Source: an uncultured Planctomycetales bacterium (GTDB lineage Bacteria > Omnitrophota > Gorgyraeia > Gygaellales > Profunditerraquicolaceae). Taken from it: a stretch of DNA of 64,000 bases. The notes beneath the pieces were generated by a model. The model saw nothing but the letters and a program-made list of their open reading frames with translations. It did not search any database and had not been told where the DNA came from. Within the stretch, counting starts at the first letter, position 1; every line of letters begins with the position of its first letter. Of the stretch, positions 1-64,000 are shown one piece after another. Where the stretch lies: assembly GCA_964542785.1 (NCBI GenBank), contig CAZIUK010000001.1, positions 332,701 through 396,700 of the forward strand. The letters are read 5' to 3'. The translations under genes and the position numbers were made by a program.

Positions 1-558
1 CAGCGACCGAGTGCCACGTTTGAGCCGTTTGTTGAAAAAATGCTCAGAGCTATTTCAGCGGCTCTCGGATTGCCTTACGAACTTGTCGCAAAAGATTTTT
101 CAAAGACAAATTATTCCAGCGCAAGAGCGGCTCTCTTGGAAGCTCGCAGATATTTTAAGGTTCGTCAGGAGTGGCTCGCACGGAAATTATGCCAGCCGGT
201 CTGGGATATGGTTCTCGAGGAAGCGTATTTGCGTGGGGATCTCGGGGCGATTCCTTTTTATGAGAAAAGGCAGAACTGGGTTAACGCTTCATGGATAACC
301 CCGGGATGGGAATGGGTTGATCCGCTTAAAGAAGCTAAAGCCGCAGAAGTCGGAATTAAAAATGGGATCGTTACCTACTCAGACCTCTTTTCGGCTCAAG
401 GCAAAGACTGGGAGGAATGTTTTGAACAAAGAAAACGTGAAGAAGAAAAAATCAAAGAACTCGGACTCGAAAAAGTTGTGCAAGAAGATGCAGGTACAAG
501 TGATGGTGACAACGCAGATGAGGACGGCACAGAACCTAACAATCGAAGTGAGGAGTAA
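1..558 (+). CDS. Phage portal protein (lambda gpB family), C-terminal fragment; the ORF is open to the window start
   Basis: The reading frame is open from nucleotide 1. The C-terminal sequence (WITPGWEWVDPLKEAKA...) followed by an acidic tail is typical of lambda-family portal proteins. A protease/scaffold gene follows directly. Confidence 0.65.
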   Translation, partial: QRPSATFEPFVEKMLRAISAALGLPYELVAKDFSKTNYSSARAALLEARRYFKVRQEWLARKLCQPVWDMVLEEAYLRGDLGAIPFYEKRQNWVNASWITPGWEWVDPLKEAKAAEVGIKNGIVTYSDLFSAQGKDWEECFEQRKREEEKIKELGLEKVVQEDAGTSDGDNADEDGTEPNNRSEE

Positions 559-1632
559 ATGATGAAGAAAGACTTTTTTAGAACAGATATCGCTCGTGCC
601 GGCGATGTCAAGATTGATAAGGAAAACGCAGTCATTCATGGATTCGCAGTTGTGACCAAGGGCATGACGAAAGACTCACGTGGTGAGTTTGACGATCAGG
701 CACTGGATATGGTTGTTGATCTCGGGAATAAATCAAAGGTGGGCATTAAGTCCCGATTTGGTCATCCCAACATGAGCAGTACGGCGTTAGGTACGTTTTT
801 AGGCAGAGTACGCAATTTCAGGCGTGACAGCGATATCGTCAGGGCTGATTTGCATGTGGACAAGACCGCTTTTGACACCCCGGACGGCGACTTGGCTGGT
901 TACGTGATGAAACTTGCCGAGAGCGATCCTGAAATGTTCGGAGCGTCAATGGTTATCCACTGGGATGAGGAGCCACGAGAAGAATTGGATGCGGACGGAA
1001 ACGAACTACCGCCGTTCATCCGTGTTCAGAAACTTCTCTCGGTTGATGTCGTGGATGATCCAGCGGCCAATAACGGTTTTTTCGGAAGCATGTTTTTTAC
1101 TGACAGCGTGTTGCCGTCGTCCGAAATGACAACGTTCTTGGATAAATTCCTGAACAATCCTGATGCGGTAGAAAAAACAATCGGGTTTTTAAATAGATAT
1201 CGGATCAATAAGGACATGTTTCAAAAAAAGATAAAGGAGGAACATATCATGTCAGATTTAACATTGGAACAATTGAAAACCGAGAGAAAGGATCTTTTTG
1301 ATTCGATCTTTCAGGAAGGAAGTGCTTCCGGAGTTCAGCAGGAGCGGGATCGGGCAGTTTCGATTCTAAAAAAAGCGCAGGCGTTTGAAGGTTTAAACGA
1401 TATGGCTTTGGAAGCTGTTGAGCAAGGGATCACTTTGGATCAGGCGGTTATTAACTTCCAGCAGAAACGGCTAGACGATCTGGACAATGCTTCAGCTCCG
1501 AAAGTCGGGCCTGATGGCGAGGATGAGCCGAAGAAGAAGTTAACTCATCTTGAAAGAGCGAAAGCCTTTCAGAGAGAGCATGGCGGAAGCATAACCGATG
1601 CGTTAAAAGCAACCGCAAAACAGGACGCTTAA
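559..1632 (+). CDS. Prohead protease / scaffolding protein (protease N-domain with coiled-coil scaffold-like C-terminus)
   Basis: It sits between the portal and capsid genes. An RBS-like GGAG precedes the start. The C-terminal half is charged, helical and scaffold-like; the N-terminal domain resembles a caudovirus prohead protease. Confidence 0.55.
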   Translation: MMKKDFFRTDIARAGDVKIDKENAVIHGFAVVTKGMTKDSRGEFDDQALDMVVDLGNKSKVGIKSRFGHPNMSSTALGTFLGRVRNFRRDSDIVRADLHVDKTAFDTPDGDLAGYVMKLAESDPEMFGASMVIHWDEEPREELDADGNELPPFIRVQKLLSVDVVDDPAANNGFFGSMFFTDSVLPSSEMTTFLDKFLNNPDAVEKTIGFLNRYRINKDMFQKKIKEEHIMSDLTLEQLKTERKDLFDSIFQEGSASGVQQERDRAVSILKKAQAFEGLNDMALEAVEQGITLDQAVINFQQKRLDDLDNASAPKVGPDGEDEPKKKLTHLERAKAFQREHGGSITDALKATAKQDA

Positions 1633-1650
1633 AGAAAAAGGAGGAGCAAA

Positions 1651-2004
1651 ATGTCACAGTTTAACATTGGATCAAAAGCATTTGTTGCAGGAGAAGATTT
1701 AGAGGCTTACCGCAGGGTGAAGCTATCAGCCGGTAGCGGATCTCAGGTTGAGTATGCTGACGCCGGAGAAGATTTTATCGGTATAACAGCCGCTAAAGCC
1801 AGTCTGGGCGAGCATATAACGGTTGATTTGAAAACACGGGGACGCACGTTCAAGGTTGTTGCCCTTGATGCGATCAGCGCCGGTGGAGATTTTTACGGAG
1901 CGGATGACGGAAAAGTTTCTGCGGTTGTGAGCGGATCGGTTCAGGGAAAAGTCTTGGAAGCATCAGCGGACGATTTGGAAGTCGTCGAAGTGTTAGTCGC
2001 CTAA
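1651..2004 (+). CDS. Head decoration-like protein (DUF2190-type)
   Basis: A 117-aa Gly/Ala/Val-rich protein immediately upstream of the major capsid gene. The RBS is AAAGGAGGAG. Its size and composition match DUF2190 decoration proteins. Confidence 0.5.
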   Translation: MSQFNIGSKAFVAGEDLEAYRRVKLSAGSGSQVEYADAGEDFIGITAAKASLGEHITVDLKTRGRTFKVVALDAISAGGDFYGADDGKVSAVVSGSVQGKVLEASADDLEVVEVLVA

Positions 2005-2026
2005 ACAATTAAAGGAGGAAAGTAAA

Positions 2027-2983
2027 ATGCCAGACTATCAAGGAACAAGAGCAGTGCCGAGACTGGAGCTTGGGGAAGCGGCTTTGGAGTTTATCCAGAA
2101 TGCGGATGAATTTATCGGTACACGTGTGCTTCCTATTTTTAGAACTATGAAAAAAGCGAGCATTTTCCCTGCTATCACCAGAGAAAGTATTACCCGGGAA
2201 GCGGACACCAAACGTGCTCCGAGAGGTAACTACAACAGGGATTCGTTTCAGGCAAAAGACCGCCAGTACAACTGCGAGGAACACGGTCTTGAAGGGCCTC
2301 TGGATGATTCCGAGCGTGAGATGTATGCATCTGACTTTGATTCAGAGCTTACAACCGTTCAGATAATCACCCGCAGGGTTCTTCAGGCGCAGGAGAAAAG
2401 GATCGCATCAGCAGTGTTTGATACGGCTACCTTTTCAGGTTCCAACCTGTACACGGATTATTCAGCCGCACCTTGGGACAATAAGTCTTCAGAGGTTATT
2501 GAACAGGTACGTGAAGTCCGTGAAAAGGTCAGGAAAAACTGCGGTATGGATCCTCAAACGCTTGTCATCAGTAAAGCCAATCTCGATAGGCTGATCGCAA
2601 ACGACGGTATTAAGGGTGCGATCCAGTATGTCGCAAGATTGACCGAAGCGGAGCTGTTGAACGCACTAGCTGACATTTTAGGGATCAAAAAGATTCTTGT
2701 CGGCCGGGCGATTTACAACACCGCCAAGGAAGGCAAGGCGTTTCAGGGTGCGGATATCTGGAGCGATGATTACGCAATGCTTGCAGTGATCGGCGAAGGT
2801 CAAAAACTCTCTGACCCTACCATGGGCAGGACGTTTTTGTGGACTTCTGACAGCCCTGAGAACGCAACTGTTGAGCAGTACAGGGATGATTCCGCAAGAA
2901 GCGACATCTTCCGTGTGAGACAGCACGTCGATGAAATGATCATCGATCCGTACTTTGCTCATTTGATGAAAGTTGATGCTTAA
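2027..2983 (+). CDS. Major capsid protein (lambda gpE family)
   Basis: 318 aa. The RBS is AAAGGAGGAAAG. Its position after the protease and decoration genes and its N-terminal sequence are typical of phage major capsid protein E family. A hairpin plus T-run follows at about 2990-3030. Confidence 0.75.
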   Translation: MPDYQGTRAVPRLELGEAALEFIQNADEFIGTRVLPIFRTMKKASIFPAITRESITREADTKRAPRGNYNRDSFQAKDRQYNCEEHGLEGPLDDSEREMYASDFDSELTTVQIITRRVLQAQEKRIASAVFDTATFSGSNLYTDYSAAPWDNKSSEVIEQVREVREKVRKNCGMDPQTLVISKANLDRLIANDGIKGAIQYVARLTEAELLNALADILGIKKILVGRAIYNTAKEGKAFQGADIWSDDYAMLAVIGEGQKLSDPTMGRTFLWTSDSPENATVEQYRDDSARSDIFRVRQHVDEMIIDPYFAHLMKVDA

Positions 2984-3030
2984 TCTGTCAGGGGGGCTTT
3001 TAGCTCCCCTGCACAACTTGGGGTTTTTAT

Positions 3031-3399
3031 ATGCAGGAGAATTGCGTAACAAAAGAGGTCTGTAAAGAAAAGCATGACGCTTCAGGACGTGAGTTCAAAA
3101 CGGTTAAAGAGCAGTTAAAAGAACACGAAGAAAAACTGAGGGAAGCTGATATCCGTTTCGCAGAGCTTTCTGGTGATGTGAAGCATATCAAAGACCGCAT
3201 TGATAACGGATTATCAACGACTATTGTCCAGATAAAAGAAAAAATGGACGAGTTTATTCCTCTGGTGCGGGACAGTTCTGAATGGGCTGGACGGTTTAAG
3301 CAGGCGGTGTTCTTTATTGCTGTGATCAGTTTTGGCGGTGGTCTTGTAAGCCTTGCTTTTCACTTTGCGGCTCTCTTGGCTGAGAAGGTGGTCAAATGA
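3031..3399 (+). CDS. Hypothetical phage protein, coiled-coil with a C-terminal transmembrane segment (gpFI position)
   Basis: 122 aa. A charged helical N-terminus is followed by a C-terminal hydrophobic helix (FFIAVISFGGGLVSLAFHFAALL). Confidence 0.35.
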   Translation: MQENCVTKEVCKEKHDASGREFKTVKEQLKEHEEKLREADIRFAELSGDVKHIKDRIDNGLSTTIVQIKEKMDEFIPLVRDSSEWAGRFKQAVFFIAVISFGGGLVSLAFHFAALLAEKVVK

Positions 3400-3740
3400 C
3401 TTTAAAAGGACAGATGGCACAGGACGGTCACGGAGTGTTCTTAAACACTGATGAATTCGCCGAGGAAATCACATATACCGCAGAGGGTGTCGGTTCAAGA
3501 GTGATCAGGGCGATCGTTGTCAGGTATGAGCTTGCTCCGGCTGAAGAAAACATCAACCGTTCATTGAAAAAACAAGCGGAAGTCTATATCGCCAACGACG
3601 CCGTTGAAGGTGTTACGCAAATAAGCAAGAAGGACGATCGGATTACTTTGAAAGACACGGAAGGGTTCGATCGTGAGGCAAGAATAAACGATGTCTTAAA
3701 CCGTGATGAAGGCATGTGGCATTTACTCGTGGGGTGGTAA
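3396..3740 (+). CDS. Head-tail joining protein (gpFII position)
   Basis: 114 aa. Its start overlaps the stop of the upstream gene (ATGA). Assigned by position in the synteny. Confidence 0.4.
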   Translation: MTLKGQMAQDGHGVFLNTDEFAEEITYTAEGVGSRVIRAIVVRYELAPAEENINRSLKKQAEVYIANDAVEGVTQISKKDDRITLKDTEGFDREARINDVLNRDEGMWHLLVGW

Positions 3741-4348
3741 TGGTTCAGTTAACGACAGAGATAGATAAACGTGCGCTTGACCGGGCAATAAAGATTGCCC
3801 CGAGAGTCTTGAAGTTCGAGTTAGCCGACGGCATGGATCGTATCGGTAAAGGATTCTTGAAGCGGTTCAGGCAACAGCAGTTGCAGGGCCCTCCGGGTGT
3901 GCGTGGGGCTTCAGGTCACGGTTTATTCGGCACGTTTAAGCGGGTGTTTTTCGTATCTCCCACTATCGAAGGAATGGGAATCGAGATATTTTCTGATTCC
4001 AAGATAGCAAAACTTCACGAGACCGGCGGGACTGTTACGGATCCCGGCGGTGGCAGGCTTGCGGTTCCGCTGTCAGCACGCAAGCAGATGTTTACCGCAA
4101 GGGGCAAGCTTCGGAGCCGGTATAAACAGCCGAGGGCTTTAAAGAATGTTAAGCGTATGAGGTTTAAGGGCAAAACTTTTCTCGCACGGGTCACTAAACG
4201 TGCCCAGAAGATTTTACCCCTTTATGTCCTCAAACGGCAGGTTCGGATTCCACCACGTCTGGGATTTTACAGGACTTGGGACGATCTTGGTGATTACAGG
4301 ATTAACATCCTGAATAATTCAATAGATAAAGCATTGAGGAAGATTTAA
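3740..4348 (+). CDS. Phage tail/virion morphogenesis protein (gpZ position); the ORF track starts it at 3716, but the likely start is 3740 (TAATG overlap)
   Basis: About 203 aa. Assigned by position and size. Confidence 0.4.
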   Translation: MVQLTTEIDKRALDRAIKIAPRVLKFELADGMDRIGKGFLKRFRQQQLQGPPGVRGASGHGLFGTFKRVFFVSPTIEGMGIEIFSDSKIAKLHETGGTVTDPGGGRLAVPLSARKQMFTARGKLRSRYKQPRALKNVKRMRFKGKTFLARVTKRAQKILPLYVLKRQVRIPPRLGFYRTWDDLGDYRINILNNSIDKALRKI

Positions 4349-4815
4349 TGGAAACAGTAAGAGAACGAATTTTACAGAATATTAAGGCGACCATTGAGGG
4401 CGTTACTATCGCCAATGGGTATAACTTTGATTTCACCCCCGGGACTGTCCAGCGGTGGTCAATGCACGGCAACCGCATGGTTGATATGCCTATGGTTGTC
4501 ATCAGTCCGGGAGATGAGGACGAATCAAGTTCGCCTCATCCTTATGAAGAATGTCTGCTGTCGGTATACCTCGATATTTTTTACGTTAATGATGAGAATG
4601 ACCCTGTGCCGACGGATACATATTTAAATAGATTACAGGGAGATATTAAAAAAGCAGTTTTACAGGATACCACTCGTGGCGGTGAAGCGATCGATACCGA
4701 TGTTCTTGGGACAACGCCGTTTGAGACGACCGAGGCTCAACCGTATGCGGGGATAATCATGGAGATCAGGGTTCGTTACCGCCATTTGCAGACGGATCCA
4801 ACTGCCAAAAATTAA
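4348..4815 (+). CDS. Tail terminator-like protein (gpU position)
   Basis: 155 aa. It overlaps the stop of the upstream gene (TAATG). Confidence 0.4.
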   Translation: METVRERILQNIKATIEGVTIANGYNFDFTPGTVQRWSMHGNRMVDMPMVVISPGDEDESSSPHPYEECLLSVYLDIFYVNDENDPVPTDTYLNRLQGDIKKAVLQDTTRGGEAIDTDVLGTTPFETTEAQPYAGIIMEIRVRYRHLQTDPTAKN

Positions 4816-4827
4816 AGGAGGACGCAT

Positions 4828-5979
4828 ATGTCAATGCTTGTAAGAAAACGACAGCTTGCGGCTAAGATCGAATCAGTTGAAGGCGTTGCCGAAACACTTG
4901 CGGCTATTGACGCCGGAATACTGGTCAATTTTTCGCCTAAAGCAAATTACGATCCGCAGATGTACCAGCGGGATCCGGTCAGGGCTTCACTTACGAAGAT
5001 GGGCAAGCTCGCAGGGAAACGTTCTGCCGGAATAGATTTTAGTATTGAGCTTAAAGGTTCGGGTTCTCTATCACAGGAGCCTGAATGGGCAGACCTTGTC
5101 AGGGCATGTGGGTTTGCTGTTACCGCTTTAAAGAAGATTGCTATCGGGGCGATTACGGACGGACCCTACCAGCATGGAGAGACCGTTACAGGTGACGGTT
5201 CCGGTGCTACCGGCAGGGTTGTTATCTCAACCTACACGGGAGCATCTGTTCTCTACATCGTGCCGGTCACAGGTACGCTTCAAAGTGGTGATTTACTTAC
5301 CGGCGGGACTTCCGGAGCGACATCAACCGCTTCCGGCGATCCTGAAGAAGCTGGATTTGAGGTCAAGCCGATCAGCAGTTCAATCCTTTCCTTAACTATG
5401 GGGCTTTTTGAGGACGGCGTGCGTAAGGTTATCAGAGGGTGCCGTGGGACTGTCAAATTCAGCTTTAAGATCGGCGAACCGGCAATGCTTGATTTCAGTT
5501 TCAAAGGTGTTGAGTCAGGTGTTGCGGATATCCCTATGCTTTCAGGGGTAACTTTTGACGCAACGGTACCGCCTGTTCTTTTAAACGCAACTATGTCATG
5601 TGACGGCGTTTCGTTAAATATCGGTGAGCTTGAGATTGATGTCGCCAATACGCTTGCTTCAAAAGACAAAATTGACGACGCAAAAGGTGTTCTGTCTTAC
5701 ATGATTACCGGAAGGGATATGCAGGGATCGTTCAATCCTGAAATGGTTCCTGTGGCAACTCATGACTTCTTCACGAAGTGGTTTAACAACACACCAATGG
5801 TTCTTGACCTTGCTTATGGCGAGTCTGATGGGAATAAATTCAGGTTCTATGCTCCGAGTATTATCTACAACAAGGTTGATGACGGAGACCGAGACGGTAT
5901 CCAGCTCGCTCAGACATCTTTTGATTTAACAGGTTCAATGGAACCCGGTGACGATGAACTGGCAATCTTACTAATTTAA
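4828..5979 (+). CDS. Major tail (tube) protein with a Gly/Thr/Ser-rich Ig-like insertion (gpV-like)
   Basis: 383 aa. The RBS is AAAGGAGGA. It sits immediately before the G/GT chaperone and tape-measure genes. The G/T/S-rich segment resembles the Ig-like decoration domain of lambda gpV. Confidence 0.5.
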   Translation: MSMLVRKRQLAAKIESVEGVAETLAAIDAGILVNFSPKANYDPQMYQRDPVRASLTKMGKLAGKRSAGIDFSIELKGSGSLSQEPEWADLVRACGFAVTALKKIAIGAITDGPYQHGETVTGDGSGATGRVVISTYTGASVLYIVPVTGTLQSGDLLTGGTSGATSTASGDPEEAGFEVKPISSSILSLTMGLFEDGVRKVIRGCRGTVKFSFKIGEPAMLDFSFKGVESGVADIPMLSGVTFDATVPPVLLNATMSCDGVSLNIGELEIDVANTLASKDKIDDAKGVLSYMITGRDMQGSFNPEMVPVATHDFFTKWFNNTPMVLDLAYGESDGNKFRFYAPSIIYNKVDDGDRDGIQLAQTSFDLTGSMEPGDDELAILLI

Positions 5980-5993
5980 ACAGGAGGTTTTAT

Positions 5994-6419
5994 ATGCTTA
6001 CAGGTATTGATATTAATTCGACAAGACAACATATTTCAAAACTCGATCCGGATAAGAACAATCCGACTGTATTCCATATCGGGTTGCTTGACCCTGTTCT
6101 GCGTGCCGAGGTTGATGATGAAAGCAGTTCTTATGAGATGAGTTCAACGAACCCGAATGACAAAGCCAAGGTCAGGCTTAACTGGAATAAACGCCAGATC
6201 ATGGCGATCAAGTTCGGGCTTAAGGGCATGGATAATTTTCTCGATCCGCAGACACGCAAGCCGATTGAGCTTAAGTTCGAGACTATCCATTACGCTGGCA
6301 AAATGCGGGATGTTGTTCCTGACCGTGTCATTGCTATGTTCCCGAATGAACTCAGGACTGAACTCTCAGAGGTTATTTTGAACGAGTCGAAACTCTCGGA
6401 GGACGAGCAAAAAAACTGA
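5994..6419 (+). CDS. Tail assembly chaperone G
   Basis: 141 aa (lambda gpG is 140 aa). It sits directly upstream of the tape measure gene. The slippery heptamer A_AAA_AAC ends exactly at the last sense codon. Confidence 0.65.
   Translation: MLTGIDINSTRQHISKLDPDKNNPTVFHIGLLDPVLRAEVDDESSSYEMSSTNPNDKAKVRLNWNKRQIMAIKFGLKGMDNFLDPQTRKPIELKFETIHYAGKMRDVVPDRVIAMFPNELRTELSEVILNESKLSEDEQKN
6410..6416 (+). promoter_or_regulatory. Programmed -1 ribosomal frameshift site (A_AAA_AAC) producing the G-T fusion
   Basis: The heptamer is in the X_XXY_YYZ register relative to the gene-G frame. The G stop (TGA, 6417-6419) follows immediately, and the -1 frame continues to 6745. Confidence 0.6.
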
Positions 6420-6433
6420 TACTGGCGGTTCAT

Positions 6434-6745
6434 TTGGGTGACCTCACCGTGAACTGCCATAGCTGTTTAGGCGGGAGAAAGATTAAATGTGAGTATGAAG
6501 TGCCGGGTCAGGAGATCTGGGAGCTTAACGGTCAGCAGTATAGAGGATGCCCTTTCAAAATCGTCAAACGTCAGTCGGCGAATTTTTTAAGGGCATTTCA
6601 GTTTTATAAGCAGGGTTATCTTCCCAACGCAGGCACTTGGCTGGATCAGCCAGCGAAATTGATTGACGCATTTGAGGTCATTGATAAAGCGCTTCAGTCT
6701 TTGGAGATTGAACGTGAAAAAAGAAGGAACCGGTTTAAGCGATGA
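6434..6745 (+). CDS. T segment of the tail assembly chaperone GT; read by -1 ribosomal frameshift from the G frame, not an independent gene
   Basis: The track ORF begins with TTG, not ATG, and has no RBS. The -1 frame is open from the slippery site at 6410-6416 through this ORF. Its stop overlaps the tape-measure start. Confidence 0.6.
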   Translation: MGDLTVNCHSCLGGRKIKCEYEVPGQEIWELNGQQYRGCPFKIVKRQSANFLRAFQFYKQGYLPNAGTWLDQPAKLIDAFEVIDKALQSLEIEREKRRNRFKR

Positions 6746-8511
6746 CAAATAAACAGTTATCAATAATTTTAAAGTTGCGGGATGAAGCCTCAAAACGTCT
6801 TGAAGGCGTTAAAGGCAATTTGCAGAGGTTTGCCAATTCTTGGAAGAAGAACTGGCTTGCGATTACCGCTTCTGTGACAGCGGCTATCATGGCTCTGCGC
6901 AAGGCGTGGGAGCTTATGGAGCTTGGTGCGAAAGTTGAACAGCAGAAGCAGGCTTTTGAGAATCTTGCATCCTCGGTCGGGATGAGTTCGGAGAAGATCA
7001 TAGCGGATCTTCGCAAGATGTCCGGTGAGACTATGTCGACCGCACAGATCATGGAAAAAGCCTCGCAGGCAATGATCTTGGGTATCGACCCTACCAAACT
7101 TGCCAAGATGATGGAAATTTCAAGAGCTTCTGCCCGGGCGTTCGGAAAAGACGTCGGGTATATGTTCGAGAGTATTGCTATTGGTGTCGGCCGTCAGTCA
7201 AAACTCATTCTCGACAATTTGGGGATCATTGTCAGTGCGGGAGACGCATACGAAAAGTATGCGAAATCCATCGGTAAATCCGCAAAAGAATTAACCGAGC
7301 ATGAACGCAAACAAGCCTTTTTGAACGCTACGCTGGAAGCTGGTGAGCGGATCTTGCAGATGATAGACACTTCCACGATGACCAAGCTGGAAAAGATGCA
7401 GAAGCTGAAGGCTCAGTGGGAAGATTTTGCGGTTAAGGTCGGAGAAGCCCTGTGGCATGTGTTCGGTTTTCTTCAGGCGTTTATGAATCATCTTGTGACC
7501 GGTATTTTTACCGTTCTTGAGTTCGGTTCAGCGGCTGTCAAAGGTTTCGTTCAGGGCATCACCAACGCACTGAACGGCCTTTTGAGTGTAGGGATTGAGT
7601 TTTTCCAGAAGCTGATGGTTCCGCTGATTAAGTTTTATGACCTGCTTGGAAAACTTCCCGGCAATATCGGTGAGACTTACCGGCAGGCTTCTTTAGAGGT
7701 CAAAAAGTTTTCAGACAGCCTTGAGGAGAAAAAGATCAAGTTTAATGTCAGCGGTCTTACTCAGGGGTTAGATCAGGCACGGCAAGCGTTCAAACTTGCG
7801 GCTGAAGAAAGCGCACGTGACGCTATTGAGCAGTACGATCTTGTGTTTGCGAAGGTTCAGGATACAGGCGTTAAGACGGCAAAGGTTTTAAGAGATGTCG
7901 CCGGGCAGATCGGCGAAGGTGCTAAAGAAGCGTCAAAACAGTTCAGCGCAATGGAAGAATTCGCAAAACAGTCAGCACGTAATATGCAGAACGCTTTTTC
8001 CGAGTTTTTCTTTAAGGCGTTTACCGGTGAGCTTCGAAGCGTCAAAGAAGTGTTTGCGGATTTCGGGCGTGCGGTCTTGCAGATGATTTCAAATATTCTG
8101 GCGAAGCTGTTGCTTATCAAGATGTTTACCGCAATGGCCGGATCAAGCGGTCAGATTTTCGGCGTTCCTGTCGGCTCTTTATTCCACCGTGGCGGGATGG
8201 TCAAAAAACATCAAGGCGGTTTGATAAGGGCTCACAACGGTCTTGCTCCGGATGAGGTTCCAATTATCGCACAGACCGGTGAAGGCGTGCTTTCCCGCAG
8301 AGGCATGGACGCTTTGGGCGGATCAGACAACCTTAGAGCGTTAAACCGTGGCGAAGGTATTGGCGGTGGCGTGACTATCAATGTGAATCAGGTTATTCAG
8401 GCTTGGGACGCTCAGGACGTGTGGCGTAACCGCAGGATGCTTTCAAACGCTATTGCAGATGACATTTATAACAACGGAAAAATAAGGTCAGTTATCAGGA
8501 ATTACGCATGA
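6742..8511 (+). CDS. Tail tape measure protein
   Basis: 589 aa. It is highly alpha-helical with a hydrophobic central segment. Its position after the G/GT genes is conserved. Confidence 0.75.
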   Translation: MTNKQLSIILKLRDEASKRLEGVKGNLQRFANSWKKNWLAITASVTAAIMALRKAWELMELGAKVEQQKQAFENLASSVGMSSEKIIADLRKMSGETMSTAQIMEKASQAMILGIDPTKLAKMMEISRASARAFGKDVGYMFESIAIGVGRQSKLILDNLGIIVSAGDAYEKYAKSIGKSAKELTEHERKQAFLNATLEAGERILQMIDTSTMTKLEKMQKLKAQWEDFAVKVGEALWHVFGFLQAFMNHLVTGIFTVLEFGSAAVKGFVQGITNALNGLLSVGIEFFQKLMVPLIKFYDLLGKLPGNIGETYRQASLEVKKFSDSLEEKKIKFNVSGLTQGLDQARQAFKLAAEESARDAIEQYDLVFAKVQDTGVKTAKVLRDVAGQIGEGAKEASKQFSAMEEFAKQSARNMQNAFSEFFFKAFTGELRSVKEVFADFGRAVLQMISNILAKLLLIKMFTAMAGSSGQIFGVPVGSLFHRGGMVKKHQGGLIRAHNGLAPDEVPIIAQTGEGVLSRRGMDALGGSDNLRALNRGEGIGGGVTINVNQVIQAWDAQDVWRNRRMLSNAIADDIYNNGKIRSVIRNYA

Positions 8512-8846
8512 GTGAATTTACAAGTTTACCGGATTTTGTTTTTGAAGAAACGCTTGAGTACAAAACTCTTGTTTCAGAGTTTGACAACGGCGTTGAACAG
8601 AGACGGCGTAAATGGGAAAACCCCATACGTAAGTGGAGGCTCAGGTTTAAAAACCGCACTAAAGCTGATATGCAGACGGTGCGTGACTTCTTTGCCGGCA
8701 AGTATGGATCGTTCACGGCGTTCACATGGACGAATCCAAACGATTCAGTTGAGTACACTGTCAGGTTTTCTGGCGATAGTTTTAAATTTACGATGAAGGC
8801 TCACGAAGTCTATGACTTTGAGTTTGATTTGATTGAGGTGAAGTAA
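8508..8846 (+). CDS. Minor tail protein (gpM-like)
   Basis: 112 aa (lambda gpM is 109 aa). An ATGA overlap joins it to the tape measure gene. Confidence 0.55.
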   Translation: MSEFTSLPDFVFEETLEYKTLVSEFDNGVEQRRRKWENPIRKWRLRFKNRTKADMQTVRDFFAGKYGSFTAFTWTNPNDSVEYTVRFSGDSFKFTMKAHEVYDFEFDLIEVK

Positions 8847-9457
8847 TGCCGAGAGACGTTAACGCAACATTTAAAGCCGAGAAAGCTAAAAAGGAAAATG
8901 CCCCGATATTCCTCTACGTTCTGAAGGAATACAACGGAGCCGATGACCTTAACTTTGCCGGGTTCGATCAGGATGTAACTTTTGCCGGAACTGTTTACAC
9001 AAGGTTCCCTATCAAACACGAGTTTGTTGCGGAAAATAATCAGGGTCAGATCGATCAGGTGAAAATCACGCTGGCGAATGTTTCAAGGCTTATTGAGCTT
9101 TACCTCGAGCAGTATGACTTTCGTGGCAAGAAGGTCATTATCAGAACGGTTTGGGCGGATCAATTATCTGATCCCGATGCGTATATAGATGACGTTTTTT
9201 ATATTGATAATTACACGGCGGATCAGAGCAATGTCGAGTTTACGCTTACCGGAAAGTTTGACGTACTGGGAGTTGATTTACCGGCTCGCAGATACGCAAG
9301 GAATTATTGTGTGTGGAAATTTAAATCCGCAGAGTGCGGATACGCAGGAGCAGAATTAACATGCGACAAAACACAACAGAGATGCAAACAGTTGGAGAAT
9401 TACCAGAGGTTTGGCGGTTTCCCTTCGGTGCCGACACGACGGATTTACATCATGTAG
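8846..9457 (+). CDS. Minor tail protein L-like with a C-terminal Cys cluster
   Basis: 203 aa. The C-terminus (CVWKF..CGYAG..C..RC...RFGGFP) resembles the Fe-S-binding end of lambda gpL. Confidence 0.6.
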   Translation: MPRDVNATFKAEKAKKENAPIFLYVLKEYNGADDLNFAGFDQDVTFAGTVYTRFPIKHEFVAENNQGQIDQVKITLANVSRLIELYLEQYDFRGKKVIIRTVWADQLSDPDAYIDDVFYIDNYTADQSNVEFTLTGKFDVLGVDLPARRYARNYCVWKFKSAECGYAGAELTCDKTQQRCKQLENYQRFGGFPSVPTRRIYIM

Positions 9458-9861
9458 AGAAACTGATTGTCGAGAAGTACCTCGGTATTCCCTATAAGCA
9501 CAGGGGCAGGACGCTGGACGGTCTTGACTGCTGGGGGTTCCTGAAGCTGGTGTATGCCGATCTCGGGTTCAGGCTTTTTGATATTGAAAATCTCGAGTAC
9601 GAGAAAGTCTGGGGGCTTCGTGGCAAAGATTACTTCAGGGAAAACTACGAGAACGACTGGGAAAAAGTTTCAAACCCCGATGTTCTCGACGGCGTACTGT
9701 TTGTGAATTCACGGGGTGTTGCCAATCATGCGGGTGTTGTGTTTAAGAACAGGAAGTTTATCCACTGTTGCCGTCAGGGCGTTGTGGTTTCAAGGCTTGA
9801 TGATGAGAGCTGGAATAAAAAGATTGAGGGTTTTTACAGGTTAAGGAACAAAAAATGGTAG
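9334..9861 (+). CDS. Tail assembly protein K-like NlpC/P60 cysteine peptidase; the start is uncertain (possibly 9382) and the 5' end overlaps the L gene
   Basis: An NlpC/P60 active-site-like motif (LDGLDCWGF) is present. Position and size match lambda gpK. Confidence 0.6.
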   Translation: MRIRRSRINMRQNTTEMQTVGELPEVWRFPFGADTTDLHHVEKLIVEKYLGIPYKHRGRTLDGLDCWGFLKLVYADLGFRLFDIENLEYEKVWGLRGKDYFRENYENDWEKVSNPDVLDGVLFVNSRGVANHAGVVFKNRKFIHCCRQGVVVSRLDDESWNKKIEGFYRLRNKKW

Positions 9862-12800
9862 TTATACGGAACATAGACAATCCATTCAAACTGGAAGACG
9901 CACAGGTCAAGGAGCTTGCCTTCTCAAGGGAGAAGTCTTTGCGTTCTTTTCTTGATGAGTCAGGGTTTGATTATAAAGACAAACGTGTCATCGTTTCGGG
10001 AAAACGCATAAGCGATCTTGATTCTAAACTTGAAAACGGAGACGAGATTACTGTTATTCCCGAAGTGCAGGCTCCGGTTGTCGCTGTGATCTCGGCGATA
10101 GTGTCAGCCGTTTGGGCTTATGCGGTCGCACACCCTTTTCTGTTTACATTCTTTGTGCTGTCGATGGGTTATTCCATCTACCAGTACATGAATCAGCCGA
10201 GAATGCCTGATTTTAACCTTGGAAGCGGACCCGCTGGCGGGCTTGATGAAGGATCGCCTACTTACGGGTGGGACGGTGTACAGACTATACAGGAGGTGGG
10301 AGTACCTGTTGCTGTTGTGTACGGCGAGCATAAAATCGGCGGGAACATTATTAATCAGTTTCTTCATGACGATGGTGACAAGAATTACCTGAATGTTCTT
10401 CTCGCCCTTTGTGAAGGCGAAATCGAATCCATCGGGGATATCGAGATAAACAGCAACCCTATCGCCAATTTCGGTGGCGTTACTATTTATGACAAGCTCG
10501 GTGCTAATACCCAAACAATCATTCCGAATTTCGAGGATCTGCATAACCTTTACCCGGTTAATGTGAACCTTACGAAAGACAATCCTCATGTTTATACCAC
10601 TGTTGATTCGGATGTTGAAGCTTTCGAGATTCATTTAAGGCTTGGCAACGGTCTTTACCAACAGAGCGGTGGCGGTGGCATTTCAAGCTGGAGCGTAAGC
10701 TTCAGGGTTGAATATAAACTTCACACCGACCCGGATTATACCGATCTCGGTGAAACTACAATCTCGGCAAAATCACGGTCAACAGTCAGGCGCATATTCC
10801 GCAAAGAAGGTCTTGTTCCCGGTCAGTACGATATTCGTGTGACAAGGACAACAGATGATTCGTCTTTGGATCCGCTCAAGCAAGGCGATCTGATGTGGTT
10901 CCAGTTAGATGAAATCAAGACGGATGACTTGAGGTATCCAAACACTGCCCTTTTGGGACTTAAACTTCTGGCAACGGATCAGCTTTCGGGGTCTATGCCA
11001 AACATCACCTGTGTTGTAAAGGGGAGAAAAGTATCAGCACCGGATGTGCGTAACGCAGGAGTTCCGGTTAACTGGGAAGATTATTACTGGGATGGTTCGG
11101 ATTACCGTTTGCTTGTTGATGACACTCTGCTCGACTGGGACGGATCCACTTATGTGAATCAGTATTGCGCCAACCCTGTGTGGTGCTTGAAAGATTTTAT
11201 TACAAACAGCCGGTATGGTTTGGGTGAGTTTATATCCCCTACAAATCTGGATAACGCTTCACTCTTGGAGATGAGCCAGTATTGCGAGGAGAGGGTTCCT
11301 GACGGTCAGGGCGGTTTTGAGAAACGTTTCAGGATGGATGTCGTTATCGATTCCAACACTAAAGCGCTTGATATGCTTATCCAGCTTTGCGCCACGTTCA
11401 ATGCTATGCCTGTTTACAGCGCAGGCGGGTTGTCTTTCAAGATTGATAAGGAAGCAAACCCGACCCAGCTTTTCGGCATGGGAAATATTCTCAAGGATAC
11501 TTTCGCCCAGAGCTGGAAAACGCTCAAAGAGATTCCGAATGTTATCGAGATACAGTTTATGGATAAAGATAAAGGTTACCGTCAGGAGACGGTTTCATAT
11601 ATTGACGAGGATTCCCTATCTTCGGGTGAACCTATGCGTAAAAGCCAGATCAGGCTTTTTACGACACGCACAAGCTATGCGATCAGAGCGGCTCGATATG
11701 CTTTAAAGGTCGCACGGTATATCAACCGTTCAATCAGCTTTAAGACGGGCATTGACGCTATCGCCTGTCAGGCTGGGGATATTATTTCGATTTCGCATGA
11801 TGTTCCTCAGTGGGGTTTCTCGGGCAGGGTTCAGCCGGATTCAACAACTACGCTTATAAAACTTGACCGCACTATGGTTATTGAGGACGGCAAGTCATAT
11901 ATGATTCAGGTCAGGTTCGCTGATGATTCTATTGAGGAAAAACTTATTACTTCGCCAACCGGAGAGTATACAGAGGTCGAATGCGAAGCGTTCAGCAACC
12001 CACCGCAGGCGTATGACATATACGCTATCGGCGAGACGAACAAGGTCAAAAAGGATTTCCGTGTTGTGTCTATCCAGCGTGAAGGCACGAACGAATGTCA
12101 GATACAGGCTCTTGAGTATAACGAGAATGTTTATGACGATTCGGACATTATCCTTCCGAATAACAACTATTCTTCTCTGTCCTCGGAGATCCCCAATGTT
12201 GAGAATCTCAATTTGACCGAGGCTCTGATTAAGAAAGCAGACGGCACGATCGAGAACGCTATTGATGTCTGGTTCGATAAACCGAACGCCGCTTCTTATT
12301 ACGTCAAGACGTATGCCCGGGCAAAGATTTATATAAGTGATAACGGCGGAGCCAGCTGGGGCTTCAGGGGAGAGACCACCGGCACGCATTTTCAGATACT
12401 CGGCGATATTATTGATGATTACACCTACAAAGTCCGGGTTGTTTCAGTTGCGGATAACGGCGAGGAAGGCGATTTTGAAACCTCACCCACGCAGGAGATC
12501 ACCATTGTCGGTAAATCCGCACCGCCGTCAGATGTGACTTCGTTTCTGGTTAATCAGAACAGGGACATGCTTTATTTCGGTTGGACTGCGATCAGCGATG
12601 TTGACGTATGGGGTTATGAGATAAGGCGTGGGATTGATTGGGAAAGCGGTGAACTTATCACATTCCAGCAAGGCACTTCGTATTTAACAACCGATGTCAA
12701 ACGTGGCGTTGAGCAGAGTTACTGGATTAAGGCTATGGATACTTCGGGCAACTACTCAGAGAACGCCAAGGAAGCGATCGTAACTGTCAGCACGATTCCG

Positions 12801-13478
12801 TTCAGGAATATCATCGCCGAATATGAAGAACACCCCGATTGGCTGGGTACACTTACGAATTTAGAGAGAGACAGCCAGACGCTTATTATTTCAGATGGTT
12901 TTTTATCCGGAACATATGAAACGCCCATCAGGGATATCGGTTATGTGGCTACGGTTTATATCGGTATTGATGTGATTGCCTCATTATCAACCGGTAGACG
13001 CTTTAACAGCGACGGTACGTCACGTTTTGATGACAGCGTGTCTTATCGCTTTACAGGTCAGGAGACGCTTAGAGCGGCCAGTTTCAGGATAAGGACGTCT
13101 GAGGACAATGTCGTATGGAGTGACTGGGTTGATTATCAGGCTGGGGATTATTACTGCCGGTATTTTCAGATTGAGATGACGCTTGAGCGTGAGAACTTGG
13201 GCGACTACGTGACCTGTTCAACTCTCGCCTATTTCGGTGATCTTCCGGATGTGGACGAACACGGGAGCGATGAGGTTACGGTTGCTGATGGCGGCAAAGA
13301 AGTATTTTTCACAAAGACGTACCACGAAGAACCGAGCGTGCATATCGAGATCACATCCGGTGCGGGTATTTACGCAAGATTTGAGAGTAAATCGATCACG
13401 GGTTTTTTAGTCAAACTTTATAACGCACAGGGCGTGGTTCAGTCAGGAATGTTTGACTGGCACAGCCACGGCATTTAG
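9855..13478 (+). CDS. Tail tip / host specificity protein (gpJ-like), with an N-terminal gpI-like segment that carries a hydrophobic helix
   Basis: 1207 aa, the largest tail gene. It follows the M/L/K genes. The protein is beta-rich with FN3-like segments, and the N-terminal 120 aa contain a transmembrane-like helix. Confidence 0.7.
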   Translation: MVVIRNIDNPFKLEDAQVKELAFSREKSLRSFLDESGFDYKDKRVIVSGKRISDLDSKLENGDEITVIPEVQAPVVAVISAIVSAVWAYAVAHPFLFTFFVLSMGYSIYQYMNQPRMPDFNLGSGPAGGLDEGSPTYGWDGVQTIQEVGVPVAVVYGEHKIGGNIINQFLHDDGDKNYLNVLLALCEGEIESIGDIEINSNPIANFGGVTIYDKLGANTQTIIPNFEDLHNLYPVNVNLTKDNPHVYTTVDSDVEAFEIHLRLGNGLYQQSGGGGISSWSVSFRVEYKLHTDPDYTDLGETTISAKSRSTVRRIFRKEGLVPGQYDIRVTRTTDDSSLDPLKQGDLMWFQLDEIKTDDLRYPNTALLGLKLLATDQLSGSMPNITCVVKGRKVSAPDVRNAGVPVNWEDYYWDGSDYRLLVDDTLLDWDGSTYVNQYCANPVWCLKDFITNSRYGLGEFISPTNLDNASLLEMSQYCEERVPDGQGGFEKRFRMDVVIDSNTKALDMLIQLCATFNAMPVYSAGGLSFKIDKEANPTQLFGMGNILKDTFAQSWKTLKEIPNVIEIQFMDKDKGYRQETVSYIDEDSLSSGEPMRKSQIRLFTTRTSYAIRAARYALKVARYINRSISFKTGIDAIACQAGDIISISHDVPQWGFSGRVQPDSTTTLIKLDRTMVIEDGKSYMIQVRFADDSIEEKLITSPTGEYTEVECEAFSNPPQAYDIYAIGETNKVKKDFRVVSIQREGTNECQIQALEYNENVYDDSDIILPNNNYSSLSSEIPNVENLNLTEALIKKADGTIENAIDVWFDKPNAASYYVKTYARAKIYISDNGGASWGFRGETTGTHFQILGDIIDDYTYKVRVVSVADNGEEGDFETSPTQEITIVGKSAPPSDVTSFLVNQNRDMLYFGWTAISDVDVWGYEIRRGIDWESGELITFQQGTSYLTTDVKRGVEQSYWIKAMDTSGNYSENAKEAIVTVSTIPFRNIIAEYEEHPDWLGTLTNLERDSQTLIISDGFLSGTYETPIRDIGYVATVYIGIDVIASLSTGRRFNSDGTSRFDDSVSYRFTGQETLRAASFRIRTSEDNVVWSDWVDYQAGDYYCRYFQIEMTLERENLGDYVTCSTLAYFGDLPDVDEHGSDEVTVADGGKEVFFTKTYHEEPSVHIEITSGAGIYARFESKSITGFLVKLYNAQGVVQSGMFDWHSHGI

Positions 13479-13486
13479 GAGCGGTT

Positions 13487-13717
13487 ATGGCAAAGAAATT
13501 AGAGCCTACAAAGATTGTTATTGAGTTCGTTGACGGCAAGTTTGTCGACGGAGTCATCATTTACAAGGTTAATGATAACGGATCGATCAGCAAAACAAAG
13601 ACGATCGGTTTAAAGAATGCGGATTTCAGCAAGCCCACTTTTAACGGCCTGCTGGAGAAGTTTATTAAACACGCAAAAACAAGTGAAGGAGTTATCGATG
13701 ATTTGCCACAGGTGTAA
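13487..13717 (+). CDS. Hypothetical phage protein
   Basis: 76 aa. An AGGAG RBS precedes the start. Confidence 0.4.
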   Translation: MAKKLEPTKIVIEFVDGKFVDGVIIYKVNDNGSISKTKTIGLKNADFSKPTFNGLLEKFIKHAKTSEGVIDDLPQV

Positions 13718-13976
13718 ACAGAAAATTTCAGACGCAATGGCGTACATCGTTGTCCGTGGAGATATCGTTTTGAGGACTCCCCGCAAACGCCCTATGGTCT
13801 ACACCTGTGTCGAGCAGGCATATAACTACGCACAGAACCTTTTCATGCACGACGTTTGCTGGATCGAAACGCTTAGGGAGCATGGTGTTGAGCTTTACGA
13901 CATGAACGAGGTTGCTGAAAAGTACAAGAATAAGGAGGTGTCCAATGGCATGGGACAAGACGAAACCGGAAAATGA
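13698..13976 (+). CDS. Hypothetical small CxxC-containing protein
   Basis: 92 aa counted from the internal ATG that has an AAGGAG RBS. The sequence CHRC...C..C suggests a zinc-ribbon-like protein. Confidence 0.35.
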   Translation: MICHRCKQKISDAMAYIVVRGDIVLRTPRKRPMVYTCVEQAYNYAQNLFMHDVCWIETLREHGVELYDMNEVAEKYKNKEVSNGMGQDETGK

Positions 13977-14445
13977 CATGCTTTTAATCAACTTCCCGGC
14001 CGCTTGCCGTGCGAACTGGGACGCTCTGGAATTGCTGGCGGATCCCAGTTTGCAGATTACCAATGATAAAGTTGCCCCGGGTGCCGGTATCGAAGATACA
14101 AAACTGGCGCAGATTACTACCGCAAATAAAGTTCACGGTTCAGCTCTTACAGGTTTGGCAAGTGTGCCTTCAGCGGCTGGTGTTCTGCCTTCGGCTAATT
14201 CACCGAATAAGTTGAAGGCTGATGTCAGCGATACAACGCCGGAGTATTTGGACGGGTTAATCGATACAGCGGTGTTTCAGATATCAGGCAGTGACCAGTT
14301 GCAGTTAAAAGACGGCGGGGTTGGAACCGGTAAACTGGAAGGCGGAGCGGCTTCCCCCGGTAACAATAAATATTACGGAACGAACGAGTCCGGCACAAAA
14401 GGTTTTTTTGATTTTGGTGCCGGGACAGCGGTTTATGCCACGTAG
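13945..14445 (+). CDS. Putative tail fibre / virion-associated protein
   Basis: 167 aa from MAWDK, with RBS TAAGGAGG. The protein is Gly/Ala/Ser/Thr-rich and fibre-like, and it lies downstream of the J-like gene. Confidence 0.4.
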   Translation: MAWDKTKPENDMLLINFPAACRANWDALELLADPSLQITNDKVAPGAGIEDTKLAQITTANKVHGSALTGLASVPSAAGVLPSANSPNKLKADVSDTTPEYLDGLIDTAVFQISGSDQLQLKDGGVGTGKLEGGAASPGNNKYYGTNESGTKGFFDFGAGTAVYAT

Positions 14446-14453
14446 GAGTTGAT

Positions 14454-15179
14454 ATGGCGCATTTACTACCACCAAAACAATGTTCGGGCAATACGCCCTC
14501 TTGGACGGATCCGACTATTACGGATTTGACCACCGAGGTGCGTAAACCGCACATGGATGAGCTGAGGTCAATGCTGAACGCTGAGTTTACCCGCAGGGGT
14601 AAATCCACCGGCAGTTATACAGACCCGACTATAACAGCGTTGATTACTGAAGTCAGGAAAGTCCATGTTGATGAGTTGCGCTCAGAGCTTGCTCAGTGCA
14701 AGTCCGGCCGTGGCGAGTCAGGTTATTGCCCTGAGGATAATTCGGGCTGTATGGATTTTACCGACCCGACTATTACCGCCCTAGTTACCGAGGTCAGGGG
14801 TGTTCATTTCAGGGAAGCCAGAGACGCTGTTGAGGCTCTTATGACGAGCTGTATCTGCGAGACGGAGCAGTGCCAGTACTGTGCGGACTGCGGGTATCAC
14901 TATACGACCTGTTCGCATGCTTCTGTTGCCTGCGATGACCATAAATATTCTGAGTGTCATCACTCTATAAACCATTACTGGAATTGCGCCAGTATAAATT
15001 TACCGGCCGGAACAGCGCATCCGTATAAGTCAGCTAACCCGCCGGTGGCATGGGATGGATATGTTCCTTGGGATTGGTGTTCATACGCACCGCCCGGATC
15101 GATCTGGGGATCGTGTGAGTATCAAGGCGGTCATAATCATACGGATTGGAATTGTAAATGTAACCCTTATTCATGGTGA
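14454..15179 (+). CDS. Cys/His-rich protein with three TDPTITxLxTEVRKxHxDELRS repeats and a C-terminal Cys domain (13 Cys in about 110 aa); candidate substrate of the adjacent rSAM enzymes
   Basis: An AGGAG RBS precedes the start. The repeats begin at 14505, 14619 and 14760. Many Cys, His, Asp and Glu residues lie in the C-terminal 110 aa. Confidence 0.55.
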   Translation: MAHLLPPKQCSGNTPSWTDPTITDLTTEVRKPHMDELRSMLNAEFTRRGKSTGSYTDPTITALITEVRKVHVDELRSELAQCKSGRGESGYCPEDNSGCMDFTDPTITALVTEVRGVHFREARDAVEALMTSCICETEQCQYCADCGYHYTTCSHASVACDDHKYSECHHSINHYWNCASINLPAGTAHPYKSANPPVAWDGYVPWDWCSYAPPGSIWGSCEYQGGHNHTDWNCKCNPYSW

Positions 15180-15183
15180 TGAA

Positions 15184-15579
15184 ATGTTTAAAGACCAAAT
15201 GAAACCGCATAAATTGACGAAGGCTGTATCGGTTCGTGAAAAAGAGGACATGATAACCGAGCTGATTTACTGGGCGAAGAATAATTTAGATGACGGCAGT
15301 GTCGGGACGTTCACTCAAGGCAAGTTTCCCGATGTTGAGAGTTTTATTTCGGCGTTGCAGGAAGTGTATCAGGGACTTGGTGTTGAGGGCGTTAATGGCA
15401 ACACATCCGATTATCTGCTGATCATAGCCGGGGATAAAAAGAACAAGATTTATCTGTCGCATATTGCCCCATTGGATAAGGACAAGGCACAACTATTTAC
15501 GGACAGGCTGGGCATGGACGTGAAAGAAATAAGCGACTATTTAAGCAAATTAGATTGGAGAAAAGATGTCAGTCTTTGA
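15184..15579 (+). CDS. Hypothetical protein upstream of the rSAM trio (possible recognition or chaperone component); the track starts it at 15055, overlapping the upstream gene
   Basis: About 131 aa from MFKDQ. Its 3' end overlaps the start of rSAM-1. Confidence 0.4.
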   Translation: MFKDQMKPHKLTKAVSVREKEDMITELIYWAKNNLDDGSVGTFTQGKFPDVESFISALQEVYQGLGVEGVNGNTSDYLLIIAGDKKNKIYLSHIAPLDKDKAQLFTDRLGMDVKEISDYLSKLDWRKDVSL

Positions 15580-16783
15580 ACTGAAAAACTCACAAGCATG
15601 CGGTGACCTGCCTTCTCAGTGCAGGGACATCATAAAGCGGTATAAAGGCGACGGCATGTTCGATATTGATTCGATCACGAATGGCCGTCAGGAATATACC
15701 ACTGTCTATTTTTTAATGACTCAGGACTGCAATCTCAATTGCCCCTATTGTTATCAGCCAAAAGAGTTCAGGCAGAAGAATTCAGATATTCCGCAGAGCG
15801 TTATCGATAAGACGATGTCTTGGGTGTCCAAGACATTTGATGAACGTAAAGTTAAATTTAGCATATTCGGCGGTGAACCGTTCATGAATATCCCGATGGT
15901 CAAATACCTCTGCGACACGTATTGCATGTATCGGTACGTAGTTACGACAAACGGTCTTATTCTTCTCAATGATTCAGGTTTGCGGGACTGGGTATTAAAG
16001 CACAAGTATCACCTCAATCTCAGCGTGAGCATATCTGCCCTCAAGAGAGTGTTGGGAAAGTCATATTTGAACAAGGCAAAGCCTGTTCTTGATTTGGTAA
16101 AGGCTAACGGTGGCGATGTTCACTTCGTGGTTGATGATCCGGAATGCCCTATGGTTTATGAGGAGATCGTCTGGCTGTATGAATACGGCGTGCCGGTTGT
16201 GCGGGTTTCTTCTGCTCGGCACTGGGATATGGTCAAGAACAAGAATGAGCAGTTTAAGGAGCTGTTTAAGCGCATAGCTGATTACGTTTATTTCAGCGGT
16301 GAGCCGAAGTTCAACCGGTCGCAGTGGGATATTGCGTTTAAGAACAATATCTACCGCAAATTAAAGGGCATTGATTTGAAAGATGTCCCGCCTACGTTCT
16401 GCGGGTGCGGGTATCTTTACATCGCTGTTAATAACAAAGGTGAGATTTTCCCCTGCGACTTCTTTGCTAACTATCCGGAGTTTAAGATCGGTGATGTTGA
16501 GACTGGGTTTAATGATACAGCCTACTTTTTCAAGAAGATGGGTGACTGGATTGATGACCTTTACGAGCATTGCCGTGGGTGTGAGGTATGCCTTGACGGT
16601 GATATACGCTGTTGCCCTCGGGCGATGTGTTTGGCTGAAAATTACACGGTTACAGGCAATCCGCTTAAACCGGCACCGAATCATTGCTGGGCAAATAGGA
16701 TCGAGGCTTCAACGCATGAATACATCGCACGCAAAGCCATTGAGACTGGCATAGATGAGATTTATCACGGAGGTCGCAAATGA
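15566..16783 (+). CDS. Radical SAM/SPASM-domain maturase 1
   Basis: The N-terminal CNLNCPYC motif is a CxxxCxxC cluster. The C-terminus carries additional Cys clusters (CGCGY...PCDFF..CRGCEVC...CC) typical of SPASM/twitch auxiliary Fe-S domains. Confidence 0.75.
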   Translation: MSVFELKNSQACGDLPSQCRDIIKRYKGDGMFDIDSITNGRQEYTTVYFLMTQDCNLNCPYCYQPKEFRQKNSDIPQSVIDKTMSWVSKTFDERKVKFSIFGGEPFMNIPMVKYLCDTYCMYRYVVTTNGLILLNDSGLRDWVLKHKYHLNLSVSISALKRVLGKSYLNKAKPVLDLVKANGGDVHFVVDDPECPMVYEEIVWLYEYGVPVVRVSSARHWDMVKNKNEQFKELFKRIADYVYFSGEPKFNRSQWDIAFKNNIYRKLKGIDLKDVPPTFCGCGYLYIAVNNKGEIFPCDFFANYPEFKIGDVETGFNDTAYFFKKMGDWIDDLYEHCRGCEVCLDGDIRCCPRAMCLAENYTVTGNPLKPAPNHCWANRIEASTHEYIARKAIETGIDEIYHGGRK

Positions 16784-17865
16784 GGATACCTACGTATAAA
16801 TCAGTTTATCTGTACTTAACGCATGCGTGCAACGTCCACTGTTCGTTTTGTTACAGGAAGGGTTTGTTCGACCGCAATCCTATGTCAACGCTTGGACCCG
16901 CAAGTATGTCTATTAAGACGGCGGATGACATTCTTGATTTTTGTTTTACGAAGCTGAAACTCGACCCCAAGTTTACGATCTACTTCTGGGGCGGTGAGCC
17001 GACTATCAACTTCAAGGTGATTAAGCATGTTATGGAAAAGTATCCGCAAATGCAGTTTCACACCAACACCAACGGATCTTTGGTTAAGGGTGAGATGCTG
17101 GATTACTTTTTGGGTAATCGAAGCATTGGTCTGACATGGTCGTTTGGCAATTGCTATGAGAAGTACGGCGGAGTTCGCCAGAAAGCCGAGGCTGAACCCG
17201 GCATGTTGAAACTCGTTCGGGATAATCCCAACCATAACGTAAACTTTATGGTCGTTAGATACGACAAGCTCGAAGAAGATTTCGATTACATCGCCAACAA
17301 TATAACGCACAACATCACGATCGACCTTGCTACCCGCTTTGACCATAAGGAAGAAGATCTGGAACGGTTTGCCGAGCAGTATTTCAAGTTGCTTCAGAAA
17401 TATAAGCGTGAGTCAGAGCTGTATAAGACACTTAATCCGGCACTGCATTCAAACGCTTATGTCAGGGAGTTCGGGTTAAAGGCTCAGGTCAAGGACTTCC
17501 ACTTTTGCCGGACAGGATTGGAGCGTTTGTTTATCGATACTGCGGGCGGTATATGGCAATGCGACAACATGTATATCTGCCAGCATAACAAACTGGGAAC
17601 GGTCTACGACGGCATTGATTATTCAAAGCTGGGTTATGTTTGGGATATTGACGAGAACCGTGAGAAGTATTTAGGCAGGTTCTGTGAGAATTGCGAGCTG
17701 TACCGGCAGTGCCCACGCAATAAGTGTCTGGGATTAAACCTCGAGCATATGGGCGATATGTTTAAACCCGAACCCGGTTACTGCGCCATGAATAAGGTTT
17801 TGTTTAAGGTTATCAAAAAATATATAGAGCTTGAAAGGAGTTACAGATGTCAGAACAAGAATTAG
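16780..17865 (+). CDS. Radical SAM/SPASM-domain maturase 2
   Basis: The N-terminal CNVHCSFC motif is a CxxxCxxC cluster. The C-terminus has Cys clusters (CRTG...QCDN...CENCELYRQCPRNKC). An ATGA overlap joins it to rSAM-1. Confidence 0.75.
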   Translation: MRIPTYKSVYLYLTHACNVHCSFCYRKGLFDRNPMSTLGPASMSIKTADDILDFCFTKLKLDPKFTIYFWGGEPTINFKVIKHVMEKYPQMQFHTNTNGSLVKGEMLDYFLGNRSIGLTWSFGNCYEKYGGVRQKAEAEPGMLKLVRDNPNHNVNFMVVRYDKLEEDFDYIANNITHNITIDLATRFDHKEEDLERFAEQYFKLLQKYKRESELYKTLNPALHSNAYVREFGLKAQVKDFHFCRTGLERLFIDTAGGIWQCDNMYICQHNKLGTVYDGIDYSKLGYVWDIDENREKYLGRFCENCELYRQCPRNKCLGLNLEHMGDMFKPEPGYCAMNKVLFKVIKKYIELERSYRCQNKN

Positions 17866-19016
17866 TAGCCGGTAATTTAAAGAACGAGATTAAAAGCGTT
17901 GATCTGTTCATTACCGAAAAGTGCAACATGAAGTGCGATTACTGTTTTCATCCAAAGACCGGGGCTGTGCTTTCGGTTGAGCAAGGCAAAAAGATACTCG
18001 ATCGGTTGAAACAGTTAAGTCCGGAGTCAATGCAGATCACTTTCTTCGGGGGAGAGCCGTTGCTTTATCCGAAGACGGTTTTGGAGCTTGCGGAATACGC
18101 ACGCAATCTCTGGCCACCGGATGATAAGGGTCGCCACACTTCGACCTTTTCGATCTCAACAAACGGAACGTATTTTGATGAGGATGTTTTTAAGAGGTTT
18201 GCCGAACTTGGCATGGCGGTTCAGGTCAGCTGTGATGGCGATGAGATCACGCATACCGAATACCGCCACGGAGATTACAACCTTATCGTTGAGAATATGA
18301 AGAAGATATTAAAGATTAAGCCGGACATGAGCGTGCGTATGACTTTTACGCCCAAGACTGTCGGCAGGCTTTCGATCAATATCAAGTATCTTCATCAGGA
18401 GATCGGCGTTACGAAGATCATGCACCACGCTGTTATCGAAGATGACTGGACGGATGACGCTGTTGAGCAGTACGCCTATCAGCTTGGTCAGGTTTACCAT
18501 TACAGGCGTTACTGCAAGAGGCAGGATATCCCGCTTCATATCGCCTTCATTGATAAACCGCTCAAGATTGTAAACGACGAATTGCCGCCTGAGAAGGAGT
18601 TTTGCCAAGCCGGTAAAAGCTACATCGCCGTGCTGGATAATGGCGACGTTTATCCCTGCCACAGAGCCGCAAGCGCAAGGATCTTTAAGCTGGGCAACAT
18701 CTTCAACGAGGTGCCGTTTATCAGGGGGATATTCTTGAATATAGATAAGGAGTACACCGGCTGTGCGAAGCACTGCAAGCACGCAAAAACCTGCCACAGT
18801 TGCGTCATTACGCATTACAAAGTCAATCAGGAGCTTACGGTTCCTGTGACGAAGTATTGCAAGATATGTGCTGTTGAAAGCGATCAGGCTTTGGGTTTCC
18901 TGCCGGTTGAGCTTGCGGATCGGCGGGAACGTATGCTTTTCAAGATCGGGCAGGTTTTGGTTGATGTCGCAAAGCAAGGTGAGGAAATTTTACAGGCATT
19001 AAAAAAGGAGGACTGA
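17847..19016 (+). CDS. Radical SAM/SPASM-domain maturase 3
   Basis: The N-terminal motif is CNMKCDYC. The C-terminal Cys clusters are CQAG...PCHR...CAKHCKHAKTCHSC. Its start overlaps rSAM-2. Confidence 0.75.
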   Translation: MSEQELVAGNLKNEIKSVDLFITEKCNMKCDYCFHPKTGAVLSVEQGKKILDRLKQLSPESMQITFFGGEPLLYPKTVLELAEYARNLWPPDDKGRHTSTFSISTNGTYFDEDVFKRFAELGMAVQVSCDGDEITHTEYRHGDYNLIVENMKKILKIKPDMSVRMTFTPKTVGRLSINIKYLHQEIGVTKIMHHAVIEDDWTDDAVEQYAYQLGQVYHYRRYCKRQDIPLHIAFIDKPLKIVNDELPPEKEFCQAGKSYIAVLDNGDVYPCHRAASARIFKLGNIFNEVPFIRGIFLNIDKEYTGCAKHCKHAKTCHSCVITHYKVNQELTVPVTKYCKICAVESDQALGFLPVELADRRERMLFKIGQVLVDVAKQGEEILQALKKED

Positions 19017-19018
19017 AA

Positions 19019-19309
19019 ATGTCAAAAGTATTAGCACATGAAGAAATAATTATCAGTACTGCAGTTAAGCAGTTAACCCCGGCGATATATAACCCCTCGG
19101 AAGGGGCGCCAGCGGTGTTCGCCATTATCCATGCCGAGGACGGACCTATGAGGTATTTCGTGAACGGTCAGAATCCTTCGCAGTCGTCAGGGGCGTTGCT
19201 TGAGGACGGCGATATTGTTGAGCTTCCGTCTATTTACCACATAAAGGATTTTAGGGTTGTCCGGTCAGGTAATGACGACGGTAAATTAACGGTCACGTAT
19301 GAAGACTAA
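19019..19309 (+). CDS. Hypothetical protein
   Basis: 96 aa. An RBS-like AAGGAGGA lies upstream. Confidence 0.4.
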   Translation: MSKVLAHEEIIISTAVKQLTPAIYNPSEGAPAVFAIIHAEDGPMRYFVNGQNPSQSSGALLEDGDIVELPSIYHIKDFRVVRSGNDDGKLTVTYED

Positions 19310-19321
19310 GGAGGTTAAAAA

Positions 19322-19873
19322 ATGCATCTTAATCATAAAAAATCAAGCAGGATTGTAAACAGGATCACTGAGATAAATACCACTGGTGGTTTGCCGAAAA
19401 CAGGTCAGATGATGTCTTGGTATCCGTTTGATGACGGTTATTATCAAATCGGTCACCCTATTAACTGGGGTCAAAGATTCGTTGATAACGGAAACGGAAC
19501 CGTGACCGATATGGCTACTGGGTTGATTTGGGTTAAAGATCCAGCGGCCGCTGGTTTTGGATCTCCAATGCAATGGTATAACGCCCTTGATGCGTGCGAG
19601 AATTTGAACTATGCGGGTTACAGCGATTGGCGATTGCCGAATGTTTTTGAAATAGCATCAATTAATGATTATGGAAGATACGATCCTGCCTTAGATACTT
19701 CCTATTTTGCTCCGTGTCCAGATCAATGGGGCGTTTGGTGGTCATCGACTATTTGCGCTCCATGGAGTGACGGGGCTTGGGCTGTGTATGCCTATGACGG
19801 TTATTTAACTACGTACGGAATAATCTGGGGTGATCAGTGTTATGTTCGCCCTGTCCGTGGCGGTCAATCATAA
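19322..19873 (+). CDS. DUF1566 (Lcl C-terminal-like) domain protein; possible tail fibre tip or adhesin module
   Basis: It contains the motifs TGLIWVKD...DWRLPN..E...YWSST, which are characteristic of DUF1566. Confidence 0.5.
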   Translation: MHLNHKKSSRIVNRITEINTTGGLPKTGQMMSWYPFDDGYYQIGHPINWGQRFVDNGNGTVTDMATGLIWVKDPAAAGFGSPMQWYNALDACENLNYAGYSDWRLPNVFEIASINDYGRYDPALDTSYFAPCPDQWGVWWSSTICAPWSDGAWAVYAYDGYLTTYGIIWGDQCYVRPVRGGQS

Positions 19874-19885
19874 AGGAGGCGTGAG

Positions 19886-20092
19886 ATGGCAAATCAAATA
19901 GTAAAGAAATATAAGAATGGAAAAAAGATCGTAACTTTCCCTGATGGCAAAATAAAGGAAGTCACAAAAGATGAAGTCAGCAATTTTAAGCAACATTTGC
20001 TTAACCAGAAAGCGAATATTGAAAGGCAATTGATTTATGTTGATGAGGAGCTTGTCGAGATGGAAAAAAGCAAAAAGGTTATCGTGGAGTAG
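19886..20092 (+). CDS. Hypothetical small phage protein
   Basis: 68 aa. An AAGGAGG RBS precedes the start. Confidence 0.35.
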   Translation: MANQIVKKYKNGKKIVTFPDGKIKEVTKDEVSNFKQHLLNQKANIERQLIYVDEELVEMEKSKKVIVE

Positions 20093-20095
20093 TCC

Positions 20096-20365
20096 ATGAT
20101 TGAACCGAGCAAAATTGCTGATGCCGTCAAAGAAGTGTTTGGGTTTCTTCGGGAATGGAATAACGCTGATCAAAAGCAGAAGCGTTATGCGCTTAAACGG
20201 ATTAAGCGTATCAAGCAGGCAACGGATGTGGCAGAGGATATCTTTGTTGTCGTGGAGGATATGCTCAAGATAGCGCATGAGCAGGGGCTGGCGGATCAGA
20301 AGAATTTCATTCGGCTCGAAGGCAGGTACAAAAGGTTAGTTCAAAAGTTTAACGATTTAGATTAA
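20096..20365 (+). CDS. Hypothetical small phage protein
   Basis: 89 aa. Confidence 0.35.
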   Translation: MIEPSKIADAVKEVFGFLREWNNADQKQKRYALKRIKRIKQATDVAEDIFVVVEDMLKIAHEQGLADQKNFIRLEGRYKRLVQKFNDLD

Positions 20366-20379
20366 GGGAGGGAAAGAAA

Positions 20380-20625
20380 ATGGAAATTATTATGGATTAT
20401 CTCACGGGGAATATTCCTCAAATCATTACAGCGGTTGTCGGCATTGGGGCGGTCTGGCTGGTGCTTTCAAAGGCACTCAATGTGCTCAAAGAAATCAGCG
20501 AATTGCTCAACGCCATCGTCGTAGCTTTTGCCGATAAAAAGCTCACAAAAGATGAGGTGGATACTATCGTCAAAGAGGCGAAAGACGTGCCTTTGGCGGT
20601 CAAAGCGTTGATCAAGAAAGCCTGA
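20380..20625 (+). CDS. Small membrane protein, holin-like (single N-terminal transmembrane segment with a charged C-terminus)
   Basis: 81 aa with RBS AGGGAGGGA. The predicted transmembrane segment is IITAVVGIGAVWLVL. Confidence 0.35.
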   Translation: MEIIMDYLTGNIPQIITAVVGIGAVWLVLSKALNVLKEISELLNAIVVAFADKKLTKDEVDTIVKEAKDVPLAVKALIKKA

Positions 20626-20686
20626 ACAAACGCCTTGCCAACTATGAAACCCTATGGCCTACTTACCCTCAAAAGGAGGGTTGAAT

Positions 20687-20953
20687 ATGGTTCGTGAAAA
20701 CATGACAGCGAAAAAAGAGCGGTATATCAGCGTCAGAAATGACGGTGAGGAAATGTATGTCGAGAATATTTCGACGACAGGACGGATGCGGGATCATCTT
20801 CCGGCCGTTAAATTGCGCCTTCGTGAAATTCAGCGGGTGATGCCGTTGGGCAAATGGTCGATCACGATTGAGCAACAATGGAAAGAAAAGGGCGCGACAC
20901 ATTTTCAGATGATGGATGTCGTGACCGGTAAATTACAAGAATCGGTATTATGA
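20687..20953 (+). CDS. Hypothetical protein (start taken at the internal ATG with RBS AAAGGAGGG)
   Basis: 88 aa. The track ORF 20654 starts earlier and has no RBS. Confidence 0.35.
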   Translation: MVRENMTAKKERYISVRNDGEEMYVENISTTGRMRDHLPAVKLRLREIQRVMPLGKWSITIEQQWKEKGATHFQMMDVVTGKLQESVL

Positions 20954-21399
20954 AGGGAGAGGTCATGAATGTAAGGGATTTCATAGAAAAGGCGATGAGT
21001 TTAAATGATCATGATTGTGAGCGGGAAGTATGGCATCTTGCCGGACCCGCAAATCGAAAGTTCAGGCAGGAAGTCATGAGCGAGCTTTCAGGGGAGAAGG
21101 TGCCTTTGTCAAAATGCGGGGTTAATGCGATCAGCGAGAAGATCAAGGCTGTAAAGATGGCGAACATCGCACCCAATGATCAGGGCGAGCCGGAAGTCAA
21201 ATTATCCCGCCATTCGTTGATGATGATTGCCAAGGAGCGCGGGATTAAGAATTTTCGTGTTTTAAACAAGGAAGAGCTGATGCATGTCACGGCTGATGGG
21301 ATCGCTCAGCAGGAAATTGACGCGCTTGTGGCTGGTGCGGTTGCCAGATGGAAGTCCGGCTGGGGAAAGGGAAAGGCAAAAAATGAAAGTCAAAGCTGA
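20950..21399 (+). CDS. Hypothetical protein
   Basis: 149 aa. An ATGA overlap joins it to the upstream gene. Confidence 0.35.
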   Translation: MKGEVMNVRDFIEKAMSLNDHDCEREVWHLAGPANRKFRQEVMSELSGEKVPLSKCGVNAISEKIKAVKMANIAPNDQGEPEVKLSRHSLMMIAKERGIKNFRVLNKEELMHVTADGIAQQEIDALVAGAVARWKSGWGKGKAKNESQS

Positions 21400-21694
21400 A
21401 ATTGAATTGAAGGTTGAAATGGGTGGGGTATCCCATGACGGCACCGGCTGTCAGGGATACCTGCCGGAAGGCACACGTTATGAAGATATTGTCCGGGTTT
21501 TCGGCGCGTCTCAGTTAGGCAATTCACTGGACAATAAGATCAAGGCGGAATGGGTTGGCAGGATTAACGGCCTTGTCTTTACGATTTATGACTACAAATC
21601 AAATCTGGATCCGGAGCGCAACACCGATTGGCATATCGGGGGTAAGCACAAGTTTGTCGCGGAGCTGGTGAATCTATATTTTGTTTCCCTCTAA
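21383..21694 (+). CDS. Hypothetical protein
   Basis: 103 aa from MKVKAE. It is the last gene before an AT-rich intergenic region. Confidence 0.3.
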   Translation: MKVKAEIELKVEMGGVSHDGTGCQGYLPEGTRYEDIVRVFGASQLGNSLDNKIKAEWVGRINGLVFTIYDYKSNLDPERNTDWHIGGKHKFVAELVNLYFVSL

Positions 21695-21849
21695 TATATT
21701 AATATTATAAGAGACCTCTGTTGGTTTATTTCTGACGGAGGTTTTTGTGTTTTATGCGCGTTTTATTCGTGGCACGAAAATCATTTTACTGGAACGAGTT
21801 ATGTGATACAATGTGAAACAATGTTTAATCACTTTTTGGAGGAAATCCT

Positions 21850-22023
21850 ATGTCTCTCAAGAAATATTTGACCGTACGTCAAGTTGTTGAGGAGTTGGGA
21901 TTGACTGAATATAGAATTCGTCAATTGATTCGCGAGAAACAAATCCGCGCAACTAAGATAGGGCAGTGGCGAATTAAGCCGGAAGATTTGGAAGATTTTA
22001 TCAATCGACGAACAAATCGATAA
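21850..22023 (+). CDS. Excisionase/AlpA-type helix-turn-helix DNA-binding protein
   Basis: 57 aa (MSLKKYLTVRQVVEELGLTEYRIRQLIREKQIRATKIG..). The motif LTxxQVAELLGVSxxTIYRWxxxG is characteristic of excisionase-family HTH proteins. The gene lies 18 nt upstream of hsdM. Confidence 0.6.
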   Translation: MSLKKYLTVRQVVEELGLTEYRIRQLIREKQIRATKIGQWRIKPEDLEDFINRRTNR

Positions 22024-22040
22024 ATTTATAAGGAATCATT

Positions 22041-23622
22041 ATGGTGAATAATCATTCAAAGTTATCAAAGGAACAAGAGCGCGCCGAACTGCACCGAGCC
22101 ATTTGGCAAATTGCCAATGACTTGCGTGGCAGTGTCGACGGTTGGGATTTTAAGCAATATGTTTTGGGGATGCTTTTTTATCGGTTCATTAGCGAGAACT
22201 TGACGAACTATATCAATGCCGATGAGCGTCGCACCGGCAACAAAGATTTTGATTATACAACGCTTTCCGACAAAGAAGCTGAGTTCGGGCGTGCTGATAC
22301 GGTTAAAGAAAAAGGGTTTTATATTTTACCGAGTGAACTTTTTGTAAACGTGACCAAAAAGGCACGTAACAATCCTAACCTTAACGAAACTCTTGCCGGT
22401 ATCTTTCGTGACATTGAAAATTCGGCAAAAGGTACCGACAGCGAAGATGACCTCAAAGGGTTATTTGATGACTTGGATGTAAACTCAACGAAGCTGGGCA
22501 ATACTGTTGAGAAAAGAAATCAGAGACTTGTAAAACTTTTAGAAGCCATAGGCGGACTTCGTTTAGGAGATTATTCTGGCAACACAATAGATGCGTTTGG
22601 TGATGCGTATGAGTTTTTGATGACCATGTATGCCTCAAATGCCGGTAAGTCTGGAGGAGAATTTTTCACGCCTCAGGAAGTCAGCGAGCTTTTGGCTGAG
22701 ATCGCAACCGTTGGAAAGAAGGAAGTCAACAAAGTATATGATCCCGCTTGTGGATCAGGTTCACTGCTTCTTAAGTTTGCGAAGGTTCTTGGTAAAGGAA
22801 AAGTCAGACAAGGATTCTTTGGGCAAGAGATCAATCTTACGACATACAACCTTTGCCGTATCAATATGTTTTTGCATGATATCAATTATGAGAAATTTGA
22901 CATTGCTCACGGTGATACCCTGACCGATCCAAAGCACTGGGATGATGAGCCGTTTGACGCTATTGTTTCTAATCCACCCTACTCTATTAAATGGGAAGGT
23001 GACGCCAATCCTATTTTGATAAATGACCCCCGTTTTTCACCTGCGGGTGTGTTGGCACCCAAAAGTAAAGCAGATCTTGCATTTACTATGCACATGCTTT
23101 CCTGGCTGTCTACAAGCGGGACAGCGGCTATTGTTGAGTTCCCCGGTGTTCTCTATCGTGGTGGCGCAGAAAAGAAAATCCGCAAATATTTAATTGATAA
23201 CAACTATGTTGATACGGTAATTCAGCTTCCGCCTGACCTCTTTTTCGGGACGACAATTGCCACCTGCATTATTGTTATCAAGAAAAGCAAGAAAGATAAT
23301 AAAACACTTTTCATCGATGCCTCGGCTGAGTTTGTTCGTGGTGGTAATAAAAATAAATTGACGGAAACAAATCGATCCAAAATTTTAGAATCCTTTACAG
23401 ACAGAAAAAATAAAGCGCATTTTGCGAAGCTTGTCGACAATAAGACGATTGCCGAAAATGAATACAATATTTCGGTATCGAGTTATGTCGTTGCTGAAGA
23501 TAAGCGTGAAGTAATTGATATTCAGGTGCTCAATAAAGAAATTACTCAGATTGTAAAGCGTCAGCAAGAATTGCGTTCTGCGATTGATGAGATCGTGAAT
23601 GATATTGAAGGTGCGAAACAGC

Positions 23623-23630
<8 letters not shown>
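22041..23630 (+). CDS. hsdM: Type I restriction-modification system, N6-adenine DNA methyltransferase subunit M
   Basis: 529 aa. It carries the NPPY motif (SNPPYSIKW) and a SAM-binding fold, with an N-terminal HsdM-type domain. Confidence 0.85.
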
Positions 23631-24823
<1,193 letters not shown>

Positions 24824-24834
<11 letters not shown>

Positions 24835-27800
24835 TCATAAATATGATCTAGTCGCCCAAAATCCGCATAGCACGGTTGTGGCAGAATATACCCCTGAGTA
24901 TGGGGCAAGAAAAAAGCGTGCTGAGCAGTATCAAAGTGAGGCGGAACTTGAGCAGGCGTTTATCGAACAGCTTGAATTGCAGGCTTATGAGCGTTTGTCT
25001 ATTTCCTCAGAGGAGGGGTTAAAACAAAATTTACGCAAGCAATTGGAAAAACTCAATGACTATGCGTTTAGCGATTCAGAATGGGAGCAATTCTTCGTAG
25101 GAGAATTGGCAAATCCTAATCAGAGTATTGTTGAGAAAACAACGACGATTCAGGAAGATCATATTAAGAATCTCACCCGTGATGACGGCACAGTAAAGAA
25201 TATTTATTTACTGGATAAGCAAAGTATTCACAACAATAGTTTGCAGGTTATTAATCAATATGCCATTGACGATGGCAAGAGACCGAACCGCTATGATGTG
25301 ACGGTATTGGTGAATGGGTTGCCGTTGGTGCATATCGAACTTAAGCGTCGAGGGGTAGCGATTCAGGAAGCATTTAATCAGATTAATCGATATCAGAGGG
25401 AGAGCTTTTGGGCATCAAGCGGGCTATTTGAATATGTGCAATTGTTTGTTATTTCCAACGGAACGCATACCAAATATTACAGCAACACCACACGCTCGGA
25501 GCATCTTAAAGAAATCAGTGGAAACAAAGTAAGGAAAGGAAAACGCTCAAGCAATAGTTTTGAGTTTACGAGCTGGTGGGCAGATGCGACAAATAAGCCT
25601 ATTGCGGACTTGATGGATTTTGCCAAAACTTTTTTTGCCAAGCATACACTTCTTAATATTTTGACACGTTATTGTGTTTTTACCTCAGAGAAACAGCTTT
25701 TGGCTATGCGTCCTTACCAGATTGTAGCTACTGAGAAGATTTTAAACAGAATCACGGTAAGTACGAATTATAAAAAACTCGGCACAATCGATGCGGGTGG
25801 ATATATCTGGCATACCACAGGATCTGGAAAGACGTTGACGAGCTTTAAAGCCTCACAGCTTGCAAGCAAACTGCCGGGTATAGATAAGGTCTTATTCGTT
25901 GTTGATCGCAAAGATCTGGATTATCAAACAATGCGGGAGTATGACAAGTTTGAAAAAGGTGCGGCTAACGGCAACACCAGCACAGCGATATTAAAGCGAC
26001 AACTTGAAGATCCTAATGCACGCATCATTATCACCACTATCCAGAAATTAGACCGTTTCATAAAACGTAATGGTGAACATGAAATTTTCAAAGGGCATAC
26101 TGTGCTTATTTTTGACGAGTGCCATCGCTCCCAGTTTGGCGATATGCATGGTGGCATTACAAAAGCGTTTAAGAATTATCATTTGTTTGGTTTCACCGGA
26201 ACCCCTATTTTCGCTATCAATGCTTCAACAAGCGGTAGACCAGATTTAAAAACTACCCAGCAGGCTTTTGGCGACAAGCTCCACACTTATACCATTGTTG
26301 ACGCTATTGCAGACAAGAATGTTTTACCGTTCAAGGTAGATTTTATTTCCACAATGAAAGAAAGAGAAGATATTCCTGATAAGAAGGTAAGCGATATTGA
26401 CCGTGAGAAGGCTCTTGCTGATCCGATTCGTATCGCCAATAACGTTAAGTATATTCGTGAGCATTTTGACCAGAAAACGAAACGGAATAGTTTTTATAAA
26501 TTAAAAGACCGCAGATTAGCGGGTTTCAATTCTATCTTTGCCGTTTCGTCGATTGACGTGGCTAAAAAATATTATGCCGAATTTAAGAAGCAACTTGCGG
26601 ATTTGCCGAGTGATAAACAGCTTAAAGTGGCGACCATTTACAGCTTTGGTGTGAATGAAGAGGATGTTGATGGTTTAATTGATGATGAAAATCCTGAAGA
26701 CACAAGCGGATTGGACGCAAGCTCAAGAGACTTTCTGGACAATGCGATTAGAGACTACAACGCAATGTTCGGCACATCGTACGACACCTCGTCTGATAAG
26801 TTTCAGAATTATTACAAAGACCTTAGTGAGCGAGTGAAGAATCGAGAGGTTGATATTCTAATCGTCGTTAATATGTTTTTGACTGGATTTGACGCAACAA
26901 CCCTCAATACGCTTTGGGTTGATAAGAATTTGCGATTGCACGGATTGCTTCAAGCGTATTCACGCACTAATCGTATTTTGAATACTATTAAGACGTTCGG
27001 GAATATTGTTTGTTTCCGGAATTTAGAAAAAGCGACCAATGAATCCATTGCTCTTTTTGGCGACAAGGAAGCCAGCGGGATTGTGCTCTTAAAATCGTAT
27101 GATGAATATTACAACGGCTACAAAGACGGCAACAAGGAAGTGCGTGGATATAAAAGTCTGATTGAAGAGCTGTTAGATCGATTTCCTGTTGGTGAGCGGA
27201 TCTTGGGCGAGCAAAATCAGAAAGGTTTTATCAGGCTTTACGGTGCCATTTTGCGTGTGCGGAATATATTGGTCACTTTTGATGAGTTTACCGGGAACGA
27301 AATCTTAACGGAACGTGATGTGCAGGATTATCACAGTGCATATATTGATCTGTACAAAGAATTGCGAAAAACCGGTGATGATGAGAAAGAAAATATCAAT
27401 GATGATTTAGTTTTTGAGATGGAGTTGATCAAGCAAATTGAGATCAATATCGATTACATTCTAGCTCTTATTAGAAAGTATCATGCTGATCATACGAAAA
27501 ACCGTGAAATCTTGGTTGATATTAATAAGGCAATTGATTCAAGCGTTGAGTTGCGCAACAAGAAAGATCTTATTAATCAGTTTATTACGTCACTTGATGT
27601 TGGATCTTCTATTGATGATGAATGGCAGGAATATGTTAAACAGAAAAAGACGGAAGAACTTGAGGCGATCATTACTGATGAAAATCTTGATCGCGAAGCA
27701 ACGTATAAGTTTATGCGCAATGCGTTTCGGGATGGAAGCGTTGCATCGACCGGTACAGCTATTGCCAAGGTTCTGCCTCCGGTGTCACGTTTTTCTCAGA

Positions 27801-27892
27801 CCGGCGAGCGCACTAAAAAGCGAGAGAGTGTTATTGAAAAACTAACCAGATTCTTTGAGCGGTTTTTTGATATCTCGAATGATGAGGTATAG
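24824..27892 (+). CDS. hsdR: Type I R-M restriction subunit R (SF2 helicase/endonuclease)
   Basis: 1022 aa. It has Walker A (TTGSGKTLT) and DEAD-box (FDECHRSQ) motifs plus an N-terminal nuclease-like domain. Confidence 0.85.
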
Positions 27893-27957
27893 AAAAGTTT
27901 TTGTGAAAATGCACGTAGTTAGTAGAGCTTTGGATTATTTAAGAAAAGGAGTTTTAG

Positions 27958-29046
27958 ATGGCAAAAATTGTTTGCTTGGATGAAGAAGAGAAGAAGTCTA
28001 AACTTGTTAGCTTTCTTCAGAAAGCAATTCAATCTGCACATATAAATTTCTTGATCGGATCGGGATGCTCTTCACATGTTATCCCAACTCTTGGAAATAT
28101 TGAAGAGAAGATTCAGGGATTAATAGATGAAAATAAGCCAAATGATGCAGAGGTTGAAACTTTTAATTATTTGGGGACTTTTCTTGATAGTTACGAGAAG
28201 TTGAATGATTTGGCTGACGCGTCAAGCAAGAAGGTTGTTGATGAATATCTTTTGTTTCTTAGACTTATAACGGAATGTCTTTCAAATAGAGAAAACAATA
28301 TTTTACCTAAACAGGCCACAGTGTTTTCTACAAACTATGATCTTTTTGTTGAAAAGGCATTCGAGCAATTGGAGATGCAAGCAAGGCTTAGTGATGGATT
28401 CTCAAGAGTGCCTTTATTGACGGGACGTTTTTTGTTTTCTCCTGCTGAATTTTTTAACTCGGTATTGAACAATGGGAATATTTATAACTATCAAGTTCAA
28501 ATACCATCGATAAACCTAATTAAGCTTCATGGATCGCTTAGTTGGCAATCACAAGATAAAAATATTTTATTTTCTACGGAATGGCTAGATGAAGCTATTG
28601 CAGAACGCAAAAAAGCTTTGGATGGAAATAATCTTGAAAGCAAAACAAAATTAAATTCGAGATTTGCGGTAGTTCTTCCGAAAAAGGATAAGTTCAAGGA
28701 TTCGATTCTTAATCAGATTTACTATGATTTATTAAGAATTTATGCAAATCAATTGGATAGAGAGAACACTCTGCTAATTGTTATCGGATTTTCTTTCTCA
28801 GATGAGCATATTCTTGAAATTACGAAAAGAGCTTTAAGGAATCCAACTTTAAAGCTTGTAATATTTTGCCATGAGTCAAAAGGAGTGGATGTTTTTAAAG
28901 ATAAATTTTTAACTTTTAATAATGTGGATATTGTTCATTCCGAGAAATCCGATGTTTCATTTTCTAAAGCCTGTCTTTTTATTCAGGATGTTTTGCAAAT
29001 GAAAAACATGAGGTGCGAAAGGAGTTCAACTCAAGATGATGGATGA
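27958..29046 (+). CDS. SIR2-family (SIR2_2-like) NADase protein of a SIR2-HerA antiphage system
   Basis: It carries the motifs FLIGSGCSSHVIP and KLHGSLSW typical of SIR2_2. It is coupled to the HerA-like ATPase gene by an ATGATGGATGA overlap. Confidence 0.7.
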   Translation: MAKIVCLDEEEKKSKLVSFLQKAIQSAHINFLIGSGCSSHVIPTLGNIEEKIQGLIDENKPNDAEVETFNYLGTFLDSYEKLNDLADASSKKVVDEYLLFLRLITECLSNRENNILPKQATVFSTNYDLFVEKAFEQLEMQARLSDGFSRVPLLTGRFLFSPAEFFNSVLNNGNIYNYQVQIPSINLIKLHGSLSWQSQDKNILFSTEWLDEAIAERKKALDGNNLESKTKLNSRFAVVLPKKDKFKDSILNQIYYDLLRIYANQLDRENTLLIVIGFSFSDEHILEITKRALRNPTLKLVIFCHESKGVDVFKDKFLTFNNVDIVHSEKSDVSFSKACLFIQDVLQMKNMRCERSSTQDDG

Positions 29047-30919
29047 TTTGTTAAGAAAATCGATTCTTCGGGTTGGAGAAGTTTCTGGAATAGAGGGTCG
29101 AAAGATTTTTGTAAAAGTAGATAAGGACAAAAACTCTTCCGATCTTTTATTAGATGGCGATGTTATTAAGAATGTGGCTGTGGGTGCCTATATTGAAATA
29201 AGAAAAGGCTTTATTAGTATTATTGGGAAAATTGATGGAGAGAAGCTTAGGGAAGATGTGTCAGAGAAGTTCATTCGCGATTATAAACAATTAAACAAGA
29301 ACGACAGGTCATTAACTGTGAGCCTTGTTGGGTATATCGGAATGGATGGTCGTTTTGAAGGAGGGATTAAAGAATTACCCTTGATTGGGAATGAGGCGTT
29401 TATCTTGACTGAACGCAAGCTTCATAGTGTGCATAACTTGCTAAAGGAAGATCTGTCTTTGAAAGTTTGTATTGCGAAAACAGATGTTGAAGAAATTCCT
29501 GTAAGCTTACCAGTAGATGGAATTTTCAATAGCCATATTGCAATTTTTGGAAATACAGGTAGTGGAAAATCGAATACTTTAGCTTCATTATATCAGGGGT
29601 TGTTTGCTGAATGCTCAAAAAGAAGGGATTTTGTCGAGAAATCTCGGTTTTTATTTTTTGACTTTAATGGTGAGTATGTAAAGGAACATTGTTTAACTGA
29701 AAACAAAAAACCCTACAATTTAAGAACTCAAGACGGTGCAGGTGATAAAATTCCTCTTTCATTTGAGGATTTTTTTGATAGCGAAACTTTATCTATTTTA
29801 ACCGAGGCAACGGATAAAACCCAGAAGCCGTTCTTGAAAAGATCGCTGAGGTTTTTTAAGAATGCAAAGTCCAAAGATAATTTTGGTGCTTATTTTAAGG
29901 GCATTCTTCAGAATAAGATAAAAAGCATTTTAAGAATGGCCAATAAAGATGTCGCTTATAAATTGCTTGATTATATGCGGGAAATTTTATCGGGCTTTAT
30001 TGAAGAAGATAATGATCTGTTTGGGGATATTGAGTTCCATGGGCTAAATAAAACATTTAAAAGACTCGATGCGGAAATTTATTTTAATAGTAATCCGGAT
30101 GCTATTGAAAATACGAAATCATATATGGCGGTAGTTTCGATGGAAGAGGATGCAATAACATCAATTCCATGTTTAGGGCAGTTTTATATCTTTCTGCACT
30201 TGCAACTTATTGATGATCTTTTAACTTACAAAGTCCAAAATGACCATATCTATCCGCTTATCAATAGATTCAAGGCGAAGCAGACAAGCATTACGCGGAC
30301 TTTTGAAATCGTAGACAACCCTGATTTTTGGAAGAATTTTAATTGTGTTGTTATTAATTTACATGATGCAAACTTGGATATGAAGAAGACCCTTCCATTA
30401 TTGATCGCAAAGAGTTTGTATGATGAGCATAAGAAGGAACAGAATAAAAAATCTTTAAATATCATAATTGATGAGGCGCATAATATTCTTTCAAAAACAT
30501 CTTTTCGCGAGACGGAAGACTGGAAAGATTATCGTCTAGAGACCTTTGAAGAGATTATTAAGGAAGGTCGTAAGTTTGGTGTTTTTCTGACAATATCGAG
30601 TCAGAGACCAAATGATATTTCTGAAACCATTATTTCCCAGGCACACAACTATTTTATACATCAATTAATCAATGAGAGGGATTTGCGCACAATAGGAAAT
30701 GCTGTTTCTTATATTGATAAGATAACTGAAGAAGCAATTCCAACATTGCCAGTTGGAACATGCGTGTTTAGTGGCATTGCTACTCCGATGCCTTTGAAGA
30801 TAAAGATTGAAGAATTATCAGAGGCGAATAAGCCCGATAGTAAAACTTTGAAATTTAAGGATATCGTTGGAGATGTTGTTGAAGAAGACAATTTGGACGA
30901 TTGGATAAATCAATTATAG
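29036..30919 (+). CDS. HerA/FtsK-like ATPase partner of the SIR2-HerA system
   Basis: It has Walker A (FGNTGSGKSNT), Walker B (IIIDEAHNIL) and the C-terminal SSQRP motif. Confidence 0.75.
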   Translation: MMDDLLRKSILRVGEVSGIEGRKIFVKVDKDKNSSDLLLDGDVIKNVAVGAYIEIRKGFISIIGKIDGEKLREDVSEKFIRDYKQLNKNDRSLTVSLVGYIGMDGRFEGGIKELPLIGNEAFILTERKLHSVHNLLKEDLSLKVCIAKTDVEEIPVSLPVDGIFNSHIAIFGNTGSGKSNTLASLYQGLFAECSKRRDFVEKSRFLFFDFNGEYVKEHCLTENKKPYNLRTQDGAGDKIPLSFEDFFDSETLSILTEATDKTQKPFLKRSLRFFKNAKSKDNFGAYFKGILQNKIKSILRMANKDVAYKLLDYMREILSGFIEEDNDLFGDIEFHGLNKTFKRLDAEIYFNSNPDAIENTKSYMAVVSMEEDAITSIPCLGQFYIFLHLQLIDDLLTYKVQNDHIYPLINRFKAKQTSITRTFEIVDNPDFWKNFNCVVINLHDANLDMKKTLPLLIAKSLYDEHKKEQNKKSLNIIIDEAHNILSKTSFRETEDWKDYRLETFEEIIKEGRKFGVFLTISSQRPNDISETIISQAHNYFIHQLINERDLRTIGNAVSYIDKITEEAIPTLPVGTCVFSGIATPMPLKIKIEELSEANKPDSKTLKFKDIVGDVVEEDNLDDWINQL

Positions 30920-30931
30920 TTTGGGTAGGAA

Positions 30932-31741
30932 ATGATTAAAAAATTCATCCGAAAACTTATTGATGTGGAAATTAAATTAGGCTTTTTGCATATTCCGGCC
31001 AAGGGCATTGAACTGATGCCGGATAAGGATGGAAAGATTCCTGTTGTGGTAGATGGCAAAGAGCATGAGTTGACTTATAACGCAAAGCATAAGCGCGTCT
31101 TTGGTCTTGTTCGCTGGTATAAGGCACATAAAACAAAAGTCGGCGATGAAGTAGTTTTTGAAAAAGGCGGATCAAAATACACTCTTTCTTTTAAAACAAA
31201 AGTTAAGGAATCACCGCTTGAAGAGGCTGAGACGCTTTTGGATATATCTGGGCTGTCATCTCAAGCCAAGGGCGATATTGTCGAGGAGCGGATCAAGGAG
31301 TTGATCGTTCTTCAGGGGCAGGGGCTGTTAAGTGTTTATCGGCCGGTTACGGATACTCAGGGCGTTGATCTGGTTGTCACAAAGGCTGGGATGTATCAGC
31401 CGATATTTTTGCAGATCAAGGGACGGTTTAATGTGGAGAAGCGCGGGTATTTCTTGATGGATATCAACAAGAAGACCTTTACTCCGCATCATTCATATTT
31501 TGTGGTTGGGGCGTATTTTAATGCGCAGAAGATGGAAATTGATGAAAACGTTTTGCTGGTGCCGAGCCTTGAGGTAGAGAAGGGAACGGTTGTTAAAAGC
31601 AAGCGTGGCGAGAGCTTGAGGATTCAAAATCACTTATCACCAGATTCGCAAGGGCGATGGGCTCCGTTTTTGATTAAGAAAATAGATTTGGCAAATAAGT
31701 TGCTTGAGAAGTTTGAGGAAATGGCGAGGTATATTAAGTAA
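30932..31741 (+). CDS. Hypothetical protein with a PD-(D/E)xK-like motif (GVDLVV...LQIKG); possible nuclease
   Basis: 269 aa. It lies 12 nt downstream of the HerA-like gene. The motif is only weakly supported. Confidence 0.35.
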   Translation: MIKKFIRKLIDVEIKLGFLHIPAKGIELMPDKDGKIPVVVDGKEHELTYNAKHKRVFGLVRWYKAHKTKVGDEVVFEKGGSKYTLSFKTKVKESPLEEAETLLDISGLSSQAKGDIVEERIKELIVLQGQGLLSVYRPVTDTQGVDLVVTKAGMYQPIFLQIKGRFNVEKRGYFLMDINKKTFTPHHSYFVVGAYFNAQKMEIDENVLLVPSLEVEKGTVVKSKRGESLRIQNHLSPDSQGRWAPFLIKKIDLANKLLEKFEEMARYIK

Positions 31742-31752
31742 AGGATTTAAGT

Positions 31753-32850
31753 ATGCGGACTTTTTTTGTTTCACTAATTATGGTCGTAATGATGGCAACG
31801 GGTGCAGTTGCCTCGCAGGATGTCCGGTATGCCGGATTTGCTTTTGTCGGCAATTTTGAGGATATTCCCAACCGCTTTCATTATGCGCATGCTTTGAATA
31901 GCCAAAAAGACGGTGACGGTCGATCGGTCTTTGATAAAGAGGTGCAGAAGTTTTTTCAGGAGAATGGGAGCAAGATGTCCGGAATTAATCTCTTAATGGG
32001 CGAGCAGTCGGATACTAAGATTGCGGTGGCTTTGGGATTAACACGGGAAAACATCAGCGTGGTCAAGATTGATGATGTATTTAAGGTTGTGGTTAATTTG
32101 TCCTGTAATTTGACATTCCTGAATTTTGACGGGATGAATGTTTTGGCGACTTATCCGATTTATCTGGAATTCATTGATGTTCGAAGGGAAGAGCCTTCGG
32201 AGGAATATAAGATGGATTTAGTGAAGCGTTTATTTTTCGCTGATGATTTCAGCGTCTTAAAGATTTTAAAGGATAGGATCGGGGATGTTCGGCTGAGTAG
32301 CGGGTCTGTTTTAACTATGAAGATTCAGAATGTGATCATCGAGGATGAAGCCAAGGATATTTTGAAAGAATATACGAATGACTTCGGTGCGTTTGAAAGC
32401 ACATTGGCTCAGCGGTTTTCTGATACATTATCCAGTCAATTAGGTGTATCATTGTTGCCCTATGCTAAAGATTATCTTGGCGGACGGATGTCGCTTGTAT
32501 TTTCGGATGCTAGAACGCAGGACTTTCAGATTCCGGATTCCAGCTACGGTATTGATTTGATTTTAAGAAAAATGACGAAAGGGCTGTATAAGGAAGGCAT
32601 TGGGGATGATGCGTATCTTTACGGCATTTATACGACAGTCAAGGTTTACGCTCCGGCCTTGGAGAGGACGTATTGGGATCAAAAGGTTAAATATGGAGCG
32701 ATTAAAAATATACCCAAGCTTCAGGTGACGACAGATGACTATGCTGTTTATGATGAGATCACCGGGGCTGTGATGGGGGAAATTATTAATGAAATTCAGA
32801 AGGATAAACAATTCTACAAGGAGGTCGTAAAGCGATGCTTAAACAAATGA
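31753..32850 (+). CDS. Secreted protein (signal peptide), CsgG-like/periplasmic
   Basis: The N-terminal signal peptide is MRTFFVSLIMVVMMATGAVAS. Confidence 0.4.
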   Translation: MRTFFVSLIMVVMMATGAVASQDVRYAGFAFVGNFEDIPNRFHYAHALNSQKDGDGRSVFDKEVQKFFQENGSKMSGINLLMGEQSDTKIAVALGLTRENISVVKIDDVFKVVVNLSCNLTFLNFDGMNVLATYPIYLEFIDVRREEPSEEYKMDLVKRLFFADDFSVLKILKDRIGDVRLSSGSVLTMKIQNVIIEDEAKDILKEYTNDFGAFESTLAQRFSDTLSSQLGVSLLPYAKDYLGGRMSLVFSDARTQDFQIPDSSYGIDLILRKMTKGLYKEGIGDDAYLYGIYTTVKVYAPALERTYWDQKVKYGAIKNIPKLQVTTDDYAVYDEITGAVMGEIINEIQKDKQFYKEVVKRCLNK

Positions 32851-33887
32851 CAATTTTTTTAATGGTGGGGCTCTTTTTAATGAGTGCTCCAATGGCCCAT
32901 GCCGAGTACAAAAAAGTACAGGTTATTGGGAAAGTCGAAACAAAGAGGAAGAATCCGAAAGTTGATGAACAAAGGATGGCGATCCAAGACGCGAAGAAAA
33001 AGGCTCTGGATAAATATATTTCCGGGCTTGATTCTCAACGCGTACGCATTCTGAACAATGTGATTGATGAGATGCGTCAAAATATCGATATCTATGTTCC
33101 GGAGACTGTTTCTTTAGATGATGGCAATTGGAATGAGGGCGTCTGGTATATTGGCGTAGAAGCGCAAGTTAATGAAGCACAAATTGAGGAGATCGTTAAT
33201 AAATACGCGCAAGACGCTATTCAGGAGCAGGGCGAGTCTTATTTGTCGTTTGTTTTTGTCGCGCGAGAAGCGGATACAGTCAGAAAGTTTGATGGTAAGA
33301 AGACGGAGAGGACTGTTGAGTCTGAAACTATTAATGCTTCTGAGTCAGAAGACGGTTATTCGGGACAGAATGAAAAAGTAACAGAAAAGATAACAGGCGG
33401 ATCCGTTGAGAAGAAATCGGATCGGATCTCATATCGCAGTTATATTCCTGAGGGTATTGGAAGCAAGGTTACCGAGGTCTTTAATAAGGCGGAGTTTGAT
33501 GTGGTCGAGCCGTTTGAAGCTGATATCAACACAGATAGTTTTGTGAATGATTTTGTTGAAAACGATGAGATATCGAATGAAACCAAGAAGTCAGCAGTAG
33601 AAGCCGCTAAATCAGCCGGATTGAATTATCTTGCTGTGGCGACTCTTGATGTCGGAGAACAGGATGTTGATCAAGCGACTGGACTTCAGAAGGTTTATGT
33701 TCGGGTGAATGGGTATGTTTGGGATTTAAACGGCAAGTTTACTAAGAAGATATGTAGTGTCGGGCCGGTTCAATATAGTGGAACAGGCGAGAATGCTGTT
33801 GTAGCGAAAACAAACGCGTTAATAAATGCGGCCTCAACAGCGGCTAAAGACTTAGTGGATCAAATGAGATTTAAACAATCAAAATAG
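32835..33887 (+). CDS. Secreted protein, CsgG-like segment
   Basis: It has a signal peptide and the motif NYLAVATLDVGEQD, which resembles the CsgG-family 'ADYLLxG' region. Confidence 0.4.
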   Translation: MLKQMTIFLMVGLFLMSAPMAHAEYKKVQVIGKVETKRKNPKVDEQRMAIQDAKKKALDKYISGLDSQRVRILNNVIDEMRQNIDIYVPETVSLDDGNWNEGVWYIGVEAQVNEAQIEEIVNKYAQDAIQEQGESYLSFVFVAREADTVRKFDGKKTERTVESETINASESEDGYSGQNEKVTEKITGGSVEKKSDRISYRSYIPEGIGSKVTEVFNKAEFDVVEPFEADINTDSFVNDFVENDEISNETKKSAVEAAKSAGLNYLAVATLDVGEQDVDQATGLQKVYVRVNGYVWDLNGKFTKKICSVGPVQYSGTGENAVVAKTNALINAASTAAKDLVDQMRFKQSK

Positions 33888-33914
33888 TTCTTTAAAAATG
33901 AAAGGGAAGGAAAA

Positions 33915-34601
33915 ATGAAAAACAAAATCTTATTAGCTGTGAGTTTGGTGGCTTTGATGTCAGTAGGGGTTAACCCTGCTTTTGCTCAATTCGGAAAGCT
34001 GAAGGGTATGTTGCCGGGAGGGGGAGCTTCCGCGGGGGCTTCTTCATCGGCTGATTTAAGTTCATCCAAAGATAACGCGGTCAATGTTTATTTGGCATCA
34101 ACGCAAGAATTGAGCATGAGTCTTAAAAAAGCGGGTGAAGCTTTTGGTGTTAAAGAAGAAGTTTTGAAAAAGCTGGCTGTTGTTGATTCGCTGAAAGAAG
34201 GAAACATTACGGATAAAGACTTGGAAAAAGCTAGACAGTCGTCAGAAGAGGCGCAGGCGATTATTAAAGAGAAAATGATGGAAACAACAGCACCGAGTGT
34301 TGAATCAAAAGCATTGATGGCAGAGAGCATTCTTCATTTGGTTGAGGGGATTAATAAGGAAAAAGACTTAATCGGCGAGGTTCAGTCTTTGTCTTCTCAA
34401 GCGCAGTCTGCTGTGAGTAGCGCGTCACCTATGGAAATGATGAAATTAAAAGGCATTGCCGGAACAGCATTAACTTTGGTCAAAGCTGTGCCGATGGATA
34501 TCAAATTGTCAAAAGACATTTTGAGTGCGTATTTGGAATACGCAAAGGCCAATAATATTAAGGCGCCGAAGAACGCCTCTAACCTTTTAGAAGGGGAATA
34601 A
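33915..34601 (+). CDS. Secreted Ala/Ser/Glu-rich coiled-coil protein
   Basis: It has a signal peptide ending AFAQ and low sequence complexity. Confidence 0.4.
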   Translation: MKNKILLAVSLVALMSVGVNPAFAQFGKLKGMLPGGGASAGASSSADLSSSKDNAVNVYLASTQELSMSLKKAGEAFGVKEEVLKKLAVVDSLKEGNITDKDLEKARQSSEEAQAIIKEKMMETTAPSVESKALMAESILHLVEGINKEKDLIGEVQSLSSQAQSAVSSASPMEMMKLKGIAGTALTLVKAVPMDIKLSKDILSAYLEYAKANNIKAPKNASNLLEGE

Positions 34602-34602
34602 T

Positions 34603-35658
34603 ATGATATTCAAAAAAACACTTACGGGCTTCGCGCTTGTGTGTTTGCTTGTGCTCTCGGGGGCTGGTGCTGTATGGTCGCAGGCTCCCGTTGACTCAGG
34701 AGATCAGGCAAACCTGACGGTTGCCATTTTCTCAAGGAATAAGACAACTCATTCTGAATATGAGAAGTATATCGATATGCTTCGAAGCGGGTTAACAGCA
34801 AAATTGTCTGATAAATTCGTGGTGATTGATAAGGATGACGTTGTTAATACTTTTGAGGAGGAGAAAGTTAAAGAAACAACAAAAGCCGAGGATCTGTGGA
34901 GTTATTTGCAGATGCTTTCCGAGGTTGATCAGAACGCGAAGGCGGCTGATAGAGAAGCAAACGTTGATAAGCGATCCATCGAGGAAAAGTCATCCGCTTT
35001 GCGTATCGCTCAATCAGTGGGGGCGAAGTATTTCTTGATCGCCGATGTCGAGGATATTGTCAGCAATAATATTCAGGACGCTGCATATGGTCAGCAGGTC
35101 AATGATCTGCGGATTACGGCGGATGTTGCAGTCAAGATTCTTGATGGCGTTAAAGGCGGGACGATATTGGCAGAAAATGTTCGGGTTGAGAAAAGACTTC
35201 ATGGGGATGAGAACACCGTATTTACTACGGCAGATATCACACAGGCTTTGCCAGCATTGATGAAGCAGGCATCATCCGATGTGGCTGAGAAGTTTTTGTC
35301 CAACATCGACAAGGTTCGTTCATTTAAGAGTGACGCCGTTGAGGTCAAGTTTAAAATTAAAACCAACGTCAAGGATGCGGTTGTTGAGCTTGATGGCGTT
35401 GGAATTGGGTCAGCCCCGGGTAATTTCCAGGCACTTAGCGGTGTTCACCGCCTGCGGGTTACAAAGGACGGATATCGGGCGTTTGAGCGTGATGTCAATA
35501 TCACCGCGAACGCTGAATTCTCTGTCTCTCTGGAAGAAACGAGCGAGGCTCGGGATTCTCAATTAAAGAAAGAAAAGGCAGACGCTGATAATTATTCCAC
35601 CAAAAAGAAGGCGGATGCTGAATATAAACACGGACCCAGTAAGTCCGTTGATTGGTAA
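34603..35658 (+). CDS. Secreted protein with a C-terminal PEGA domain
   Basis: It has a signal peptide and the PEGA-like motif VELDGVGIGSAPGNFQALSGVHRLRVTKDGYRAFERDV. Confidence 0.5.
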   Translation: MIFKKTLTGFALVCLLVLSGAGAVWSQAPVDSGDQANLTVAIFSRNKTTHSEYEKYIDMLRSGLTAKLSDKFVVIDKDDVVNTFEEEKVKETTKAEDLWSYLQMLSEVDQNAKAADREANVDKRSIEEKSSALRIAQSVGAKYFLIADVEDIVSNNIQDAAYGQQVNDLRITADVAVKILDGVKGGTILAENVRVEKRLHGDENTVFTTADITQALPALMKQASSDVAEKFLSNIDKVRSFKSDAVEVKFKIKTNVKDAVVELDGVGIGSAPGNFQALSGVHRLRVTKDGYRAFERDVNITANAEFSVSLEETSEARDSQLKKEKADADNYSTKKKADAEYKHGPSKSVDW

Positions 35659-36565
35659 GGGAGGGAATATGTTTAAACATTTAATCATTTTATTTTCGCT
35701 CGTAGCTGTCCTTTCCAGTCCGGCTTACGCGGAAAAGATGAAGATTGGCTTTGTTGAAGAGGTCGACGCGACTGTTGAGGTTCCTGATGTGGTTAGACAG
35801 AATCTTAAAGAAGCGGTTAGAAAGAATTTTGTCGAGTCAGGGAAATTTGACGTGGTCGATCGCACTCAAAAAGATGTGGATCGTTTATTTGAGGAGATGA
35901 AATTTTCGGATGAACGTATCGGTCGAGTTGATGTGAATGACGATAAGAAAGCCGAATACGGAAAGATGTCCGGTATGGAGTATATGGTGCTGGTGAACAT
36001 CAATGACTTTTTCTCAGGGGGGGAGCCATCAAAGTTTCAGCAGACCGATCCGGGCAATAAGCCTGTTGTTCGCGTGGGAGCGAATGTCAGATTGTTGAAT
36101 ACATCAACAGGGAAAATTCATCTGGAAAAGAGTTTGTCCGCTAAACGAATTTCGAGGAAGGCTGTTTCCGGAGGCGACTTGACCAAGAAAGCTGTTGAAA
36201 TGCTGGCGGAAAAAGTTTCATTAGCTGTGATGGATGAAATTTATCCGATCATGATCATCCAAAAGACAGGCAATAGCGCGTTCATTAATCGAGGCAAAGA
36301 CAGCGCGATTACTGCGGGTCAGGAAATGAATGTTTTTGTGGCTGATCAGGTGCTTGATGAGGGAACGGGCGAGATGCTTGATCTGATGAAGGAAGTAGGG
36401 AAGGTTAAGGTCAAGAACGTATCCGAAAAAACAGCTGAGGTTGAAATCGTAGAGGACTTCGGCGTTGATAAGGGATGCATCCTTAAGCCGGTTGATCAAG
36501 AAGCTGTCATGGCTGAAGACATAGCCGAGACGATTGAGCAGAAAAAGAACGCAGAGGATTGGTGA
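35615..36565 (+). CDS. CsgG-family (curli-transport-like) secreted or lipoprotein
   Basis: It has a signal peptide. The region FVESGKFDVVDRTQKDVDRLFEE...AEYGKMSGMEYMVLVNINDF matches the CsgG family core. Confidence 0.5.
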   Translation: MLNINTDPVSPLIGKGGNMFKHLIILFSLVAVLSSPAYAEKMKIGFVEEVDATVEVPDVVRQNLKEAVRKNFVESGKFDVVDRTQKDVDRLFEEMKFSDERIGRVDVNDDKKAEYGKMSGMEYMVLVNINDFFSGGEPSKFQQTDPGNKPVVRVGANVRLLNTSTGKIHLEKSLSAKRISRKAVSGGDLTKKAVEMLAEKVSLAVMDEIYPIMIIQKTGNSAFINRGKDSAITAGQEMNVFVADQVLDEGTGEMLDLMKEVGKVKVKNVSEKTAEVEIVEDFGVDKGCILKPVDQEAVMAEDIAETIEQKKNAEDW

Positions 36566-36590
36566 TATGGAAAAGCGAGAAAATTAAGAT

Positions 36591-37496
36591 ATGGAACTCG
36601 TAGCTCATTCGGATTTTTTAATCCACTGGACGGGAGAGGATATTGATAGAAATTATGATCCGAATTGGTGGAATAGTAAGGTAAATCGACCAAATAAAGA
36701 AATAGTTGCGCCTTATATTGAACGTCTTAAGTTTCTTTTAAGGTTTGGTTTATGGATGAAAGATGGCAAAGGTTTTATAGAATTTCAAGGAAAGACTATT
36801 AAGAGGCCTCAATTTGCTCGAACTTGTTTTACTGAGTTGAAGCTCTCCCAAGCCCGAGAGCATGCTATAAAGTTTGGAAGGCTGGGAATCGGTTTTAAAA
36901 GAATGTTTGTTTGCGATCGGATGGGGTTGCCTATGGTTTACTTTCGTCCGGAAAAGCATAACTGGTTTATTTCGCCTTACCTCAAAAATAATATCGATCA
37001 AAAAGATGGTAAAAGTATTCCATTGGTTAATGAATACTGGGCTTGTTTTTTGAAATCAATGGATGAGAAGCATACACCAGGAGAATTATTGCAGTATAAA
37101 CAATTCAACGAATCTGAGTGGAGAATTATTTATTCAGAAGAAATTAAACAAAAGTTGATAGATTTGAAGTTAGCAAGAATTTGTGATTATTTTAAGCGCC
37201 CCGAAGAGATTAATGATGCTGAATTCCAGAAATATCTTTCGAGAATGGATCCTGAAAGGAAATTGAGGTATTTGGTGCCTTTAGATGGGGGTTCTGAGGT
37301 TTGGTTTGCGATGATTATTTATCCAAATTTGCCAACAAAAGTATATGCTGAAAAAGATCCAGAAATAAGGGGTGAAATTGATAGGCTTAAGCCAGTAGTT
37401 GATGAAAAGGATTGGAAAAGATTAAACGGCAGTGCATCATATGAGAAGTTTAATAGAGTTATTGAAATGGATTTAGATGCTTGCCGCAATTTTTAG
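36591..37496 (+). CDS. Hypothetical AT-rich cargo protein, possibly defence/abortive-infection-related
   Basis: 301 aa. Its G+C is clearly lower than that of the upstream genes, and it lies at the element edge. Confidence 0.3.
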   Translation: MELVAHSDFLIHWTGEDIDRNYDPNWWNSKVNRPNKEIVAPYIERLKFLLRFGLWMKDGKGFIEFQGKTIKRPQFARTCFTELKLSQAREHAIKFGRLGIGFKRMFVCDRMGLPMVYFRPEKHNWFISPYLKNNIDQKDGKSIPLVNEYWACFLKSMDEKHTPGELLQYKQFNESEWRIIYSEEIKQKLIDLKLARICDYFKRPEEINDAEFQKYLSRMDPERKLRYLVPLDGGSEVWFAMIIYPNLPTKVYAEKDPEIRGEIDRLKPVVDEKDWKRLNGSASYEKFNRVIEMDLDACRNF

Positions 37497-37886
37497 ATTT
37501 TCTGTGGAATCGGCATTTAGTTGGGCTTGTTCAAATTCTTTGAGTTTTTCGGTTATACGATTCGGGCATGGATTTGAGGCAATTTGGTAGAGCGGTTTGA
37601 CGGACATGCGGTGGAGGATTTGAGGATCGTCGCATTCTTTGTATTTCTCGATGAACTCTTTGGGGAGGTTATCGAGAATTGTCATGAGTTTGGCGATGCG
37701 TTTGCGGTGGACGTTGATTTTTAAAGAAGCGGACAGGCAGTTTTCATTCGGATGGTCGGTCATATAAGATTTGACCATCATAGCTTGTTTGAGTATATTA
37801 ACTGGAGGCGTTTTGGGCGGTGGTTCAGGGAATGGCTGGTCAAGTTTGACCTCAAGTTGCACTGTTCGCCTGCGATGAAATTTCAT
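37473..37886 (-). CDS. Hypothetical protein (the only minus-strand ORF not nested in another gene)
   Basis: 137 aa. No clear RBS is present. It overlaps the upstream gene by 24 nt and may be spurious. Confidence 0.3.
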   Translation of the reverse strand: MKFHRRRTVQLEVKLDQPFPEPPPKTPPVNILKQAMMVKSYMTDHPNENCLSASLKINVHRKRIAKLMTILDNLPKEFIEKYKECDDPQILHRMSVKPLYQIASNPCPNRITEKLKEFEQAQLNADSTENLKIAASI

Positions 37887-37996
37887 AAGTAGTTTAATTA
37901 CAGGCGGTTGTGAGACTCGACTAAGGTCTCGTCTCAGACCCTTAATTTTTACTCTATACCTATAATAATACGTATATTTAGTTTAAGTATAAAATT

Positions 37997-38797
37997 ATGA
38001 ATGAAATAGCGATTAAAATTAAGAATTTATCAAAACATTTTGGTAAAGTCATTGCAGTAGACAATATTTCTTTTGAAGTAGGTAGTGCCGAGGTTTTTGG
38101 CTTTTTAGGCCCTAATGGCGCAGGAAAAACTACTACTATCAATATTCTTTGCACCCTCTTAAAACCTACGGCCGGAGAGGTAATAGTGAATGGATTTAAT
38201 GTGGTAAGTTCTCCTAATGAAGTAAGAAGATCCTTTGGTATTATTTTTCAGGATCCTAGCCTTGATGAGCGGCTCACTGCTTATGAAAACCTTAATTTTC
38301 ATGGAATGATCTATCATTTGCCGTCAAAGGCAAGGAAGGCGCGTATTAAAGAAGTGTTGGATATGGTGGGTTTATATTCAAGAAAGGATACTATTGTACG
38401 CACATTCTCAGGTGGCATGAAGAGAAGATTAGAGATTGCCCGCGGCCTTATGCATAATCCTAGAATCCTATTTTTGGACGAGCCGACTGTAGGGTTAGAC
38501 CCTCAGACAAGAAATTACATCTGGGATTATATAATTGAGCTTTCGCAAAAGGAGGGAATTACAGTATTTCTTTCTACACATTATATGGACGAAGCAGAAA
38601 TATGCCAACGCGTAGGAATTATTGATCATGGTAAAATTATTGACTTGGATGCACCAGGGGTATTAAAAAATAAATATAAGGTATCTTCTCTTCACGATGT
38701 CTTTTTAGAAGCCACAGGCCATGATATACGCGAAGAGAAACCGGATGAGAAAGAAGAACTAGGGCTATTTTTACGTGCAAGGAGCAAATTAAGATAA
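37997..38797 (+). CDS. ABC transporter ATP-binding protein (ABC-2 exporter type)
   Basis: It has Walker A (GPNGAGKTTT), the ABC signature (SGGMKRRL) and Walker B (ILFLDEPT). Confidence 0.85.
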   Translation: MNEIAIKIKNLSKHFGKVIAVDNISFEVGSAEVFGFLGPNGAGKTTTINILCTLLKPTAGEVIVNGFNVVSSPNEVRRSFGIIFQDPSLDERLTAYENLNFHGMIYHLPSKARKARIKEVLDMVGLYSRKDTIVRTFSGGMKRRLEIARGLMHNPRILFLDEPTVGLDPQTRNYIWDYIIELSQKEGITVFLSTHYMDEAEICQRVGIIDHGKIIDLDAPGVLKNKYKVSSLHDVFLEATGHDIREEKPDEKEELGLFLRARSKLR

Positions 38798-38800
38798 CCT

Positions 38801-39544
38801 ATGGATTTTGTTGCCATTCGTATGATTTGGGTAAGGGACCTTATCCGTCATTACAGGGATAGGGTGAGGCTTTTAGGCTCTGTAACCCGGCCGATACTCT
38901 GGCTTTTGATTATGGGCACTGGTTTAAGGGCTGCATTTGACGTACACGGGATATCATATACGCACTTTATATTTCCCGGGATTATTGCGATGAACCTGAT
39001 ATTTGCGGCAATGATTTCAACTTTCAGTATTATCTGGGATAGGGAATTTGGTTTCTTACGAGAAATTCTTGTTGCTCCTATACCGCGTAGTTCAATTGTG
39101 CTTGGTAAGGCCTTAAGTGGTTCAACGGTTGCGTTTACTGAAGGACTCTTTGTTTTAGTATTTGCTCCGTTTATAAAAATACACATCCCCTTGCTTAACC
39201 TATTTATGCTTTTGCCGTTAATGTTTCTTATTGCCTTTGTTTGTACAAGCATGGGGATTGTGATTGCTGCACGGATGACTTCTTTTGAGGGTTTTGGCGT
39301 GATTTCTAATTTTGTAATTATGCCGATGTTTTTCTTAAGTGGGGCGATGTTTCCCGTAGATAACCTTCCTCATTGGGTAACTTTTATTATTAGGATTAAC
39401 CCTCTAACTTACGGAGTGGATCTTTTAAGATGGGATATCCTTGGGATAAAAGTATTCGCGCTTTATATGGATTTTCTATTTCTTGCGATTTTTGCTTTCA
39501 TAATGCTAGGAATAGGAGTTTTTGAATTTAGTAAGACAAATTAA
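38801..39544 (+). CDS. ABC-2 family transporter permease
   Basis: It is a six-TM hydrophobic protein following the ATPase gene. Confidence 0.75.
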   Translation: MDFVAIRMIWVRDLIRHYRDRVRLLGSVTRPILWLLIMGTGLRAAFDVHGISYTHFIFPGIIAMNLIFAAMISTFSIIWDREFGFLREILVAPIPRSSIVLGKALSGSTVAFTEGLFVLVFAPFIKIHIPLLNLFMLLPLMFLIAFVCTSMGIVIAARMTSFEGFGVISNFVIMPMFFLSGAMFPVDNLPHWVTFIIRINPLTYGVDLLRWDILGIKVFALYMDFLFLAIFAFIMLGIGVFEFSKTN

Positions 39545-39568
39545 GTGAGGAAATAATTTCTCTAAAAG

Positions 39569-40234
39569 ATGGTCAAGCTTTCGCGCAGTAAGTTAGAATT
39601 GTTTTTAGATTGCCCGCGTTGTTTTTGGTTAGAGGTAAATAAGAGGATTAAACGGCCGCCGCCGTATCCTTATACAATAAACTCTGCCGTAGATAGCCTA
39701 TTAAAAAAAGAGTTTGATTTACACCGTCAGGAAGGAACACCTCACTACCTTATTAAGAAGTATAATATTAATGCTATCCCTTATAAGTGCAAAGAGATTG
39801 ATGTTTGGCGGCATAACTTTACCGGAATACAGTTTTATCATCAGCGTACGGATTTTTTAGTCTTTGGCGCTATAGATGATATTTGGGTTAATCCGCAAAG
39901 TGAGTTGATAGTGGTTGATTATAAGGCTACGGGTGCAAATGAGTATAAGATTTATGATAGTTATAAGCGCCAGATGGAGGTTTATCAGTGGCTTTTTCTT
40001 CAAAACGGGTATAAAGTTGCTAAGTTTGGATACTTTCTCTTTGCCAAGGTAAATAAAAACGCTGGTTTCTTCGAAGGCAAGCTTTCTTTTGATTTATACT
40101 TAGAACCCCAAGAAGGCAATACTACCTGGGTGGAAGGAGAGCTTATAAATGCCAAAAAAACCCTTGATAGCCCTATCCCTGAATCTTCTGCAGAATGCCC
40201 TTACTGCCAGTTTGTCAAGAATAGTAAGATTTAG
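39569..40234 (+). CDS. PD-(D/E)xK nuclease, Cas4/RecB-like with four Cys (CPRC...CPYC)
   Basis: It has the catalytic motif GAIDDIW...IVVDYK, with N-terminal and C-terminal Cys pairs that flank the nuclease core. Confidence 0.6.
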   Translation: MVKLSRSKLELFLDCPRCFWLEVNKRIKRPPPYPYTINSAVDSLLKKEFDLHRQEGTPHYLIKKYNINAIPYKCKEIDVWRHNFTGIQFYHQRTDFLVFGAIDDIWVNPQSELIVVDYKATGANEYKIYDSYKRQMEVYQWLFLQNGYKVAKFGYFLFAKVNKNAGFFEGKLSFDLYLEPQEGNTTWVEGELINAKKTLDSPIPESSAECPYCQFVKNSKI

Positions 40235-40319
40235 AATTGTATCTTGACTTTAATTAAGAGTGGTTAGATAATAATAAAAATCATAGGAAAAGCATATAAA
40301 TTTTATTTTTTTTTAAGCG

Positions 40320-41123
40320 ATGGATAAGATAATAATTAAGGTTAATAGTTTATCAAAAAACTTTGGCTTAGTTCAGGCTGTTAAAGATATCTCTTTTGAG
40401 GTCAAAGAAAAAGAGATATTTGCTTTTTTAGGGCCTAATGGAGCTGGAAAAACTACAACCATAAGGATGCTTATAACCTTACTTGCCCCTGTAAGCGGAG
40501 ACGCATTGATCAACGGTAATAGTATAATTCATTATCCGGCAAGGGTGCGTAAGGCAATTGGCTATGTGCCACAGATGATTTCAGTTGACGGATCGCTTAC
40601 TGTTTGGGAGAACCTGATGCTTATGGCGCATCTTTATGATGTCCCCTATCGTGAGTATAAAAAGCGGATAAAAGAGATGCTTGGGTTTATTGATTTGGAG
40701 GAATATTCTAAATCACTTGTTAGGACTCTTTCAGGAGGAATGATACGAAAATTAGAAATAGCTCAGGCGATGTTGCATCGTCCAGTTGTCCTCTTTTTAG
40801 ATGAGCCTACTACTGGGCTTGACCCTATTGCCAAGCGCCATATCTGGGAGCATCTCTTAGAGTTGCGCGATACCTTTGGCACAACAATATTTTTCTCCAC
40901 CCACAATATGGAAGAGGCAGAGGATGTGACAGATAGGGTTGCTATTATGAATAACGGAGAGGTTGCGGCTATAGGTGCAATTCCGAATTTAAAAGAAAAG
41001 ACAAATAAAAAGGATGCCACGCTTGAAGATGTCTTTATATTTTTTACCGGTAGCCAACTTCAAACAAACGGAGATTTTCAGGAAATAAAAAGAACAAGGC
41101 TGATACAAAATAGGTTAGCTTAA
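40320..41123 (+). CDS. ABC transporter ATP-binding protein (second copy)
   Basis: It has GPNGAGKTTT, SGGMIRKL and LFLDEPT motifs. Confidence 0.85.
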   Translation: MDKIIIKVNSLSKNFGLVQAVKDISFEVKEKEIFAFLGPNGAGKTTTIRMLITLLAPVSGDALINGNSIIHYPARVRKAIGYVPQMISVDGSLTVWENLMLMAHLYDVPYREYKKRIKEMLGFIDLEEYSKSLVRTLSGGMIRKLEIAQAMLHRPVVLFLDEPTTGLDPIAKRHIWEHLLELRDTFGTTIFFSTHNMEEAEDVTDRVAIMNNGEVAAIGAIPNLKEKTNKKDATLEDVFIFFTGSQLQTNGDFQEIKRTRLIQNRLA

Positions 41124-41124
41124 T

Positions 41125-41901
41125 ATGTTAAAATATATCTTACAGGTTATTAGAAAGACTTGGGTAATGGGAGAGATGGAGGTTAGAAAGCTCCTCCACG
41201 ACCCTACTGAGCTTATTACCCGTACAGTTCAGCCTATACTTTGGTTGGGTATTTTTGGAGAGGCATTAAGCAATATCAGGGCGATACCGACAGAGGGATA
41301 CACTTACTTACAGTTTATCACTCCAGGTATCCTTACTCAATCCATAACCTTTGTCTCAATATTCTATGGACTCTCAGTTATCTGGGAGCGGGATATGGGA
41401 TTGCTTCAGAAGATTTTAGTTACCCCCACGCCACGCTTGGCTTTAGTTTGGGGGAAGATGTTTTCAGCCGCAGTGCGGGGGATAAGTCAAGCTGTGATCA
41501 TCTATATTTTTACCATTATCTTACGAATCCGCCTTATAATTACCCCTTTTTCAATTATTGGGGTAATTCTTATCACTCTACTTGGTGCAGGGTTTTTTAC
41601 CGGATTATCTATGATTATTGCCTCTATAGTAAAGACTCGTGAACGTTTTATGGGGATAGGGCAAGTCATTACGCTACCCTTGTTTTTTGCCTCAAACGCT
41701 ATCTATCCAATTTCAATAATGCCTTCTTGGCTTCAGGTAGTTGCCAAGATAAACCCTCTTTCTTATATGGTGGATGGTTTACGGGTTATGCTGGTTACCG
41801 GGGATATGTCACGTTTGCCTTATAATATCTGTATTCTTCTAATAGCTACAACTATCATATCCTTTATAAGCGCTTATATGTATCCTAAGGTTATTGAATA
41901 A
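41125..41901 (+). CDS. ABC-2 family transporter permease (second copy)
   Basis: It is a hydrophobic multi-TM protein. Confidence 0.75.
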   Translation: MLKYILQVIRKTWVMGEMEVRKLLHDPTELITRTVQPILWLGIFGEALSNIRAIPTEGYTYLQFITPGILTQSITFVSIFYGLSVIWERDMGLLQKILVTPTPRLALVWGKMFSAAVRGISQAVIIYIFTIILRIRLIITPFSIIGVILITLLGAGFFTGLSMIIASIVKTRERFMGIGQVITLPLFFASNAIYPISIMPSWLQVVAKINPLSYMVDGLRVMLVTGDMSRLPYNICILLIATTIISFISAYMYPKVIE

Positions 41902-41915
41902 GAAAGGAATATACG

Positions 41916-42656
41916 ATGAAGACCGAAACCATTAAAAGAAATAAAACTATTACCCGCGATTGGTTTAACCAATGGTCAAATCAGTATGACCAAACATTAG
42001 GTAGGATTAGTTATCATTTAAGGCTATTGGATTTATTGGTAAAAGATTCAGGGGTGAAAGATAATGATAGGGTATTAGATTTAGGTTGCGGTACGGGTTT
42101 GCTTAGTTTGAAATTGTTAGAGAAAGCCGGTTGTTTTATTACCGGCATAGATAATTCTGAAGAGATGATTTCAATCTTTAAGGAGAAGATTAAAAAGTTT
42201 AAGCTAGAGGATAGGATAAATTGTCTTTTGATGGATTTTGACTCATTAAATTTTAAGAATAATTTTTTTGATTTGATAGTTTCTTCAGTTGCTTTGCACC
42301 ACCTTAAAGATAAACTTACTACTTTAAAAAAACTACACAGGTTTCTTAAGCCAAAAGGCACCTTGCTGATAGCAGAGTTAGATATGGATACTACAGGTAG
42401 GCATACTGATATTAAAAGGTTTAAGCGTATTTTAAAAGTTTTAGAACAAGAGTGGATTTTTGCTCTAAAAGATGCAGGGGTTGAGGCTTTTAATAAGATG
42501 TATTTTAACGGGATAAAGCATATTTTAAATCAAGGTGATTATTGCTTAAGCCTTAATCAATGGGCTTCTATTTGCCGTAGGGTAGGTTTTAATAAGGTTT
42601 TTATCAGGCGAGTTTTAGGGCATGAGGTCTTTGGCGTAGTAGTAGCTAAAAAGTAA
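41916..42656 (+). CDS. Class I SAM-dependent methyltransferase
   Basis: It carries the motif VLDLGCGTGLLS. Confidence 0.7.
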   Translation: MKTETIKRNKTITRDWFNQWSNQYDQTLGRISYHLRLLDLLVKDSGVKDNDRVLDLGCGTGLLSLKLLEKAGCFITGIDNSEEMISIFKEKIKKFKLEDRINCLLMDFDSLNFKNNFFDLIVSSVALHHLKDKLTTLKKLHRFLKPKGTLLIAELDMDTTGRHTDIKRFKRILKVLEQEWIFALKDAGVEAFNKMYFNGIKHILNQGDYCLSLNQWASICRRVGFNKVFIRRVLGHEVFGVVVAKK

Positions 42657-43516
42657 TGATGTATAGAAAAAAAATTATCTTTTTCTATTTTTTTATTGCT
42701 GGGTTATTTATATATACAGGTTATAAGGTATCTAAATTATCAGAGCGTATTCAAAGAATAGAAGGCAAGCTTGGAGGTGTTAAAAATATCCTCTGTAATC
42801 AGAAAGATACGGTAGAAAAAGCGCGTAAGTCAGTAGTGCGCATAGTAGGCGGACATGGAGAAGGCTCAGGTTTTGCTGTAAAAAAAGGCGGGTTTATCTT
42901 AACTAACTTCCATGTTATAGCCGATGAGTTAGCCCCGAAAATTATCCTGCCGGATAATACATTTCAGACAGCCAAAGTTATTATGGCGGATAAGGCAGCA
43001 GACCTTGCTATTCTAAAGGTTAAAAAAGATATCCCCACACTTAACTTTGCGCGCCTTAGTTGGGTTAATCCTGTAGAAGAGATTATGCTAATAGGTTATC
43101 CTTTTGGCGGAGAGCTTGACGGAGAATCGTTTGTTACCCGCGGGGTCATTTCAAGATTAGTTCTTGATAAAGAGAACAACCTAAAATATATCTTAACAGA
43201 TATGACCCTTATTGGCGGCGTAAGCGGTGGACCAATGATAAATATTTGCGGAGAGGTGGTTGGAGTTGTCTGTGCGGGGATCTCTCCGGGGGGGATGGGG
43301 ATAGCTATATCATCTGATTCTATATTTGAAAGAGTTATAAAGATGTTAGCTTCGGAAGACCCGCTAAAAGATGTAAAAAAGATAAGTTTTAATCCTGATA
43401 AAAATGCGCTTGAGGCAGTAAGGTCTTTTTATAATTATCTTAAACTCCGCAGTATGGAGAATGCCTTTTGCCTCCTTTCGGATAATTTTATTAAAGGGTA
43501 TTCTTTTAAAGATTGA
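42656..43516 (+). CDS. Membrane-anchored trypsin-like (S1C) serine protease
   Basis: It has an N-terminal transmembrane segment and a His (TNFHV), Asp (DLAIL), Ser (GGVSGGP) catalytic triad. Confidence 0.65.
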   Translation: MMYRKKIIFFYFFIAGLFIYTGYKVSKLSERIQRIEGKLGGVKNILCNQKDTVEKARKSVVRIVGGHGEGSGFAVKKGGFILTNFHVIADELAPKIILPDNTFQTAKVIMADKAADLAILKVKKDIPTLNFARLSWVNPVEEIMLIGYPFGGELDGESFVTRGVISRLVLDKENNLKYILTDMTLIGGVSGGPMINICGEVVGVVCAGISPGGMGIAISSDSIFERVIKMLASEDPLKDVKKISFNPDKNALEAVRSFYNYLKLRSMENAFCLLSDNFIKGYSFKD

Positions 43517-43534
43517 CTTAAGGGGTACGAGTTT

Positions 43535-43897
43535 ATGCTGGATACGAACATTGTTCTTATCAAACCGGATAAAAAAATAGCCGATAGGATACATGTGAAG
43601 CTTTCTACAAAAGACTTGGTTGATGAAAAAATTGCTTATAAATATTTTGAAGGGTTTTGGGATGTTCGTAAAGAGCAGGGCAGGTGGCTTCTTTGGAGAC
43701 CAAAGATTAAAGAAATTAAGGAGCCGGAGAAATCTTGGTTTTTGGATATAGAGATGGCTATAGAGATTGAGAAGTTTTTAAAAGAACGTAAAGATTTTGT
43801 TGAGGATATTGGAATTGCTATGTATAGGTTGTGGACAGAACCGGGGAATGAATACTTAAGCTTAGAGGAGCTATACAAGAATGTCAAAAGTAATTAA
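43535..43897 (+). CDS. Hypothetical protein
   Basis: 120 aa. Confidence 0.4.
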   Translation: MLDTNIVLIKPDKKIADRIHVKLSTKDLVDEKIAYKYFEGFWDVRKEQGRWLLWRPKIKEIKEPEKSWFLDIEMAIEIEKFLKERKDFVEDIGIAMYRLWTEPGNEYLSLEELYKNVKSN

Positions 43898-43972
43898 AAA
43901 TTTTAATTATTTTTTAATTCTATTTTAATCTTAAAGACGCTATATTCTTCTTAGGAAAGAATCTTAAAAAAT

Positions 43973-44794
43973 ATGAAAATAATTATCCTTGTTCCTATAG
44001 CCCTTATCCTTATTTCTTTTCTTCTTACTCGATTTTTGGAGAAGAGGATTCTCTTTCGTCCTTTAAGGCTGGTAGTTAATACGCCTCAATCTGTGGGGTT
44101 AGAGTATGAAGAGGTCTTTTTTAAGTCTTTTGATGATGTTAGGCTAAACGGCTGGTTTATCCCGGCAAAGGGCGCTTTATTAACGATCCTTTATTTTCAC
44201 GGCAATGCCGGAAATATAAGCCATAGGATTGAGGTGGCTAGAGCCTTTAATTCCCAAAAATTTAATTTTTTTATATTTGATTACCGTGGTTTTGGCAAAA
44301 GCAAAGGCTCTCCAAGTGAAGAGGGGACTTATTTAGACGGTATAGCAGCATATAATTACCTTATTAACGAGAAAAATATTTTACCTAAAAATATAGTCTT
44401 ATACGGTAAATCTTTAGGCGCGGCAGTTGCGGTTAATACCGCAATTAAGGTAAAAGCAGGCGTATTAATTTGTGAGAGCAGTTTTGCTTCAACTAAAGAT
44501 ATGGTTAAGGAGTTTTATGGGTTGATCCCTCTTTGGACCTTTATTAGCCAAAGATATGATACTTTAGAGAAGATCCGCCGGGTTGATATTCCTCTTTTAG
44601 TTATGCATAGCCCTAAGGATGAGATTATTCCTTTTAGGCATAGTAAGAGGTTATTTAAAAAAGCAAGGGAGCCAAAGGAGCTGTATATAATGAAGGGTGG
44701 GCATAATGACGCCTTTTATATTTATAAAACCGAGATTATGAAACGGATGGAAGATTTTTTAATAAAATATTCAAAACAACCTAATAACCTTTAA
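43973..44794 (+). CDS. Alpha/beta hydrolase
   Basis: It has an N-terminal transmembrane segment, the nucleophile elbow GKSLG, and the HGxxD and H motifs. Confidence 0.65.
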   Translation: MKIIILVPIALILISFLLTRFLEKRILFRPLRLVVNTPQSVGLEYEEVFFKSFDDVRLNGWFIPAKGALLTILYFHGNAGNISHRIEVARAFNSQKFNFFIFDYRGFGKSKGSPSEEGTYLDGIAAYNYLINEKNILPKNIVLYGKSLGAAVAVNTAIKVKAGVLICESSFASTKDMVKEFYGLIPLWTFISQRYDTLEKIRRVDIPLLVMHSPKDEIIPFRHSKRLFKKAREPKELYIMKGGHNDAFYIYKTEIMKRMEDFLIKYSKQPNNL

Positions 44795-44937
44795 GATTAG
44801 GCATAGTTAGTCCCACCTTTTGCAATAAGAAATAAACTTATCTAAAAAAGATAAAAAACCTTTAGACTATTTGCTATACAATTTTTATTAGCTATGATAA
44901 AATTGTCAGGAAGAAAGGTTTAAAATAGGTAAGAGGA

Positions 44938-47529
44938 ATGCTTAATTTCAATAAAATGACTCAAAAGGTCCAGGAGGCAATAGAGGGTGCGTTAAAAATA
45001 GCCCGGAGTAACTTAAATCAAGAGGTAGATATTGAGCATCTTTTACTCTCTTTATTAGAGCTTAAGGATAGTATAGTTATAGATATTTTTGAAAAGCTTG
45101 GTGTCGATATACAGGTATTTAAGCGTGAAATTGAATCTATAATTTCAGCCAAGCCTCAGATAGAAGGAAGGGGCATTCAGGAGCGTCTTTCACCCGAACT
45201 TATTGGGTTATTAGATGCCGGCGCTAAAGAGTCAGAGTTTTTACAGGATGAGTATTTAAGTGTTGAACATCTTTTGCTGGCAATGGTAGAGGTAAAGCAG
45301 ATGCAGGTATCGGATATATTTAGTAGGCACCATATTACACGCGAAGCGATTTTAAACGTATTAAAAGATATAAGAGGAGAGCAAAAAGTGACAGACCAGA
45401 ACCCTGAGAACAAATATCAAGCCTTAAAGCGTTATAGCCGCGACCTAACCGAACTTGCAAGTTTAGGTAAGCTTGATCCGGTTATTGGGCGCGACAGCCA
45501 GATTCGTAGGGCAATACAGGTTCTTTCCAGAAGAACAAAGAATAATCCGGTTTTAATTGGAGACCCCGGAACAGGCAAGACCGCAATTGCTGAAGGCCTT
45601 GCAAAGAGGATCTCCGACGGAGATGTTCCTACTACGCTTAAAGATAAAAGGATAGCGGCCTTAGATATAGGTTCGCTTGTAGCAGGAGCAAAGTTTAGAG
45701 GGGAGTTTGAGGAGCGGCTTAAGGCAGTTTTAAAAGAGATAGAGGCAAAAAAAGGAGAGGTGATTCTTTTTATAGATGAGCTTCATACCCTTGTTGGGGC
45801 TGGGGCAGCAGAGGGGTCAATTGATGCCTCAAATATGCTCAAGCCTGCCTTAGCACGCGGAGAGTTGCGTTGCATCGGTGCAACGACCCTTGATGAGTAC
45901 CGTAAGTATATTGAAAAAGATAAGGCCTTAGAGAGGCGTTTTCAACCGATATATATAGGCGAACCAACCGTAGAGGATACTATAGCGATACTGCGTGGCA
46001 TTAAAGAGAGATATGAGATTTATCACGGGGTAAGGATAAAGGATAGTGCTTTAGTTGCTGCGGTCACACTTTCCGATAGGTATATAACTGACCGTTTTTT
46101 GCCGGATAAGGCGATAGATTTAATAGATGAGGCGGCTTCAAAACTGCATATAGAGATTGATAGTTTGCCTACAGAGATAGATATTTTACAGCGAAAGATA
46201 GTACAACTTCAGATAGAGGCTCAAGCCCTTAAAAAAGAGAAGGACCAATCTTCTAAAGAGCGTTTAAAGAAGATTGAGTTAGAGTTAAACGAATTAAAGA
46301 AGGGGTATGACGAAAAGAAGTCAGCGTGGGAGAAAGAGAAGGGCGCTATTGGTCGTGTGCGGGATATAAAAGAGAAGATAGAATCAGCAAAGATAGAAGA
46401 GGCAAGGTATGAGAGAGAGGCGCGTTTAGATAAGGTAGCAGAGATACGTTACGGCGTATTAAGGCAGCTAGAGCAAGAGCTTGTTGAGGAGAATAAGAGG
46501 TTATCTAAGGAGCAAAGTAAGGAGAGGATACTTAAGGAAGAGGTTGGAGAAGAGGATATTGCTGAGATAGTCTCAAAGTGGACGGGCATTCCTATTTCAA
46601 GGCTTATGGAAGGAGAGATTCAAAAGCTTATCCATATGGAAGAAGCTTTGAAGTCTCGGGTGGTTGGGCAAGATGAGGCGATTACTCTTATTTCTGATGC
46701 TATACGAAGGTCGCGTTCGGGGCTTTCTGATTTAAAGCGTCCCATCGGTTCATTTATATTCTTAGGCCCTACTGGAGTAGGTAAGACTTATTTAGCGAAG
46801 ACCTTGGCAAATTTTCTTTTTAATGATGAGAATGCAGTAGTAAGGATAGATATGTCTGAATATATGGAGAAGCATGCTGTCTCTCGTCTTATAGGTGCTC
46901 CTCCGGGTTATGTTGGCTATGAAGAAGGAGGGCAACTTACAGAGAAGATTAGGCGTAGGCCCTATTCGGTAGTTTTATTTGATGAGATAGAAAAAGCCCA
47001 CTATGATGTCTTTAATATTCTTTTGCAGATATTAGATGATGGGAGGTTGACTGACGGGCAGGGGAGGGCAGTAAACTTTAGAAACACGATAGTAATTATG
47101 ACTTCAAATATAGGGAGTGAATATTTTCAGGATTCGTCTTTTTCAAAGAGTGAGCTTGACAAACGTATTAAAGAGTCGCTTAAGAATAACTTTAGGCCCG
47201 AGTTTTTAAACCGCATTGATGAGATAATAGCCTTTAATAAGCTTACCGAGGTAGATTTAGAAAAAATAATCAATCTTCAGTTAGATGAGATAAAGGATAA
47301 ACTTAAAGATCGTAAGATAGCGCTTAAGATAGATAAGGTTGCTTTAGATGAGCTTTTACAAGAAGGGTTTGATCCGGACTTTGGCGCAAGGCCTATGCGC
47401 AGGCTTATACAGAAGAAGATTCAGGATAAGCTCGCCCTTAAGATATTAGAGGGAGAGTGTAAGGATGGAAGCGAAGTTATGGTCTCTTTTGACAAAAAGA
47501 GCGGGGATTTTACTTTAAAGGTTAAGTAA
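44938..47529 (+). CDS. clpB: ATP-dependent chaperone ClpB
   Basis: 863 aa. It has two AAA+ modules (GDPGTGKT and GPTGVGKT), an M-domain coiled coil and an N-terminal Clp_N repeat. Confidence 0.9.
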
Positions 47530-47561
47530 AAAAATGCTTGTAGTTTTTTAGAGATATAGAT

Positions 47562-48374
47562 ATGATAGAATGGTTTAAATTATCCTATCCTATAATCCAA
47601 GCGTTAATTGCAGGAGTCTTTACTTGGGGGCTAACTGCCTTAGGTGCTGCTATTGTTTTTGCCACAAGGGATTTTAGCCAAAAAATATTTGATTCTATGT
47701 TGGGGTTTGCCGCGGGGGTTATGCTTGCGGCGAGTTTTTGGTCGCTCTTAGCTCCGGCAATAGAAATGTCTATACACAGCGGCATGATACCTTGGCTTGC
47801 TCCTGCTTTAGGCTTTTTGCTTGGAACGATATTCTTAAGGTTAATAGATAAGATGCTTCCTCATTTACATCTTGGGTTTCCTGCTAATGAGGCAGAGGGG
47901 GTAAAGACATCTTGGCAGAGGAGCATACTTTTAATTCTTGCTATTACTATACATAATATTCCTGAAGGGTTAGCCGTAGGGGTTGCTATTGGTGCAGCGG
48001 CCTCAGGTTTTCCTGAAGCTACATTGTTTTCAGCAATGGCTTTGACTTTTGGAATAGGAATTCAAAATATCCCCGAAGGTTTAGCAGTTTCAGTTTCTCT
48101 GCGTAGGGAAGGTTTTTCAAAGTTTAAAAGTTTTTGGTATGGACAACTTTCAGCAATAGTTGAACCGATAGCTGCAATTATCGGAGCAGCAGCAGTGCTT
48201 TGGGCAAAGCCGCTGTTGCCTTATGCGTTAGGTTTTGCTGCGGGTGCTATGATTTTTGTAGTTATAGAAGAGGTTATCCCTGAATCCCAACGCAACGGAC
48301 ATACGGATTTAGCAACTGCAGGGGCGATTGTCGGTTTTTTGGTGATGATGATTTTTGATGTAGCATTTAGTTAG
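47562..48374 (+). CDS. ZIP family metal (zinc) transporter
   Basis: It is a multi-TM protein with the HNIPEGLAVG and QNIPEGLAV motifs. Confidence 0.75.
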   Translation: MIEWFKLSYPIIQALIAGVFTWGLTALGAAIVFATRDFSQKIFDSMLGFAAGVMLAASFWSLLAPAIEMSIHSGMIPWLAPALGFLLGTIFLRLIDKMLPHLHLGFPANEAEGVKTSWQRSILLILAITIHNIPEGLAVGVAIGAAASGFPEATLFSAMALTFGIGIQNIPEGLAVSVSLRREGFSKFKSFWYGQLSAIVEPIAAIIGAAAVLWAKPLLPYALGFAAGAMIFVVIEEVIPESQRNGHTDLATAGAIVGFLVMMIFDVAFS

Positions 48375-48392
48375 AAAAAGGGGGGGCTGAAG

Positions 48393-48995
48393 ATGAATAG
48401 AAAGATTTTAATAGGGATAATTGTAATTTTAGGGCTTATAGTCCTTGTTGAGACAGATTATATTTTAAAGATTAGACAAAGGCCTATGCCAAGAAGAGTT
48501 GCTGCTATTGCTCATCCTGCGTTTGTGGTAGGTTATCCTTTTTATAGAGAGCAGGACCCTTTTGTAGATATGAAGAGATTACAGAGAAAAATAAATAGGA
48601 TTTTTGATGATAGGTTTTTTAATACGCCAAGAATGAAGAAGGATACGATGATTCAACCAATCTTTAAAAATGGAACAGGTTTAATAGAGCAGGATGGCAA
48701 ATATTTTTTAAAAATTGAGCTTGGGGGGGTGGATAAAAAAGCAATAAATATAGAAGTTAAAGGGAGATTTTTGGTAATCTTTGGGGAAAGAGAAAAGGAG
48801 GAGTTGAAAGAAGGAGAAGGTCTAGCAGAGCAAAAGTTCAGTTATGGTTCTTTTTATCATAGAGTACTTCTTCCACCGGATGCTTCGGTTAAAGATATAA
48901 CCTCAGAGTATAAGGATGGAGTTTTAACCGTAGCCATTCCTAAAGAAGTACGAAAGAAAAACTCTAAGGAGAAGGTTAAAATCTTGGTTCAATAA
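48393..48995 (+). CDS. Hsp20/alpha-crystallin family small heat shock protein
   Basis: The C-terminal region has an alpha-crystallin domain (GVLTVAIPK). Confidence 0.7.
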   Translation: MNRKILIGIIVILGLIVLVETDYILKIRQRPMPRRVAAIAHPAFVVGYPFYREQDPFVDMKRLQRKINRIFDDRFFNTPRMKKDTMIQPIFKNGTGLIEQDGKYFLKIELGGVDKKAINIEVKGRFLVIFGEREKEELKEGEGLAEQKFSYGSFYHRVLLPPDASVKDITSEYKDGVLTVAIPKEVRKKNSKEKVKILVQ

Positions 48996-48997
48996 AA

Positions 48998-49690
48998 ATG
49001 TTTATTTTTAGGTATGTTCTTTTCGCCTTGTTCTTTCTTTCGGGTTGCTCTCTTAAGCAGGGTAGTATAGATACAGAGTTACCTTTGGCTCAAGGGAGTT
49101 TTGCTTTAGGGACGTTACAAAATCCGATAATTGATAGTAATATATCTTTAAGCGAAGCCTTACGTAAAGAAGCTCCACTTGAGTTAAAATCTAAGCAGAG
49201 ATTAGTGGAAGTGTTCTATTACTCTTTTGACGGAAAGGTACATAAGGGACAGGTCCTTATAGATTCAAGGCTGGTTGAGGATGTAAAGGAGGTTTTTAGA
49301 GTAGTCTTGGAAAGTAAGTTTCCTATTGGTTCTGCTATTCCTATTTCACACGATAAGTTTTATAAAGATGGTAAATGGAATGATGATGATATGTCAATGT
49401 TCTCTAATAATTCATCAGGTTTTAATTACCGAAAAGTTACCGGAGGTAAAAAACTTTCCTTACACGCTTATGGATATGCCTTAGATATTAATCCTCAACA
49501 AAATCCTTATATAAAAGGAGATATTATTTTGCCGGCAGGAGCAGTCTATAATTTACAAGTACCCGGAACACTTACTTTGGATTGTCCGGTAGTAAAAACT
49601 TTTCTTTCTTTGGGTTGGAAGTGGGGAGGAGATTGGAAGTCTTTAAAAGATTATATGCACTTTGAGAAAGTGCCCGGTGATTTTAACTAA
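48998..49690 (+). CDS. M15-family peptidase (VanY/DD-carboxypeptidase-like) lipoprotein
   Basis: It has a lipobox signal peptide (LSGCS) and the motifs SLHAYGYALDIN and WKWGGDW...HFE. Confidence 0.6.
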   Translation: MFIFRYVLFALFFLSGCSLKQGSIDTELPLAQGSFALGTLQNPIIDSNISLSEALRKEAPLELKSKQRLVEVFYYSFDGKVHKGQVLIDSRLVEDVKEVFRVVLESKFPIGSAIPISHDKFYKDGKWNDDDMSMFSNNSSGFNYRKVTGGKKLSLHAYGYALDINPQQNPYIKGDIILPAGAVYNLQVPGTLTLDCPVVKTFLSLGWKWGGDWKSLKDYMHFEKVPGDFN

Positions 49691-49798
49691 ATTAAGAAAG
49701 TTTTTATTGGAGATAAGGTATATATTATTGCTGTATGGTTTTGCCCTAATAAGTTAGCTTTGGAAGCGATTGTTTTAGTAGCGTAAAAGGAGGGAAAG

Positions 49799-50431
49799 AT
49801 GTTTTTAAGGATTATTCGCGAGTTAAAAGAGCACGCTCCGTTTACCCTTTTTGGGGCGCTAACAGGTATTGTTTTAATGCTTCTTTTAAAAGATATCCCC
49901 CATGGTCTTGCGCATAAGTTATTTTACATATTTCACCCTTTACACATCGCTCTAAGTGCTATAGTAACAACTTCTTTGTATAGAATGTACCTTACGGATG
50001 AGAAGCCCGGGATTAAGATATTTTTTAAAATTTTAGCAGTAGGGTATATTGGTTCAGTAACCGTAGGGACCTTAAGCGACTCTTTAATACCTTTTTGGGG
50101 AGAGGCGTTCTTAAATATGCCGCATCGGCATATTCATTTAGGTTTTATTGAAAAGTGGTGGATTATTAATCCAATAGCTTTTATTGCTATTGCCGTATCT
50201 TACAAAAAGCCTTATACTAAATTCCCACATGCAGCCCATGTCCTTATAAGCACATGGGCGTCTCTTTTCCATATGCTTATGGCTATGGATACTTTAGGTA
50301 GGGTGCCTTATTTAGGAATTTTTATATTTTTATTCATCGCTGTTTGGTTGCCGTGTTGTTTTAGCGATATAGTATTTCCTTTATTATTTATTAAGGATAA
50401 GTCTAAGATTAAAACTTGTATTCACCTTTAA
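49799..50431 (+). CDS. Hypothetical integral membrane protein
   Basis: 210 aa and multi-TM. Confidence 0.45.
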   Translation: MFLRIIRELKEHAPFTLFGALTGIVLMLLLKDIPHGLAHKLFYIFHPLHIALSAIVTTSLYRMYLTDEKPGIKIFFKILAVGYIGSVTVGTLSDSLIPFWGEAFLNMPHRHIHLGFIEKWWIINPIAFIAIAVSYKKPYTKFPHAAHVLISTWASLFHMLMAMDTLGRVPYLGIFIFLFIAVWLPCCFSDIVFPLLFIKDKSKIKTCIHL

Positions 50432-50620
50432 ACCATAATGATTTTAATGGGCTGGTAAGTATTTTTTTATAGTTATTTGTCTCTTGACAAGAAGAGTAAT
50501 GATGTTAGACTATTTAGCGGCAATAACGCTTTATAGTTTATTGGGTTCGGAGAGCAAGTCTTTCTTGAAGGTTTTTGGATGGTCGGGCCGCCATTTGCGA
50601 AATTTGCATAGAGCGGCTTT

Positions 50621-51415
50621 TTGTTTAGGGAGAAAAAGATCATGGTAAATATCGGGTTATTTGGTTTCGGAAGGACTGGTAGAGCCGTTGCGCAGGAAGT
50701 TATTAATGATAAGGATATGCATCTTGCATGGGTTATAAGAAAAACTCATAATGACGAGGGGAATTATGCTAGTAACTTTTTTGGGCTAAAATCAAAACAG
50801 GGTAAGATATACAGCGCTTCAAGTTTAAATTTTAAAAGGTTCTATAAAGACAATCACGTTGATTTAATTATTGATTTTTCTGCTTCTTCTGCAGTTGAAG
50901 AGTACAAGATGGCCGCATCTTTAGGGACAAAGATTGTCTCGGCAATTTCTAGGTATAAAGTAAAAGATTTAAGAAAGCTAAAGAGTCTAGCTGATAAGAC
51001 AGCAGTTCTTTATTCCCCAAATATTACAATTGGGATTAATTTTTTAATAGTAGCTTCTCAGGTCTTACAGCAGATAGCTCCGGATGTGGATATAGAGATT
51101 GTTGAGGAGCACTTTAGAAATAAAAAAGAGATATCCGGGACTGTGCTTAGGATAGCCCAACTTTTAGGGCTCTCCAATAAACAACATGTTAATTCTGTGC
51201 GAGTAGGCGGGATCGTAGGAAAGCATGAGGTTATATTTGGTTTTCCTAATCAGACCATAAGAATAGCGCATGAATCAATAAACCGCGTAGCCTTTGCCAA
51301 GGGGGCTATACACGCTGCTAAGTGGCTTGTAAAAAGGAAGAAAGGGCTTTATACTATGGAGCAGGTTATGGCTTCTGATTTTATGAGGCATAGTAGGACT
51401 ATCCATAGAAAATAA
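50621..51415 (+). CDS. Dihydrodipicolinate reductase (DapB)-like protein with a divergent catalytic motif
   Basis: It has an N-terminal GxGxxG (GLFGFGRTGR). The region EIVEEHFRNKKEISGT aligns with DapB E(A)HHRHKxDAPSGT, but the catalytic His residues are replaced by F and N. The segment VRVGGIVGKHEVIFG is similar to DapB VRAGDIVGEHTAMF. Confidence 0.5.
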   Translation: MFREKKIMVNIGLFGFGRTGRAVAQEVINDKDMHLAWVIRKTHNDEGNYASNFFGLKSKQGKIYSASSLNFKRFYKDNHVDLIIDFSASSAVEEYKMAASLGTKIVSAISRYKVKDLRKLKSLADKTAVLYSPNITIGINFLIVASQVLQQIAPDVDIEIVEEHFRNKKEISGTVLRIAQLLGLSNKQHVNSVRVGGIVGKHEVIFGFPNQTIRIAHESINRVAFAKGAIHAAKWLVKRKKGLYTMEQVMASDFMRHSRTIHRK

Positions 51416-51440
51416 TAATCATATCTGATGGGGTAAGTAT

Positions 51441-52073
51441 ATGGGGTTAATCTCTCTTTTCTTTTCTAACCCGGCGCTTTTTTTTATAGTTGCGTTTGTG
51501 CTTTTATATTCTGTAATTTTCCATGAAGTAGCGCACGGCTGGGCTGCTCTTCTTTTTGGTGATAGGACTGCGCAGGCTTACGGAAGACTTACTCTCAACC
51601 CTCTCTTGCATATTGATCCTATAGGTATCTTGATGCTTTTTTTAGTAGGTTTTGGTTGGGCTAAGCCCGTTCCAGTAAATTATTATAATTTAAAGAATAG
51701 TCGCTTAGCCTTATTTTGCGTCTCTTTGGCTGGTTGTTTTACCAATATTTTAATCGCTATAATTGCTATCATTTTAGCTCAATTTGATTTTGTTAATTCT
51801 CATCCTGCTTCTTTGGTTATATTGCCGCTTGTAATCAGAGTAAATATTATCTTAGGGGCATTTAACCTTATCCCTATCCCTCCTTTAGACGGCTCTAAGA
51901 TACTTATGAGTTTCTTGCCTTATCAAGCTCAGGAGAGGATGTCTCGTTTGGAGCCATACGGTTTTTTTATTTTAGTAATCTTGTTATTTACCGGAGTATT
52001 AACCCCGCTTATATCCTTTATGCAGGGGTTAATCTATAATCTAATTTTATTTTTCTTTAGTATTTTTAGATGA
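51441..52073 (+). CDS. Site-2 protease (M50) family membrane metalloprotease
   Basis: It has the HEVAH motif within a transmembrane helix and the LDG motif. Confidence 0.6.
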   Translation: MGLISLFFSNPALFFIVAFVLLYSVIFHEVAHGWAALLFGDRTAQAYGRLTLNPLLHIDPIGILMLFLVGFGWAKPVPVNYYNLKNSRLALFCVSLAGCFTNILIAIIAIILAQFDFVNSHPASLVILPLVIRVNIILGAFNLIPIPPLDGSKILMSFLPYQAQERMSRLEPYGFFILVILLFTGVLTPLISFMQGLIYNLILFFFSIFR

Positions 52074-52074
52074 T

Positions 52075-53019
52075 ATGAATAAAAAGAATATTTTAGTGGT
52101 TGTATTTTTAACTCTTTTTTTACCAGCTATCTCCATATTTTCTTATCAGAAGGTCTTAGATTATAAGAAGGAGAGTGGGTTCAAAATCCTTTTAAAGAAA
52201 AGAAGAGTAGCATTAGAGGAGCTTAGATTAAAACTAAAAGATGAGATTAATAAGTTTAAGGGCGAGTCGGGAGTTATCATTAAAGACTTAGAGAGTGGGT
52301 GGGAGTTTTCTTGGCAGAAGGATAAGCTTTTTGCTTCTGCAAGCTTAGTAAAATTACCTATTATGGCCGCAACTTTTTATGCTGTTGAAGAGGGGAAGGC
52401 TGGCCTTGGGCAGAGTATAGTACTTAAAAACTCGGATAAGTTCACTGGCTCAGGCACGCTTAAAAGCGTGCCGGCAGGGGCTCTTTTTACTCTTGAGCGT
52501 TTAATCGGGCTTATGATTTATGATAGTGATAATACTGCTACCAATATCATCACCAATCTACTTGGGATAGATTATTTGAATAACCAATTTAAGGTATTTG
52601 GCTTGAAAAATACCTTGCTCTCGCGGAAGGTTGCTGATTACAGTATGCGCGCTAAAGGGGTTGAAAATTATACGAATGCTGAGGACGTAGCGTTTTTATT
52701 GGAGAATATATACAAGGGTAAGCTTATTAATAGAGAGTGGTCTGAGAGATCTATAAATATTCTTAAGTTAACGCACTTAAATGACAGGATACCGAAATAC
52801 CTGCCTGCGCAGATAACAGTTGCACATAAGACTGGCTTAGAGCGTAATGTCTGTCATGATGCAGGAATAGTCTTTACGCCAAAAGGGGATTTTCTTATCT
52901 GCGTTTTAACCCGTTATAAAAATGGGGATATCCAGGGGGCTAAAGAATTTATAGCTAAACTTGCTTCTCTTACATATAGTTTTACTATGACGAATAACTT
53001 TCTTTATGAAAGGAGGTAA
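52075..53019 (+). CDS. Class A beta-lactamase-like serine hydrolase
   Basis: It has a signal peptide and the SLVK (SxxK), SDN and KTG motifs. Confidence 0.6.
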   Translation: MNKKNILVVVFLTLFLPAISIFSYQKVLDYKKESGFKILLKKRRVALEELRLKLKDEINKFKGESGVIIKDLESGWEFSWQKDKLFASASLVKLPIMAATFYAVEEGKAGLGQSIVLKNSDKFTGSGTLKSVPAGALFTLERLIGLMIYDSDNTATNIITNLLGIDYLNNQFKVFGLKNTLLSRKVADYSMRAKGVENYTNAEDVAFLLENIYKGKLINREWSERSINILKLTHLNDRIPKYLPAQITVAHKTGLERNVCHDAGIVFTPKGDFLICVLTRYKNGDIQGAKEFIAKLASLTYSFTMTNNFLYERR

Positions 53020-53022
53020 GAG

Positions 53023-54081
53023 GTGGGGGATTATATTTATAAGATATTAAACTTTGTTATTTTAGATAACTCCGTTCAAAGATACATAATATCAATATGC
53101 CTTTTGGTTTTAGGGATCCTGGTTATTAGGTTAATTGCAAGGAGGATAATTGCTCGTCTTAAAACGCTTGCTGCTAAGACTGAAACGACTTTTGATGATT
53201 TTCTAGTAAGCCTACTAAATAGGATTGTCCTGCCTTTATCTTATCTATTAGTCGTTTATGTGGGCTTGAAAATCTTATCATTCCCTCAAAGAGCCGTAAA
53301 GATTTTTAATTATCTTATCCTCGGAGTTATCCTATTTTTTATTGTAAGGGCATTAATTTCATTTATAGCTTATGGATTTAAGGTTTATCTTAAAAGGAAA
53401 AATGGGGACATAACCTTAGAAAAGAGCCTTCAGGGGATTATGGCGGTTATTAGGGTTGTTGTTTGGGTTGGCGCGGTTGTGTTCTTCTTGGATAATTTAG
53501 GGTTTAAAATATCTGCGGTTATCGCCGGCTTAGGTATTGGAGGTGTAGCAGTAGCTTTGGCTGCGCAGGCCATACTTAAAGACTTATTTAGTTATTTTTG
53601 TATCTTATTTGACCATCCCTTTAAAGTAGGGGATTTTGTTATAATCGGTGATTTTATGGGGACGATTGAACATATAGGCATAAAGACTACACGTATCCGT
53701 AGTTTAGGCGGAGAGATGTTGGTCTTTTCTAACTCTGACCTTACTGATTCGCGCCTGCGCAATTATAGACTTATGGAGAAGCGTAGGGTTGCTTTTAATT
53801 TAAGGGTAGTCCATCAGACTCCCTTAAAGGACCTACGGGATATACCCGAAATAATCAAGAATATTATCTTAAAGACTAAGGATGCTTCTTTTGACCGCGC
53901 GCATTTCTTTTCCTACGGGGATTATAGTCTTGTCTTCGAGATAGTTTATTATGTTTTAAGCGGTGATTATAATAAGTATATGGATATACAGCAGGATATA
54001 AATTTTGCTATTAAAGAGGAGTTTGATAAGAGAGGTATTAAGTTAGCATACCCGACTCAGGTTGTATATTTACCTAAATGA
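53023..54081 (+). CDS. Mechanosensitive ion channel (MscS family)
   Basis: Transmembrane helices are followed by the conserved MscS core (GIGGVAVALAAQ...). Confidence 0.75.
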   Translation: MGDYIYKILNFVILDNSVQRYIISICLLVLGILVIRLIARRIIARLKTLAAKTETTFDDFLVSLLNRIVLPLSYLLVVYVGLKILSFPQRAVKIFNYLILGVILFFIVRALISFIAYGFKVYLKRKNGDITLEKSLQGIMAVIRVVVWVGAVVFFLDNLGFKISAVIAGLGIGGVAVALAAQAILKDLFSYFCILFDHPFKVGDFVIIGDFMGTIEHIGIKTTRIRSLGGEMLVFSNSDLTDSRLRNYRLMEKRRVAFNLRVVHQTPLKDLRDIPEIIKNIILKTKDASFDRAHFFSYGDYSLVFEIVYYVLSGDYNKYMDIQQDINFAIKEEFDKRGIKLAYPTQVVYLPK

Positions 54082-54306
54082 TTCTTTAAAAACTCTTGAT
54101 ATAAGAGCCTCTTAAGCTTATAATTATTAGAATCAATTCGCTTCCCCTAAAAATATTTTTTTAACGCTTTTAGATAGTTTCTTGTTATATTGAAGGCGGA
54201 AAGTTGAAGGAGAGTGAAGTAGGTGTTGATTGTGGCGGAGTGGTAGATAGGGAGAGATTATCCGTGTAAGATTGATAAAGTCTTTAAGAAACCCGAGGAA
54301 AGATAG

Positions 54307-55929
54307 ATGGTACAAGAGATTATATTTGGAGTTTTAGGCGGTTTAGGGCTTTTTATCTACGGCATCCGCAAGATGAGCGATGGGTTACACAAGGCAAGTG
54401 GGGAGAAGTTACGCAAGGTTTTGCACTCTTTAACCAGAGGGCCTAAGAGAGGTATCTTGGTAGGCGCAGGGATAACTAGCTTAATACAGTCTTCCTCTGC
54501 GACTACGGTTATGGTCGTTGGGTTTGTAAATGCAGGACTTATGACCCTTAATCAGTCTTTGGGGGTTATCTTCGGTGCTAACATTGGTACTACCATAACT
54601 GCCCAGTTAATAGCCTTTAAACTTACTGATTATGCCTTGCCGGTTATAGGGGTTGCTATGTTGGTGGCGGTAGTATCAAAGCGTAGGATACACAGGAATA
54701 TAGCAGAGTGTTTTTTAGGATTCGGTATTCTTTTTTTAGGGTTAAATATCTTAACGCAGGTTATAAAGCCGCTCGGTGATTTGCAGGCTTTTAAAGATAT
54801 ATTATTAAATTTTAGCGGAAACCCTTTATTAGGAATATTAGCCGGTACCCTTGTGACTGCTATAATGCAGAGTAGCTCCGTTACTACAGGTATGATCTTA
54901 GGTTTATCTATGGCCGGGCTTATTGATTTAGGATTAGCCTTACCTCTAGTCTTAGGTTGTAATATCGGAACTTGTGTTACTGCCTTAATCGCTTCTTTTG
55001 GGACTAGCGTGGGTGCAAAGAGAGCTGCTGCCGCACATATAATTTTTAATATCGTCGGAGTTTCCATATTTTTGCCTTTTTTAGTTCCTTTTAAGCACCT
55101 TGTTTTTTTTACATCTTCTGATACTACAAGACAGATAGCTAATGCCCACACTTTATTTAACGTTATAAATACATTGATATTCATCCCACTTATCCCTCTT
55201 TTTGCGAAGTTTCTTAATTTTATTATAAAAGGTAAAGAAGAAGAGGAGGTAGAGTATTTGCCTAAGTTTCTAGAGAGACATCTTTTAAGTACCCCTCCTA
55301 TTGCTATAGAAGCGGCTATTAAAGAGATAGTAAGGACCTTAAGTCTAACTAAAAAGATGATTAGAATAGCAAGTAATAGTTTTATGAATAATGATTTAAG
55401 GTCTTTAGAGAAGATTACCCGCAGGGAAGAGGCGGTCGATTCTTTAAGGGAGGCTATTACCGATTATTTAGTCCAGCTCATGCAGAATCCTTTAAGCCCT
55501 AATGACTCTAAAAAAATACCACCTTTGATTCATGCAATTAATGATGTAGAGAGGATAGGAGACCATGCGGAAAACCTGCGCGACTTAGCTGAGCAGAAGA
55601 TAGAGAATAGACTCTCCTTTAGCGTTTTGGCAGTTGAAGAATTGCAGAGAATGTTTGATCAGATAGATAAGATGATTGATTGTTCCATAAAGGCCTTGCA
55701 ATTAGGGGATTTAAATGAGGCAAAATTTGTCATGGATGAGGAGTGTCAAATTAATCTTGTGCGCGATAGGCTTAAGAATAACCATACTAAACGTTTAGAA
55801 GAAGGAAGGTGCAATGTTCTTTCGGGAGTAGTTTTTCTTGATATTATAAGTAATCTTGAGAAGATAGGAGACCATCTTAACAATGTAGCCCAAGCAGTTA
55901 TTGTAGGCTTGCAATGGGGAAATAGTTAA
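54307..55929 (+). CDS. Na+/phosphate cotransporter (NptA family) with a C-terminal PhoU-like domain
   Basis: It has duplicated Na/Pi cotransporter repeats (SSSATT and QSSSVTT) and a PhoU-like C-terminus. Confidence 0.75.
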   Translation: MVQEIIFGVLGGLGLFIYGIRKMSDGLHKASGEKLRKVLHSLTRGPKRGILVGAGITSLIQSSSATTVMVVGFVNAGLMTLNQSLGVIFGANIGTTITAQLIAFKLTDYALPVIGVAMLVAVVSKRRIHRNIAECFLGFGILFLGLNILTQVIKPLGDLQAFKDILLNFSGNPLLGILAGTLVTAIMQSSSVTTGMILGLSMAGLIDLGLALPLVLGCNIGTCVTALIASFGTSVGAKRAAAAHIIFNIVGVSIFLPFLVPFKHLVFFTSSDTTRQIANAHTLFNVINTLIFIPLIPLFAKFLNFIIKGKEEEEVEYLPKFLERHLLSTPPIAIEAAIKEIVRTLSLTKKMIRIASNSFMNNDLRSLEKITRREEAVDSLREAITDYLVQLMQNPLSPNDSKKIPPLIHAINDVERIGDHAENLRDLAEQKIENRLSFSVLAVEELQRMFDQIDKMIDCSIKALQLGDLNEAKFVMDEECQINLVRDRLKNNHTKRLEEGRCNVLSGVVFLDIISNLEKIGDHLNNVAQAVIVGLQWGNS

Positions 55930-55943
55930 CAATTAATATATAT

Positions 55944-56045
55944 TGTGGGGAGGTTGTAGGAGCAGCCTGAGAGTTCCGGGGAGGACCGGATTACCCTTTA
56001 AAATACCTGACCTGGGTAATGCCAGCGTAGGGATAGAGTAAGTTT
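55944..56045 (+). promoter_or_regulatory. TPP (THI-box) riboswitch aptamer upstream of thi4
   Basis: It contains CUGAGA and ACCUGACCUGGGUAAUGCCAGCGUAGGGA, which are hallmark THI-element sequences. Confidence 0.75.
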
Positions 56046-56048
56046 ATA

Positions 56049-56079
56049 ACCCTTATACGTTTGGCATAAGGGTTTTTTG
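56049..56079 (+). terminator. Intrinsic terminator forming the riboswitch expression platform
   Basis: The stem cccttat...ataaggg is followed by TTTTTTG. Confidence 0.65.
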
Positions 56080-56110
56080 TTAAATTTAATTGAAAGCAAG
56101 GGAGGGGAGA

Positions 56111-56884
56111 ATGAAGATTGATGAATTAGTGGTCTCCAGAGGAATAATTGAGTCTTACAAAGAAAAATTAGTTAGGGCTTTAGATGTAGATGTAGCCATA
56201 GTAGGAGCAGGGCCGTCAGGGTTAATCTGTGGGTATTACCTTGCTAAAGAGAAGTTACGGGTTGTTCTTTTTGAACGCAAGCTTTCCATAGGCGGGGGGA
56301 TGTGGGGAGGCGGGATTATGTTTAATCAGATAGTAGTGCAAAAAGATGCAAAACCTATTCTTGATGAATTAGGAATAAATACAAGAGCTTATCAAGAGGG
56401 TTATTATTTAGCTGATGCAATAGAATCAGTATCAACCCTAACTTCTAAGGCAGTTAAAGCAGGGGTAAACATCTTTAATCTTTTAAGCGTAGAGGATGTA
56501 TTAGTTAGGGGTAAGCGCATTTGCGGATTAGTCTTAAATTGGAGCGCGGTTGAGATGGCTGGGCTTCATGTTGATCCGTTATCTATGCGCTCTAAGTATG
56601 TAGTAGACGCTACCGGGCATGCAGCTGAGGTGGCAAGGATAGTAGAGAAGAAATCCGGGATAAGGCTTAAGACAAAGACCGGTAGGATAATTGGAGAAGG
56701 TTCTATGGATGCTGATTTAGCGGAAAAGTTGACAATAAGTAATTCTAAAGAAGCCTGTGCCGGGCTCTATGTATGCGGGATGTGCGCTAATAGCGTTTTT
56801 GGGGGGCCGCGCATGGGGCCTATATTTGGAGGGATGCTTTTAAGTGGCAAAAAAGTTGCTTTAAAAATTAAAAAATCCATTTAA
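56111..56884 (+). CDS. thi4: Thiazole synthase Thi4 (thiamine biosynthesis)
   Basis: It has the FAD/NAD-binding motif [11 protein letters not shown] and Thi4-like sequence throughout. The start is taken at the ATG with RBS GGGAGGGGAG; the track ORF begins at a TTG at 56090. Confidence 0.75.
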
Positions 56885-56981
56885 CCCTTGCATAAAGATA
56901 AAGCACATATATAATTATATATATTTGTTGATTAATTATTATCAATTTAAATTTTCTACCTCTTAATTTAAGGGCTAAAAG

Positions 56982-59213
56982 ATGAAAAGAATATTACTTT
57001 TTATTCTTCCGATACTCATAATTGTTTCTATTGTCTTTACTTTCTTTGGCGTTATTCAGGCGCGCTATACGCAGGATAAGTTAATGGATGATTTAAGGCG
57101 CAAGGCAAGAACCATAGATGAAAGTATGGAGCTTGCAGTAAGGGGTATTTTAATAAATAACGACTTAAAATCAGCTAACCGTTTAGTAGAGAGTTTTCAA
57201 AAAAGAGAGAGACTTCAGGGTTCGGTACTTTATAATAGCCAAGGTAATATTATAGCGATAACTGAACGTATCTCTGATTGGCAAGATAAAGAAAAGCCTT
57301 ACATAAAAGAGATACTTGAAAAGAAAGGCACGCGCGGCTCAGTAGAGACCTTTAATGAGTATTCTGTTTACAGCTATATAATGCCTATTTTAGACGATGA
57401 GGAGAACGTATTAGGGTTAGTTGAAGTAATTTACGATACATCGTATTTATTTAATATTCTTTCAGAGATGTGGAGGAGGATAAGTACTACTTTGATTATT
57501 TTAATCTTACTTATCGGCTTAACAGCATTTTTAATTCAGAGGCAGATTTTTATTCTTCCTGTCCGTAGGCTTACTCAATGGTTTACCCATTTTCAAAGAG
57601 GAGAGACAGATAAACTTAAACCCTTTAAGGAGAAGGGTGAGTTTGGTAAGTTAATTAGCGAAGTTGAGCAGGTGGCTTTAGGATTAAGGGTAGCGCGTAA
57701 AGTAGTAACTGAAGAGGCTCATACGCGTGTTCAAAAAGAGGAGGTTTGGACTCAGGATAAACTTAGGGATTTGATTCACGCTAAATTAGGGGAGAATGCT
57801 TTTTTTGTCGTATCTAACCGTCAGCCTTTTATGCATATCTTAGATAAGCTAAGTAATAAGATTCGTTGTGTAAGACCGGCAAGCGGCGTGGTTACTGCTA
57901 TAGACCCGATTTTACGCTCCTGTGGAGGGGTTTGGATTGCGCATGGGAGCGGAAACGCAGATAAAGAGATGGTAAACTCTAAGGATAAACTTGGCGTGCC
58001 TCCGGAAGATATCCGTTACATACTAAAGAGGGTTTGGTTAAATAAAGAAGAAGAGGAGGGTTACTATTACGGTTTTTCTAATGAGGGCCTGTGGCCGCTT
58101 TGCCATGTAACGCATACCCGCCCGATATTTAGAGACAGCGATTGGCAGATGTATAAGAAGGTTAATTATAAATTTACCGAGAGTTTATTATCTGAGCTCC
58201 CGGTTAAAAGTCCCTTTATCTTCCTACAGGATTATCACTTTACCCTCATGGCTAAAATGATAAAAGAAAAACGCCCGGATGCTACGATAGCCCTCTTTTG
58301 GCATATTCCGTGGCCTAACCCCGAAGTCTTCTCAATTTGTCCCTATCAACAGGAGATATTAGAGGGGATGCTTGCTTGTGATTTAATAGGTTTTCAGGTG
58401 CAGAATCATTGCAATAATTTCTTAGATACCGCTAATAGGTTGATTGAGTGTAGGGTTGACACTGAAAAATTTTCAGTTGTTAGAGGGGATAAAGAGACCT
58501 TTGTAAGATCCTTTCCTATTAGTATAGATGGATATTTTAATTCTGATATTGATAAAGATAACAAGGTGTTAAAGGAGATAAAAAGCGAATACGATCTTGA
58601 GGGAAAGATTATCGGTGTAGGCGTAGACAGGATAGATTATACCAAAGGTTTAGCAGAGAGGATTCTTGCGATAGATAGATTTTTAGAGAAATACCCTGAA
58701 TATAAGGGTAAGTTTGTCTTTATTCAGCTTGCTGCCCCTAGTAGGACGCATATTAAACGTTACCATGAGTTGGCAGGAGAGTTAGATGAGTTGGTAGAGA
58801 AGAAAAACTGGAAGCATTCAGAAGGTAATTGGAAGCCGATTATTTACCTAAAGAGGCATTTTTCTCCAGAAGAGATATACCCCTATTTTAAGCTTGCTGA
58901 TTTATGTATTGTAAGTTCTTTGCATGATGGGATGAATTTGGTGGCTAAAGAGTATATTGCTTCAAAGCCAAATCTTAACGGAGCTTTGATTCTAAGCCGT
59001 TTTACCGGAGCCTCAAGAGAACTTACTGACGCTATTTCAATCAACCCTTATTCTATAGAGGATTTTGCTGATGCTATTAAAGAGGCGATAGAACTACCGG
59101 AAGAAGAGAAGAGAAGGCGCATGGAGAATATGCGTAGAATAATCAGCGAGAATAATATTTATCGTTGGGCAGGGGATATTGTCACGGAGTTAACCGGGTT
59201 AAAGAAAGGATAA
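56982..59213 (+). CDS. otsA: Trehalose-6-phosphate synthase (OtsA, GT20) fused to an N-terminal two-TM sensor-like domain
   Basis: The OtsA-like domain starts at about aa 260 (FFVVSNRQP...). The N-terminal 250 aa have a transmembrane helix, a periplasmic-size loop, a second transmembrane helix and a HAMP-like linker. Confidence 0.7.
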   Translation: MKRILLFILPILIIVSIVFTFFGVIQARYTQDKLMDDLRRKARTIDESMELAVRGILINNDLKSANRLVESFQKRERLQGSVLYNSQGNIIAITERISDWQDKEKPYIKEILEKKGTRGSVETFNEYSVYSYIMPILDDEENVLGLVEVIYDTSYLFNILSEMWRRISTTLIILILLIGLTAFLIQRQIFILPVRRLTQWFTHFQRGETDKLKPFKEKGEFGKLISEVEQVALGLRVARKVVTEEAHTRVQKEEVWTQDKLRDLIHAKLGENAFFVVSNRQPFMHILDKLSNKIRCVRPASGVVTAIDPILRSCGGVWIAHGSGNADKEMVNSKDKLGVPPEDIRYILKRVWLNKEEEEGYYYGFSNEGLWPLCHVTHTRPIFRDSDWQMYKKVNYKFTESLLSELPVKSPFIFLQDYHFTLMAKMIKEKRPDATIALFWHIPWPNPEVFSICPYQQEILEGMLACDLIGFQVQNHCNNFLDTANRLIECRVDTEKFSVVRGDKETFVRSFPISIDGYFNSDIDKDNKVLKEIKSEYDLEGKIIGVGVDRIDYTKGLAERILAIDRFLEKYPEYKGKFVFIQLAAPSRTHIKRYHELAGELDELVEKKNWKHSEGNWKPIIYLKRHFSPEEIYPYFKLADLCIVSSLHDGMNLVAKEYIASKPNLNGALILSRFTGASRELTDAISINPYSIEDFADAIKEAIELPEEEKRRRMENMRRIISENNIYRWAGDIVTELTGLKKG

Positions 59214-60005
59214 ATGGAGCATTTATTTTTCAATTGGGAGAAGGTAAAGAAAAGTTTAAACGGGGCATACGTATTTTTGTTTTTAGACTTTGACGGCACC
59301 CTCTCTCCGATTGTAAGCACCCCGGACAAGGCGGTTATACCTTTAGAGGTCAGAACCCTGTTAAGTGATATCTCTCTAAAGAAAGATTTTAAGGTAGCTA
59401 TTATAAGCGGAAGGTCTTTGGCGGATATAAAAAAAAGAGTAGGGGTTGAGGGAATAATTTATTCAGGCAACCACGGTTTAGAGGTTGAGAGTCCTAAGAT
59501 TAACCATAAGCCGCAGATATCACTTGAATATTTACAGGGCCTAAAAAAAATAAAGTCAGAGCTTAAAGAAAGGTTTAAGGACATTAAGGGGGTATTTATA
59601 GAGGATAAAGGGATCTCACTGGCAGTTCATTTTCGTCAGGCAGGTAAAAAAGAAACAGATCTTATAAAGACGATCTTCCGTGAGGTAGCTATAATACCTT
59701 CGGTTGTAAAAAAAATAAAGATACGCACTGGTAAGAAAGTTATTGAGGCAGGGCCTCCGGTTGAGTGGGATAAAGGGAAGATGGTCTTGTGGCTTATCTC
59801 CCGACAGATGTTTAGTCTTGACGGGAATAAAGAAGTAGTTGCTATCTACCTAGGTGATGATCTAACTGATGAGGATGCATTTAAGGCCTTGGAGAAAGAT
59901 GGGATTACTATTTTAGTAGGGGCTAAGAGGGCCTCACTTGCTAAATATTACCTTAATAGCCCAAAAGAAGTATATAAGTTTTTATCTTTTATTCGTGACC
60001 TTTAA
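59214..60005 (+). CDS. otsB: Trehalose-6-phosphate phosphatase (OtsB, HAD family)
   Basis: It has the HAD motif I (FLDFDGTLSP) and the motif GDDLTDEDAF. Confidence 0.75.
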   Translation: MEHLFFNWEKVKKSLNGAYVFLFLDFDGTLSPIVSTPDKAVIPLEVRTLLSDISLKKDFKVAIISGRSLADIKKRVGVEGIIYSGNHGLEVESPKINHKPQISLEYLQGLKKIKSELKERFKDIKGVFIEDKGISLAVHFRQAGKKETDLIKTIFREVAIIPSVVKKIKIRTGKKVIEAGPPVEWDKGKMVLWLISRQMFSLDGNKEVVAIYLGDDLTDEDAFKALEKDGITILVGAKRASLAKYYLNSPKEVYKFLSFIRDL

Positions 60006-60017
60006 TTTTATAAAAGT

Positions 60018-60686
60018 ATGACTGATTTTATAAAAGCAAAAGAACCTTTTAGGTTTCATACTAGGCTTCATTTAAGCGAGTTAACAGGCTTAAGAGCTGT
60101 TAATTTAATACAACTTGTTGAATTAATTAAAGATGTTCCCGGTTCTAGTATATATCATCATACCCATAGGTTCCTTCAACAGCATCAGTTTCTCTCGCCT
60201 GAGCCGCCGAATGATTTTGCTTATTGGGCTACTGAGATATTGGGAGAGGATGAATTGGGAGAGAAACTTTCAAGCATTGATACGATAAAATATTCTACGA
60301 TACGCTCTTTAAGGGATAGGATAGTTGTGTCTATAGAAGCCTATCTTAGAGAAAATCCTTTGGCTAAGCTTAAGTTTGCCCGAGGGGGGGACGAGTTTCA
60401 TTTTATAAAGTCAGTTAGTTTTGTTATCCCTACGGATTATCTTGCGAGCGATTTAAGGGAATTTGCGGATATCTTAAAGAGGGTAACTATAGATTCTATT
60501 TATTTTCATATTTTTGAAGCGCGCCTAAGGTTAGAGAAGAGTGATAATGATTTTTCTAATTGGATTAGGACCTCGGTGGGGAGGGTAGATTTAGCAGATA
60601 GGATATCTAAATTAGACCCTTATACCTATACTTTAGAGGGCTTAAGGGGACGGCTCGTTGAGATGATAGAAAGAGGAATTAGTTAA
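60018..60686 (+). CDS. Hypothetical protein in the trehalose cluster
   Basis: 222 aa. Confidence 0.4.
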   Translation: MTDFIKAKEPFRFHTRLHLSELTGLRAVNLIQLVELIKDVPGSSIYHHTHRFLQQHQFLSPEPPNDFAYWATEILGEDELGEKLSSIDTIKYSTIRSLRDRIVVSIEAYLRENPLAKLKFARGGDEFHFIKSVSFVIPTDYLASDLREFADILKRVTIDSIYFHIFEARLRLEKSDNDFSNWIRTSVGRVDLADRISKLDPYTYTLEGLRGRLVEMIERGIS

Positions 60687-60691
60687 TTAAA

Positions 60692-61903
60692 ATGGCAGAA
60701 CTTAAAGATTATATTCCAATAGTTGGAGAGTCAATCATTGAAGATTTAAGGTTACTTGCTAAGCGCCTTGAAGGAAAGACCATCCAGCATATTAACTCTA
60801 CTGCCGTAGGTGGGGGAGTAGCTGAGATACTAACCCGGGCAGTCCCCCTATTAAACGAGTTGGGGATAAATACAAAATGGGATGTTATAAAAGGAGGCGA
60901 AGATTTTTTTGAGGTAACTAAAAAATTCCATAATGCCTTGCATGGAAGATTAGAAGAGATAACAGAGCGTGATTTTGATGTTTTTGTAGAGGCAGGAGAA
61001 GAAAATATTAGGGGATTGGATACTTATGGCGATATAGTTTTTGTCCATGACCCGCAACCTATATTCTTAGTGAATAAGCGCGCTGATAATAAATGGCTTT
61101 GGCGTTGCCATATAGATGTATCTAATCCAAATCAGAAGGTTTGGGGTTTTTTGATGGATTATATCATAAAATATGATTCTGCGGTATTTTCAGCCCCAAG
61201 CTTTTCCCAATGCTTGCCTATAAGGCAGTTCCTTATTTCGCCTTCAATCGATCCTTTAAGCGATAAGAATAAGGAATTGTCACAGGAGCTTATTGATTCA
61301 GTATTAAAGAAATATGGGATTAAGAAAGATAAACCGATTATTACTCAGATTTCTCGCTTTGATCGGTTAAAAGACCCGGTGGGGGTAATCCAGGCTTATT
61401 TACAGGTAAAAAAATATATTGATTGCCAACTTATTTTAGCTGGAGGTACCGCTAGTGATGACCCTGAAGGTTTACAGGTATTAGAAGAAGTAAGGGAAAG
61501 AGCCAAGGAAGACAAGGATATACATATACTCTTGTTGCCTCAGAATGATATAGAGGTCAATGCCTTACAGCGTTCTTCAGATGTGATAGTGCAAAAATCT
61601 ATTAAAGAAGGTTTTGGTTTAACTGTTTCTGAAGCCCTCTGGAAGGCAAAGCCGGTGGTAGCCTCTAATGTAGGAGGGATTCCTTTGCAGATTAAACATA
61701 AATATTCAGGGTTGTTATGCCATTCTATAGAAGGGGCTGCATTTGCGATAAAGCAGCTTTTAAATAGCCCGGCTTATGCAAAGAGATTAGGCGAAAACGG
61801 AAGAGAGAATATCAGGAATAATTTTCTTTTGACCCGGCACTTAAAAGAATATATGCTCTTGTTCTTGTCGCTCTATCATGATAAGGACGTGGTTAAGATT
61901 TAA
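60692..61903 (+). CDS. treT: Trehalose glycosyltransferring synthase TreT (GT4)
   Basis: Several blocks match archaeal/bacterial TreT: HINSTAVGGGVAEIL, WLWRCHIDVSNPN, PSIDPLSDKN, PIITQISRFD, DDPEG and REGFGLTVSEALWKAKPV. Confidence 0.7.
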   Translation: MAELKDYIPIVGESIIEDLRLLAKRLEGKTIQHINSTAVGGGVAEILTRAVPLLNELGINTKWDVIKGGEDFFEVTKKFHNALHGRLEEITERDFDVFVEAGEENIRGLDTYGDIVFVHDPQPIFLVNKRADNKWLWRCHIDVSNPNQKVWGFLMDYIIKYDSAVFSAPSFSQCLPIRQFLISPSIDPLSDKNKELSQELIDSVLKKYGIKKDKPIITQISRFDRLKDPVGVIQAYLQVKKYIDCQLILAGGTASDDPEGLQVLEEVRERAKEDKDIHILLLPQNDIEVNALQRSSDVIVQKSIKEGFGLTVSEALWKAKPVVASNVGGIPLQIKHKYSGLLCHSIEGAAFAIKQLLNSPAYAKRLGENGRENIRNNFLLTRHLKEYMLLFLSLYHDKDVVKI

Positions 61904-62052
61904 GAAGAATGGCGGAATAGCAGAGGTTAAAAAGATTTTTCTTGTTTTTTATAAATAATTATGGTAAAGTTTGTTCCTGCCTTTTAATTTCTTTGCCTAA
62001 AAAATCAATCAGATAAGCAAGGTAAAGATTAAGCGTATAGGGTGTATAAGAT

Positions 62053-62526
62053 ATGGTGTATAAAACGATAAATCCTGAGTTAGCCAAGCTTCTTGCTCAT
62101 TGGAAGGGTAAGGAAGGAAACCTTATTATGATTCTGCATGAGATACAGAATCATCACGGGTATGTTCCTAGGGGGTTATCTTTGGAGCTCTCTAAGATGC
62201 TTAACGTGCCTTTAGCGCGTATATACGAGGTGACAACCTTTTATAATTTTTTTAAATTATCCCCCCCGGGTAAACACCGCATAGCCTTGTGTATGGGGAC
62301 TGCTTGTTATCTACGCGGAGCAGAAGCAGTTTTAACAGAGATAAAGAATATTCTTGGGATAGAGGATGGCCAGACTACTAAAGATGGGCTCTTTCATTTG
62401 GATGTAGTTAGGTGTTTAGGTTGTTGTGGGTTGGCTCCGGTAATGATGATTGATAGTAAGGTTTACGGCAAAGTTAAGAAAGACGAGATTACCGATATAT
62501 TATCTAAGTATATTAAAGAGGAATAG
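62053..62526 (+). CDS. NuoE/HndA-like [2Fe-2S] thioredoxin-like subunit of an NADH dehydrogenase or NAD(P)-reducing hydrogenase
   Basis: Cys ligands are present (CMGTAC...RCLGCCGLAPV). Confidence 0.7.
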   Translation: MVYKTINPELAKLLAHWKGKEGNLIMILHEIQNHHGYVPRGLSLELSKMLNVPLARIYEVTTFYNFFKLSPPGKHRIALCMGTACYLRGAEAVLTEIKNILGIEDGQTTKDGLFHLDVVRCLGCCGLAPVMMIDSKVYGKVKKDEITDILSKYIKEE

Positions 62527-62530
62527 TCTT

Positions 62531-62875
62531 ATGGTAAAATTATCTAAAGAGGAATTAGAAAAGTTAAGTAAAGTTGTTTTTGATAATAAAGATTATATTA
62601 AGGTTGGGATGAGTAGCTGTGGTATTGCCGCAGGTGCAGAAGAGGTCTACAGTTTTTTTGTAGAAGAGGCAAGAAAAAGAAACATAAAAATAGATGTTAA
62701 AAAATGTGGGTGTGCAGGGAGTTGTTATGCTGAGCCTTTAGTTGAGGTAAGGGTGGAAGGTTTGCCTGTGATTGTTTACGGAAGGGTGAATAAAGATATT
62801 GCGGTTAAGATAATAGAAAAACATGTTATATCTAAGATGTTAGTTAATGATTGCATCTTTGACTCTTTAACTTAA
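62531..62875 (+). CDS. HndB-like small [2Fe-2S] ferredoxin-type subunit
   Basis: 114 aa from MVKLSKE. Cys ligands are SSCGIAAG...CGCAGSC. The track ORF starts earlier, at 62450. Confidence 0.5.
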   Translation: MVKLSKEELEKLSKVVFDNKDYIKVGMSSCGIAAGAEEVYSFFVEEARKRNIKIDVKKCGCAGSCYAEPLVEVRVEGLPVIVYGRVNKDIAVKIIEKHVISKMLVNDCIFDSLT

Positions 62876-62882
62876 TAAAAAT

Positions 62883-64000
62883 ATGTACACTAAAACAGTT
62901 TTGATAAAAGATACGGATACTTTAAGAGAAGATATAACCCGCGATGCCTATACGCGTCTTCTAGATTGCTTACGCGAAGATAATCTGCATGATCAAGTGC
63001 AAGTAGTGCGAGCTTCAGACGTAGGCGTCTATGAGCATGGGTTAGTTTTAAAGATTTATCCTGATAATATAATTTATGCTAATGTGCAGGAATCCGATCT
63101 TAAACGTATCGCAGATTCTATTAAAGATAATAGGGTTATTGACGAGCTTATCTTTAAGCCCAAGGTAAAGCAGTTAAGGTTAGTATTAAGGAATTGCGGC
63201 AAGGTGGATCCTGAGAGCATTGATGAGTATATAGCCAATGAAGGTTATTTAGCCTTAAAGAAGGTTATACTTGATTTAGGCCAACAGAAGTTAATTGACG
63301 AGATAAAGTTAAGCGGTTTAAGGGGTAGAGGCGGAGCAGGATATCCGACTTGGATGAAGTGGAACTTTGCCCGGGCAGAAGTTTCTGAGCAAAAGTATGT
63401 AATCTGTAATGCTGACGAAGGAGATCCCGGAGCTTATATGGATAGAAGTATACTCGAAGGAGACCCCCACTCTGTCATAGAGGGTTTGGCTATTGCTGCC
63501 TTTGCGGTAGGAGCTGATAAGGGTTATTTTTATATCCGCGCAGAATATCCCTTAGCAATAGAAAGAGTTGATAAGGCTATAAAGAAAGCTTATGAATACG
63601 GCTTGTTAGGAAATAATATATTAGGATGTTCTTTTAATCTTGATTTAGAGATAAGATTAGGGGCAGGCGCTTTTGTCTGCGGTGAAGAGACTGCTCTGAT
63701 ATCTTCAATAGAAGGGAAAAGGGGTACTCCTCACCCAAGGCCGCCGTATCCTTCGGTTAAGGGTTTATGGGGGAAGCCTACGGTTATTAATAATGTTGAG
63801 ACTTTGGCTAATGTTTCGCAAATCGTCCTAAAGGGCGGGGAATGGTTTAGTGGGATAGGGACTAAGACATCCAAAGGAACTAAAGTCTTTGCAGTTACAG
63901 GCAAGGTGAAAAACTCTGGGTTAGTTGAGATAGTTATGGGGGCTACCCTAAGAGAGATTGTTATGGATATCTGTGGGGGGACTTCGTCGGGTAAATCAAT
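62883..64000 (+). CDS. NuoF/HndC-like NADH-binding flavoprotein subunit (partial, runs off the window end)
   Basis: It has the GRGGAGYPT FMN/NADH-binding motif and NuoF-like sequence. No stop codon occurs within the window. Confidence 0.7.
   Translation, partial: MYTKTVLIKDTDTLREDITRDAYTRLLDCLREDNLHDQVQVVRASDVGVYEHGLVLKIYPDNIIYANVQESDLKRIADSIKDNRVIDELIFKPKVKQLRLVLRNCGKVDPESIDEYIANEGYLALKKVILDLGQQKLIDEIKLSGLRGRGGAGYPTWMKWNFARAEVSEQKYVICNADEGDPGAYMDRSILEGDPHSVIEGLAIAAFAVGADKGYFYIRAEYPLAIERVDKAIKKAYEYGLLGNNILGCSFNLDLEIRLGAGAFVCGEETALISSIEGKRGTPHPRPPYPSVKGLWGKPTVINNVETLANVSQIVLKGGEWFSGIGTKTSKGTKVFAVTGKVKNSGLVEIVMGATLREIVMDICGGTSSGKS

Follow-up and report, generated by a model that had tools for sequence, protein, structure and literature searches.

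Why would a prophage carry three consecutive radical SAM (rSAM) enzymes within its tail-fibre module, and what do these enzymes modify? The question is raised by positions 14454-19873 of a 64,000-nt stretch of one DNA strand, hereafter the window, from an uncultured Planctomycetales bacterium (GCA_964542785.1 CAZIUK010000001.1:332701-396700). This region encodes a 241-aa Cys-rich protein, a 131-aa protein, three overlapping rSAM/SPASM enzymes, a 96-aa protein and an Lcl_C (DUF1566) protein; all features described below lie on the plus strand. The surrounding lambda-like structural module extends from position 1 of the window to about 21700 and follows the order portal, protease, major head protein, tail terminator, a protein in the tail-tube position (labelled minor tail protein in PHROGs), tape measure and J. 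The cassette is bounded by the lambda-J-like gene on one side and by the lysis end of the siphovirus prophage on the other. The J-like central tail fibre/host-specificity protein (1207 aa; 9855-13478), which provides context and lies outside the conserved cassette, matches the domain profiles FNIII-A_GpJ (PF24801, 6e-21) and PF13550 (7e-16) as well as phrog_31, 'central tail fiber J' (1e-159). At the 3' side, the 183-aa Lcl_C protein (19322-19873; PF07603, 6e-27) is, judging from this domain, probably a lectin-like fibre or adhesin component. These flanks uphold the original prediction that the cassette belongs to a tail-fibre module, as do related cassettes, which in several phage types unrelated to one another also occupy tail-fibre or baseplate modules.

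The three enzymes are encoded where they were predicted, with rSAM1 (405 aa; 15566-16783) overlapping rSAM2 (361 aa; 16780-17865) by 4 nt and the latter overlapping rSAM3 (389 aa; 17847-19016) by 19 nt. These paralogues, which share 22-26% identity, can be called ancient. Both rSAM1 and rSAM3, the best conserved of the three, are present in every window-family cassette, the two-rSAM ones included, and rSAM2 is an optional member missing from the latter (L001, L046, L058, L124 and L125). Against the Radical_SAM profile (PF04055; cut-off 29.5 bits), rSAM1 scores 33.5, rSAM3 64.6 and rSAM2 27.6, slightly under the cut-off; rSAM1 also matches Fer4_12. The claimed combination of an N-terminal CxxxCxxC motif with a C-terminal SPASM-type Cys region was borne out by alignments of 30-36 distinct orthologues per gene. 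The triad is invariant in rSAM1 (C55/C59/C62; 36 orthologues), rSAM2 (C17/C21/C24; 30) and rSAM3 (C26/C30/C33; 31). For the SPASM region, the pattern sought was C...Gx4C...CxxCx5Cx3-4C...C, that is, seven Cys for two auxiliary [4Fe-4S] clusters. In each enzyme, seven C-terminal Cys are invariant or nearly so, among them that of Gx4C; those of rSAM1 (C279, C297, C336, C339, C350, C355 and C374) and rSAM2 (C243, C261, C302, C305, C311, C316 and C335) are invariant in their 36 and 30 orthologues, respectively. Among the SPASM profiles, rSAM1 passes TIGR04085 (29.5 versus 27) and rSAM3 passes PF13186 (23 versus 21.5), with rSAM2 just under the former (21.8 versus 27). By these features all three enzymes belong to the Radical SAM superfamily and the SPASM class, and cluster binding is predicted for each.

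The best NCBIfam models for the enzymes are the PapB, SCIFF, CcpM, Nif11, CXXX-repeat and QhpD maturases, and the top solved structure is CteB (5wgg, matched by rSAM3 at 2e-20 in an alignment that begins at CteB residue 91). These matches support the assignment to rSAM/SPASM enzymes of the peptide- or protein-cross-linking type, as had been anticipated. For all three enzymes, the top models describe maturases that make thioethers in Cys-rich peptides. The PapB-family model (NF047865, cut-off 340) is the top one for all three, yet rSAM1, rSAM2 and rSAM3 reach 105.1, 101.4 and 179.8 bits. The corresponding scores are 62, 48 and 107 bits for the SCIFF maturase (TIGR03974, cut-off 425), with no SCIFF peptide present, and 53.6, 64.7 and 80.9 bits for QhpD (TIGR03906, cut-off 453), with the dehydrogenase genes absent from the loci inspected. 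Because the enzymes score far under every curated cut-off, their chemistry is not transferable by family membership. The rSAM3 family consists of 75 homologue clusters at E<=9e-52, followed after a gap by SCIFF maturases at 3e-23, and true SCIFF maturases share at most 29% identity with rSAM3. The three enzymes revealed neither an RRE nor any other domain that could be recognised as serving substrate recognition.

Phage-borne rSAM genes have precedents: the Campylobacter phages CP220 and CPt10, for instance, carry 11-12 of them, unexplained in function (PMC2853527). All three window enzymes match PHROG 1802 (phrog_1802), which includes proteins of Erwinia jumbo phages and the Campylobacter CP220 group, although these phage enzymes are only about 25% identical to those of the window; the papers that we found on genes of this type do not describe their functions. 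In Erwinia phage ChrisDB, a virion structural protein and two small proteins whose Cys-rich tails repeat CxxxC are encoded just ahead of two adjacent rSAM genes. The arrangement resembles the present one, except that neither small protein contains a triple repeat and the x-Y-A-x tail discussed below is missing from the upstream protein. Given such unexplained genes in cultured phages, the window enzymes might be ordinary anSME/AtsB-type or metabolic 'moron' rSAM proteins, unconnected to the adjoining Cys-rich protein; we consider this barely credible. The anSME model (TIGR03942, cut-off 349) yields 39.6 bits for rSAM1 and 69.6 bits for rSAM3, and no anSME is among the best 25 families for rSAM2; the partner conserved with them is the Cys-rich protein instead of a sulfatase; and the rSAM genes are overlapping and translationally coupled.

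Gene neighbourhoods across unrelated phage backbones also count against independent rSAM genes. We treated as informative those phage loci in which 3.7 kb or more of sequence follows the Cys-rich gene (n = 67). In 67/67, rSAM genes follow the Cys-rich gene immediately, and 65 of these are window-family cassettes in the same order, a recurrence that places the cassette far beyond chance. Conversely, three rSAM3 homologues lie on contigs that were not found via the Cys-rich protein, and all three have a Cys-rich homologue directly 5', so the co-conservation that had been proposed as a check holds in both directions. None of the outcomes that the original prediction had named as refuting it was observed. 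A 79%-identical prophage is carried by Ca. Velamenicoccus archaeovorus LiM. The number of rSAM genes varies from one to three, and the presence or absence of rSAM2 is tracked by no residue of the Cys-rich protein in an alignment of 89 distinct sequences. Unrelated tail modules carry the cassette at their distal end: lambda-J type in the window, a PhageMin_Tail siphovirus in L001 and gp25/PAAR/base_V myovirus baseplates in L003 and L058-L061. The universal pair is the Cys-rich gene with the rSAM genes, the remaining genes being lineage-specific. Among these is the small overlapping ORF of the original prediction: it is a real gene, for a 131-aa accessory protein (15184-15579), and its true start is ATG 15184, the Met of which is invariant across 10 homologues, the longer ORF from 15055 being merely an overlapping frame of the upstream gene. 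Among cassettes, the 131-aa protein is confined to Omnitrophota-phage lineages. The 96-aa protein (19019-19309), for which Pfam, NCBIfam and PHROG profiles gave no family match, is collinear in at least 40 loci at 44-96% identity and is co-conserved with the cassette only in the same lineages, where the Lcl_C gene is collinear as well.

The constant partner of the enzymes is thus the 241-aa protein (14454-15179), which is probably their substrate. In agreement with the original description, it consists of three repeats (nt 14502-14600, 14616-14714 and 14757-14852; residues 17-49, 55-87 and 102-133) and a Cys-rich domain (nt 14850-15176). The repeats, of about 33 residues each with 50-64% pairwise identity, comprise an extended segment, TDPTITAxxT, and then a helix starting with HxxELR. 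The protein contains 13 His and 17 Cys, 13 of the latter from residue 133 on (the last 109 residues), and ends with (Y/F)-(S/T)-W. We found 52 homologues; no match was obtained in Pfam, PHROG or NCBIfam, nor a sequence match in the PDB or a Foldseek fold match in the PDB or BFVD. The AF2 model of the protein alone, a check envisaged from the outset, is confident for the repeat domain (block-mean pLDDT 69-94, mostly >84) but gives the Cys-rich domain no reliable fold (pLDDT 31-58). Across 89 distinct sequences, the positions retained in at least 97% are C92, D95, C133, C135, E136, E138, C140, Y142, C143, D145, C146, G147, C160, C168, C178, W206, W218, W232, C234, C236 and P238. Past residue 90, all four invariant acidic residues are located 2-3 residues after an invariant Cys.

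Among distant phages, the Cys-rich domain is the best-conserved portion of the protein. Such conservation contrasts with the typical hypervariability of receptor-binding tips and counts against a tip-protein reading.

Dense invariant Cys with CxxCxxC spacing, together with the reductant requirement of rSAM enzymes, could also suggest that the phage supplies this domain as an Fe-S (ferredoxin-like) electron donor for its enzymes. We regard this as very improbable: the domain shows no similarity to ferredoxin families, variant cassettes bear wholly different Cys-rich tails, and the fused repeat module, here paired with a fibre tail, is in other proteins often found together with signal peptides or in large multi-domain architectures.

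Another candidate is a RiPP-like bioactive product, in which the N-terminal repeats would serve as leader and the cross-linked Cys-rich part, once freed (at lysis, for instance), would act as a toxin, bacteriocin or signalling peptide. The layout is RiPP-like, with a conserved N-terminal region, a Cys-rich C-terminal 'core' that differs among cassettes and dedicated rSAM/SPASM enzymes for which RiPP maturases are the best HMMs. A RiPP gene cluster, however, is defined by a leader removed by a protease and by an export function encoded alongside, and no peptidase or transporter domain occurs among the conserved cassette genes (window and loci L001-L004 and L058-L061 inspected). The enzymes lack an RRE, the 'core' is long (~110 residues) and highly conserved, and the cassette is always next to a fibre-like gene whose product bears the conserved partner tail. 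Moreover, the repeat module is generic, being present in 1815 protein clusters, and is therefore not an rSAM-specific leader; in the 10 clusters sampled it is mostly C-terminal in large multi-domain proteins without rSAMs, alongside lectin-like, beta-helix, Ig-like, metallopeptidase and LRR architectures. A RiPP-like product is accordingly unlikely, and the secreted-peptide option of the original prediction is weakened.

The position of the Cys-rich gene points to the tail fibre instead. Directly upstream is a gene for a 177-aa protein (13912-14445 from TTG 13912; the start is probably ATG 13945, MAWDKTKP...) that ends ...GFFDFGAGTAVYAT and is the proposed docking partner of the Cys-rich protein. 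This fibre-like protein has no family match, but in L061 and L062 its place 5' of the Cys-rich gene is taken by ones that contain tail-fibre-type repeats. The upstream gene's stop codon shares nucleotides with the AGGAG motif that serves the Cys-rich gene as ribosome-binding site; in nearly all lineages, 2-22 nt separate the two genes. A C-terminal Y-[AGS]-x, overlooked in the original prediction, is found in 101/107 upstream genes of related loci, spans 6/10 unrelated sequence clusters of these genes and is near-absent from the remaining ORFs of the same loci.

The variant cassettes, likewise missed originally, vary the enzymes and the Cys-rich tail. In L061, a triple-repeat protein with an unrelated CxCxC/Asp-rich tail accompanies three rSAM genes, of which one is B12-binding, and in L146 a Cys/Asp-rich tail accompanies a single rSAM/SPASM enzyme. 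In the rSAM-free loci L062, L063 and L142, the triple-repeat proteins carry signal peptides and adjoin GILT/DsbA-like thiol-disulfide oxidoreductases, as would fit a Cys-rich domain in need of enzymatic cross-links, disulfides outside the cell and other links in the cytoplasm. Where the enzyme type changes (rSAM, thiol oxidoreductase or none), so does the Cys-rich tail, in its nature as well as its location. The x-Y-A-x tail is retained in all three rSAM-free loci, in L142 directly 5' of a triple-repeat protein without the Cys-rich domain, and is therefore independent of rSAM chemistry.

These observations bear on a further alternative, that the Cys-rich protein is an assembly factor in the Tfa/gp38 position or a Zn/Fe-S tip protein that is not cross-linked, and that the rSAMs act elsewhere, either on the Tyr-x-x C-terminus of the fibre (a cyclophane or C-C/C-O cross-link of the three-residue-cyclophane or PqqE type) or on a glycan. 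The gene immediately following a fibre gene is the classical place of fibre assembly proteins; the fibre has an aromatic-x-x C-terminus, as does the Cys-rich protein itself; rSAM2 and rSAM3 weakly match the YhhB cyclophane maturase model; glycosyltransferases lie near the cassette on large myovirus contigs; and CxCx4CxxCxxC with 13 His could equally form a metal site. Nevertheless, the fibre tail persists where rSAMs are absent, the Cys-rich tail co-varies with the enzymes, and the YhhB scores are much under those of thioether maturases. We consider this alternative rather unlikely.

Set beside the observed gene content, cluster motifs, strict co-conservation and synteny, x-Y-A-x pairing and variant cassettes, the reading to which we lean, with somewhat better than even confidence, is that of a single-chain cap docked on the fibre tails, with a Cys/Asp/Glu-rich knob cross-linked by dedicated rSAMs, probably through thioethers. 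The 241-aa protein would be a distal tail-fibre accessory, a cap or tip protein, although its assignment as a virion fibre cap is, taken by itself, evenly balanced. From gene neighbourhood, its triple-repeat domain may dock on the x-Tyr-Ala/Gly/Ser-x-COOH tail of the upstream protein, and the three repeats could pair with the three tails of a trimeric fibre. The C-terminal domain would be modified by the enzymes encoded directly 3', in the cytoplasm of an anaerobic host, yielding redox-stable covalent cross-links. The likeliest link would be a thioether joining the sulfur of a Cys to a carbon in a residue close by, a proposal that we hold with about even confidence; candidate sites are the invariant C92-x-x-D95, C133-x-x-E136, C135-x-x-E138 and C143-x-D145.

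The chemistry would resemble that of PapB on PapA and of QhpD on QhpC. PapB joins Cys to the carbon beside the carboxylate of an Asp/Glu further towards the C-terminus, and the spacing is flexible (PMC12373016); the 241-aa protein presents this donor-acceptor order, with an invariant Cys and an Asp/Glu 2-3 residues on. PapB/PapA (freyrasin) and further ranthipeptide or sactipeptide systems, CteB/SCIFF among them, likewise combine an rSAM/SPASM enzyme with two auxiliary clusters and a Cys-rich ribosomal substrate. The window system differs in its enzyme scores (101-180 against the PapB cut-off of 340) and lack of an RRE, in a 241-aa substrate with a folded (AF2) N-terminal domain in place of a short leader peptide, in one to three paralogous enzymes per substrate, and in a cassette that is located inside a phage tail-fibre module and has no protease or exporter.

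QhpD, another rSAM/SPASM enzyme, installs several Cys-to-Asp/Glu thioethers in the small Cys-rich QhpC, which stays in a larger assembly. The QhpD model is among the matches for all three window enzymes, at scores of 54-81 versus 453; in contrast to that system, several enzymes occur together in a viral setting that lacks QhpA/B/C and dehydrogenase genes. As in T2/S16 gp38, lambda Tfa and Mu U, the Cys-rich gene is directly 3' of a fibre-like gene and translationally coupled to it, and the proposed arrangement of a single chain on a trimeric fibre end is shared, whereas sequence or fold similarity to these proteins is lacking. None of them is known to need rSAM enzymes or covalent cross-links. 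In the literature searched, we found no description of a tail-fibre system that combines a Cys-rich protein with rSAM enzymes. If the proposed reading is correct, it would add a novel route by which viruses construct part of the apparatus that binds the host.

The left part of the window, from position 1 to about 21,700, is occupied by a lambda-like siphovirus structural module with the order portal fragment, protease, scaffold, major head protein, tail terminator, a protein in the tail-tube position (a minor tail protein by PHROGs), tape measure, gpM/L/K-like proteins and a J-like protein of 1207 amino acids (9855-13478). The J-like gene is followed by a 76-amino acid ORF, a fibre-like gene (13912-14445; 177 amino acids) and, directly 3' of the latter, the gene for the Cys-rich protein (14454-15179; 241 amino acids). 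Next come a 131-amino acid gene, with its true start at the ATG at 15184, three radical-SAM (rSAM) genes, rSAM1 (15566-16783), rSAM2 (16780-17865) and rSAM3 (17847-19016), a 96-amino acid gene and an Lcl_C/DUF1566 gene (19322-19873). All ORFs named in the original prediction were found where it had placed them. In and around the cassette formed by the Cys-rich and rSAM genes, gene junctions are tight or overlapping; the Cys-rich gene, for instance, has a ribosome-binding site that overlaps the fibre-like stop codon. Existing annotation describes the encoded proteins only as hypothetical, 4Fe-4S-binding or radical SAM.

Farther to the right, an 81-amino acid ORF with one hydrophobic segment (20380-20625) could encode a holin; no endolysin is recognizable between the fibre genes and the prophage end. 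Near 22 kb, at the start of a type I restriction-modification system and a gene for an excisionase-like HTH protein, G+C content drops from approximately 0.45-0.50 to approximately 0.39-0.42. The 57-amino acid HTH protein (21850-22023) resembles excisionases and probably marks where the prophage ends on the right; the restriction-modification system (22041-27892) directly abuts this end. In its hsdS gene (23599-24834), short tandem amino acid repeats, possibly a length-variable spacer, separate the two target-recognition halves. The contig spans 646 kb. The closest genome copies come almost exclusively from metagenome-assembled genomes (MAGs) of Candidatus Omnitrophota, with two labelled Planctomycetales and one Saccharibacteria; another close copy, 79% identical, belongs to Ca. 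Velamenicoccus archaeovorus LiM (NZ_CP019384.1, 1851632-1872366), an organism with a completed genome that is reportedly maintained as an anaerobic enrichment (PMC13153191).

All three enzymes contain the CxxxCxxC triad and seven C-terminal cysteines in SPASM spacing, and these positions are invariant or nearly so among 30-36 distinct orthologues of each. They are old paralogues with a mutual identity of only 22-26%. Among curated HMMs, the PapB ranthipeptide maturase model ranks first for all three, followed by the SCIFF, CcpM, Nif11, CXXX-repeat and QhpD maturases, with every maturase-family score far under the family cut-off. By membership tests, the system falls inside the rSAM superfamily and the SPASM group, and outside every curated maturase family. 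Among solved structures, the best relative is CteB (5wgg); because the alignment begins only at CteB residues 91-102, the three enzymes lack the RRE domain that CteB and PapB possess. With 75 clusters (E<=9e-52), the rSAM3 family is a discrete group, parted from the SCIFF maturases (3e-23) by a score gap. The closest phage-database matches to rSAM3 were MT835702 and similar human faecal records, which we discarded as relatives after inspecting MT835702.1 ("Bacteriophage sp."): it contains an ordinary bacterial SCIFF locus, with a 46-amino acid SCIFF peptide, its maturase and SecDF, and is probably bacterial DNA within a phage-labelled record.

The Cys-rich protein consists of three repeats (TDPTITAxxTxxRKVHxDELR...; 50-64% mutual identity) followed by a 109-residue region with 13 cysteines. 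It showed no match in Pfam (even at E<=10), NCBIfam or PHROGs, none in a PDB profile search and none by tblastn against 50,697 phage records; one homologue has a precomputed match to PF27469, a family outside the Pfam copy searched here. AlphaFold2 confidently predicts a repeat domain of three helices, with an extended segment ahead of each, and models the Cys-rich part at a pLDDT of 31-58; fold searches with this model at E<=0.001 matched nothing in PDB or BFVD. The homology search yielded 52 homologue clusters. Among 89 distinct sequences, C92, D95, C133, C135, E136, E138, C140, Y142, C143, D145, C146, G147, C160, C168, C178, W206, W218, W232, C234, C236 and P238 are at least 97% conserved. 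Past position 90, each invariant acidic residue lies 2-3 residues after an invariant cysteine. This Cys-then-Asp/Glu order matches that of PapB substrates, in which the donor must precede the acceptor and the spacing may vary (PMC12373016).

Viral, genome and metagenome collections, together with contig look-ups, supplied 146 loci; a phage locus counted as informative when at least 3.7 kb of DNA followed the Cys-rich gene. In all 67 informative loci, rSAM genes lie directly downstream of the Cys-rich gene, and 65 retain the gene order of the window: 48 with the 131-amino acid gene and three rSAMs, 11 with three rSAMs and no 131-amino acid gene, and 6 with rSAM1 and rSAM3 only. The other two are variant arrangements. 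Conversely, we examined three rSAM3 homologues located on long contigs and missed by the search with the Cys-rich protein; in each case, a Cys-rich homologue of 254-299 amino acids was encoded directly upstream. The cassette is embedded in diverse phage backbones. Besides the lambda-J siphovirus of the window, these include another Omnitrophota-phage lineage whose tail tip differs (the L030 group) and, in L001, a siphovirus of the PhageMin_Tail type; in L003 and L058-L060, the cassette belongs to myovirus baseplate modules that encode gp25, PAAR and base_V.

The original prediction would have failed had the enzymes been ordinary anSMEs, or had the cassette occurred without the Cys-rich protein or outside phages. 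The co-conservation, the reverse search and the phage backbones show otherwise, and the anSME model scores only 40 bits for rSAM1 and 70 bits for rSAM3 against a cut-off of 349 (it was not among the best families listed for rSAM2), so that anSMEs or metabolic morons are effectively excluded. Taken together, these observations make the Cys-rich protein the very probable substrate of the rSAM enzymes. A phage ferredoxin, the reading that its cysteines might otherwise invite, is unlikely given the domain architecture. With three independent two-rSAM lineages to compare, only columns S97, A159 and P214 of the Cys-rich protein track the presence of rSAM2, and none of the cysteine or acidic columns does so.

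Several loci carry additional genes. In L115, a second ORF, classed as a homologue of the Cys-rich protein, comes after rSAM3 and no more than 5 kb from 7001-7705, and this three-rSAM cassette may have two substrates. In large myovirus contigs (L003, 14185-20798; L058, 10187-17137; L059 and L060, 10700-14400), the cassette is followed by genes for glycosyltransferases, sugar-nucleotide enzymes (epimerase, DegT aminotransferase) and methyltransferases and, in L059 and L060, by two more rSAM genes of other types, which hints at additional virion or DNA modification.

A third partner, overlooked in the original prediction, is the fibre-like gene. The genes that directly precede the Cys-rich gene fall into at least 10 unrelated sequence clusters (99-363 amino acids), and in 101 of 107 loci the product terminates in Y-[AGS]-x: TAVYAT in the window and, elsewhere, ATYAE, SVYAA, AYYAA, VTYGA, AIYAP or AVYAP, often preceded by W/F-x-D/N-G-F/Y-P. 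Among all other ORFs of at least 100 amino acids in these loci, such a terminus appears in three places only. The Cys-rich proteins have it in the form NP(Y/F)(S/T)W; the other two places are a single unrelated ORF and an ORF near the triple-repeat gene in the rSAM-free loci L062 and L063. In a Patescibacteria MAG (L142), a 163-amino acid protein ending in PTYAP directly precedes a secreted protein that has the triple repeat at its C-terminus and lacks the Cys-rich domain. Because this locus pairs the tail with a repeat protein devoid of the Cys-rich domain, and L062 and L063 are rSAM-free, the x-Y-A-x tail tracks the triple-repeat domain itself. The pairing is possibly an additional, new docking module. 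It also bears on two other explanations. That the Cys-rich protein is released as a RiPP-like product is weakened both by the pairing with a fibre and by the lack of protease or exporter genes. It is possible that the Cys-rich protein is a chaperone or metal binder and that the rSAMs act on the Tyr-x-x end of the fibre; the occurrence of this tail without rSAMs speaks against that view.

The repeat domain (window 14502-14852; TDPTITAxxTxIRKVHIDELR) on its own matches 1815 representative clusters (P0140-P0284 among them), has no match in the Pfam copy searched and, among the matches listed, often occupies the extreme C-terminus. Ten sampled long repeat proteins contain lectin-like (Laminin_G_3), beta-helix/NosD, Ig-like, metallopeptidase or LRR domains. 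The repeats are therefore generic, and we rejected the idea that they are an rSAM-specific leader.

Repeat proteins without a signal peptide have Cys-rich tails of several unrelated kinds and, where context is available, are encoded in phage fibre/baseplate clusters with rSAMs downstream. L061 combines a fibre ending in AVYAP, a CxCxC/Asp-rich tail, a 348-amino acid ORF and three rSAMs, one of them B12-binding; L146 combines a fibre ending in ATYAP, a Cys/Asp-rich tail and a single rSAM/SPASM enzyme. A search of viral contigs with one of the repeat-domain proteins, P0163, found nothing. The L146 cassette also adjoins a diversity-generating retroelement (2337-5501), with an Avd-like 112-amino acid ORF and a reverse transcriptase with YMDD, located after a 412-amino acid protein that by eye looks C-type-lectin/FGE-like (motifs such as GNVWEWV).

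The signal-peptide versions (P0049, P0050 and P0048) have no rSAM and adjoin GILT/Thioredoxin_4/DsbA-like thiol-disulfide oxidoreductases (L062, 1522-3027; L063, 1343-2869; L142, 3763-4461). A partner protein with an AYYAP or PTYAP terminus is retained in these loci; given the tail-fibre-type GASGTWPISISG repeats of the L062 partner and its position at a contig edge, they may be prophage ends, too. Across the variants, the kind of Cys-rich tail and the type of enzyme change together, and the simplest reading is that the tail requires enzymatic cross-linking. Exported repeat proteins would acquire disulfides, and phage proteins assembled in the cytoplasm would receive rSAM chemistry instead.

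Our analysis confirms and extends the cassette observation of the original prediction and supports its interpretation in part; the chemistry and the location in the virion are conjectural. The chances seem evenly balanced that the cross-links are thioethers, probably joining Cys to Asp/Glu. Much the same confidence attaches to a cap-like role, in which the Cys-rich protein would sit on the fibre and every repeat would hold one C-terminal tail of a fibre trimer. A far bolder version, which we regard as a long shot, is that the rSAMs staple the fibre tip, with thioethers between cap cysteines and the fibre forming beside the intra-domain links while the repeats hold the x-Y-A-x tails. If true, this would be the first enzyme-installed covalent bond holding a phage tail organelle together, and the triple-repeat/x-Y-A-x pair would be a widespread, undescribed docking module of phages and of cell-surface proteins of Patescibacteria and their relatives.

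The nearest functional analogues of the cassette are PapB/PapA and QhpD/QhpC, the latter compared here by HMM score. Maturases of the rSAM/SPASM type are known from small secreted peptides and one enzyme subunit (QhpC), and virion parts are known to be stabilized mainly by disulfides, metal sites and autocatalytic isopeptides. In the literature searched on phage rSAMs, tail fibres, thioethers, RiPPs and Omnitrophota prophages, we found no description of an rSAM-matured tail-fibre protein. The enzyme class is known, and the substrate type and biological setting are new: a whole rSAM/SPASM family appears to be reserved for a protein component of the machinery by which phages recognize their hosts.

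Unexplained rSAM genes have been noted in cultured phages (PMC2853527). In Erwinia phage vB_EamM_ChrisDB (NC_031126.1, 142049-147510; L144), the virion structural protein gp189 and the oppositely oriented small ORF gp188 are followed by two small proteins with CxxxC-repeat tails, gp187 (131 amino acids, 20 cysteines, CSxxCSG-type repeats) and gp186 (72 amino acids, 4 cysteines, N-terminus similar to that of gp187). Then, after gp185, come the rSAM genes gp184 and gp183, the latter with SPASM-like cysteines. The gp187/gp186/rSAM cluster is entirely unannotated and looks like an analogous cassette in a cultured phage.

The present findings may help explain rSAM genes in cultured phages, a long-standing puzzle in genome annotation, for which the Erwinia jumbo-phage cluster seems well suited as a test case. 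RRE-less rSAM enzymes that act on a folded protein could, in principle, serve as protein-stapling tools. The triple-repeat/x-Y-A-x pairing points to an undescribed protein-docking module spanning approximately 1800 protein clusters. If confirmed, enzyme-installed thioether or related cross-links would join the ways in which viruses stabilize virion parts, suggesting a solution for phages of strict anaerobes, where a reducing cytoplasm and reducing habitats make disulfides unreliable.

Follow-up and report, generated by a model that had tools for sequence, protein, structure and literature searches.

A protein of 241 residues, encoded in the tail region of a prophage of a probably anaerobic nanobacterium, combines a triple-repeat N-terminal domain with a Cys-rich C-terminal domain and lies in one operon with three genes for radical-SAM (rSAM)/SPASM enzymes. 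From its sequence and genomic context, we lean towards the reading that it is a virion component, a tail-tip protein whose C-terminal domain would be the substrate of these phage-encoded enzymes and would be cross-linked by them into a covalent knot, much as peptide antibiotics are stapled by bacteria. The DNA analysed (the window, 64,000 nucleotides) covers, from position 1 to ~21,700, the right part of a siphovirus-type prophage. The genes follow the order tail tube protein, tail protein L, J-like fibre, 76-aa ORF, 177-aa ORF and Cys-rich gene, after which come a 130-aa ORF (p130), the three rSAM/SPASM genes, a 96-aa ORF (p96) and a protein with an Lcl_C domain. Past ~22 kb, the window holds a type I restriction-modification system and a SIR2/HerA pair, and then chromosomal genes (ClpB, trehalose synthesis, MscS). 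The genes of the cassette and its surroundings are as follows.

9855..13478, + strand: central tail fibre gene (lambda J-like), 1207 aa; matches phrog_31 with E 1e-159.
13912..14445, + strand: upstream 177-aa ORF, probably beginning in fact at the ATG at 13945 and encoding a putative fibre shaft protein with the C-terminus ...AVYAT.
14454..15179, + strand: Cys-rich gene, 241 aa, with an N-terminal triple-repeat domain and a C-terminal Cys-rich domain; putative tail-tip protein and putative rSAM substrate.
15187..15579, + strand: accessory protein p130, 130 aa; often, not always, a partner of the cassette.
15566..16783, + strand: rSAM/SPASM enzyme 1, 405 aa; C55/59/62 and 7 conserved SPASM Cys.
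16780..17865, + strand: rSAM/SPASM enzyme 2, 361 aa; C17/21/24 and 7 conserved SPASM Cys.
17847..19016, + strand: rSAM/SPASM enzyme 3, 389 aa; C26/30/33 and 7 conserved SPASM Cys; nearest solved structure CteB.
19019..19873, + strand: p96 (96 aa) and the Lcl_C-domain protein (183 aa), kept with the cassette solely in siphovirus-type prophages.

The J-like fibre gene upstream places the cassette at the distal end of the tail module. From the 177-aa fibre gene through the third rSAM gene, neighbouring genes are separated by 8 and 7 nt and then overlap by 14, 4 and 19 nt, which indicates one translationally coupled operon. We considered p130 as a stand-alone RRE or a chaperone and dropped the idea, as the protein has no Pfam or PDB match. 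Near-identical cassettes are present in genomes of Candidatus Omnitrophota, among them that of Ca. Velamenicoccus archaeovorus LiM, which is complete (NZ_CP019384.1, cassette at about 1.856-1.868 Mb). Two papers on Omnitrophota genomes make no mention of them. One genome with the cassette belongs to the class Velamenicoccia, whose members are predicted to be obligate anaerobes (PMC10066038).

The Cys-rich ORF starts with ATG, preceded 8 nt upstream by AGGAG, and a chance ORF is ruled out by its 52 conserved homologue clusters, which are metagenomic without exception. Searches with the protein gave no match in Pfam (E ≤ 0.1), PHROGs (E ≤ 0.01), NCBIfam or the PDB, nor in a tblastn search of 50,697 GenBank phage records, and no signal peptide is evident in its sequence. 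One homologue carries a PF27469 tag. The protein divides into the following parts.

14505..14594, + strand: repeat 1, residues 18-47 (TDPTITDLTTEVRKPHMDELRS...), with a predicted helix at residues 31-47.
14619..14708, + strand: repeat 2, residues 56-85, with a predicted helix at residues 69-84.
14709..14759, + strand: linker between repeats 2 and 3, residues 86-102, with the invariant Y91-C92-P93-x-D95 and a variable extra Cys, C99.
14760..14849, + strand: repeat 3, residues 103-132, degenerate, with a predicted helix at residues 116-131.
14850..15176, + strand: C-terminal Cys-rich domain, residues 133-241, with invariant C133, C135, E136, E138, C140, C143, D145, C146, C160, C178, W206, W218, W232, C234 and C236.

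The motif DPTIT recurs at residues 19, 57 and 104, a spacing of 38 and 47 aa, so that the units fall at nucleotides 14505, 14619 and 14760, exactly where a first-pass annotation of this DNA had placed them. Local BLOSUM62 alignments of the repeat pairs score 97, 71 and 81, compared with 22-24 ± 4 (maximum 45) for a repeat segment aligned to 2,000 shuffles of the protein, which corresponds to z = 12-18. Repeat 3 is the most degenerate of the three (TDPTITALVTEVRGVHFREARD). Because the DNA copies are only 48-57% identical to each other, the repeat must be old and kept at the protein level, and an artefact of recent DNA duplication is ruled out on the same ground. AlphaFold2 confidently predicts that the first 132 residues, comprising the three repeats, fold into one three-helix domain. 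This domain is predicted to be a compact, pseudo-threefold globular unit, and its best fold match is the three-repeat BARA domain.

The repeat extends far beyond this gene. A profile built on the family and searched against 1.84 billion representative proteins retrieved 3,739 representatives at E ≤ 1e-3 and just 15 at E ≤ 1e-30, so the full-length family is small and the repeat very common. Exactly three copies are found in 126 of the 146 top representatives; the module sits at the extreme C-terminus in 92 of them and is followed by a Cys-rich tail in 25. Its consensus, FTDPTLTAGxTxIKAVHIxELRxAI, in three tandem units of ~38 aa with an invariant His and E-L-R, also describes the 241-aa protein. 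Partner domains of the module include RHS repeats, subtilases, LamG, fn3, Calx-beta and amidase. No Pfam model covered the repeat in ten examples, and a further homologue search for a name gave unnamed proteins only; the repeat thus defines a large domain family that is uncurated and ought to be named. Three repeat-only cellular homologues lack rSAM neighbours. Two of these (P0049 and P0050) have a signal-peptide-like N-terminus and adjoin thioredoxin/GILT-like genes and, given these thioredoxin-like neighbours, such secreted-looking relatives may use disulfides.

It follows that the repeats are a structural module of general use, functional in sets of three, and not the iterated leader-like elements for which the first-pass annotation had taken them: they make up one predicted three-helix domain, and the module is widespread and has cellular homologues away from rSAM genes. 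Curated phage tail-fibre repeat and domain families (Pfam, PHROGs) gave no profile match to the protein.

It is the Cys-rich C-terminal domain, not the repeat, that tracks the enzymes. We counted a locus as informative if it held a full-length homologue flanked by at least 0.8 kb of DNA, which gave 47 loci. Orthologues of the window rSAM genes adjoin the homologue in 46 of these, mostly in the order 1-2-3; the loci are redundant, with the majority derived from two siphovirus lineages, and amount to about ten independent architectures. All nine genome-derived loci with enough downstream DNA carry the rSAM orthologues. The architectures comprise the two siphovirus lineages (whose J proteins are 26% identical), T4-like baseplates (gp25, PAAR, base_V), Baseplate_J types and others, and in every case the full-length homologue occupies the distal end of the tail or baseplate module. 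Gene order and content vary: one lineage (L052) has the order enzyme 1, enzyme 3, putative substrate, enzyme 2, and two lineages (L001 and L057) lack enzyme 2. The sole exception among the 47 loci is L056, a 6.8-kb contig where no rSAM gene was found within 4.3 kb upstream or 1.7 kb downstream, although its homologue has lost none of the invariant residues. Apart from the enzymes themselves, no gene but the Cys-rich one recurs in every rSAM cassette. p130, p96 and the Lcl_C protein are not constant; the p130 family occurs in the siphovirus-type loci, L052/53, L056 and L057, and is absent from L001-7 and L054.

The gene upstream of the Cys-rich gene has a tail-fibre or tail-protein PHROG match in two architectures. 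In most architectures its product ends in ...(V/I/T/K)-Y-(A/G/S)-x (outside the window AVYAA, AIYAP, VTYGA, PTYSA, ATYAE, AKYAE, AVYAP and ATYAP), and in the others in ...SIV. We also noticed that enzyme 2 is present exactly where the linker between repeats 2 and 3 holds a second Cys besides C92 (8/8 lineages), a post hoc pattern from a small sample that we regard as a lead only. Apart from C99, the variable Cys counted with this linker is C82, which sits just upstream at the end of repeat 2. A pairing of enzyme 2 with C209/C221 failed, as P0037 lacks both Cys and yet has enzyme 2.

Of the 17 Cys of the protein, 13 fall within the last 111 residues, and the CxC (133/135, 234/236), CxxC (140/143/146) and Cx6C (146/153/160) spacings are present, in agreement with the first-pass annotation. 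Cys makes up 7.1% of the whole protein and 11.7% of its C-terminal part, compared with a median of 0.63% in 46 other ORFs of the window. The many C-terminal His residues pointed out in that annotation do exist but vary across the family, in which His is conserved only at H3 and at a single position in each repeat (H33, H71 and H118). In a 34-member alignment, twelve Cys are at least 90% conserved (C10, C92, C133, C135, C140, C143, C146, C153, C160, C178, C234 and C236), E136, E138, D145, W206, W218 and W232 are invariant, and position 95 (D95) is acidic in each member; K235 is nearly invariant. Each of the acidic residues D95, E136, E138 and D145 follows an invariant Cys by 0-4 residues. For PapB, the required motif is Cys-Xn-Asp/Glu, where n may be 0-6 and the acceptor comes after the donor in the chain (PMC9413430, PMC12373016). 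The bond that PapB and QhpD both form runs from the Cys sulfur to the beta or gamma carbon of an Asp/Glu on the C-terminal side of that Cys (PMC9413430, PMC12373016, PMC7876137). The pairs C92-D95, C133/C135-E136/E138 and C140/C143-D145 match this donor-acceptor geometry.

AlphaFold2 gave pLDDT values below 50 for the Cys-rich domain both in the whole protein (34 sequences) and with residues 129-241 alone (46 sequences; mean 48.5 for the domain alone), and its structure for this domain was discarded. Such a failure despite strong conservation would be expected of a chain shaped by cross-links, as in QhpC, which is mostly random coil and held by its cross-links (PMC7876137). It is also typical of small metal-dependent folds, and the twelve conserved Cys (a multiple of four), the C140-xx-C143-xx-C146 arrangement and locus L056, which keeps the protein with no rSAM gene in view, would all fit a metal-binding knot with three Cys4 zinc sites or Fe-S clusters, the rSAM enzymes then modifying some other target or aiding metal or cluster handling. 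We consider this rather unlikely. Zinc-finger, ferredoxin and PAAR profiles of Pfam and NCBIfam did not match the protein even at E 0.1, the C-terminal His vary across the family, and invariant acidic residues directly after invariant Cys are atypical of Cys4 sites. Moreover, a metal knot leaves unexplained why two or three SPASM maturases accompany the protein in 46 of the 47 loci, with the Cys-rich gene as their sole constant partner. The same holds for simple zinc binding by the cluster, the alternative named in the first-pass annotation, which may still apply but offers no reason for the obligatory enzymes.

The three enzymes themselves point towards cross-linking. Each has a CxxxCxxC motif and seven SPASM Cys, and as all ten are conserved in the 7-9 orthologues of each enzyme, all three are probably active, with two auxiliary clusters. 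Enzyme 1 belongs to the SPASM family by TIGR04085 (29.5 bits, cut-off 27) and enzyme 3 by the Pfam SPASM model (PF13186; 23.0 bits, cut-off 21.5), whereas enzyme 2 falls under the SPASM cut-off at 21.8 bits, with all seven SPASM Cys kept. PHROGs label the enzymes 'radical SAM domain-containing protein' (phrog_1802) and nothing more. The best curated family is PapB (NF047865), at 105.1, 101.4 and 179.8 bits against a membership cut-off of 340, followed by the nif11-like, SCIFF, CXXX-repeat, CcpM and QhpD maturases. Scores against the SCIFF maturase (TIGR03974) are 62.4, 47.8 and 106.8 bits, below its cut-off of 425, and those against QhpD (TIGR03906) are 53.6, 64.7 and 80.9 bits (E 1e-14 to 7e-23), below its cut-off of 453. 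The nearest solved structure is that of the thioether synthase CteB (5wgg), with E 2e-20 for enzyme 3 and 3e-14 for enzyme 1. Since the alignment begins at CteB residue 91, and the CxxxCxxC motif at residue 17, 26 or 55 of the phage enzymes, there is no room for a CteB-type N-terminal RRE.

Because none of the three enzymes reaches the cut-off of any curated NCBIfam maturase model, the type of bond is a guess and the weakest step of our reading; the invariant Trp residues and the weaker matches to C-C maturases leave other chemistries open. A cross-linked tail protein might thus carry C-C or C-N bonds to Trp, Lys-Trp bonds, cyclophanes or a mixture of chemistries in place of thioethers. W206, W218 and W232 are invariant and K235 nearly so, the enzymes have weaker NCBIfam matches to cyclophane, dynobactin and WgkB-type maturases, and a sister cassette described below contains a B12-dependent rSAM enzyme, a type that is usually a methyltransferase. 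We nevertheless give non-thioether bonds little chance, given that the top-scoring families and the nearest solved structure are all thioether formers and that the density of conserved Cys dominates the putative substrate. With rSAM genes in 46 of 47 loci, Cys-Xn-Asp/Glu pairs and enzymes that resemble thioether maturases, the proposal of the first-pass annotation that the C-terminal region is a multi-site cross-linking substrate like QhpC gains support from sequence; its interpretation was thus half right, its leader-like repeats having been set aside above.

Two further phage families carry the same triple repeat with different Cys-rich tails, and have rSAM genes directly after them in baseplate or tail modules. 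The first (L051 and L070-72) has a Cys tail of the type C-[ILV]-C-[DN]-C..., and its cassette comprises one protein of unknown function, a PapB-like rSAM enzyme, a B12-dependent rSAM enzyme and a second PapB-like rSAM enzyme. In the second (L069), the triple repeat and another Cys-rich tail are accompanied by one rSAM gene. Scans for sister families with the single proteins P0164 and P0130 found nothing. As all three phage Cys-tail types that lie beside rSAM genes are fused to the triple repeat, the repeat domain may dock the enzymes.

This shared architecture could also be read in another way, with the repeats as a large leader or docking domain and the cross-linked C-terminal part as RiPP-like cargo, either released or acting alone as a toxin, bacteriocin or host-manipulating factor. 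The triple repeat is N-terminal, the position of a leader, in all three rSAM-linked families, and the enzymes, having no RRE-sized N-terminal extension, would need to recognise their substrate some other way. Tail-distal loci, moreover, often hold cargo genes, and are known hot spots for non-structural ones (morons). We judge this reading very unlikely. No protease or exporter is conserved in the phage cassette, the repeat domain is predicted to be folded and globular, and many proteins that carry the repeat, the repeat-only cellular homologues among them, have no rSAM genes beside them. In addition, the L051 cassette lies inside a structural operon, between the baseplate hub and the PAAR/gp25 genes, and the genes upstream of the Cys-rich gene are fibre-like with common C-terminal endings.

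On the favoured reading of a cross-linked tail-tip protein, the triple-repeat domain would act as a scaffold or adaptor, attaching the protein to the end of the fibre whose gene lies just upstream, and the last 109 residues would be the substrate of the three co-transcribed rSAM/SPASM enzymes. In the most likely reaction, these would remove hydrogen from carbons of side chains or of the backbone and bond the carbons to Cys sulfur. The products would be intramolecular thioether bridges, for which Cys-to-Asp/Glu is the leading candidate and C92-D95, C133/C135-E136/E138 and C140/C143-D145 are candidate sites, and would leave the tail tip with a covalent, non-reducible knot. Because virions are assembled in a reducing cytoplasm, disulfides would be no option, and thioethers would take their place in the virions of strict anaerobes.

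More generally, and more tentatively, phages of anaerobes could run a RiPP-like maturation on a virion structural protein, in which rSAM/SPASM enzymes cross-link a Cys-rich fibre-cap tip whose triple repeat matches the threefold symmetry of the fibre, in at least three tip families and in both siphovirus-like and myovirus-like phages. The known substrates of rSAM/SPASM maturases are small peptide natural products and a single enzyme subunit, QhpC. If our reading is correct, this would be, for phages, the first case of a receptor-binding or tail-tip protein cross-linked by enzymes, and rSAM/SPASM chemistry would reach virus particles. It would also provide a role for many unexplained rSAM genes in phage tail regions (phrog_1802) and show how exposed tail parts can be stabilised without disulfides in viruses of strict anaerobes. 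For RiPP enzymology, it would mean three leader-independent enzymes acting on a 241-aa protein; for phage biology, a new, recognisable class of tail-tip module.

Among known systems, PAAR proteins and the gp38-type tip adhesins of T2/S16-like phages form pseudo-threefold caps, each from a single chain, on trimeric fibres of phages or T6SS. They, too, are three-repeat monomers or small separate tip proteins whose gene directly follows that of the fibre or spike, although they gave no sequence or fold match to the 241-aa protein and none is known to be enzymatically cross-linked. The BARA domain of Vps30/Beclin 1 (three beta-alpha repeats) shares 5% identity and has an unrelated eukaryotic function, and is a structural analogue only. 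With the SCIFF/CteB sactionine system, the phage system has in common a Cys-rich (putative) substrate and, in CteB, the nearest structure; it differs in that the CteB N-terminal domain is missing from its enzymes and that SCIFF peptides have ~45 aa (six Cys) compared with 241 aa here.

The closest parallels are QhpC/QhpD and the ranthipeptides. QhpD makes Cys-to-Asp/Glu bonds (PMC7876137), and the phage system would share with QhpC/QhpD a protein-sized, mostly coil substrate, several putative intramolecular bridges, a co-encoded SPASM enzyme and Asp/Glu acceptors near Cys (PMC7876137). However, QhpC, the gamma subunit of quinohemoprotein amine dehydrogenase, is a protein of ~110 aa with a cleaved 28-residue leader, matured by a single enzyme and encoded in a periplasmic dehydrogenase operon (qhpABCDEFG), whereas the phage protein has 241 aa and a folded N-terminal domain, is accompanied by two or three paralogous enzymes and lies in a tail module. 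The surroundings of the qhp operon (QhpA/B, the QhpE protease and the QhpF exporter) are replaced by phage tail genes. To the ranthipeptides (PapA/PapB, freyrasin), it is likened by conserved Cys-Xn-Asp/Glu pairs with n = 0-4, within the PapB range, and by PapB as the best match of its enzymes. PapA, in contrast, is a short peptide that carries six CX3D motifs in a regular pattern, and PapB binds its leader peptide via an RRE (PMC12373016); the phage enzymes have no RRE-sized N-terminal extension, and a protein of 241 aa with a folded N-terminal domain and irregularly spaced Cys-Xn-Asp/Glu pairs does not have the features of a ranthipeptide precursor. We found no report in the literature of rSAM/SPASM enzymes acting on phage tail proteins. 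The phage system would work like QhpC/QhpD or a ranthipeptide pathway, yet belongs to neither family, and its setting in a phage tail is unprecedented for an rSAM/SPASM enzyme and a co-encoded Cys-rich substrate.

Across unrelated phage backbones, the genes directly upstream of the Cys-rich gene, which encodes the putative radical SAM (rSAM) substrate, share a C-terminal motif. This set comprises the upstream gene of the window and those of loci L001, L004, L006, L036, L049-L051, L057 and L069, with the endings AVYAT, AVYAA, AIYAP, VTYGA, PTYSA, ATYAE, AKYAE, AVYAP and ATYAP. The upstream genes of a second set (L052, L056 and L070) end in ...SIV. A trimeric fibre may possibly dock through this end. 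On the other side, a 130-aa ORF separates the Cys-rich gene from enzyme 1.

Window 13912-14445: upstream gene with the shared C-terminal motif
Window 15187-15579: 130-aa ORF between the Cys-rich gene and enzyme 1

The 174-aa ORF listed here (window 15055-15579) runs in a different frame over the last part of the Cys-rich gene; homologues favour a shorter version, with a product of 130 aa that begins at 15187. The family of this product is also present in L052/53, L056 and L057. No match was found in Pfam or PDB, and the product could be a fibre-assembly chaperone.

Among the full-length homologues, only that of L056 has no rSAM gene in view, on a contig of 6.8 kb in all, and there a member of the 130-aa family lies directly 3' of the Cys-rich gene. 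The L056 phage closely resembles the one in L052 (the flanking 411/426-aa proteins are 67% identical), in which all three rSAM enzymes are present.

The same triple repeat also carries different Cys-rich tails in other phage loci.

L051 2449-7461: sister cassette in a myovirus-type baseplate module
L070 8875-13758: sister cassette in a myovirus-type baseplate module
L069 431-9013: third protein with a triple repeat and a Cys-rich tail (210 aa), beside an rSAM gene

The sister cassettes combine a Cys-tail protein of ~145-150 aa (three repeats and a tail such as CLCDCDGHCACHCDACGCDC) with a ~330-350-aa protein, a PapB-like rSAM, a B12-binding rSAM and a second PapB-like rSAM. In L069, the Cys-tail gene adjoins genes for a reverse transcriptase (RVT_1) and for a protein with an FGE-sulfatase/C-type-lectin fold; together they look like a diversity-generating retroelement within the tail module that holds the Cys-tail gene.

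Other genes lie beyond the cassettes.

Window 22041-30919: defence island directly past the prophage end
L001 16684-19822, L004 15359-20894 and L006 14765-20798: regions downstream of the cassette in myovirus-type contigs

The island begins with type I restriction-modification genes (HsdM, HsdS, HsdR), which are followed by genes for a SIR2-like protein and for a HerA-like helicase. The downstream regions encode glycosyltransferases, methyltransferase-like genes, an aminotransferase and additional rSAM genes without a SPASM domain, which may serve glycan or other modification.

The homologue P0001, which shares 98% identity with the window protein, is labelled as a Dehalococcoidales MAG, and the 11 genome matches comprise Candidatus Omnitrophota (8), labelled Planctomycetales (2) and Saccharibacteria (1). 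These mixed labels suggest either that phage contigs were mis-binned or that the host range is broader.

Finally, relatives are found in cellular loci.

L009 1522-4146: cellular relative and preceding gene
L010 1343-3577: cellular relative and preceding gene

Both relatives have a signal-peptide-like N-terminus, three repeats and a different Cys-rich domain. Directly 5' lies a ~500-aa protein with thioredoxin/GILT-like matches, and this pair may be a counterpart to the phage system that relies on disulfides instead.

Follow-up and report, generated by a model that had tools for sequence, protein, structure and literature searches.

Almost all catalogued defence systems are, to our knowledge, cytoplasmic or located at the inner membrane. 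Exclusion at the level of the envelope is known mainly from single small lipoproteins, and prophage hotspots also harbour non-defence morons. Such hotspots of temperate phages have been described as fixed positions at which unrelated anti-phage systems are swapped (PMC9122126). Among envelope proteins, SHS2, FlgP, FlgT, and Lpp20 have been described as outer-membrane-associated, ring-forming scaffolds (PMC12222027), and the pore of CsgG is formed by its transmembrane hairpins (PMC4551309).

The window analysed in this study, namely the whole stretch of 64,000 nucleotides, contains in its list of open reading frames (ORFs) five plus-strand ORFs in succession at 31753-36565, which we refer to as the cassette:

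31753..32850, plus strand: gene for protein 1 (365 aa), opening the conserved core
32835..33887, plus strand: gene for protein 2 (350 aa), sharing 16 nt with gene 1
33915..34601, plus strand: gene for protein 3 (228 aa), the third core gene
34603..35658, plus strand: gene for protein 4 (351 aa)
35669..36565, plus strand: gene for protein 5 (298 aa), with an alternative ATG upstream at 35615

The genes are tightly packed, with a 16-nt overlap followed by gaps of 27, 1, and 10 nt, and a Shine-Dalgarno-like purine run precedes all five starts; one operon is the best explanation for the five genes. A promoter and terminator scan over 27.5-38.2 kb gave nothing informative. The true start of protein 5 is likely 35669 (MFKHL...), since all homologues begin there and the ribosome-binding site is strong. 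Each of the five proteins contains a single strongly hydrophobic 19-mer, which always lies right at the N-terminal end and precedes an AxA-type site (AVA/SQ, AHA/EY, AFA/QF, VWS/QA, and AYA/EK in proteins 1 to 5, the slash marking the predicted cut), which bears out the claim of the initial annotation that all five have signal peptides. Judged from their sequences, all five carry cleavable signal peptides and none a membrane anchor, and export by Sec is predicted. No lipidation signal and no recognisable peptidoglycan- or membrane-binding module was found in the five proteins, which counts against placement at the outer membrane, and no nuclease, NTPase, or sensor domains were found in them by Pfam and NCBIfam.

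Proteins 1-3, for which Pfam and NCBIfam returned nothing significant, constitute the conserved core of a larger operon family without annotation, in which proteins 4 and 5 are exchangeable partners. Structure prediction gave protein 1, behind its signal peptide, two tandem alpha/beta domains of the CsgG/PelC/LptE/FlgT-M type, on a model built from a shallower alignment without the locus-derived distant homologues; its conserved residues include Cys118 and Cys362, and a fold search of BFVD with this model gave weak matches only (TM <= 0.18). In protein 2, the signal peptide is followed by an SHS2-like domain (about residues 25-130), a disordered linker that is rich in acidic residues and Ser and differs in length (roughly 151-195), and a C-terminal domain modelled as TolB-N/CsgG/PelC-like, and its automatic label "DNA-binding protein Fis" is corrected here. 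Protein 3 comprises a predicted signal peptide, a Gly/Ala/Ser-rich stretch, a helical heptad-like body, and an acidic C-terminus. It had been called an Ala/Ser-rich coiled coil, and this description stands, as the Ala+Ser content is 25.4% and the only matches of its profile to PDB sequences were heptad-repeat helical (coiled-coil spike) constructs. Searches with its HMM recovered the corresponding protein from distant operons (E 3e-18 to 5e-6), and its alignment shows conservation like that of a structural subunit, with amyloid-type repeats absent.

Protein 4 consists of a signal peptide, an LpoB/CsgG-like N-domain, a PEGA beta-sandwich, a Lys/Glu-rich tail, and a terminal Asp-Trp. The PEGA domain (PF08308) announced by the initial annotation was recovered at residues 251-311 with 43.3 bits (gathering score 20.8; E 3.4e-11) and is kept in the homologues, and the LpoB match is weak (15.3 bits, Pfam). 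Protein 5 is built of a signal peptide, a CsgG/LpoB/FlgT-M-like domain, an FlgT_C-like beta-barrel, a charged tail, and again a terminal Asp-Trp. When all domain pairs were compared by local hhalign, the N-domains of proteins 4 and 5 were the sole pair detected and proved homologous (84%, E 7e-6); because hhalign missed proteins 1 and 2, these are tied to the CsgG-type fold by structure prediction. The alpha/beta fold of CsgG/PelC/LptE/PqiC/TolB-N/FlgT-M/TraT is present twice in protein 1 and once in protein 2 by model, and in proteins 4 and 5 by sequence, combined with an SHS2-like domain in protein 2, the PEGA sandwich in protein 4, and the FlgT_C barrel in protein 5. The "xYLxxA/G" segments noticed earlier in proteins 2 and 4 are real and correspond to the central beta-strand of this CsgG/TolB-N-type fold (protein 2 by model, proteins 4 and 5 by hhalign). 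Concerning the tails, D297 and W298 of protein 5 are invariant among 18 homologues, the terminal DW/NW of protein 4 is kept in seven of eight, proteins 4 and 5 alone among the ORFs of the window end in DW, and [DN]W is the ending of 30 of the 37 W-terminal ORFs of at least 150 aa across all loci. A flexible charged tail ending in Asp-Trp marks the exchangeable partners 4 and 5.

The cassette lies among the following genes of the prophage:

21284..21694, plus strand: last gene conserved in the phage family, right after which the variable cargo hotspot begins
22041-27892, plus strand: type I RM genes hsdM/S/R (Pfam)
27958-29046, plus strand: SIR2 (PADLOC, 2.5e-91)
29036-30919, plus strand: HerA (PADLOC, 1.1e-203)
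30932-31741, plus strand: 269-aa ORF, hotspot cargo just upstream of the cassette
36591..37496, plus strand: AbiGi-like protein (PADLOC AbiGi, E 1.4e-7), directly 3' of the cassette
37473..37886, minus strand: 137-aa ORF at the right edge of the element

The location between a defence island and the element boundary, as described initially, is that of a variable cargo region at the prophage end. The description as a higher-GC element also holds, since the GC content of the block is 0.42-0.46 against 0.33-0.35 in the upstream and 0.37-0.39 in the downstream flank, and it is near that of the phage part of the window (0.46-0.48). The 137-aa ORF matches residues 592-665 of the 679-aa recombinase of locus L019 (34% identity over 74 aa, BLASTP) and is related to the C-terminal HTH-like domain of that large serine recombinase; a homologue occupies the equivalent place in L010, and neither a tRNA nor an att site was found in the window. 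Relatives of the gene at 21284-21694 occur on 38 IMG/VR contigs with up to 92% identity, about 29 of which are syntenic with 6-21.7 kb of the window. In the related phages, all 10 tested ORFs directly 3' of the hotspot border were PADLOC defence proteins, and the systems at that position include RM, BREX, Thoeris-type, and SIR2. The position after this gene therefore shows the same pattern as the hotspots of PMC9122126, from which it differs in that the phage family is another one, the hosts are probably Omnitrophota, and the cassette has no known defence homologue. None of the five proteins matched the defence models of PADLOC-DB 2.0 at E <= 0.01, whereas the neighbouring SIR2, HerA, and AbiGi-like proteins did, and none matched PHROGs.

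Conservation of the block with the prophage in related genomes, proposed as a check by the initial annotation, was not observed: the cassette is absent from all of the roughly 29 syntenic IMG/VR phages, an IMG/VR scan with protein 1 and a tblastn search of the INPHARED phages with proteins 1 and 2 gave no match, and BFVD does not contain the cassette. In other phyla, this cassette and remoter forms of the three-gene core are found with no visible phage. The block is kept as a unit at 50-75% identity on over 10 independent contigs from metagenomes and MAGs, which on such comparisons is far beyond chance for five genes. The core families, for which no Pfam or NCBIfam model exists, comprise 533 clusters from Omnitrophota, Elusimicrobiota, Cloacimonadota, Burkholderiales, and others, and in distant operons the core is joined by FlgT-like, CsgG-Pfam, or LPP20 partners. 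Defence genes are neighbours at several loci: in L019 the order is a pAgo-associated-like gene, ThsB (1e-80), the cassette, and the serine recombinase; the operon is flanked by ZacA/ZacB and type I-E Cas genes in L036/L037 and by SIR2 and Schlafen-like genes in L010 and L042. In L010 and L011, a homologue of the gene at 21284-21694 is followed immediately by a minus-strand HTH gene and then by the cassette. About half of the distant operons lie amid housekeeping genes (L033, L034, L040, L044, and L016). A 5.3-kb cassette is 96% identical between two unrelated contexts, and the GC content of the cassette differs from that of the flanks in L033 and L036. Since it is absent from the phage relatives and occurs without a phage in other phyla, the cassette, as far as these sequences indicate, has the behaviour of movable accessory DNA and belongs to the core genome of neither the phage nor the host. 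The scenario that the block belongs to the host core genome and is found without the prophage therefore holds in part: cassette and core are seen without a phage, but they are not host core.

Because the products are predicted to be exported and four of the five (proteins 1, 2, 4, and 5) have the CsgG-superfamily fold, the natural interpretation is an assembly in the periplasm or close to the outer membrane; this part of the initial proposal is retained, while the curli-like pore is not. A role in exclusion or envelope remodelling becomes more plausible because defence systems fill the same position in about 29 related phages, and the cassette may accordingly be a hitherto undescribed exclusion device at the level of the envelope. 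The reading that we prefer, tentatively and with rather less than even confidence, is that the five proteins, exported by the Sec pathway, would oligomerise into a ring or lattice that contains no enzyme, lies on the periplasmic face of the outer membrane, and hinders phages in the lysogen; oligomerisation and the location under the outer membrane are suggested by the fold relatives only. The core would serve as a platform capturing the [D/N]W tails of the partners, and the assembly would cap or occlude the outer-membrane entry route of incoming phages or, alternatively, obstruct the tail tip or the DNA crossing the periplasm. Neither an energy source nor a nuclease would be needed, and the logic would be analogous to that of lipoprotein-based exclusion (TraT, Llp, Cor). 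TraT of F-like plasmids is a single lipoprotein that inserts in the outer membrane, whereas the cassette encodes five proteins that appear soluble and have no sequence relationship to it; none of the cassette proteins belongs to the TraT family, whose lipoproteins form a decamer inserted in the outer membrane.

The placement of about half of the distant operons amid housekeeping genes is as compatible with a general envelope role as with defence. We consider it unlikely that the cassette encodes a housekeeping-type envelope scaffold (one that stabilises the outer membrane, acts as a tether, or organises the periplasm) carried as a fitness-conferring moron with no anti-phage role. In several phyla (L033, L034, L040, L044) the core operon is indeed surrounded by housekeeping genes, the absence of nuclease, NTPase, and sensor domains suits a scaffold, and the fold relatives LptE, LpoB, TolB-N, PqiC, and HpaA are envelope-maintenance proteins. 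Further, Francisella FTT_1539c is a relative of the DUF6844 partner; FTT1539c and, in LVS, its counterpart FTL_0572 are each mentioned once in papers on Francisella outer-membrane vesicles and the capsule-like complex, and literature searches on DUF6844, on CsgG-like/LPP20/PEGA combinations, and on FTT_1539c found no functional description. Against a scaffold of this kind, the cassette is patchy, mobile, and low-copy, with the 96% identity in unrelated contexts and the deviating GC in L033 and L036, and its position is otherwise taken by defence systems in this phage family.

Protein 5 had been regarded as a clear CsgG-family member within a possible curli-like secretion pore, and neither statement is upheld by our data. 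Its match to PF03783, which is also precomputed on its homologues, is marginal (21.2 bits, cut-off 20.8) and extends only from position 31 to position 169 of the 210 in the profile; a search of PDB sequences with its own profile gave no CsgG and, as the sole hit, a methyltransferase at E 0.3, and hhalign to the CsgG of E. coli aligned 17 columns with 32% probability. With the shared hairpin as anchor (protein 5 residues 135-151, CsgG 171-187), one hairpin stretch has 19 residues in protein 5, polar and with two Pro, against 25 in CsgG, and the other has 18 polar/basic residues against 36; the exact residue ranges of the CsgG hairpins are reportedly those of Goyal et al. 2014. The signal peptide of protein 5, MFKHLIILFSLVAVLSSPAYA, cut before EK, is Cys-free, the lone Cys is at position 270, and a lipobox is found neither in protein 5 nor in any of its 18 homologues. 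The CsgG channel has a lipid anchor, transmembrane hairpins, and CsgE/F/A/B partners, whereas protein 5 lacks all of these and has an extra FlgT_C; proteins 1-4 match no Csg family in Pfam or NCBIfam, and the operon encodes no CsgE/F, curlin, or outer-membrane beta-barrel. As predicted from its sequence, protein 5 is incapable of forming the 36-stranded pore of CsgG, and its automatic label "CsgG" is corrected here. It is accordingly quite improbable that the cassette is the periplasmic part of a curli-like (type VIII) or Pel-like export route, which would pass a polymer or else a protein such as, perhaps, protein 3 on to an outer-membrane channel encoded elsewhere: besides the missing lipobox and both hairpins, the operon has no curlin repeat, glycosyltransferase, or inner-membrane component, and the conservation of protein 3 resembles that of a structural subunit. 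PelC, LptE, PqiC, and LpoB are lipoproteins of the outer membrane that each work with a specific partner (PelB, LptD, PqiB, and PBP1b, respectively), whereas the five window proteins are non-lipidated by prediction, and none of these partners is encoded near the cassette.

The FlgT_C domain (PF16538) of protein 5 spans residues 219-280 with 27.0 bits, which just reaches the gathering score of 27, and is precomputed in nearly all homologues, while FlgT_M gave a sub-threshold Pfam match of 17 bits in one distant relative only. The combination of FlgT_N (SHS2) and FlgT_M (TolB-N-like) in one chain is not that of protein 5, which has no N-domain, and the pair of SHS2-like and TolB-N-like domains is found in protein 2. 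Compared with Vibrio FlgT of the H-ring (PDB 3W1E, 8Z5N), the three domains are split here over separate proteins without flagellar context, the sequence similarity is at or below family thresholds, and the cassette has in addition the tandem-domain protein 1, the helical protein 3, the PEGA protein, and the [D/N]W tails. That the cassette encodes an accessory ring for the flagellar motor or for another motor spanning the envelope, comparable to the FlgT/FlgP H-ring and basal disk, is highly improbable. Flagellar genes occur neither near the block in the window nor in any of the more than 15 operon contexts inspected, a component of a motor would hardly be expected among the cargo of a prophage hotspot, and the core proteins 1-3 are absent from L018, the locus where a lone distant relative of protein 5 lies inside a flagellar cluster.

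A lysis/spanin cassette was rejected owing to the absence of endolysin and holin, the wrong position, and the large proteins conserved outside phages, as was an S-layer, since the proteins are small, multi-component, and without anchoring domains.

Returning to the preferred reading of a periplasmic exclusion assembly, we regard it as somewhat unlikely that the cassette is the first recognised member of a new anti-phage/anti-MGE exclusion class, wholly periplasmic and without enzyme, nucleotide signal, or membrane motor, in which the core would dock FlgT-like partners by their [D/N]W tails and the ring would block phage genome entry. If true, a periplasmic multi-protein scaffold in a phage defence hotspot would add a new compartment and mechanism to the defence repertoire. 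The conserved C-terminal Asp-Trp tag is a directly testable feature, and the homologous operon of Cupriavidus metallidurans CH34, a culturable host, located on the chromid NC_007974.2 at about 2,457,090-2,461,430, provides a culturable counterpart of the cassette. Whatever its function, an unannotated and widespread operon family of the ring-forming CsgG/PelC/LptE/FlgT fold is defined by this study.

The cassette at 31753-36565 was shown to be a tightly packed operon; its five products, numbered here in gene order, are Sec-exported, anchor-less and enzyme-free. Neighbouring genes either overlap or are separated by 1-27 nt, and a purine-rich Shine-Dalgarno-like run precedes each of the five; therefore, they are read as one operon.

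Genes of the cassette
31753-32850, + strand, protein 1, 365 aa
32835-33887, + strand, protein 2, 350 aa
33915-34601, + strand, protein 3, 228 aa
34603-35658, + strand, protein 4, 351 aa
35669-36565, + strand, protein 5, 298 aa (ORF 35615-36565)

The start of protein 5 was set to 35669, since the Met there is the first residue in all homologues of the fifth ORF and is preceded by a strong AGGGAGGGA ribosome-binding site. The five consecutive secreted proteins described in the initial annotation were confirmed: in each + strand ORF, a Kyte-Doolittle mean over 1.6 is reached in a single 19-residue window, located at the extreme N-terminus, and an AxA-type cleavage site comes next. The lipobox check proposed there, run on the five proteins, revealed no lipobox; the one Cys in the signal region of protein 4 has a non-lipobox context and is missing from homologues. 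The GC content of the block is 0.42-0.46, compared with 0.33-0.35 in the flanking defence genes, 0.37-0.39 in the downstream host-like genes and 0.46-0.48 in the phage structural part.

Protein 4 carries a solid PEGA domain (Pfam, 43.3 bits), as annotated initially, and a weak LpoB match. In protein 5, FlgT_C just reached its gathering score (27.0 bits vs 27), and LpoB matched weakly. Proteins 1-3 had no match in Pfam or NCBIfam, and none of the five had one in PADLOC or PHROGs. Local hhalign established homology between the N-domains of proteins 4 and 5 (84%, E 7e-6, 132 columns) and gave no sequence-level relation for the remaining domain pairs of the cassette.

The model of protein 2, obtained with a 42-sequence alignment (pLDDT 78.9 overall, 86-96 in the domains), has two domains, beta-alpha-beta-beta at the N-terminus and alpha/beta at the C-terminus, joined by a disordered linker (151-195) whose length is highly variable in homologues, from about 40 to over 130 residues. 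The model of protein 1 (pLDDT 83.7, pTM 0.80) has one secondary-structure pattern present twice, with fold matches to FlgT (12.2), Cj1090c (11.6), CsgG (11.3), HpaA (11.0), PelC (10.7), PqiC (10.2), LptE (10.1), LpoB (8.9) and TraT (8.9). Based on these model results and fold matches, with structures predicted for proteins 1 and 2, the operon is predicted to encode five copies of one fold. This CsgG/PelC/LptE/FlgT-M fold predominates in the cassette proteins, the additional modules being an SHS2 domain, a PEGA sandwich and an FlgT_C barrel. Known members of the fold lie on the periplasmic face of the outer membrane, often as rings or plugs. The SHS2 proteins FlgP, FlgT and Lpp20 have been described as ring formers associated with the outer membrane (PMC12222027).

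Protein 5 had been considered a clear CsgG member, possibly of a curli-like secretion pore, and neither claim was upheld. Its CsgG match scored 21.2 bits vs a gathering score of 20.8, over profile positions 31-169 of 210; a profile of 18 homologues did not find CsgG, FlgT or LpoB among PDB sequences; and hhalign of the family against E. coli K-12 CsgG (NC_000913.3) aligned a single beta-hairpin with 32% probability (protein 5 residues 135-151, RVGANVRLLNTSTGKIH; CsgG 171-187, QIAVNLRVVNVSTGEIL). Loop lengths were compared by anchoring on this shared hairpin and the flanking strand and helix, the hairpin residue ranges of CsgG being taken as those reportedly given by Goyal et al. 2014. The first transmembrane hairpin of CsgG, 25 residues, compares with 19 polar residues including two prolines in protein 5, and a CsgG stretch of 36 residues including the second hairpin with 18 basic residues. 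CsgG is a lipoprotein; each subunit of its nonamer contributes two hairpins to a 36-stranded barrel (PMC4551309). Functionally, protein 5 is no CsgG: it has the superfamily fold in common with CsgG but is not a curli-type channel, since the lipid anchor, the hairpins, CsgE/F and curlin are all absent. The M and C domains of FlgT are nearer than CsgG to the architecture of protein 5 (a TolB-N-like domain and FlgT_C).

The location of the cassette was shown to be a phage defence hotspot.

Features around the cassette
1-14 kb, phage tail proteins
15566-19016, three consecutive radical-SAM genes between tail region and hotspot, SPASM domain in the third
19322-19873, Lcl_C (DUF1566) domain protein, just before small conserved genes
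after Lcl_C up to 21694, small genes
21284-21694, + strand, border gene, the last conserved across the phage family
30932-31741, 269-aa ORF between HerA (12 nt away) and protein 1 (11 nt away)
36591-37496, AbiGi-like protein (PADLOC, 1.4e-7)
37473-37886, - strand, 137-aa ORF, convergent overlap with the AbiGi-like gene

After 21694, the window contains type I RM, SIR2-HerA, the 269-aa ORF, the cassette, the AbiGi-like gene, the 137-aa ORF and host-like ABC transporters, in agreement with the position between a defence island and the element boundary annotated initially. Relatives of the border protein were found on 38 IMG/VR contigs, about 29 of them syntenic with window 6-21.7 kb. As the content after the border gene varies phage by phage, and the 10 large ORFs tested there, on 7 contigs, all encode defence proteins (RM of types I, II and III; BREX BrxC and PglX; HKD+Snf2; a helicase), the site is a defence hotspot, of the same kind as those of P2 and P4 (PMC9122126). 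The cassette is on none of these IMG/VR contigs, though at least 14 run 4-10 kb further. On contigs L010 and L011, it is the first cargo past the border gene, behind a divergent HTH gene. On L019, the border gene is followed in turn by genes for a pAgo-associated-like protein, ThsB (1e-80) and an MBL-fold protein, by the cassette and by a minus-strand large serine recombinase; the cassette there lies inside the prophage.

The similarity of the 137-aa ORF to the L019 recombinase is confined to the C-terminal HTH-like domain of the latter; the ORF marks the same element edge. Since the catalytic part is absent at the right edge in the window, the prophage may be degraded or served by another integrase outside the window. 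The 269-aa ORF, which has no match in Pfam, PADLOC or PHROGs and which L010 and L011 lack, may belong to the SIR2-HerA system as its third component rather than to the cassette. The radical-SAM trio, a putative phage-borne peptide- or cofactor-modifying set, shows 64-96% identity in many IMG/VR relatives of the phage, and the Lcl_C protein is likewise kept in IMG/VR relatives. Just outside the element, a PD-(D/E)XK nuclease-family gene (39569-40234) lies between two ABC-transporter ATPase/permease pairs (37997-41901).

Elsewhere, the operon adjoins type I-E Cas genes, IS1595 and ZacA/ZacB (L036/L037), SIR2/DUF499 (L042) or a tyrosine integrase (L038), or lies amid housekeeping genes (L016, L033, L034, L040, L044). 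Two Endomicrobiaceae-type contigs have in common a 5.3-kb segment of 96% identity (L016 5758-11090; L038 8617-13925), which holds only the cassette between unrelated flanks, and the operon is 8-11 GC points under its flanks in L033 and L036. These data indicate that the cassette is mobile accessory DNA, neither phage core nor host core. Conservation with the prophage failed, as none of the IMG/VR relatives has the cassette, and so did the host-core alternative. A 100-nt stretch at the right cassette border of L038 (13816-13911) recurs about 2 kb upstream of the L016 cassette (3802-3901; 84% identity) and could be a border repeat.

Omnitrophota MAGs and metagenome contigs (L010, L011, L012, L014, L019, L024) preserve the five genes together, with identities of 50-75%, as does the Endomicrobiaceae MAG L016. 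Distant operons retain proteins 1-3 (our HMMs: E 1e-50 to 1e-100 for proteins 1 and 2, 3e-18 to 5e-6 for protein 3) with changed partners. In L033, L036/L037 and L044, the partner (429-487 aa) has an LPP20-like domain, a CsgG Pfam match of 41-47 bits and an FlgT_C-like domain, and ends in DDW, QDW or DDW; a DUF6844 protein with an acidic-Phe terminus (EEDF, KDSF) often comes next (L033 11218-12666; L036 11216-12544). The partner is an LPP20-family protein in L029 and L034, and L040 and L042 have the core without any partner. In L044, the fourth-gene product has a classical lipobox (LSAC), and in Cupriavidus metallidurans CH34 it is a lipoprotein (LLVAC|G) with the terminus DANW. The core also occurs in cultured Burkholderiales:

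L045, Cupriavidus metallidurans CH34 chromid, 7721-12058, protein 1-2-3 core and lipoprotein partner
L046, Caballeronia plasmid, 7856-10833, protein 1-2-3 core, all three genes annotated hypothetical, then a 'cell wall anchor protein' gene, with adjoining integrases

In the window, an Asp-Trp terminus behind a Lys/Glu-rich tail is found in proteins 4 and 5, the only ORFs so ending. D297 and W298 of protein 5 are invariant across 18 homologues, and 7/8 protein 4 homologues end in DW or NW. The three-gene core was shown to be conserved, and its [D/N]W-tailed partners to be exchangeable.

The DUF6844 partner has a Francisella homologue, FTT_1539c (PDB 4QVR, E 3e-17). As its LVS counterpart FTL_0572, a listed DUF6844 protein, is near omp26 (FTL_0569) by locus-tag order, Francisella may hold a related operon. 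Among 1.84 billion representatives, protein 1 matched 533 clusters at E <= 1e-3 and 169 at 1e-30; none of the 109 protein 2 homologues has a Pfam domain. Source labels for the family are 'hypothetical' or, wrongly, 'DNA-binding protein Fis'; JGI gives the latter to protein 2 and a 96%-identical relative, and the signal peptide and modelled fold are incompatible with it. Distant lone relatives of protein 5 have strong CsgG Pfam matches of 75-99 bits (L018 10004-10945, L017 9968-11883). An Eremiobacterota relative lies within a fliP...fliR-flhB-flhA flagellar cluster, with a Gly-zipper insertion at the place of the first CsgG hairpin, and a Hydrogenedentota MAG has two tandem relatives behind a Ser/Thr kinase.

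We suggest that the proteins would assemble into an oligomeric ring or lattice beneath the outer membrane, the core capturing the Trp-ended partner tails, and that the finished assembly would hinder the entry of competing phages. The structural part is probable; given that part, exclusion is a possibility somewhat short of even, and structure and exclusion jointly are a tentative reading. The main rival, a general envelope scaffold carried as a moron, is rather unlikely; the copies amid housekeeping genes are consistent with it, and the defence hotspot is consistent with exclusion. An export conduit is improbable, the curli-type hairpins being absent, and a motor accessory ring, for all the likeness of protein 5 to FlgT, is very improbable.

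For the preferred ring or lattice with phage exclusion, the folds and the phage-hotspot logic are already known, and the closest known kinds are outer-membrane-proximal ring scaffolds and mobile-element exclusion factors. No description of the operon family, of the architecture or of the tag was found in Pfam, NCBIfam, PADLOC, PHROGs or the papers searched. If an anti-phage role is demonstrated, the cassette could represent a new class of defence.
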